Origin: Macrostomum lignano
Taxonomy: Eukaryota
DNA length: 33,829 nucleotides
Direction of reading: 5' to 3'
Assembly (NCBI GenBank): GCA_002269645.1
Contig: NIVC01004834.1
Span: forward strand, 1-33,829
Shown here: positions 1-33,829 of the stretch, in pieces
Layout: every line of letters begins with the position of its first letter
How positions within the stretch are numbered: the stretch's first letter is position 1
Notes under the pieces: generated by a model
Database searches by the model: none
Told to the model about the DNA's origin: nothing
What the model saw: the letters and a program-made list of their open reading frames with translations, nothing else
Position numbers and translations under genes: made by a program

Positions 1-258
1 TACATGTACATGGATCTTTGCACTATAAAAATGTGTAGAGCTAAATTGTTATCACAAATTTGATGGCAAATAATTGCTGATGAAGTTTATGCATGTACCA
101 ATAGGCAATCAAGCTAATAGGTTTATAAAAACAGATTACGTTAAGGGGTTAGAACAAAAATATTAATAAATTCCAGTATCAATAGTTGTCTTGAAATATC
201 ACTTCAGACTGTGGTTTCTGCCACTATTCATTAACTTTCTGCGTTGGCTCCAGCAGAC

Positions 259-281
259 TTAGGAGGTGATTTTGATGTCGT
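259..281 (-). CDS. GPCR exon 18 (putative terminal micro-exon, DDIKITS*)
   Basis: Acceptor ttcattatttcag|AC is phase 1 and matches the donor ATG G|gtaggt at 1418; TAA at 259-261. The exon is short, so weakly supported. Confidence 0.45.
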
Positions 282-3200
282 CTGAAATAATGAAGTAATG
301 CCTCAACTTCAAGATACACATAATAAACGAAATGAGACACCTGCTTCAGAATTTGGACACATTCAGGCTCGATAGACGAACTAATCTTTTAAGCCTGTGA
401 GGCACCTTTGGATTCAGCCTTAAGACACCCTCCACCTCAGCCTTAAGACACCCTCCACCTCAGCCTTGAGACACCCTCCACCTTAGCCTTGAGACACCCT
501 CCACCTCAGCCTTGAGACACCCTCCACCTCAGCCTTAAGACACCCTCCACCTCAGCCTTGAGACACCCTCCACCTCAGCCTTAAGACACCCTCCACCTCA
601 GCCTTGAGACACCCTCCACCTTAGCCTTGAGACACCCTCCACCTCAGCCTTGAGACACCCTCCACCTCAGCCTTGAGACACCTCCACCTCAGCCTTAAGA
701 CACCCTCCACCTCAGCCTTAAGACACCCTCCACCTCAGCCTTAAGACACCCTCCACCTCAGCCTTGAGACACCCTCCACCTTAGCCTTGAGACACCCTCA
801 ACCTCAGTCTGGAGACACCCTCCACCTCAGCCTTGAGACACCCTCCACCTTAGCCTTGAGACACCCTCCACCTCAGCCTTAAGACACCCTCCACCTCAGC
901 CTTGAGACACCCTCCACCTTAGCCTTGAGACACCCTCCACCTTAGCCTTGAGACACCCTCCACCTCAGTCTGGAGACACCCTCCACCTCAGCCTTGAGAC
1001 ACCCTCCACCTCAGCCTTGAGACACCCTCCACCTCAGCCTTGAGACACCCTCCACCTCAGTCTGGAGACACCCTCCACCTCAGCCTTGAGACACCTCCAC
1101 CTCAGCCTTGAGACACCCTCCACCTCAGCCTTGAGACGCCCTCCACCTCAGCCTTGAGACACCCTCCACCTCAGCCTTGAGACACCCTCCACCTCAACCT
1201 TGAGACACCCTCCACCTCAGTCTGGAGACACCCTCCACCTCAGCCTTGAGACACCCTCCACCTCAGCCTTGAGACACCCTCCACCTCAGCCTTGAGACAC
1301 CCTCCACCTCAGCCTTGAGACGCCTCTTCTTTAGCCATCGAGCACCCTCGGCCCTTCGTCTTATCAAGAGACACGACCCATCACCCAGATACCAAGCAGA
1401 ACACCCGCCGCAACCTACCCATGCTGATGCTCTTAGTCGGATATCCGCCAGACGCGATGTTCTGATCCTCAGCAGATGAAGATTTCTCCCTGCTCACCCG
1501 GCAGACTTGCACCACTTTGCGCACATACAGACACAGCAGCACTGCCCCGGCGGCTACCAGGTTAGCAACGAAGATGGCCGGATCGCGCCACTTATAGCCG
1601 GTGAGGGTGGACACGCAGCCCCAGCACAGCTGAGCCCCTGCGCAGAACAGCAGGCCGAGGGCCACCTGACGCGAGTCGGTCAAATCGGCGTCCCAGCTGA
1701 GCAGCGAGTACACCACGGCAGCCACCAGCAGGCCGGCCGGGTACAGGCAGCTGAGCGCCAGGCCTTCGTCGTAGAAACTCGACGGGCTGCAACGGCTCCA
1801 GGCGACGCCTTCGTAGGCGACCAGCTCGACGCTGTCCGGCCGCTGCAGGATCAGCCACTCGGTGCCGAGCATGGCCGACACCAGGCAGATGCAGATGGAC
1901 AGTCCCAGCAGGCTGACCGGGTGGCTCAGGCCGGTGAAGGATGGACCTTCGCCTGGGGAGCCGGCCGCCCTGTAGATGGTCCAGTTCACCACGCTGCGCA
2001 CCAGCAGGCTGGCGTAGACGATGCAGTAGACCAGGGAGAGGCCGAACCGCCGGATGGTGCACACCACCGGGGTGGCGTGGGCGATGAACGCGATGTTGAT
2101 GGCGAAGATGAGCAGGATGCCGACTAGGCACGCGAAGCCGAGATAGTTGGTGCCGGCCGTGCCCTGCACTTTGCGGGGAAACGCGTAGGCCAAGAAGCCG
2201 ATGGCGACCAGGGTCACAAGGGCGCCAAGGGTGGTCAGCGCCAGCAGCACGGCGCCCCACGGGGTTCGAGCCCGGTCCCACACGTCCGGCTTGGGCAGCA
2301 GGGCCAGTGGGTCGCCTGAGTCGCCCGGACAGCCGCAGTCAACGCCGGTCGGACAGGCGGACGACGGAGTGGCAGCCAGCTGGCTGCCATCGGGACCGTA
2401 GGTGGCCAGGCTGAAGAGTGCGATGAGGGCGCCGATATGTAGTGATGCTGATAGTGTGTCTCAATAGGCTGATAATGTGTCTCAATAGGCTGATAGTGTG
2501 TCTTAATATGCTGATAGTGTGTCTCAATAGGCTGATAATGTGTCTCAATATGCTGATAGTGTGTCTCAATAGGCTGATAATGTGTCTCAATAGGCTGATA
2601 GTGTGTCTTAATATGCTGATAGTGTGTCTCAATATGCTGATAGTGTGTCTCAATATGCTGATAATGTGTCTCAATATGCTGATAGTGTGTCTCAATATGC
2701 TGATAGTGTGTCTCAATATGCTGATAATGTGTCTCAATATGCTGATAGTGTGTCTCAATATGCTGATAATGTGTCTCAATATGCTGATAGTGTGTCTCAA
2801 TATGCTGATAATGTATAATGGCAGGGGGTGTTTGCTGGGGACGGGAAATTCCGATTCGAGTTAAACCAGTTAGCCAATCAGAGTCTAGATAAAGGGAGTG
2901 AGGTGGGTGAATGTACAGGGTAGGGAGGGGCATAATGTGGAAGTGACGGAATTCTAAAAATAGAATCGTACTCACCTCTGGCCAGCTTGAGGCACGTATC
3001 TATTGCGCCAATAGCCAATTTTATTATAGACATATCCGGAGCCCGACCGGACAAAATTGAGCACATCGTAGCCCCGATCTCCGTAGCCATCTGTAGTGAA
3101 CCGGAACAGCAGGCTGTCGTTGCCTAGCCGGCCCTGCAGCACCCGCCACTGCGCGTTGCTAATATAGCGGTAGATAGTTGCCAGGCGAGTGGCCGCCGGC

Positions 3201-3853
3201 ATCCGGTACAGGCACACATCCGTTGCCGTGGTGCCGCATTCGGCCCGCTGGAAATCGGCGACACCTTTGGCGGCGATGAATGCGGACAGGATGGTGGAGT
3301 AGGTGCCGCCGTTCTGGGTCAGCGCGCCCGCTGGCAGGCTGCCGCTCGGGTCGCAGACGGTGGCGTACTGAGTCTGGATCACCGAGCTGCCCGTGAGACG
3401 GCACTTCAGCGTGTGCTGCCAGAATTCCTGTGGTGAGCGAGAGAGTTCAGTGTGGGCGTTAGGGTTAGGATTCTCCAAGATTGACAGAGCTCATTAATAT
3501 ATACTCATGGCGATTGAGGAGAAAAAATTGCCATTTAATACTAGTTGGGATTTTGGCTCTCAATGAGCTCTGCCTCTCCCCTATCAGCCTCTCTTTTTCC
3601 TCCCTCCCTCTCCCTCTCTCCCTCTCCCCTATCTACTTCTCTCTTTCTCTCTCCCCTCTCTCTCTCCCGTCAGCCAATTAGAATCAAGATTGATGGAGTG
3701 AGGTGGGTGAATGTACAGGGCAGGGAGGAGCATGGCAGGGAGAGGCATAGCCCCTCTCTTCCTCTCTCCCTCTCTCCTCTCTTCCTCTCTCCTTCTCTCT
3801 CATCATTTTCTTCTGTATAACCCTACACCTATCCCCTGTAAGTTCTCACTTCT

Positions 3854-3944
<91 letters not shown>

Positions 3945-6900
3945 TCTGGTAGAGACCCCACACGCTTGAAACCGGATGCCTTTAAAAAATTCAATCAACT
4001 TTGACACATCGTGACCTCCTCCCTCACCTCCAGCCAGTCCACCGGGATGCCCTTCCGTCTGGCCGGCGCCAGTCCGATCTCGGCCACCCAGCGGTCCAGA
4101 TCGGGTACAGTGAAGTAGGTCTGGCGCAGGGTCACGGCTCCCAGTGCCGCCGACTCCAGTCCCTGCACCACGGACATCTTGTCCGCCCAGCTGTCCAAGC
4201 CGAGCAGCACAAATCGGCCCTGCAGGCCGAGTTCGCGCACCGCGGTCAGCAGGGTGCGCAGGTCCTGCTCGGGCAGGTAGGCGATCAGCGCGTTGACGTA
4301 CGCCATCCGGCTTGCCGACTGCAGCGCCGCTTTGGCCTCGGCCAGGCTGATCGCCGATCCGGCAGCGCCGGCGCCGATGTACTTCATGCAGACCGACTGG
4401 CTGCCGTTGCGACGGGCGATCGCCGCTTCGAAGGCCGCCTTGCCGGCCAAGCCGAACGGGGTGGTATCGTGGATGAGGGACACCACCGACCAGTTGTAGC
4501 TGCTGGCCACGTCTAGGAGGGCGTCGATCTGGCGGTTGGCATTGGGGATGTGGGTGAGCAAGTGGTTGAATGTGGGTGAGCAGGTGGTTGGATGTGGGTG
4601 AGCAGGTTGTTGGATGTGAGTGAGCTGGTTGTTAATGTGGGTAAGCAGGTGGTTGGATGTGGGTGAGCAGGTGGTAGATTTTGAGACAGAGGTTAATGAA
4701 AGTGCTTATGTAGACTACTTTATCGCTAATCTCGACTACTTCTAGTATAAGAATACGAATATTATGACCCGAAAAAATCGCTCCTTACCTGCACACTATC
4801 CGGCGGCACCACCCGCAGGAATCTCGGGTAAAATGCTCGACTGCTCAATGAAATCGCGGTGGCATCCGGCGACACCACGGTGGAGTCTGGCACGACGGTT
4901 GCCAGTCTGGCGCTGACCGCCGAACCGTCGGTGAGGTAAGCGACGGCGGTCAGCGGGCCGACAAGGTCGGTGAAGCCGGCGTAGCCGCAGATGCCGGTGC
5001 CGGACGTGTAGGAGAAGGCGAAGGTGGCCGCCCGAGCCTCCGACTGGCAGACATCGATGCTGAGGCCGCCGAATTTGAAGCCGGAGACGTCGGGGTCGCT
5101 GTTGTTGTTGATGAGGTCGATGGCGTAGTGGAAGGCCAGGAGGTTGTTGAAGCCGGACTGCAGGTTCATGAGGCCGCACAGGGATGCGGACCGGCTGCCG
5201 TGGACTGACAGGAACTGCACGAGGTTCAGGTCCATGCTGCTGGAGTTCACCTGCATGTACACGGAGCTGGCGGCGGGGTGAGGGTTGGTCTGAATAAGAT
5301 GGGCGTGATTCAGATAGCGGTAGATATCCAGATTGACATCTGATGGCATAAGGTGTCTGCCGGTTTTTCAAGATGTCAGTTTGGCGGTGTATGATATCAG
5401 TGGGGGTGTATGATGTCAGTGGGGGTGTATGATGTCAGTGGGTGGTGTATGATGTCAGTGGGTGGTGTAAGATGTCAGTGGGTGGTGTATGATATCAGTG
5501 GGTGGTGTATGATGTCAGTGGGGGTGTATGATGTCAGTGGGTGGTGTATGATGTCAGTGGGTGGTGTATGATGTCAGTTGGTGATGTAGGATGTCAGTGG
5601 GTGGTGTATGATGTCAGTGGGTGGTGTATGATGTCAGTGGGGGTGTATGATGTCAGTTGGTGATGTAGGATGTCAGTGGGTGGTGTATGATGTCAGTGGG
5701 TGGTGTATGATGTCAGTGGGGGTGTATGATGTCAGTGGGTGGTGTATGATGTCAGTGGGTGGTGTATGATATCAGTGGGGGGTGTATGATGTCAGTTGGT
5801 GATGTAGGATGTCAGTGGGTGGTGTATGATGTCAGTGGGTGGTGTATGATGTCAGTGGGGGTGTATGATGTCAGTGGGTGGTGTATGATGTCAGTGGGTG
5901 GTGTATGATGTCAGTTGGTGATGTAGGATGTCAGTGGGTGGTGTATGATGTCAGTGGGTGGTGTATGATGTCAGTGGGGGTGTATGATGTCAGTGGGGGT
6001 GTATGATGTCAGTGGGGGTGTATGATGTCAGTGGGGGTGTATGATGTCAGTGGGGGTGTATGATGTCAGTGGGTGGTGTATGATGTCAGTGGGTGGTGTA
6101 TGATGTCAGTGGGTGGTGTATGATATCAGTGGGTGGTGTATGATGTCAGTGGGGGTGTATGATGTCAGTGGGTGGTGTATGATGTCAGTGGGTGGTGTAT
6201 GATGTCAGTTGGTGATGTAGGATGTCAGTGGGTGGTGTATGATGTCAGTGGGTGGTGTATGATGTCAGTGGGGGTGTATGATGTCAGTTGGTGATGTAGG
6301 ATGTCAGTGGGTGGTGTATGATGTCAGTGGGTGGTGTATGATGTCAGTGGGTGGTGTATGATGTCAGTGGGTGGTGTATGATGTCAGTGGGTGGTGTATG
6401 ATATCAGTGGGGGGTGTATGATGTCAGTTGGTGATGTAGGATGTCAGTGGGTGGTGTATGATGTCAGTGGGTGGTGTATGATGTCAGTGGGGGTGTATGA
6501 TGTCAGTGGGTGGTGTATGATGTCAGTGGGTGGTGTATGATGTCAGTTGGTGATGTAGGATGTCAGTGGGTGGTGTATGATGTCAGTGGGTGGTGTATGA
6601 TGTCAGTGGGGGTGTATGATGTCAGTGGGGGTGTATGATGTCAGTGGGGGTGTATGATGTCAGTGGGGGTGTATGATGTCAGTGGGGGTGTATGATGTCA
6701 GTGGGTGGTGTATGATGTCAGTGGGGGTGTATGATGTCAGTGGGGGTGTATGATGTCATTAGGAGTTGTATGATGTCAGAGAGTGATGTAGGATGTCAGT
6801 GGGTGTTGTAGGATGACAATGAGTCGTGTATGCTATCAGTGGTGATGTAGGATGTCAGTGGGTGGTTTATGATGTCAGTGGGTGGTGTATGATGTCAGTG

Positions 6901-9900
6901 GGTGGTGTATGATGTCAGTGGGTGGTGTATGATGTCAGTGGGTGGTCTATCCACATTCTAATAAATTCCCCATAGCAACCAATTAGACGGGAGCACTCAC
7001 AGGTTGCGCCCCAGATTCGGGCAGACGGTGTCGCAGGAGCCGGCCAGGCTGCAGTTGCTGGTCCAGGCCAGGCTGAAGTCGCTGCGCAGTTTTAGCAGTG
7101 CCGTATCGTTGTAGGCGCCGACGCTGGAATAGAAGAAGTTGGTCGTTGAGCCCGATGATGTGGTGCGCAGCTCGTAGATGTGGTAGCCCCGGTTGCTGTC
7201 GCCGGCCGCGTTGACGGAGAAGTTCAAATTGGTGGCGTCGACGAACACGGCCGACCGGATGCCGCTCTGCACCCACTGGCGCTTCTCGCCGGAGCCGTAG
7301 AAGTCGCTGCAGATGCCGTTGTAGTCCGGACCGCAGATGCGCAGCAGAGCCGTGTGGATGCCCAGCGCGGTGGAGTAGACAGCGTTCACAACATAGAGGG
7401 CCAGTGAGTCCTGCAGGTGTCCACGGCGGGGCGGGGATTCTTTTATTTCTTTTATTCGCAATTCCTTTCAATCAAAAAAGTTTACAGCTCTTTCAAAATG
7501 GCATCAGTTTCTTTCAATTTGTTTTCGGTAAATAAAAAATTTGAAAATGAGCCGACAATTGGATGTTGTCGACATCATACACAGTTTAACGTGTTAAAGA
7601 TCAGACACAGAACTCCAAATTCTCCTAAGCTTTTGAAGACAAGATCATAAACTGTATGTTTTAAAAACTTTCTCTAGGACTGCCGTCTAGATTAATGAGC
7701 TGCAGTTCCAAGAAATCTGTTAATTCAATCGCTCTTTAGACTTTGAGGGAGGAGGAAGATGACGTGATGGGAGGGCTGTCACTGACTATTAAACTTCAAC
7801 TCACCTTGTGCCCTGCTTAACGCGCCAAACGTGCATCTCACTTATGCATACATCATGTACTTTCTACCCAAACTTTTACCAATCGCTCAAATATCGTTTT
7901 ATACCATTTAGTATTTAAATACTTGTACGAGTATCTCTCTAAAACAAGTCTAAACGGTGTCGCGTCACCTTTTTCGAACAAACGTTCAATTGCAGATCCA
8001 GGAGAGGGTCACAAAAAGGTCAGCTGACCCCCTTGCCGGGAAAAATCCTAGATCAGCCCCTACAAACTTTGAAAGATTAATCGAATGAAACTTTGGGTTA
8101 GATATCAATATATGACACTAGAATGACAGAATGGGTCGTTGTGTTGAGCAGGGCTGAACACCTGCATGAAAGAGGCCCTAGTTACAAGATTTTTACAGCA
8201 TCTCATGTGCTCTTATGAAGCTGCCTTGGTTCTAGCGCTCACCTGTGAATAGTTTGCAGAATCCGTGAGCGACATTGTAGACGAGCTGCATCTTTTACTG
8301 TAGTAGGGCGAACTGCTGGACAGGGTGCACTGAAACAGGTGCTCATAGTACTCATTGAACCAGGGATTCACCGAAGCGTAACTTGTTGGATTCTTTGACA
8401 GCAGGTAGCTTCGCTCGAAGTCAGTGAGGTCGGCGGTCTCGAAGCCGAACGTGATGGCTCGAGGATAGCGGCCGTTGGTGATTTTGCTCAGCACAGTCTT
8501 GCTGTTGCCCCAGTAGGTCGTGCCTGGTTTGCGAGTGAGGTGGGGTTGGTAATGTTGGAGAGCTGGTGTAAGCTGGAGACTGAGATGAGCGACTGGGAGA
8601 TGCTGCAGGCAATGTTTTTTTCTAGTGTATCTCCTTTGCAGACCAACACTAATCCTGTTGCTTCCGGCACTACTAACTTCTTCCAGTACTATCGGTGCTT
8701 CCTGTACTACCAGGTGCTTCCGGCACTACTAACTTCTTCCAGTACTATCGGTGCTTCCTGTACTACCAGGTGCTTCCGGCACTACTAACTTCTTCCAGTA
8801 CTATCGGTGCTTCCTGTACTACCAGGTGCTTCCGGCACTACTAACTTCTTCCAGTACTATCGGTGCTTCCGCTAACTACAGTTATTCCCTGTACTTGCAA
8901 GTTTTACAACCACTTATTTTCGGCTAGTTTTACTTGCTTGAACTACTTGTAATAATGTTCTACTGTCTGTCTGACTGTCTCAATTCTTCTCACCCTGGCC
9001 TCAACTAGGCAAGCACCTGAATGACCTTGTTGTCAACGAATTTCGCTTACCAATAAACAGGAACCGATCGTATGTAAGATTATTTCGCGACACGGCGCCG
9101 AGAAGTTCAGCGAGGTCGTTAGACTGCAGGAAGGTGACAATCACAGTTGACTGGGGCCTCTTCAGCAGCTCGGAGGCCACTTGATCGGCGTTAACAGCGG
9201 TAAGACCGGTGCGGTTCACCTGTGAGAGTCAATGGCAGGGCCCAGTTGAAACTGGTATTTAGATTTAATTGGCTTTTTCCTTGCTTGTACAGTTCTGAGA
9301 TTTAAACATTTAGTATATGGACTAGCATTCAATGACCCCCCTGTGGGGGCACCTTTTAAGCTCCCCGAGCTACATATGCACGTACAGTATACATGTACGA
9401 GACACCCCGTGTCATCTTGATCCCATCTCTGTTTGAGCAGAAAATCTACCTGTAGAGTGTGACTGATGCAGATGCCTTCGTTAGCGATGGCTCGCTGAAC
9501 AGACTGCAATCCGCTAGATCCGTAGGCGCCGGGAGACAGCACGAATTGTACATTGGTGAGGCCGTAGCGCTTCAGGAAATCCACAATAGCGTAGGCCACC
9601 TTGTCGTCGCTGGGCACCGTGCGCGAGAAATACGGATAGAGCTGCTTGTTGCTAAGGGAGCTCATGGTGGCCGCGTAGGAGATCACGGGCACCTGCACCA
9701 CGTTGGTTACCTGTAAAGGTGGGCAGGGGCGAGTTGAGTTGGTAAAGAAACCACGTCGTAAAACTTTTGTACCAACGTAGCCGGATGACCTATGCTCGAT
9801 TCCTGGAGACTACTCATATGAGTGATTCCTGTGGCTGGCCTGTGAGAGCATCGAGTCTCGAAATAAAATTGAAGGATTCACTTGATTACCTAATATACCG

Positions 9901-12900
9901 GTACATATGAACACCGTTAAGGAGTCCCTAGTTCCTAGAAGCATAAAGTAGCTAGTGAATTTAGTATATGGACAAGTAATCTACGACCCCCCTGGGAGGC
10001 AATTAACAAAAGTCCAAAAATTGCTTAACTCGATACTCATACTTTCGGGCAATAGCCCGAAAAATCACACCCATACTACTCCAGGTACTTAGCATTTATC
10101 AGCTAAACACCAATGGGCTGTCGGTTTAACAATTCCCCTATCACCGCCAAGCGTGGGATGAACAGGTAATTAACTAAGTAAAAACCCACCCTAGACAGTT
10201 GATCTGCCATCTCGGATGTGGAGGCAGCCACGTAAGCCATGACATTTTCTGGGTCAATTCGGTTCAAGCTGGAGTCCCTGAGCACGATGGAGCCCGAGTG
10301 CAGATTGGCCACCAGGCTGTCCGTGCGCACAGCTGACGAGCAGGTGTCCATGACAATGCCGCCAACCTTAACGCCGCGAAGTTTTCCAGAGAATATCGGA
10401 CTGGTTTGGATGGATTCAATGGCGTATTTGAACACCTCCGTCAGGAGGAAGCCGTTCTGGCCGTTGACTCTGCCGCAGCTGAACGGCACAGAGCCGGAAT
10501 AGTGCACATCGAAGAGGCCTGCGGGTGAGGAGTGAAAGTATATCTTCTCTCTAACTTTATTTTTTCTTCATCCTCTCTCAAATAAGTCCTTTTTGTTCAT
10601 CGATTTCTTAGCCTACTGGGCGCCCACCTCACTCCGTTTCTATTTATTTTGCCCCCATTGGCTGTCAGCAGCTTTCCTGCCCCACTGGGCACCCACCTCA
10701 CTCCATTTCTATTCACTTCACCCCATTGGCTGTCAGCGGGTTTCCTACGCCACTGGGCGCCCACCTCACTACATTTCTATCACCTCGCACATTCATTATT
10801 ACGAGTAGAATTTAGACAAATGCTTTCGCTAGCTAAATTTCTCACCACCAATCAGCAGCTGGCCGGGCACATAGAGAAACTTCTCCGTCCTATCCAGCGA
10901 TTTCGGACAGTTGGTGCAATCGGCACAGGCGGCTGGCACTGAGCTGTACACGGAGCTGCGGCTGGGGAACGCGGGCAGATCGCTGAGCACGCTGAACATG
11001 TACCTGCCTACTGGAAGGTAGTCCGGGCCCACCCGGTTTAGCGCCAGCCAGCCCATGTTGCCATCGCGATTGGAACGGAATTCAAAACTGCTGCCGCCGA
11101 GAGCTAGGAATTTGACAGCAGACAGCCTGTCTGCCAGCTGTCCGTTCAGTCCGGGGTTCAACCAGAAGTTCGGGCAGACGGCTAGGTGGGTTGCAGTGCG
11201 AGTGCAAGTGTAGCCAATTCATCGTAATTGTTGCTTTGCGCTGATCATTTTGAAACTTCGGAATTCAAACACCCCACCTCCCTGACTGATTCTCCATTTA
11301 AACACCCACCTCCCTGACTGATTCTCCATTTAAACAGTCCCACCTCACTGACTGATTCTCCATTTAAACAGTCCCACCTCACTGACTGATTCTCCATTTA
11401 AACAGTCCCACCTCACTGACTGATTCTCCATTTAAACAGTCCCACCTCACTGACTGATTCTCCATTTAAACAGTCCCACCTCACTGACTGATTCTCCATT
11501 TAAACAGTCCCACCTCACTGACTGATTCTCCATTTAAACAGTCCCACCTCACTGACTGATTCTCCATTTAAACAGTCCCACCTCACTGACTGATTCTCCA
11601 TTTAAACACCACCACCTCACTGACTGATTCTCCATTTAAACACCACCACCTCACTGACTGATTCTCCATTTAAACACCCCACCTCACTGAATGATTCTCC
11701 ATTTAAACACCTGCTACCGGCTCAAACAGTCGTCACAATCGGCCCGTATTCCGTGACTCACAGGTGTAGGAGCTGTTGCAACCAGCGACCAGCATATCCG
11801 CATAAGCTTTGGCAATGCTGAACAGCGCATTGGTGGTTGTCATCATGAACAATCCCGGATAGAACTGCGGCGAGGCAGCCATTGGCCAGCTGTTGTTGCA
11901 GCGGGAGCTGTAAGCCAAACTGCCCGTGGTGCTGCAGTTGAACAGAGCCTCGTAGTAGGGCACCAGCCACGGGTTGTCGATGCTGCTGTCAGCCGACAGG
12001 CCGCTCAGGTGGGCCGTCACTCCGGCAACGTCGGGCGAGTTCACCTGCATCACCCAGCTGTTGTTGGCGCCCGGCCCCAGGCCGCTCAGGGCGCTGTCGC
12101 GCGTCATTTCGCCCCAGTAGTTGCTGGCGATGAACACGAGGCCGTTGTTGTCGGCGGTCAGCTGGACGAGGTCGGCCGATTTGTCCGACAGCACCACCAC
12201 TACTCGGGTCTTGGAGATGTCGACTGTGAAATGAAGCCGGTTGAAATTGAGATTTGAAGTATCGAAATACTAAGAAAAATGTCTGTGTACTGGGGCGCTG
12301 CTATTGTAACATGCAACTCGCTGACAACTCTCACTCTGTCTTCCAACTGCAGCTCAGGGCTGCTGCCAACTAACCGCGACCGACTCTGCTTAACTCTGCT
12401 TCACTCACTCGGCTGGGTACCCTTTTGAAACCATTACTATGCTCGTTAATCGGCGCACTTTAATGCACTTTATTCACATTAACGTGATTCACAAGTCTTA
12501 AATAGAAAATTGATTTTGAGCCAAAAGCTGAGATTTTCACCAACTTGCTTCTCACGCATCAGTCAGTTTATACAAAATTTGAAATTAAATCCTCTGCAGT
12601 ATAACTCACGGATAATGTTCGACAGGATGGAGGCCACCGAACCGTCTGTGCCGACCTCAAGGCAGCGTGGCACGCAGATTCCCTCCCGCAGAGCCTGCAC
12701 TCGGAACTCAGTAGCCAGCCGGTTTCCATAATCATTGTTAGAGTACACCAGCTGGACGCACTTCCAGTTGAACTTGTTGATGACGGCGATGATGGCAGAC
12801 ACCTGCGACAGGCTGGCTGGTACGGTGCGGAAGACGCCCAGGGCCGTCAGGCCGTCGGAGCTGGCCGACGGGCTGACCAGCGGAACGCCGCCGAGGTCAC

Positions 12901-15900
12901 GCAGCACCGGAGCCAGCGCTGTCGTCACGGCGTCGCCGTAGCTGACCCAGCTCCGGATCTTTGACGCGTCGATGTTGGCACCAGTCGACCTGTCGGGTAG
13001 CAGCAGGGTGCCCTGAGAGATGGACGTCACCAGGCTGATGGCCACTGATGAGGAGCCGCAGACATCCAAGATGAGGGCGCCCAGCTTCACGGAGCCGCCG
13101 AAGCGCACGTCTGACTTGTTCCCGCCGTTAATGTAGTCCAGCGTCCACCTAACGGCCTCGGTGTAGCCGAAGCCTTCACCAGTTTTGACCGGGCCGCAGG
13201 CACCGCCGGAGCTGCCAGGAGAACGAACGTTGACCAGAACACCGACAAGGATGTCGCCCGGTAGGTACAGGTAGTTTGGCGTGCCAGTGAAGTACGGCGC
13301 GCACTCGCTGCACCGGGAAGTGTCGCCGCACGAAGAGGAAAGCGTGGCGACGCCGTGAGCGAGCTGCAGCAGGCCGGTGTCGAGGCTGAAGGCGGGCACC
13401 GTGGCTCCCACGGCCTCGTAGGCGGCGCTGCCGTTTTTCACGTTGTACACAGCCAAGCCGAAGGTCGGCACGGAGCGATCAGCAAAGGTAAAAGTCGAAC
13501 CAGTCGATGGGTCGGTGAACCTGCCGTCCCCAAGCTGAGCAATCAGGTCGGCCTGCAGCCCAGTTCCGGTGCCGTTTCCGGCCGGGGAGGCGAACCAGAA
13601 CGCGGTGCAGACGCCGCCGCTGCCGCCTGTGCAGACGCGGCTCAGGCGGGTTGAAGCGGCCAGCGCGTAGCTGGCCGACGCTCGCAGCACAGAGGAGGTG
13701 TAGGCGGACTCAGTGTACCTGGCCGAGGCTGTCAGGCTGTGCGAGGCGGCGCCAGAGCACAGAGTTGTGTAGCCGCGCATGCTGGCAGCGGACAGCGAGC
13801 AGCTGTTCAGGGACTCGTACCACTCCGAGTACCAGGGGTTCGCGGCTGTCTCGTTTGCCAGCTCGCGAGTCCGACCAGCCCAGGTCTGGTAAGGCGTAGC
13901 GGAGGCCGGGCGCGGCTCACCGACTGTGATGACGCCCTGCGATTGGCTGACGCTGGTGGCAGTCAGCGCCGATTGGCTGGAGCCCCAGGCGACACCGCCG
14001 ACCAGCTGGACTGGCGCCGTCACCTGCGGCAGCAGTTGGGCCGCGTCGCTAGCCGTCACCAAGGCGACAACTACGGCTGCCGAGGTGCGCGTTTTCACCT
14101 GGGCCATCACCTGGGCGTGGGTGCCGTTGACGCCGATCACGTAGGTGGCCGAGACGCAGATGCGCCGGGAGCGCGCACCGGCAATGAAGAGGCGCGCAAT
14201 CTCCTGGTTGGCGGCGTCCGGTGAGCAGACCAGCTGGACGTAGTTGACGGACAGAGACGCCAGGGTGGACAGCAGAGCCTCGGCTTCGGCGGACGCGGAG
14301 GCCACAGTCTGGTAGAGATAGGGACTGGAGGTCAGAGCGGCTGGCCTGAAGGAGATCAGCGATCGCCGCTGGGCCGCCAGCAGCTGGGCGATGCCGTCGG
14401 TGCTGCTGGCGCTGCCGGAGCCGACCACGCCGATGATGCGGCTGGGATCGAGGCCGGCGATTCTCCGGGCGCCGCTCAGCAGGGAGTCGACGAGGTCCTG
14501 GCCCAGCACGGAGCTGCCGCAGTCGTCGATTGCCACGGCGCCAATGAGGTCGGTGGCGTTCACCAGGGAGTTGGCCTGGCTCACGGAGTACAGAAAGGCG
14601 TCCAGCTCGCTGCTGCCATCGAGGCTGACGGCGCCGCAGCTGCGCGGACTGGAGCCGGGCGAGTGCACGGAGAACACGCCCAGCAGGTAGAGCTGGCCGG
14701 GCACGTGGGCGAATTTGAAATCCGGCGCGGCGGCCAGGCAGCCGGAGCAGGGCGCCGCAGGGCAGGCAAACTGGGGCAGCGGGATCACGGCGTCCCTGCG
14801 CGATGGTGAGTCGATAATTCTTAGTGTTACTAATAGTAGTGGTGACTTTTCGATTAGCTAGCTGCATTAAAACCTTTGCATCGTTTACGGAGCAGTTGAA
14901 TAGACAGGTACAAGTAGACAGGTGGGTATAGAGGTAGACGACGGGAGGCATGTAGGTAGACACAGTAGATATATTGGTCGACAGGTAGGTAAACTGGTAG
15001 ACAGGTAGGTATATTGGTAGGCATGTAAGTATTACAGGTAGACAGGTAGGTATACTGGTAGACAGGTAGGTACACTGGTAGACAGGTAGGTATATTGGTA
15101 GGCATGTAAGTATTACAGGTAGACAGGTAGGTATACTGGTAGACAGGTAGGTACACTGGTAGACAGGTAGGTATACTGGTAGACAGGTAGGTATACTGGT
15201 AGACAGGTAGGTACACTGGTAGACAGGTAGGTATACTGGTAGACAGGTAGGTATACTGGTAGACAGGTAGGTAATATTGATAGACAAAGTAAGCATAAGG
15301 GTAGTCAGACAGGTATAGACAATTAGACAGTCCATATTCAATCTAAGTAATAAAATATAGCTGCCAGTGCCTGCAACGAATCGCTATGAGCCTCACCTGG
15401 CCGAGTTGTACACATTCACGCTGCCGGACCGCCATTCAGAGAAGGTACCAGCCAGACGAACCCCCACACGGACGTAGGCAAAGGCTGTGCCGTTCTGCCG
15501 CAGGTTGTGCACAAAGTAGTTGGTCTCGTAGGGTTCGCCGGTGTCCGTGAGCCGCAGCTGCTTCACCCGCCGGTCTGGCTCGCTGCTCGCCGTCGAATAT
15601 CTGCCGGGGGAATTCGATTTTCGTAAGACTGGACCGTTTGAGCATCTCAGTGTGAGACTAGACCATTTGAGAATCTCAGTGTGGGACTAGACCATTTGAG
15701 AATCTCACCGTGAGACTAGAATATTTGAGCATATCCCCATTGAGACTAGACCATTTGAGAATCTCACCGTGAGACTAGACCATTTGAGAATCTCATTGTG
15801 AGACTAGACCCTTTGAGCATCTCTCCATTGAGACTAGACCATTTGAGAATCTCATTGTGAGACTAGACCATTTGAGAATCTCATTGTGAGACTTGACCGT

Positions 15901-18900
15901 TTGAGCATCTCACTATGAGACTAAACCATTTGAGCATCTCACCGTGAGACTAGACTAGACCATTTTAGGCATCTCAGTGTGAGACTACATGTAGACCATT
16001 TGAGAATCTCCCCATTGAGATTAGACCATTTGCGAATCTCACTGTGAGACTAGAATATTTGAGCATCTCATCGTGAGACTTACAGTAGACCATTTCAGCA
16101 TCTAACAATGAGACTAGACCACTTGAGCATCTCAATGTGAGACTAGACCGTTTGAGCCTCTCAATGTGAGACGAGACCATTAAAGCTACCTCAGAGAGCC
16201 ATAGAGCCTCTCACCTGGCAATCCGCTCAGCGGCCGTATAGCTAAAATCGGTCGCAGCCACCGCCGCGCTCAGCTCAGCATAGGTGGCGCCGCGCAGAGC
16301 CGCGCAGACCCCGCGAGCCCCGGCGCATTTTGTCTGCCAGAGTGAGCGCAGCGCCCTGGCGTAGGCGAAAGCGGCATCGATGGCCGGCTCGACCAAGCGG
16401 TTCTGTTGGTACTGGGCGGTGGCGGTGGCCATGTTGAAGGCCGGACAGGGGGAGCTCCGGGATTGGCCAGGTTGGTGCCGCCGGACAGGGTGCAGTTGCG
16501 GGTCTGCATGAACCACTGCTGGAAGGCGGCGTTGCCACTACTGGCCACGTTGGACAGCTCGTTCAGGTAAAACGTCTCAAAAGCGTCGTTCGTTCGGTAG
16601 CCGAGACTCACGGAGGTCAGGCCGCGGGCGTTCCTGACGCTGAGCAGGGCGGCCGGATTGCCGAACGAGTCGGACATGATCCACTGGAAGGCGCTGGACG
16701 CCGGTCGTTGAACAGTGGCGCGAAGTCGGCCAATGAAACGACGGCCACCACGGCTCGAACGCCGGAGTCGCGCAGGCGGCCCAGAGCGGACGAGATTTCC
16801 GCTGCGCTTGGCGCAACGCTGATGGCTGACGCCTGGGCTACGCAGATGCCCAGGGAGGCGCTGAGGCTGACCAGGGCAGACTGACCGGCGGTGCCGTACG
16901 CGTCCGTGGTGTACAGGATGCCGATGTGAGTCCAGTTGTACTGCTTGAGCACAGCCCCGATTGCCTGCAAAAGTGTTGGCAGTGGTCTTCGCATGGCAGT
17001 AATAGTTGTGACAAAGGGGGTTGTAGCCTAGTAAGGGGGTTGTGGCCTAGTTAGGGGGTCGTAGCCTAGTGGTTAGAGCGTCAGACTCACGACTTGAAGG
17101 TCGTGGGTTCGATTCCCGATCCAACTGGAACAATTTGTGTCCTTGAGAAAGACAACTAACTCTGCATTGCTTCAGTCCACCCAGCTGTAAAATGGGTGCC
17201 AGCATTAGCTGGGGTAATTGAGGGTGTGTGTGGCGACCCCCCAGTCCTTGGACTGAACAGCCGTACGCAGCCTTCAGATGCGCCGCGCAATAGCTGTGGC
17301 TGAGCTGTCGGTTGCACATGTGCCCAATAGGGCAGGTGTAATCAATTACGCTCGTATTATTATTACAACAATAATTCCAGCCTATAAACTACTGGCACCC
17401 GATGCATCCTGTTGAATTTTAGAATATTGATGAAGTTCAAGCATCGCACCGTGAACTCACATCAAACTGGGCGGTGTCGCTCGGGATGGTTCGGAAGAAG
17501 TTCGGATAGGCCGAGCGGTCGCTCAGGCCGGGCCCGCTGGCCGAGTAGGAGACCAACGGGATGCCGAAGTCGTTGAGCAGCGGCGCGAGCGACACGGCCG
17601 AGTCGGTGGTAGCTGGGCCGATGACGCCGGGCACCAGGGTCTGGTTGGCTGAGCAGGAGGCTGCGGTGGACACCAGCTCGGGGAAGATGGAGTCCAGCAG
17701 TGAGTCCGTCACCTGGCGCCTGCCGCAGGTGTCGTGAACGCTCAGCACTGCGGATGCAGGTGTTCATTTGAGAAATTATTCTCAAAAGCCCATTTTTAAT
17801 GTTTCTCAATCCGCTGACTCAACCTTGCTACTCAAAGCTCATGCACTTTTACAGACCACTGACTCAACCCTGCTACTCAAAGCTCATGCACTTTGAGACG
17901 CCGTGAAGCCACAATTACTCACCGAACTTCACTCCGGGAATGTAGCTGTCATTTATTGCCAAGCCGGCTTCCGTTCCAGAATCCTTATTTAACAGATCGA
18001 ACGCCCATTCCAACGCTTTGATGCTTGGCCAGGCGTCTGTGGAAAGAAATTGCATTTCATTTTAGCTCGTACTTTACATTACATTACATTACATTACATT
18101 TTTCCAGTGGAAAGTCGAATCAAGTAATTAATTTCTTACAGTTTACAGTTCTTACAGAAAGTAAATCTTTATTGGAATAACCAAGCTATTGAACCCATGC
18201 TTTTCATTGTCTATGGTCCAAAGGAGATCTAGGGAGCAAAAAATTCGAAAATTTTAGCGCGCGGTTTCATCAGTTGTGCAACAACTACTTTGGCGCTGGC
18301 GCCAATCCGGTGCTGGCGCCGTATTGGTGCTAGCGCCGCTTTAGTGTTAGCGCCATATTCGTGCTGGCGCCGCTTTAGTGTTAGCGCCGTATTCGTGCTG
18401 GCGCCGCTTTGGTGCTGGCGCCGCTTTGGTGCTGGCGCCGTATTGGTGCTGGCGCTGCTTTAGTGTTAGCGCCGTATTCGTGCTGGCGCCGCTTTGGTGC
18501 TGGCGCCGCTTTGGTGCTGACGCCGTATTGGTGCTGGCGCTGCTTTAGTGTTAGCGCCGTATTCGTGCTGCCGCCGCTTTAGTGTTAGCGCCGTATTCGT
18601 GCTGCCGCCGCTTTAGTGTTAGCGCCGTATTGGTTCTGGCGCCGCTTTGGTGCTGGCGCCGCTTGTGTGCTGGCGCCCCCACGATGGTGTACATGAAAGA
18701 CGCCGTACCCTAATAAAAATCCTGACTAAAGCCCTGACTCACCTTCAACCAGATGCGAGCAGCCGAAACCGTCGGTGCCGGGCCGACGCAGCGCCGCCAG
18801 CACGGGCACCCGAACCGAGGCCGCGCTGCCGCCGCTGCCTAGCGAGAAAGGCGAATAGGCGGCCGATGCGGCGCAGGCCTCAGCCTCCAGAGACGATGCT

Positions 18901-18968
18901 GCCGATGCCGGCCGAAAGACAGCAAGCAAGACTAAGGACAGAGACACAGACAGCCAACTGACGGCCAT
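259..18968 (-). CDS. Giant class C GPCR (mGluR-like) with signal peptide, five tandem Venus-flytrap domains and 7tm_3; 18 coding exons, ~2820 aa (gene span)
   Basis: Exons: 18743-18968, 17923-18036, 17461-17747, 16215-16964, 15397-15600, 12610-14795, 11762-12223, 10846-11181, 10190-10518, 9450-9710, 9051-9219, 8243-8523, 7001-7410, 4789-5266, 4028-4528, 2976-3427, 1419-2410, 259-281. All introns are GT-AG with matching phases. Summed length is 8461 nt + 2 inferred missing bases = 2821 codons. The mGluR VFT motif series recurs five times (xCG, DxC, P-hydrophobic-SxxA[ST], FxRxxPxD, ICV, NPW..C, YxxVG), followed by seven TM helices. Confidence 0.9.
415..1325. repeat. Minisatellite, 23-bp unit CAGCCTTGAGACACCCTCCACCT, ~39 copies (GPCR intron 17)
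   Basis: Direct tandem periodicity with a few recurrent variants (TTAAG, TAGCC, CAGTCTGG). Confidence 0.97.
1419..2410 (-). CDS. GPCR exon 17: fifth Cys mini-linker, class C 7TM domain and proximal C-tail
   Basis: ctcttcag acceptor, phase 2. Reads SLATYG...[12 protein letters not shown]...[13 protein letters not shown]... with seven hydrophobic helices, TM3 Cys (PVVC) and ECL2 Cys (SRCS). In frame with ORF 1381..2283. Confidence 0.92.
2446..2814. repeat. Minisatellite, 21-bp unit TGCTGATAGTGTGTCTCAATA, ~17 copies (intron 16)
   Basis: Tandem periodicity; source of the spurious HYQHIET/MLIVCLN ORFs. Confidence 0.97.
2976..3427 (-). CDS. GPCR exon 16: VFT5 C-terminal part
   Basis: ccacag|EFWQHTLKC...[18 protein letters not shown]...YNKIGYW; donor AG|gtgagt. 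Confidence 0.9.
3857..3941. repeat. (GA)n microsatellite, ~42 units (intron 15)
   Basis: Perfect dinucleotide run. Confidence 0.98.
4028..4528 (-). CDS. GPCR exon 15: VFT5 lobe 2
   Basis: cgccag|[20 protein letters not shown]...[11 protein letters not shown]...DWLE|gtgagg; phase 0 to 0. Confidence 0.9.
4547..4675. repeat. Minisatellite, 22-bp unit GGATGTGGGTGAGCAGGTGGTT, ~6 copies (3' end of intron 14)
   Basis: ATGTG recurs at 4548, 4570, 4592 and onward. Confidence 0.9.
4789..5266 (-). CDS. GPCR exon 14: VFT5 N-terminal part
   Basis: LCG...[12 protein letters not shown]...IDVCQS...[15 protein letters not shown]|gtaagg; phase 2 to 0. Confidence 0.9.
5385..6945. repeat. Minisatellite, 19-20-bp unit GTGTATGATGTCAGTGGG(T)G, ~79 copies (intron 13)
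   Basis: Tandem periodicity with variant units and an internal ~631-bp block duplication. Confidence 0.97.
7001..7410 (-). CDS. GPCR exon 13: VFT4 C-terminal part and Cys linker 4
   Basis: ctgcag|[13 protein letters not shown]...GYHIYEL...YSSVGAY...[14 protein letters not shown]; donor CT|gtgagt. Confidence 0.9.
8243..8523 (-). CDS. GPCR exon 12: VFT4
   Basis: aaccag|GTTYWG...[14 protein letters not shown]...YSQ|gtgagc; phase 1 to 0. Confidence 0.9.
8658..8870. repeat. Tandem repeat, 56-bp unit, ~3.8 copies (intron 11)
   Basis: CTTCCGGCAC at 8661, 8717, 8773, 8829. Confidence 0.95.
9051..9219 (-). CDS. GPCR exon 11: VFT4
   Basis: ctcacag|VNRTG...TVIVTFL...RFLFI G|gtaagc; phase 0 to 1. Confidence 0.88.
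9450..9710 (-). CDS. GPCR exon 10: VFT4
   Basis: tttacag|[35 protein letters not shown]...GAYG...GICISHTLQ|gtagat. Confidence 0.92.
10190..10518 (-). CDS. GPCR exon 9: VFT4 N-terminal part
   Basis: ccgcag|[16 protein letters not shown]...[14 protein letters not shown]...LSR|gtgggt. Confidence 0.92.
10611..10778. repeat. Degenerate tandem repeat, 68-69-bp unit, ~2.5 copies (intron 8)
   Basis: ACTGGGC.CCCACCTCACT at 10615, 10684, 10752. Confidence 0.85.
10846..11181 (-). CDS. GPCR exon 8: end of VFT3, Cys linker 3, start of VFT4
   Basis: cctag|SVCPNFW...YLPVGRY...ACADCTNCP...[12 protein letters not shown]|gtgaga; phase 1 to 1. Confidence 0.9.
11267..11711. repeat. Minisatellite, 34-bp unit TTAAACAGTCCCACCTCACTGACTGATTCTCCAT, ~13 copies (intron 7)
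   Basis: Period 34 (CACCTC at 11341, 11375 and onward). Confidence 0.97.
11762..12223 (-). CDS. GPCR exon 7: VFT3 lobe 2
   Basis: ttcacag|[12 protein letters not shown]...FIASNYWG...[14 protein letters not shown]; donor T|gtgagt. Confidence 0.9.
12610..14795 (-). CDS. GPCR exon 6 (2186 nt): Cys linker 1, complete VFT2, Cys linker 2, first half of VFT3
   Basis: Single open frame (ORF 12563..14788) containing two VFT starts ([17 protein letters not shown]; [16 protein letters not shown]); cgcag acceptor, C|gtgagt donor. Confidence 0.93.
14890..15285. repeat. Minisatellite, 20-bp unit GGTATACTGGTAGACAGGTA (intron 5)
   Basis: Tandem periodicity with an 81-bp sub-block repeated at 15001 and 15082. 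Confidence 0.93.
15397..15600 (-). CDS. GPCR exon 5: VFT1 C-terminal part
   Basis: cggcag|[46 protein letters not shown]...; 204 nt, phase 2 to 2; donor AG|gtgagg. Not in the supplied ORF track in this frame. Confidence 0.85.
15624..16190. repeat. Minisatellite, 29-30-bp unit GAGACTAGACCATTTGAGAATCTCACTGT, ~19 copies (intron 4)
   Basis: GAGACTA at 15654, 15683, 15712, 15742 and onward. Confidence 0.93.
16215..16964 (-). CDS. GPCR exon 4: VFT1 lobe 2 (contains two apparent 1-nt deletions at ~16703 and ~16450)
   Basis: ttgcag|[24 protein letters not shown]..., then a frame switch to [10 protein letters not shown]..., then a switch to CPAFNMA...[12 protein letters not shown]; donor AG|gtgaga. 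Length 750 needs +2 to fit the flanking phases. Confidence 0.85.
17055..17365 (+). mobile_element. tRNA-derived SINE with CORE-like central domain (copy 1), in GPCR intron 3, antisense to the gene
   Basis: A box TAGCCTAGTGG, CTCACGA anticodon-like loop and B box GGTTCGATTCC (17106-17116). Segment 17135-17196 resembles the MIR CORE (TGTGxCCTTGxGCAAG...CTGTAAAATGGG), judged from memory. Ends in a (TAT)n tail. A second copy lies at 32404. Confidence 0.85.
17461..17747 (-). CDS. GPCR exon 3: VFT1
   Basis: ccgcag|VLSVHDTC...[13 protein letters not shown]...[10 protein letters not shown]...[16 protein letters not shown]|gtgagt. Confidence 0.93.
17811..17894. repeat. 45-bp tandem duplication (intron 2)
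   Basis: CC.CTGACTCAACC.TGCTACTCAAAGCTCATGCACTTT at 17811 and 17856. Confidence 0.85.
17923..18036 (-). CDS. GPCR exon 2: VFT1
   Basis: ttccacag|[39 protein letters not shown]|gtgagt; 114 nt, phase 1 to 1; matches the mGluR helix and 'LPGxxLG' region. Confidence 0.88.
18073..18100. repeat. (TTACA)n pentanucleotide run (intron 1)
   Basis: About 5 copies. Confidence 0.85.
18288..18680. repeat. CpG-rich minisatellite, 17-bp unit GGTGCTGGCGCCGCTTT, ~23 copies (intron 1)
   Basis: GTG.T.GCGCC at 18361, 18378, 18395, 18412 and onward. Confidence 0.95.
18743..18968 (-). CDS. GPCR exon 1: signal peptide and start of VFT1
   Basis: [23 protein letters not shown] is a typical signal peptide (inferred by eye); ...[10 protein letters not shown]|gtgagt. 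Confidence 0.88.
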
Positions 18969-19514
18969 TTCTCTGCTATACTCAGAGTTAAACTCGAATC
19001 GATGAGTTGAGTCACAGCAACTGTTGCGATCAGATGATATTTAAGAACAGCAATCGCGAGAACAGAAGACACACAGACACAGGCGGTTCAACTGCAGCGG
19101 CAATATTAACAAAAAGTTGGGTGGGTACGGGCGCGCCCATTGCGAGGTTGGGGGGGGGGGGCCGGGGTGCAGGCCAGTTTAGCCATTCATTCATTCATGC
19201 TTGAGCCTCTGGCGCAGAGATGCTTTGCTGGCATTGAATCTTGCCAGATAGACTTGGAAACAAATCTCTCTTTCATTTCAGAGAGGACTCGCTCTAGAGA
19301 GGCGCAGGAATCTCATTCGCAAGAATAGTGGGGGCGGACAGTTCAGTTGTGTCAGGGTGCGGTGTGCTGTAATTCTATCGCAGAGTAGCTATTATGGTAT
19401 GCTGGCGATTTCGAACCTTTTGTTGCTTCATGCTCTACTCATACCGTAGGTGAAGATCTAGTAGTGATAAATTGGCAGCGTTTGTTCGATTTTTTTATTA
19501 GTTACGAACTTACC

Positions 19515-25218
<5,704 letters not shown>

Positions 25219-25335
25219 CGCTACGTTATATATAATATTTATTAAATAGCGCATGAATGTCAAGTGACACTGGAAATTTGGTGCCTCTGGCAAAAATTCA
25301 AAATATCTTTTAACCGCTCATAGCCAGCATTCTGT

Positions 25336-25341
25336 TTTATT
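25336..25341 (-). promoter_or_regulatory. Putative polyadenylation signal (AATAAA) of the CAP gene
   Basis: Plus-strand tttatt at 25336-25341, ~90 nt past the TAA at 25431; a second tttatt occurs at ~25238. Confidence 0.5.
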
Positions 25342-25430
25342 AATTGAAAGAATTAATTATGTTGAAAATTGAAAACAAAAATTCAAATCCTGAATAAGTG
25401 CAACTGGCGGCTGCAACTCTGTCCCAGAGC

Positions 25431-25720
25431 TTATTTGGAAGGGTTTAGCGAAACTTGCTTGTGTGGCTGATGTGTCTGCTGCTGTTGCTGCTGCTGTTGC
25501 TGCTGCTGTTGCACAGTTGAAGCCAACGGCAAAGCCCGAAGATTTGACGCGGTCAATCCCTGACGCCTCTCCACGACCCTGGCAGTGCCGAAGCCCGCGT
25601 ATTCAACATTGGCGTCCGCTTGCGCCTCATTTGCCGCATTGACCGCCTTGGCAGCTGCTGCCTTCTTGTCAGCCTGGAGGTTGCTCCGGTTAATTATGTT
25701 GTTGCGCGACTTCGGCATCA
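25431..25720 (-). CDS. CAP gene terminal exon (low-complexity Ala/poly-Gln tail)
   Basis: atttcag|VMPKSRNN...QQQQ...NPSK*; phase 1 matches the previous donor; AATAAA lies ~90 nt downstream. Confidence 0.7.
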
Positions 25721-28700
25721 CTGAAATGCCGCCCGGGTAGGTAGACAGATTAGAAGGCAATTGGTAGGCAGAAAGGTAGGTACGTAGATAGGTAGGTAGA
25801 GAGATAGACAGATTGATAGGTAGGTGGGTAGGTAGGTAGGTAGGTAGGTAGGTAGGTAGGTAGGTAGGTAGGTAGGTATGTAGGTAGGTAGGTAGGTAGG
25901 TAGGTAGGTAGGTAGGTAGGTAGGTAGGTAGGTAGGTAGGTAGGTAGGAACGTAAGTAAATTGGTAGGTAGGTAGGTAGGAAGTTTTCTAGATATGTAGG
26001 TCAGTAGGTAGGTAGAGAGATTGATAGGTAGTGCGTAGGCAGGTACGTTAGCAGAAGTACTCTATAATAAAGGGTCGAAAAAACAGAAACAAACCCCTGG
26101 ATGGGGGCAGCACATTCCGGCCAAACTGTCCGCTGTAGTTGCCGGGTGGGCGGTACCGGCCAACAACATAGACCCGGCCGGATTTGGACACCGCCCGGCC
26201 GAAACCGACCTCGGTTGAAGATCGCCAGACCAGCTGGGTAAAATGGCCTGCGATGCGGGATCACATCGAGTCAGCGTTGTGCTAGATGGTCCAGCAGTTG
26301 GTGTTCACATCTCTAAACTGTCACATCCTCAAACTGTCACATCCTCAAACTGTCACATCCTCAAACTGTCACATCCTCAAACTGTCACATCCTCAAACTG
26401 TCACATCCTCAAACTGTCACATCCTCAAACTGTCACATCCTCAAACTGTCACATCCTCAAACTGTCACATCCTCAAACTGTCACATCCTCAAACTGTCAC
26501 ATCCTCAAACTGTCACATCCTCAAACTGTCACATCCTCAAACTGTCACATCCTCAAACTGTCACATCCTCAAACTGTCACATCCTCAAACTGTCACATCC
26601 TCAAACTGTCACATCCTCAAACTGTCACATCCTCAAACTGTCACATCCTCAAACTGTCACATCCTCAAACTGTCACATCCTCAAACTGTCACATCCTCAA
26701 ACTGTCACATCCTCAAACTGTCACATCCTCAAACTGTCACATCCTCAAACTGTCACATCCCCAAACTGTCACATCCTCAAACATTTTCATTCCTAAACTC
26801 TTCGGCCATTTGCTCACCGCAGGCCAGCTGATCCTCGCCTGTCCACTTGTACTGATCAATTTCGTGGTACCACAACTCGGAAAACAGATCGCCTTTAAAG
26901 AGAATTGCCGAGCAAGAAGAAGAAGATTAGCATTGCAGGATCCAAGGTGCAAAAATGATATTTTCAAAACGGGAGCATTACCTGGAAAATTAGTGAATCC
27001 TTTTCTAAACTTCATAGCCACATTCTCGCCCAGTCCGAGCGAGCTGCATTTGGGATCGTGCGCCATCTTGTCCTTGCCGGCCAGGACCTCCGCCCAGGCC
27101 TGGGCCAGCCTGGACAGCTCAGGGTTCAGGCGCAGCGGCGGCGACCGGTGCAACGCTCGGAACTCGTTGTGCGACACCAACAGCTGGTTCTCGAATTTCT
27201 TCTGGCTGAAGATCTGAGGGTCGGATGAATTTAGATAGCAAATTTCTGCTTTGGTGTCTATAAAAATCAGTCTACACATATGTTGAGATTATGTGGCAGA
27301 GCAGCGCGGTGGCAACCGCGTCTGACTCTCTCGCTACGAACCCGTGGTTCGATTCCGCGCAACCACATTCATTTGGGGCTTGTGTGTGCACGAAAATTGG
27401 CCCAGGGGGTTTGTCATGTCATTCAAAACCATGAGGGCCAACACCCCAAGGCACAGAGACTGTATATGCCTGACGATTAGAAAGTCAGTGCCGCTGTACA
27501 CCCTGTGTGAGCTGTGTGTGTGAGAGCATGTCTGCCCTCAGGAGTACAGCGGAACGGGCAGAATTGCCTTACCCGGGTTTCACGTAACAGCAACAACAGC
27601 GTTACGGGATGTGCCTTGGGGCCTGGTAGTTACAAGTAAATGTGTACTTTTGAAGGGAGTGGGAATGCAGGTGCAAATTCAGGTGACCCGCAGAGTCAGC
27701 CCGCCATAGGAGGCAATAAGGCCTGTCTGATTTCGTTGACACCTGAGCATGCATACGGATAAGTACGGAGGCACACTCTCGCACAGGATGTAAGAGCTGC
27801 CCTGACTCTTTCATCGTTATTTTAGGCACTAGTTCTGTGTCAGTCTGCTGTTCACATGAATCCGGTGTTCTAAAACTGTATTAAAGCAAAACAACTGAGC
27901 TGAGCTGCTCACTTTCTCATCGGATTTTGTCTCCTCCTTTTTCTCCGGCGCTCGCACGTGGCTCTGCTGCAGTGTCTGGCGAAGCAGCAGCGCCGCCACC
28001 GGACTCGAGGCCGCTTTGCCGCCGCCACCATCGGCGCTGCGCTGCGGCACAAAGTCGGTCAGGTTGCGCATTGCGGCGCTCCCTCCGCCCCCTCCGGCGC
28101 CGGTGCTGAACGTCACCGAGCGACGTTTCGCGGCGCCAAAGTCGCGCATCGCGAACGAAATCGGCGACGGCATCATCATTGGCTCCTTGACGATCTCTTC
28201 GCCGGCTGCTTTCACCACTGGAGAGAGATATTGGGCAGCAGTGACAGGTGCTTTATTCTGTTTAGTTGAACACAAATCTGTTAGCTACTAATTAGTAGTC
28301 TATATTGGACACGAACAGACATGTAAAAGTACATTTATTTATAGAAAAGTTTACAATCGATAATGATACTGGTGCTTGAATCTGTGCAATGGTAGACATG
28401 TGCATTGCATATAGTATATGCAGCACAGATGTCATTACTCCATGCTACTTATTTTACGCTAATGCAAAGATAAGGAGGCCGGCTGGATAGATAATAAAGA
28501 TTGAAAAGCAGTCACGTGATGAAATTTCTAAATTGGGTAAATATTGGGGAGCGGCTGGTGGAATAAGGGTGAAAACTAATTGCTTTTGTGCCTGGGTGGT
28601 TTTGTCTTGGAAAATAGAATTTAGAATAGAATATCGATTGACCATTCTAAATCATATTTTAGGACACTCTACTGAACTTAAGCGACTCGTCTCTCACGTG

Positions 28701-29671
28701 CATCCTTATCTCTCCCAGTCTTCTCTCAGACCGTCTTCCATCACTTATCTAATGTACACTTATTCGCGATCGACTGATTATCAATCAATGTACATTAGAC
28801 CCGCCCACACTCAAGATGGAGTGTAAATCTTTCTAACCCTCCTCGTATCTTATCCATTTTTAATTGATTACGTTGCCCGTCCTGGATTAGCCTTTTTATT
28901 AATAACCAACCCTCCAGCTTGTCAAGTATGAAGTTGCAATGCGGCCAGCATCGCTCACCATCATCAGCGCTTGGTAGAACATTCTTTCTAAATTCTCCTT
29001 TATAGTTGCCAGGCGGTCTGTAGCGGCCTACAACGTACACTCGGCCGGTGTCGGACACGGCCCGGCCGAAACCGACCTCTGTAGTGGACTTCCAGACTAG
29101 CTGGGTGAAATGGCCTGCCAATGATTATCAAATTGATGGGATGGAGAACTCCTTTGTAGATACGCTTAGCAACACTCAGCTGTGGGTTATGCGATTTGTG
29201 CGTCACAAGGCCTAGATTATTGGCCGGTGAGGAGAGAGTGAAGAGATTGAAGCTTGCAGTTAGAATTCTCAGTCCTCATTAACTGGTTTGGGGTTGGAAA
29301 TCTTAACATATTACTGTTTGTTTCTTCTTCTAGAAGCTCAGCAGAAAGCAATAGTTTTGCCTACCGCACTCGGGTTGCATCTCGTTGCTGTTCCAATCGT
29401 ACGAGTCGATCTCTTCGTACCACATGTCCGTGAATACGTCGCCTGGTAGGGTTTTACAGGGCATATGATAGCGTAGTTGCGTTTTAGTTAACAATTGACT
29501 ACTTATAATTAAGTTCGCTGACGTTTTACAGCAATGGCTATATAGAGAATACAGGTCATATATTTAGAGCTGCGAGAGTATAAAACATTTTAAAATGCAG
29601 TTTTTCCCTCAGTCAATGTTTGTCTGAAGCATCAAATTGGCTTCTCAAAGAAGAAAAATTAAAGAGAGAGA

Positions 29672-29745
<74 letters not shown>

Positions 29746-32700
29746 GTGGGAGAGGGAGAGGGAGAGAGAGAGGGAGATGGAGAGGGAGAGGGAGAGGGAG
29801 AGGGAGAGGGAGAGGGAGAGGGAGAGGGAGAGGGAGAGGGAGAGGGAGAGGGAGAGGGAGAGGGAGAGGGAGAGGGAGAGGAGAGGAAGAGGGAGAGGGA
29901 GAGGGAGAAGGGAGAGGGAGAGGGAGAGGTATACTCAGCAACATTGAAAAGTCGCCACTCTATGCGCCAGTGAGCAATTTCTCTTGGACTATTCTGAAAT
30001 AAAAGATACGAGAAAACTGATCGGGGTAGCTTTAATCCGTCCAACCCTCGCACACCGCTCGCCCACCACTTCATTCCTCAACTCAAGTCTGCCGCGGCTT
30101 AGCTGAGTTGCGTCACTCGCAAAGATTGAGAGACTTTACCCGCACTCGCAAAAGTGGCGACCACAGACAGAATCTTCTGTGATTGCGACGCTTCGATGTT
30201 GCTGAGTATATAAAGAGATATAGAGATAGAGTAGAGAAAAAGAGAGAGAAAGAGCAAAGAGCTTACCTGGGAAGTTAGTCTCTCCAATGCGGAACTTCAT
30301 AGCGATATTCTCTCCGGTGTTATTACTTGAGCAGTTGGGATCGTGCGCCATCTTGTCCCGCATCGCTAACACGTCTGCCCAGTCCTGGGCCAGCCTGTTC
30401 AGCTGGGGATTAAGCCGTAGCGGGCCGGCCTTGTGCTGGGCCCGGTACTCGTTGTGCGAGACCAGCATTTGGGTGACGAATTTGCGCATATTGAAAGCCT
30501 GTTTGTTGATTTGTATAATGTTTGCTTTTTCGCATTTTTAGCTATTAGACTAGAAATCTTTGAGGTGCCGCAGGTCGTACGAGTATGAAAACATATTTGT
30601 AAAAAACTGTGATTGCATCGGATTATGCGGCAGGGCATAAAGGCGGAAATCTTCCATCCCCTGGGGGGGACCGAGTGCTAGTCCACCTATAGTAAACCTT
30701 CAATCTTCTATTATAAATTAAAAACCAATATGGCAAAGCATACCGGAACTGCCTCCTCCTCTAGATCTTCAGCTGAGGGTCTTTTCTGCCGAGTGTGCGA
30801 GCCGCCCAGCGTCTGGTGCAGGATGTTGGCGGTCAGGGGCCCCTTGGCGCCGCCTCCGTCAGATTTTCCCGACAGAGCGCCAAACAGCGACTTAGACGAG
30901 GCAGGCTCTGAATTGGCCGGGCCCTGAGCTTTTGACTTCAAGGAGCCAAACAAAGACATTGCGATACAGGCGCCGAGGCAGTAGGGCCAGCCGAAGACTT
31001 GGCACCAAGAGCGCCGAACAAAGACTTAGTAGATGGGGCGGGCTCCTCATTAGTCGCTGTTGATAGCGGGGCTTCTGGTGCGGAGCTCGGAGATGACTTG
31101 ACGGCAGGAGGCGTCGGCACTCGTTTGGCGGGCTCTCGGTCTGACGACGGCTCTCGCTCCGCCTTCGGCGACCGAGGCGCAAGTGGAGCAGCAGCTTCTC
31201 CTTTCCTGTTTTCAGCTGCTATGCCGGACACCCGCGATGCTCGATAGTCTGTTTGTAACAGAGGGATGAGCAAGCCAGTAAAATGCAAGATTTACACGCC
31301 GCTACCTACTTGCTAGGGGTGAGAATTTCCTTAGTGCTAGCAGAGATGTCTTATGAGCGGCAACTCACTCAAAGCAAACTCACTCCCAGAGGCCCGAGCT
31401 CTGGACACGCGCGGCAAAACGTTTCTTGGAAATTCTCCGGGATTATTTCCCATCGGGCGGTAGCGGCCAACAATGTAGACGCAGCCGGACATGGAGATGG
31501 CTCTGCCGAAGCCGGCCTCGCGACTGGCGCGCCAGACCACTTGGGCAAAATGACCTGCGGTTTTCGGAATCGATCGGTGAGCGCCATTCAATGTAGCGAG
31601 TCTTTTCTCACTCTGCGCGACTGTCAGCAAGTTTTTGCTCTTAGGTTTTTCAAATATTTAACTTACTGCATTCGAACTGATCTTCTAAGCTTCGCCAATT
31701 GAAATTGTGCACTTCAGCGTACCAGGTGTCCACGAACTCTTGAGCTGATTATGTACCGGATGAGCACATTAAAAAGTTATCAATGGACACTTGCCATAGA
31801 AAAAATTTGAAAAATGTTTTGCAATACATTATGTACTGTAGGATACTCTGACAATGGGTATGAGTATCTCAGTCAGAAGCTACCGCAGTAGAAGGCTTAA
31901 GAGGGTTTTAGCCTAGCAGTGGGGTTGTAGCCTAGCAGAGGGGTTGTAGCCTAGCAGGGGGTTGTAGCCTAGCAGGGGGGTTGTAGCCTAGCAGGGGGGT
32001 TGTAGCCTAGCAGGGGGTTGTAGCCTAGCAGGGGGGTTGTAGCCTAGCAGGGGGTTGTAGCCTAGCAGGGGGTTGTAGCCTAGCAGGGGGGTTGTAGCCT
32101 AGCAGGGGGTTGTAGCCTAGCAGGGGGGTTGTAGCCTAGCAGGGGGGTTGTAGCCTAGCAGGGGGGTTGTAGCCTAGCAGGGGGGTTGTAGCCTAGCAGG
32201 GGGTTGTAGCCTAGCAGGGGGGTTGTAGCCTAGCAGGGGGTTGTAGCCTAGCAGGGGGTTGTAGCCTAGCAGGGGGTTGTAGCCTAGTAAGGGAGTTGTA
32301 GCCTAGCAAGGGGGTTGTGGCCTAGCAAGGGGGTTGTAGCCTAGCAAGGGGGTTGTAGCCTAGCAGGGGGGTTGTAGCCTAGAAAGGGGTTGTAGGTAGT
32401 AAGGGGGTTGTAGCCTAGTGGTTAGAGCGTCAGACTCACGACTTGAAGGTCGGGGGTTCGATTCTTGATCCAACTGGAACAATTTGTGTCCTTGAGCAAG
32501 ACAACTAACTCTGCATTGCTTCAGTTCACCCAGCTGTAAATGGGTGCCAGCATTAGCTGGGGTAATTGAGGGTGTGTGTGGCGACCCCCCATTCCTTGGA
32601 CTGAACAGCCGTACGCAGCCTTCAGATGCGCCGCGCAATAGCTGTGGCTGAGCTGTCGGTTGCACATCTGCCCAATAGGGCAGGTGTAATCAATTATTGT

Positions 32701-33823
32701 TATTATTATTTTTAACTCAGTAGCAATCCCTCTCGCGTTGACAATAATTTGGGACTGATATATCAAATTTGGCCTGGTCGCGTGTCGTGCGACTTCCAAC
32801 CATGAAGGCCTATTTTTAAGAGTGCGCGCCTGCCTGACAATGGGACACTGTAGACCAGGGGCCCTCGGGTCCTTTGAAACTTCACAATAGCAGTCCGGCC
32901 CGCCTAAGGTTTGTGCCTCTTCTCAGCGCTCTCAGCCTTCTCTCCTCAGCCTTCTCTTATCTCTCCTATCTCTCTCTTATTCAATATCTCCCTTCTTCTC
33001 ATCTCTCTTCCTCCTTTCCCTTCTTTCCTCTACTTTGTCTCATCTCCCTTCTCTCATCTCCCTTCTCTCATCTCCCTTCTCTCATCTCCCTTCTCTCATC
33101 TCCCTTCTCTCATCTCCCTCTCTCATCTCCCTTCTCTCATCTCCCTTCTCTCATCTCCCTTCTCTTATCTCCCTCTCTCATCTCCTTTCTCTCATCTCCT
33201 TTCTCTCATCTCCCTTCTCTCATCTCCCTTCTCTCTTTTCCATTCTCTATCTCCCTTCTCTCATCTCCCCTCTCTCACTCCTTCTCTCATCTCCCTTCTC
33301 TCATCTCCCTTCTCTCTTTCCATTCTCTCATTCCCTTCTCTCATCTCCCTTCTCTTCTCTACCTTCTCTCCTCTCCCTTATCTCATCTCCCTTCTATTCT
33401 CTTTGCGCTCTTCTCTTCTCCTCTATTCTCTCTTTTTGTCCCTTCCTCTGGTCCGCAGTCATGCGCTGGCCATCTAACCATTTAGGTAAAAAATCAAGCC
33501 AAACCCTGCTGTAAACCCTGTGCTTGCTCAAAGGTCAGCTGCTTGCCGCCTCGGCTTGTTGCTCAATTGTCGCCAAAGCCTTCTTAACCTGTCACTTCCC
33601 ATGGCCAATGTCGCACTTTCTGGCCACGTTCTCGCCCAATGCCAGCTGCGTCGCATTTCAAATCGTAGGCCAGCGAGTCTCGCTTTGCTAGGCAGCTCCG
33701 CCCAGGCTTGCGCTTGCCGGGTCAGCTCCTCCGCTGAACCGCAGGCGGCGGCGACTGGTGCAGCGATCGGTACTCGTTGTGCGCAGCCAGCATCTGGGCA
33801 GCGAACTTGCGCGTGGTTGCATT
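25431..33823 (-). CDS. Multi-domain CAP/SCP-TAPS protein, GAPR-1/GLIPR2-like, with at least 3 CAP domains and low-complexity linkers; 5'-partial, >=835 aa (gene span)
   Basis: Exons: 33589-33823, 31667-31744, 31384-31554, 30744-31248, 30267-30498, 29365-29442, 28959-29114, 27913-28217, 26982-27213, 26818-26892, 26095-26247, 25431-25720. HNE[YF]R, GEN[IV]A, WYxE, [GS]HF[TA]QxVW and GRYRPxGN each recur three times. The acceptor ctgcag at 33824-33829 implies further upstream exons. Confidence 0.88.
25770..26050. repeat. (TAGG)n microsatellite with degenerate flanks (last intron of the CAP gene)
   Basis: Near-perfect core at ~25828-25948. Confidence 0.95.
26095..26247 (-). CDS. CAP domain 3, exon C
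   Basis: cgcag|GHFTQLVWRSSTEVGFGRAVSKSGRVYVVGRYRPPGNYSGQFGRNVLPPSR G|gtttgt; hand-translated. Confidence 0.88.
26313..26781. repeat. Minisatellite, 16-bp unit CTCAAACTGTCACATC, ~29 nearly identical copies
   Basis: Period 16; gives the 16-aa periodic spurious ORFs (SSNCHILKLSHPQTVT). Confidence 0.98.
26818..26892 (-). CDS. CAP domain 3, exon B
   Basis: ttaaag|GDLFSELWYHEIDQYKWTGEDQLAC G|gtgagc; 75 nt. Confidence 0.88.
26982..27213 (-). CDS. CAP domain 3, exon A
   Basis: cctcag|IFSQKKFENQLLVSHNEFR...KMAHDPKC...GENVAMKF...FP G|gtaatg; 232 nt. Confidence 0.9.
27293..27602 (+). mobile_element. Possible second tRNA-derived SINE (single copy in window)
   Basis: A-box-like tggcagagcagcgcggtggc, cgcgtctgact (D/anticodon arm-like), perfect B box GGTTCGATTCC at 27346-27356, and an (AAC/AGC)n-like 3' end near 27585-27600. 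There is no second copy to define boundaries. Confidence 0.4.
27913..28217 (-). CDS. CAP gene linker exon 2
   Basis: ctccag|VVKAAGEE...KRRSVTFS...LRQTLQQSH...DEK|gtgagc; phase 1 to 0. Confidence 0.8.
28959..29114 (-). CDS. CAP domain 2, exon C
   Basis: ggcag|GHFTQLVWKSTTEVGFGRAVSDTGRVYVVGRYRPPGNYKGEFRKNVLPSADD G|gtgagc. Confidence 0.9.
29365..29442 (-). CDS. CAP domain 2, exon B
   Basis: taccag|GDVFTDMWYEEIDSYDWNSNEMQPEC G|gtaggc; 78 nt. Confidence 0.88.
29662..29930. repeat. Compound (GA)n plus (GGGAGA)n purine microsatellite
   Basis: Direct inspection. Confidence 0.96.
30267..30498 (-). CDS. CAP domain 2, exon A
   Basis: aacag|AFNMRKFVTQMLVSHNEYR...KMAHDPNC...GENIAMKF...FP G|gtaagc; 232 nt. 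Confidence 0.9.
30744..31248 (-). CDS. CAP gene linker exon 1 (one apparent 1-nt deletion near 30960)
   Basis: aacag|NYRASRV...KSLFGAL..., frame switch, MSLFGSL...KSLFGAL...EEEAVP|gtatgc. 505 nt needs +1 for phase 1 to 0. Confidence 0.75.
31384..31554 (-). CDS. CAP domain 1, exon C
   Basis: ccgcag|SHFAQVVWRASREAGFGRA...GRYRPMGNNPGEFPRNVLP...G A|gtgagt; 171 nt. Confidence 0.88.
31667..31744 (-). CDS. CAP domain 1, exon B
   Basis: aatcag|AQEFVDTWYAEVHNFNWRSLEDQFEC A|gtaagt; 78 nt. Confidence 0.88.
31903..32419 (+). repeat. Minisatellite, 19-20-bp unit GGGG(G)TTGTAGCCTAGCAG, ~26 copies, contiguous with the SINE head
   Basis: The unit equals the first ~16 nt of the tRNA-like head (GGGGT[CT]GTAGCCTAG). 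Confidence 0.95.
32404..32710 (+). mobile_element. tRNA-derived CORE-like SINE (copy 2), in a CAP gene intron
   Basis: About 9 differences from copy 1 over ~295 nt by eye; same tRNA head, body and (TAT)n tail. Confidence 0.85.
32935..33435. repeat. Polypyrimidine minisatellite, 14-bp unit CTCATCTCCCTTCT, with degenerate flanks
   Basis: CTCA at 33067, 33081 and onward. Confidence 0.92.
33589..33823 (-). CDS. CAP domain 1, exon A (five single-base indels relative to its paralogous exons)
   Basis: ctgcag|NATTRKFAAQMLAAHNEYRSLHQSPP...AQAWAE...GENVARK..., donor G|gttaag. 235 nt versus 232 in the two paralogous exons. Confidence 0.8.
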
Positions 33824-33829
33824 CTGCAG

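Follow-up and report, generated by a model that had tools for sequence, protein, structure and literature searches.

A minus-strand gene of Macrostomum lignano, at positions 18968 to 1381 of the window (the whole 33,829-nucleotide stretch of DNA analysed), encodes a protein of about 2855 amino acids. The chain starts with a signal peptide and continues with five Venus flytraps (VFTs) of the mGluR type in series, ahead of a class C seven-transmembrane domain (7TM). After every VFT stands a short linker with three cysteines. Our reading, to which we give a probability of roughly two in three, is that the chain consists of five cassettes, each a VFT with a three-cysteine stub. The stub would be a truncated form of the cysteine-rich domain (CRD) of mGluRs, with its first two cysteines (Cys1 and Cys2) closing a loop and the third (Cys3) bonded to the lobe-2 cysteine of its own VFT, which would give stapled joints between the flytraps.

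The gene was reconstructed manually from GT-AG splice sites with consistent phases. It has 17 exons, from high to low position: 18968-18743, 18036-17923, 17747-17461, 16964-16215, 15600-15397, 14795-12610, 12223-11762, 11181-10846, 10518-10190, 9710-9450, 9219-9051, 8523-8243, 7410-7001, 5356-4789, 4528-4028, 3427-2976 and 2410-1381, with the stop included in the last. The acceptor of exon 4 was adopted from the M. lignano entry A0A1I8I1E6 (P0001), which is almost identical to the translation of the window, so the same protein is already present in UniRef.

Pfam ANF_receptor (VFT) matches are found on exons of all five modules. VFT2 is predicted to fold like the ligand-binding domain of mGluRs, with an AlphaFold2 (AF2) core pLDDT of 80-93 and Foldseek TM-scores of 0.64-0.71 against mGlu2, mGlu3, mGlu5 and mGlu8. 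The 7TM with its short C-terminal tail (residues 2564-2855, positions 1384-2259, minus strand) matches Pfam 7tm_3 (PF00003) at 2.2e-24, scoring 86.9 bits where the cut-off is 33.5, over profile positions 4-247 of 251. It contains seven hydrophobic segments, keeps the conserved TM3 and ECL2 cysteines, and has mGlu2 and mGlu3 as its nearest solved structures (6e-10, phmmer). Its domain content thus points to a class C (mGluR-like) GPCR.

Cysteines at the three intradomain disulfide positions of the VFT (profile states 42/87, 339/353 and 393/401) are present in all five modules, with their pairing assumed from homology. Only VFT1 (C145) and VFT5 (C2129) carry a cysteine in the lobe-1 loop of the inter-protomer disulfide, and the same is seen in 30 of 30 five-VFT proteins. 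We take this loop to be equivalent to that of mGluRs from its alignment position, the mGluR cysteines being mGluR1 C140 and mGlu2 C121.

The five linkers had been listed in an earlier note made from the DNA letters alone, and translation returned the same peptides, all in frame within one spliced gene. On the minus strand, these are linker 1 after VFT1 (CPAAPCSGC, C-x4-C-x2-C; C539, C544 and C547; 14738-14764), linker 2 after VFT2 (10 residues; C1017, C1023 and C1026; 13301-13330, also covered by phmmer), linker 3 after VFT3 (CADCTNC; C1496, C1499 and C1502; 10907-10927), linker 4 after VFT4 (11 residues; C1989, C1995 and C1999; 7021-7053) and linker 5 after VFT5 (CPTGVDCGC, C-x5-C-x-C; C2532, C2538 and C2540; 2329-2355). 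Their placement behind a VFT also holds, with a Pfam ANF_receptor unit ahead of each and the same place taken in the five-module alignment. From first to last cysteine the stubs measure 7-11 residues, and the first strand of the flytrap that follows is reached after about 12-14 residues. For the last linker the note had estimated some 20 residues to TM1; we counted 23, from C2540 to W2564. Between the last intradomain disulfide of a VFT and the first cysteine of the next VFT, or TM1, the linker cysteines are the only ones.

Every VFT also keeps the lobe-2 cysteine that the note had named, always at profile state 219: C250 (LGICVAQ, 16842-16844), C741 (RRICVSA, 14156-14158), C1235 (EGICVPR, 12674-12676), C1713 (EGICISH, 9468-9470) and C2242 (QSVCMKY, 4388-4390), all on the minus strand. 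In phmmer alignments, RRICVS of VFT2 and EGICVP of VFT3 fall on ARNICVATS of mGlu2, and by this alignment the lobe-2 cysteine is the homologue of mGlu2 C234. The cysteine count is clean in VFT4, which has exactly seven (three canonical pairs and the lobe-2 cysteine) and, together with the three of its linker, the number needed for five disulfides.

The linker pattern is strongly conserved. When the ectodomain was shuffled 20000 times, an average of 0.89 three-cysteine clusters arose, compared with the five observed (P = 8e-4); the test takes no account of the exact placement of each cluster at a module boundary. Chance is set aside because the lobe-2 cysteine together with exactly three linker cysteines is found in 143 of the 144 modules of 29 five-VFT orthologues, which come from molluscs and a nemertean. 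The spacing is conserved module by module across phyla, which agrees with the earlier proposal that VFT and stub were duplicated as one unit. Linker 1 has spacing 4,2 in all 28 orthologues with three cysteines there and linker 5 has spacing 5,1 in 21 of 28; the window protein shows these same majority spacings of the five-VFT bilaterian receptors (e.g. XP_074641006.1 and XP_076434694.1), and its five modules are in register with P0002-P0010 and P0157-P0177.

The family is large, old and present in many phyla. In all, 269 linkers with three cysteines were counted across it. The annotations of its members are only “uncharacterized” or “mGluR3-like”, and the papers searched held no description of a five-VFT receptor family. 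The unit of VFT and three-cysteine stub was also observed in a set of mollusc proteins that lack a 7TM and have two VFTs with a single hydrophobic segment. The putative staple would therefore be a structural feature of the module and not specific to coupling with a 7TM.

As the note had stated, the nine-cysteine domain is missing: Pfam NCD3G (PF07562) gave no match on the linkers even at E <= 10, and none on the exons. Furthermore, in the precomputed Pfam domains of the 24 mollusc orthologues listed, PF01094 is present in all and PF00003 in 23, with PF07562 in none. The stub does stand in the place of this domain, its first cysteine lying a median of 88 residues past the last VFT cysteine, compared with 91 for the first CRD cysteine. 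Both share a P-x-S-x-C context, with serine at -2 in 180 of 269 stubs and 13 of 13 CRDs, and C-x3-C, the spacing at the start of the CRD, is the most common one among stubs. Position, context and spacing thus make a truncated CRD the best reading of the linker. The three cysteines left in the stub would match CRD cysteines 1, 2 and 3 in position, while the beta-hairpin between the second and third and everything past the third would be gone. A one-to-one homology of the cysteines is ambiguous, since the local phmmer alignment sets Cys2 of linker 2, and not Cys1, opposite mGlu2 C500. The direction of change may likewise be either of two, with the stub as a reduced CRD or as a precursor of it.

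In mGlu2, C234 is bonded within one chain to C518 of the CRD (PMC12394075). In the window protein, the homologous bond would run from Cys3 back to the lobe-2 cysteine of the flytrap before it. C518 is the third CRD cysteine. Cys1 and Cys2 would close a small local loop; in the CRD their counterparts pair with C4 and C5, which the stub lacks, so the two would have to pair with each other.

The distribution of cysteines in the family is consistent with this wiring. Exactly three linker cysteines are present in 180 of 187 inter-VFT modules with a lobe-2 cysteine and in 0 of 12 without it (seven have two, three have one and two have none). This co-occurrence gives a Fisher P of 9e-15, which overstates the evidence, since the modules lacking the lobe-2 cysteine (an arthropod orthologue group, a module from a crinoid and perhaps a further one) represent only two or three independent events. 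These modules truly have no cysteine at that position, one apparent exception being an alignment slip. In all seven two-cysteine linkers the remaining pair has serine at -2, as Cys1 has, and is spaced like Cys1-Cys2, so the missing residue is Cys3. Chelicerates and a crustacean still have Cys1 and Cys2 where the other two cysteines are gone, which favours a bond between Cys1 and Cys2. A few modules with a lobe-2 cysteine show only one or two linker cysteines (e.g. module 1 of P0093), and some of these may be gene-model errors.

The pairing of the third linker cysteine with lobe 2, proposed in the earlier note, is therefore favoured indirectly, by co-occurrence and by cysteine parity, whereas the bond itself is something we infer; an AF2 model built on an alignment of 12 sequences places the linker with low confidence (pLDDT about 42-60, with stretches below 50). 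The covariation implies a Cys1-Cys2 loop and a Cys3 to lobe-2 bond, as for mGlu2 C518, and the stub is probably disulfide-bonded back onto the preceding flytrap. Such a bond would pin the chain leaving each flytrap onto its own lobe 2. With only the short spacers described above left after the staple, the connections between the five flytraps would be short and stapled, not floppy.

Other arrangements of the same cysteines were considered. The linker could hold one internal disulfide and a third cysteine that is free, metal-binding or otherwise engaged, with the lobe-2 cysteine as a buried free thiol and the co-occurrence a product of ancestry. The small number of independent co-losses fits this, as do the lack of confident AF2 docking of the linker on lobe 2 and the further seemingly unpaired cysteines of the window protein (C718, C1207, C1239 and C32). 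On the other hand, the two residues hardly vary across more than 280 modules, which come from at least eight phyla, and an odd exposed extracellular cysteine would rarely be kept so strictly. Loss of the lobe-2 cysteine always comes with loss of the last linker cysteine, in arthropods and independently in the crinoid, and the homologous mGlu2 residue is disulfide-bonded, all of which leaves this arrangement unlikely. Somewhat less likely still is a bond in trans, from Cys3 of one protomer to lobe 2 of its partner, that would cross-link the receptor at every joint. Class C receptors are dimers, the covariation suits cis and trans alike, and the inter-protomer-loop cysteines of VFT1 and VFT5 make covalent dimerisation plausible. 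Against it, the mGlu2 bond is intrachain (PMC12394075), the stub begins at the distance of the CRD from the VFT and would sit beside its own lobe 2, and the dimer-loop cysteines are confined to modules 1 and 5 (30 of 30 orthologues each), which suggests that modules 2-4 have no covalent cross-link.

It is very improbable that the five-VFT protein is an artefact in which an array of separate single-VFT genes was wrongly joined, making the linkers the ends of separate proteins. Vertebrate-type V2R/CaSR arrays among the matches are clearly fused gene models (P0016, P0028 and P0077), and the VFT1 exon of the window has two frame breaks. These are apparent 1-bp breaks of exon 4, at 16703/16702 and 16448/16447 in a three-frame reading, and they bound the stretch 16447-16703 (minus strand). 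The first is crossed intact by the M. lignano copy P0151, over a 10-residue reading, and the second by the copy P0001, reading GAPPCPAFNM. They resemble errors in homopolymer length or lesions of a single copy, and they leave all five linkers untouched. Several results speak against such a fusion. A single open exon of 2.2 kb contains linkers 1 and 2, the whole of VFT2 and half of VFT3, all 16 introns join in phase, and neither a signal peptide nor a TM segment nor a stop occurs internally. One orthologue is an uninterrupted 8.5-kb ORF on an assembled contig of 8.8 kb, which shows that the chain of five VFTs does not come from fused gene models. Finally, the same five-module order, with module-specific features, is common to more than 30 species.

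The bond that ties lobe 2 to the CRD in class C GPCRs is taken to couple ligand binding with the transmembrane domain. Under the stapled-cassette reading, this bond appears to have been kept while nearly all of the surrounding CRD was discarded, in a cassette reused up to five times per chain and present also in apparently single-pass proteins. If the wiring is right, the stub is a minimal coupling element, useful for understanding or engineering VFT-based receptors and biosensors. A wider proposal is speculative, and we give it only a small chance: an undescribed family spread over Bilateria (flatworm, nemertean, molluscs, brachiopod, arthropods, echinoderms, hemichordate and amphioxus) would carry two to five cassettes of VFT and mini-CRD before a class C 7TM, with stapled joints of about a dozen residues relaying closure or reorientation of distal flytraps mechanically to the 7TM, several ligands being integrated and the stub serving as the minimal unit of VFT-to-effector coupling. 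The purpose of five different flytraps in one receptor is the question raised, and it can be tested, since transgenesis is possible in M. lignano, which serves as a laboratory model (PMC5173321).

The closest known systems are the group II/III mGluRs (mGlu2, mGlu3, mGlu7 and mGlu8), whose VFT and 7TM best match those of the window protein in sequence and fold. They share with the window protein the three VFT disulfides, the lobe-2 cysteine, the TM3 and ECL2 cysteines and, in VFT1 and VFT5, the inter-protomer-loop cysteine. They differ in having one VFT instead of five in series and a CRD of about 65 residues with nine cysteines instead of the stub. The approach to TM1 differs as well, being a rigid CRD in mGluRs and about 23 residues from the putatively stapled cysteine in the window protein. 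Their amino-acid-binding residues are only partly kept in the five VFTs, differently from module to module. Compared with NCD3G itself, the stub shares the distance past the VFT, the lead-in and the starting spacing. Its third cysteine probably pairs with lobe 2, like its counterpart in the CRD. It lacks cysteines 4-9 and the three beta-hairpins and escapes the Pfam model.

GABA-B receptors have a similar short stalk from VFT to 7TM, also without a nine-cysteine domain. They differ by a single VFT per chain, gave no phmmer match to the window VFT or 7TM at E <= 1e-3, and are not known to have a disulfide from lobe 2 to the stalk. Precedent for signalling through stacked flytraps comes from bacterial sensor kinases of the BvgS/EvgS type, in which tandem periplasmic VFTs lie ahead of a membrane-spanning signalling module (PMC4352136, PMC8174306). 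These have two VFTs of another periplasmic-binding-protein subclass, no cysteine staples and a histidine-kinase output, and their homology with the window protein goes no further than the general fold class. Lastly, Venus kinase receptors, with a VFT, a single TM and a tyrosine kinase, are an example of how invertebrates use a class C-type VFT in an architecture other than that of standard mGluRs (PMC4026697). Their VFT is single and their output a kinase. A resemblance exists to the mollusc proteins in which two VFTs with the three-cysteine stub are followed by one hydrophobic segment.

The receptor gene lies on the minus strand from 18968 to 1381, and our hand-built model has 17 exons encoding about 2855 residues. 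To build it, we read all three frames and joined exons at GT-AG junctions whose phases agree, one acceptor being fixed from the public model. This was the acceptor of exon 4, first placed at 17027, where it adds 21 odd residues, and replaced by 16964, as in the UniRef model. Introns packed with minisatellites interrupt the coding stretches. Pfam assigns ANF_receptor to the exons of five successive units, the Venus flytraps VFT1 to VFT5, and 7tm_3 to the C-terminal region (2.2e-24). In sequence searches, both the VFT and the 7TM parts are nearest to group II/III mGluRs.

Each of the five flytraps is followed by a short linker, or stub, with three cysteines (Cys1 to Cys3). Translation of the minus strand at 14764-14738, 13330-13301, 10927-10907, 7053-7021 and 2355-2329 gives [37 protein letters not shown] and CPTGVDCGC, and the earlier note's observation of these five linkers is correct in every particular. 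The nine-cysteine domain (CRD; NCD3G, PF07562), which the linkers were said to replace, is undetected by Pfam in the window gene, on its exons or on the linkers alone at E <= 10. A cysteine of lobe 2 is found at profile state 219 in 5/5 modules. Its equivalence to mGlu2 C234, also claimed there, holds in a phmmer search of PDB sequences, where RRICVS and EGICVP align with ARNICVATS. The last linker, placed some 20 residues from TM1, is 23 residues away by our count.

The five units align end to end, with cysteines kept at seven positions and then the cluster at the end of the unit. Six of these seven positions we take to be the three intradomain disulfide pairs known from the flytraps of mGluRs and CaSR, and the seventh is the lobe-2 cysteine. 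Five three-cysteine clusters are more than the mean of 0.89 in the shuffled ectodomain (P = 8e-4), although the conservation described below is the stronger argument. Four ectodomain cysteines have no obvious partner, namely C32 (18873-18875), C718 (14225-14227), C1207 (12758-12760) and C1239 (12662-12664), all on the minus strand. C32 precedes VFT1, and a cysteine near the N-terminus appears to be conserved in the alignment consensus of mollusc orthologues. C718 and C1207, in the strand after the "NW" motif, may be buried thiols.

Two parts of the gene model need comment. The reading frame of exon 4 (16964-16215, VFT1) is broken twice in the window copy, each time by 1 bp within a short C/G run, at 16703/16702 and 16448/16447. 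Among M. lignano proteins from the homologue search (numbered P0001 onwards), P0151 is intact across the first and P0001 across the second, so we treat the breaks as likely assembly homopolymer errors or lesions of one homeologous copy. Furthermore, the distance from Cys3 of linker 4 to the first cysteine of VFT5 is 66 residues in the window protein (7020-5176), against an orthologue median of 37. The extra residues come either from an insertion specific to this lineage or from an imperfect join between exons 13 and 14 in our model.

As for the surroundings, almost all introns of the receptor gene contain an array of 14-34-bp minisatellites, such as the 80 copies of a 20-mer at 5372-6950. A (CTAA)n microsatellite of 5.6 kb and about 1400 copies (19627-25218) separates the receptor gene from fragments of at least two tandem CAP/CRISP-family genes (PF00188), which lie upstream on the minus strand (26740-27288, 28798-29124, 30139-30537 and 31340-31657). 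Three of the four match the Pfam CAP model; the last has no Pfam match at E <= 0.001 and was assigned by eye.

We searched exhaustively, without a profile, using the 728-aa exon 6 (14795-12610; linker 1, VFT2, linker 2 and half of VFT3), and found 799 relatives, annotated at source as "uncharacterized" or "mGluR3-like". The best match, P0001 (UniRef A0A1I8I1E6), is the same protein from Macrostomum lignano. The next-best matches have 2700-2870 residues, about 28% identity and five VFT modules in the same register. Proteins with five VFTs are present in a nemertean (Tubulanus), gastropods, bivalves and cephalopods, and relatives with four modules in a hemichordate, chelicerates, a crayfish and insects. 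The brachiopod Lingula (P0012) has up to six VFT profile matches, some of them partial; the crinoids Antedon (P0079) and Anneissia (P0015) have three or five, and amphioxus relatives two or three modules. By precomputed Pfam domains, 23 of the 24 mollusc orthologues listed carry PF01094 and PF00003, the shorter model P0178 has PF01094 only, and PF07562 is found in 0/24. One orthologue, assembled from a sequencing run, is a single unbroken 8.5-kb ORF on an 8.8-kb contig, which shows that the five-flytrap chain is not a fused gene model.

All modules of 181 family proteins were mapped to a profile of the five window modules. The earlier note had suggested looking for the three-cysteine pattern in orthologues. 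In the 29 five-VFT orthologues, the lobe-2 cysteine and exactly three linker cysteines are present in 143/144 scorable modules, the single exception looking like a truncated gene model. The spacing is also specific to the position in the chain. Linker 1 is C-x4-C-x2-C in 28/28 orthologues, linkers 2 and 3 are mostly C-x3-C-x2-C, linker 4 is C-x5-C-x(1-2)-C and linker 5 is C-x5-C-x-C (21/28). This argues that the five-fold arrangement is older than the divergence of flatworms, nemerteans and molluscs, and that each cassette has been retained as a whole. In linkers 1-3, a uniformly short tether of 31-36 residues leads from Cys3 to the first cysteine of the next VFT, and about 20 of these residues are already part of that VFT.

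The position and form of the stub resemble the beginning of a CRD. For comparison we used canonical nine-cysteine CRDs among the family-search matches, from a sea anemone protein and fish CaSR-type proteins. The last VFT cysteine is a median of 88 residues from the stub and 91 from the CRD. Both share a P-x-S-x-C lead-in, with Ser at -2 in 180/269 stubs and 13/13 CRDs, and the commonest stub form opens with C-x3-C, like C1-x3-C2 of the CRD. Because of this shared position, lead-in and spacing, together with the covariation described below, the stub is probably the equivalent of CRD cysteines 1-3, with the C2-C3 hairpin shrunk to 1-3 residues and cysteines 4-9 gone. In a full CRD, C1 and C2 pair with C4 and C5, so the connectivity in the stub would have to be rewired. 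The direction of change is more likely to have been reduction from a CRD, since the nearest relatives are CRD-bearing mGluRs and ANF combined with NCD3G is reported to occur widely in animals (PMC12716839). A protein of Actinia tenebrosa (P0179, 1867 aa) has two VFTs with a full nine-cysteine CRD after each. Either two genes have been fused in this model, or the protein is a receptor with tandem VFT plus full-CRD units; if real, it would be useful to compare when considering how the cassette arose.

We then consider which cysteines pair. In mGlu2, C500 and C504 are the first two CRD cysteines and C518 the third. C518 is disulfide-bonded to C234 at the base of helix F (PMC12394075). We counted the modules in which one VFT is followed by another. 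With a lobe-2 cysteine, 180 of 187 have exactly three linker cysteines; without it, 0/12 do, seven having two, three having one and two having none. The Fisher P of 9e-15 overstates this covariation, since the 12 modules represent only two or three independent losses: they comprise an orthologue group of arthropods ("module 3 of 4"), a single crinoid module and perhaps a further one. On inspection, the modules lacking the lobe-2 cysteine have no cysteine near that position. Module 4 of P0037 at first seemed a counter-example, with three linker cysteines and no lobe-2 cysteine; this was a 2-residue profile misalignment, and GKCIA is present. A profile search with 14 two-VFT proteins gave four matches only and no new lobe-2 losses.

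The linkers that keep two cysteines indicate which one is lost. In all seven, a Ser stands at -2 from the first cysteine, as is typical for Cys1; the second cysteine lies 2-6 residues on, like Cys2, and another residue occupies the Cys3 position. One alternative is a Zn site formed by the three linker cysteines and the lobe-2 cysteine. We set it aside: where the other two have been lost, Cys1 and Cys2 are kept in scorpion, horseshoe crab, tick and crayfish, which fits a disulfide pair and argues against a four-ligand metal site. Our reading of these sequences is that Cys1 would pair with Cys2, and Cys3 with the lobe-2 cysteine. The cysteine content of VFT4, exactly three canonical pairs, the lobe-2 cysteine and three linker cysteines, agrees with this pairing. 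The bond proposed in the earlier note for the odd third cysteine is therefore favoured by covariation and parity, as a predicted bond with indirect support. An AF2 model of a 517-aa query, made with a 12-sequence alignment of module-2 subsequences, has a good VFT core, and VFT2 matches mGluR ligand-binding domains with TM 0.64-0.71. With this alignment, the linker has a pLDDT of about 42-60 and drops below 50 in places.

In ten arthropod four-VFT proteins (P0020, P0026, P0030, P0031, P0078, P0088, P0092, P0129, P0037 and P0119), the third module has lost three cysteines: that of lobe 2, one member of the second canonical pair, and Cys3 of the linker. Insects keep a single linker cysteine, and the scorpion paralogue P0037 and P0119 keep none. 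This module looks like a progressively degenerating cassette.

With Cys3 bound to the lobe-2 cysteine, the exit strand of each flytrap would be stapled to its own lobe 2, and the staple would make the joints from flytrap to flytrap, and from VFT5 to the membrane, short and stiff. We give this reading a probability of about 0.7. A relay of closure from one flytrap to the next, as first suggested, is speculative. Five mollusc proteins of about 1100 aa (P0050, P0072, P0086, P0103 and P0120, from Haliotis, Solemya and Potamilus) have two VFTs with a three-cysteine stub after each, and an extra cysteine pair in a beta-hairpin of the first VFT. They end with a single hydrophobic segment and have no 7tm_3 by Pfam, which argues against a 7TM-specific role of the stub; they look like a non-GPCR use of the VFT plus stub cassette.

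The modules also differ in two other respects. In mGluRs, one loop forms a disulfide between protomers. A cysteine in the corresponding loop is present in modules 1 and 5 (C145, 17653-17655, and C2129, 4987-4989, minus strand) but not in modules 2-4, and the same holds for 30/30 five-VFT proteins. This pattern suggests a covalent dimer joined only at the distal (top) and membrane-proximal (bottom) flytraps. In mGlu2, the amino-acid moiety is bound by T168, Y216 and D295. Their equivalents (profile states 153, 201 and 275) are mostly kept in module 1 and partly in 4 and 5. Modules 2 and 3 have other residues there, conserved per module; in module 3, for example, Arg takes the place of D295 in 18/30 proteins. 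These differences between pockets hint that different flytraps bind different ligands.

Finally, in the open-access papers searched we found no description of a multi-flytrap class C receptor or of a three-cysteine substitute for the CRD. The tandem-VFT sensors in the literature searched are bacterial only (BvgS, EvgS and CdgH), and the protein described here is a class C GPCR with a serial VFT plus mini-CRD ectodomain.
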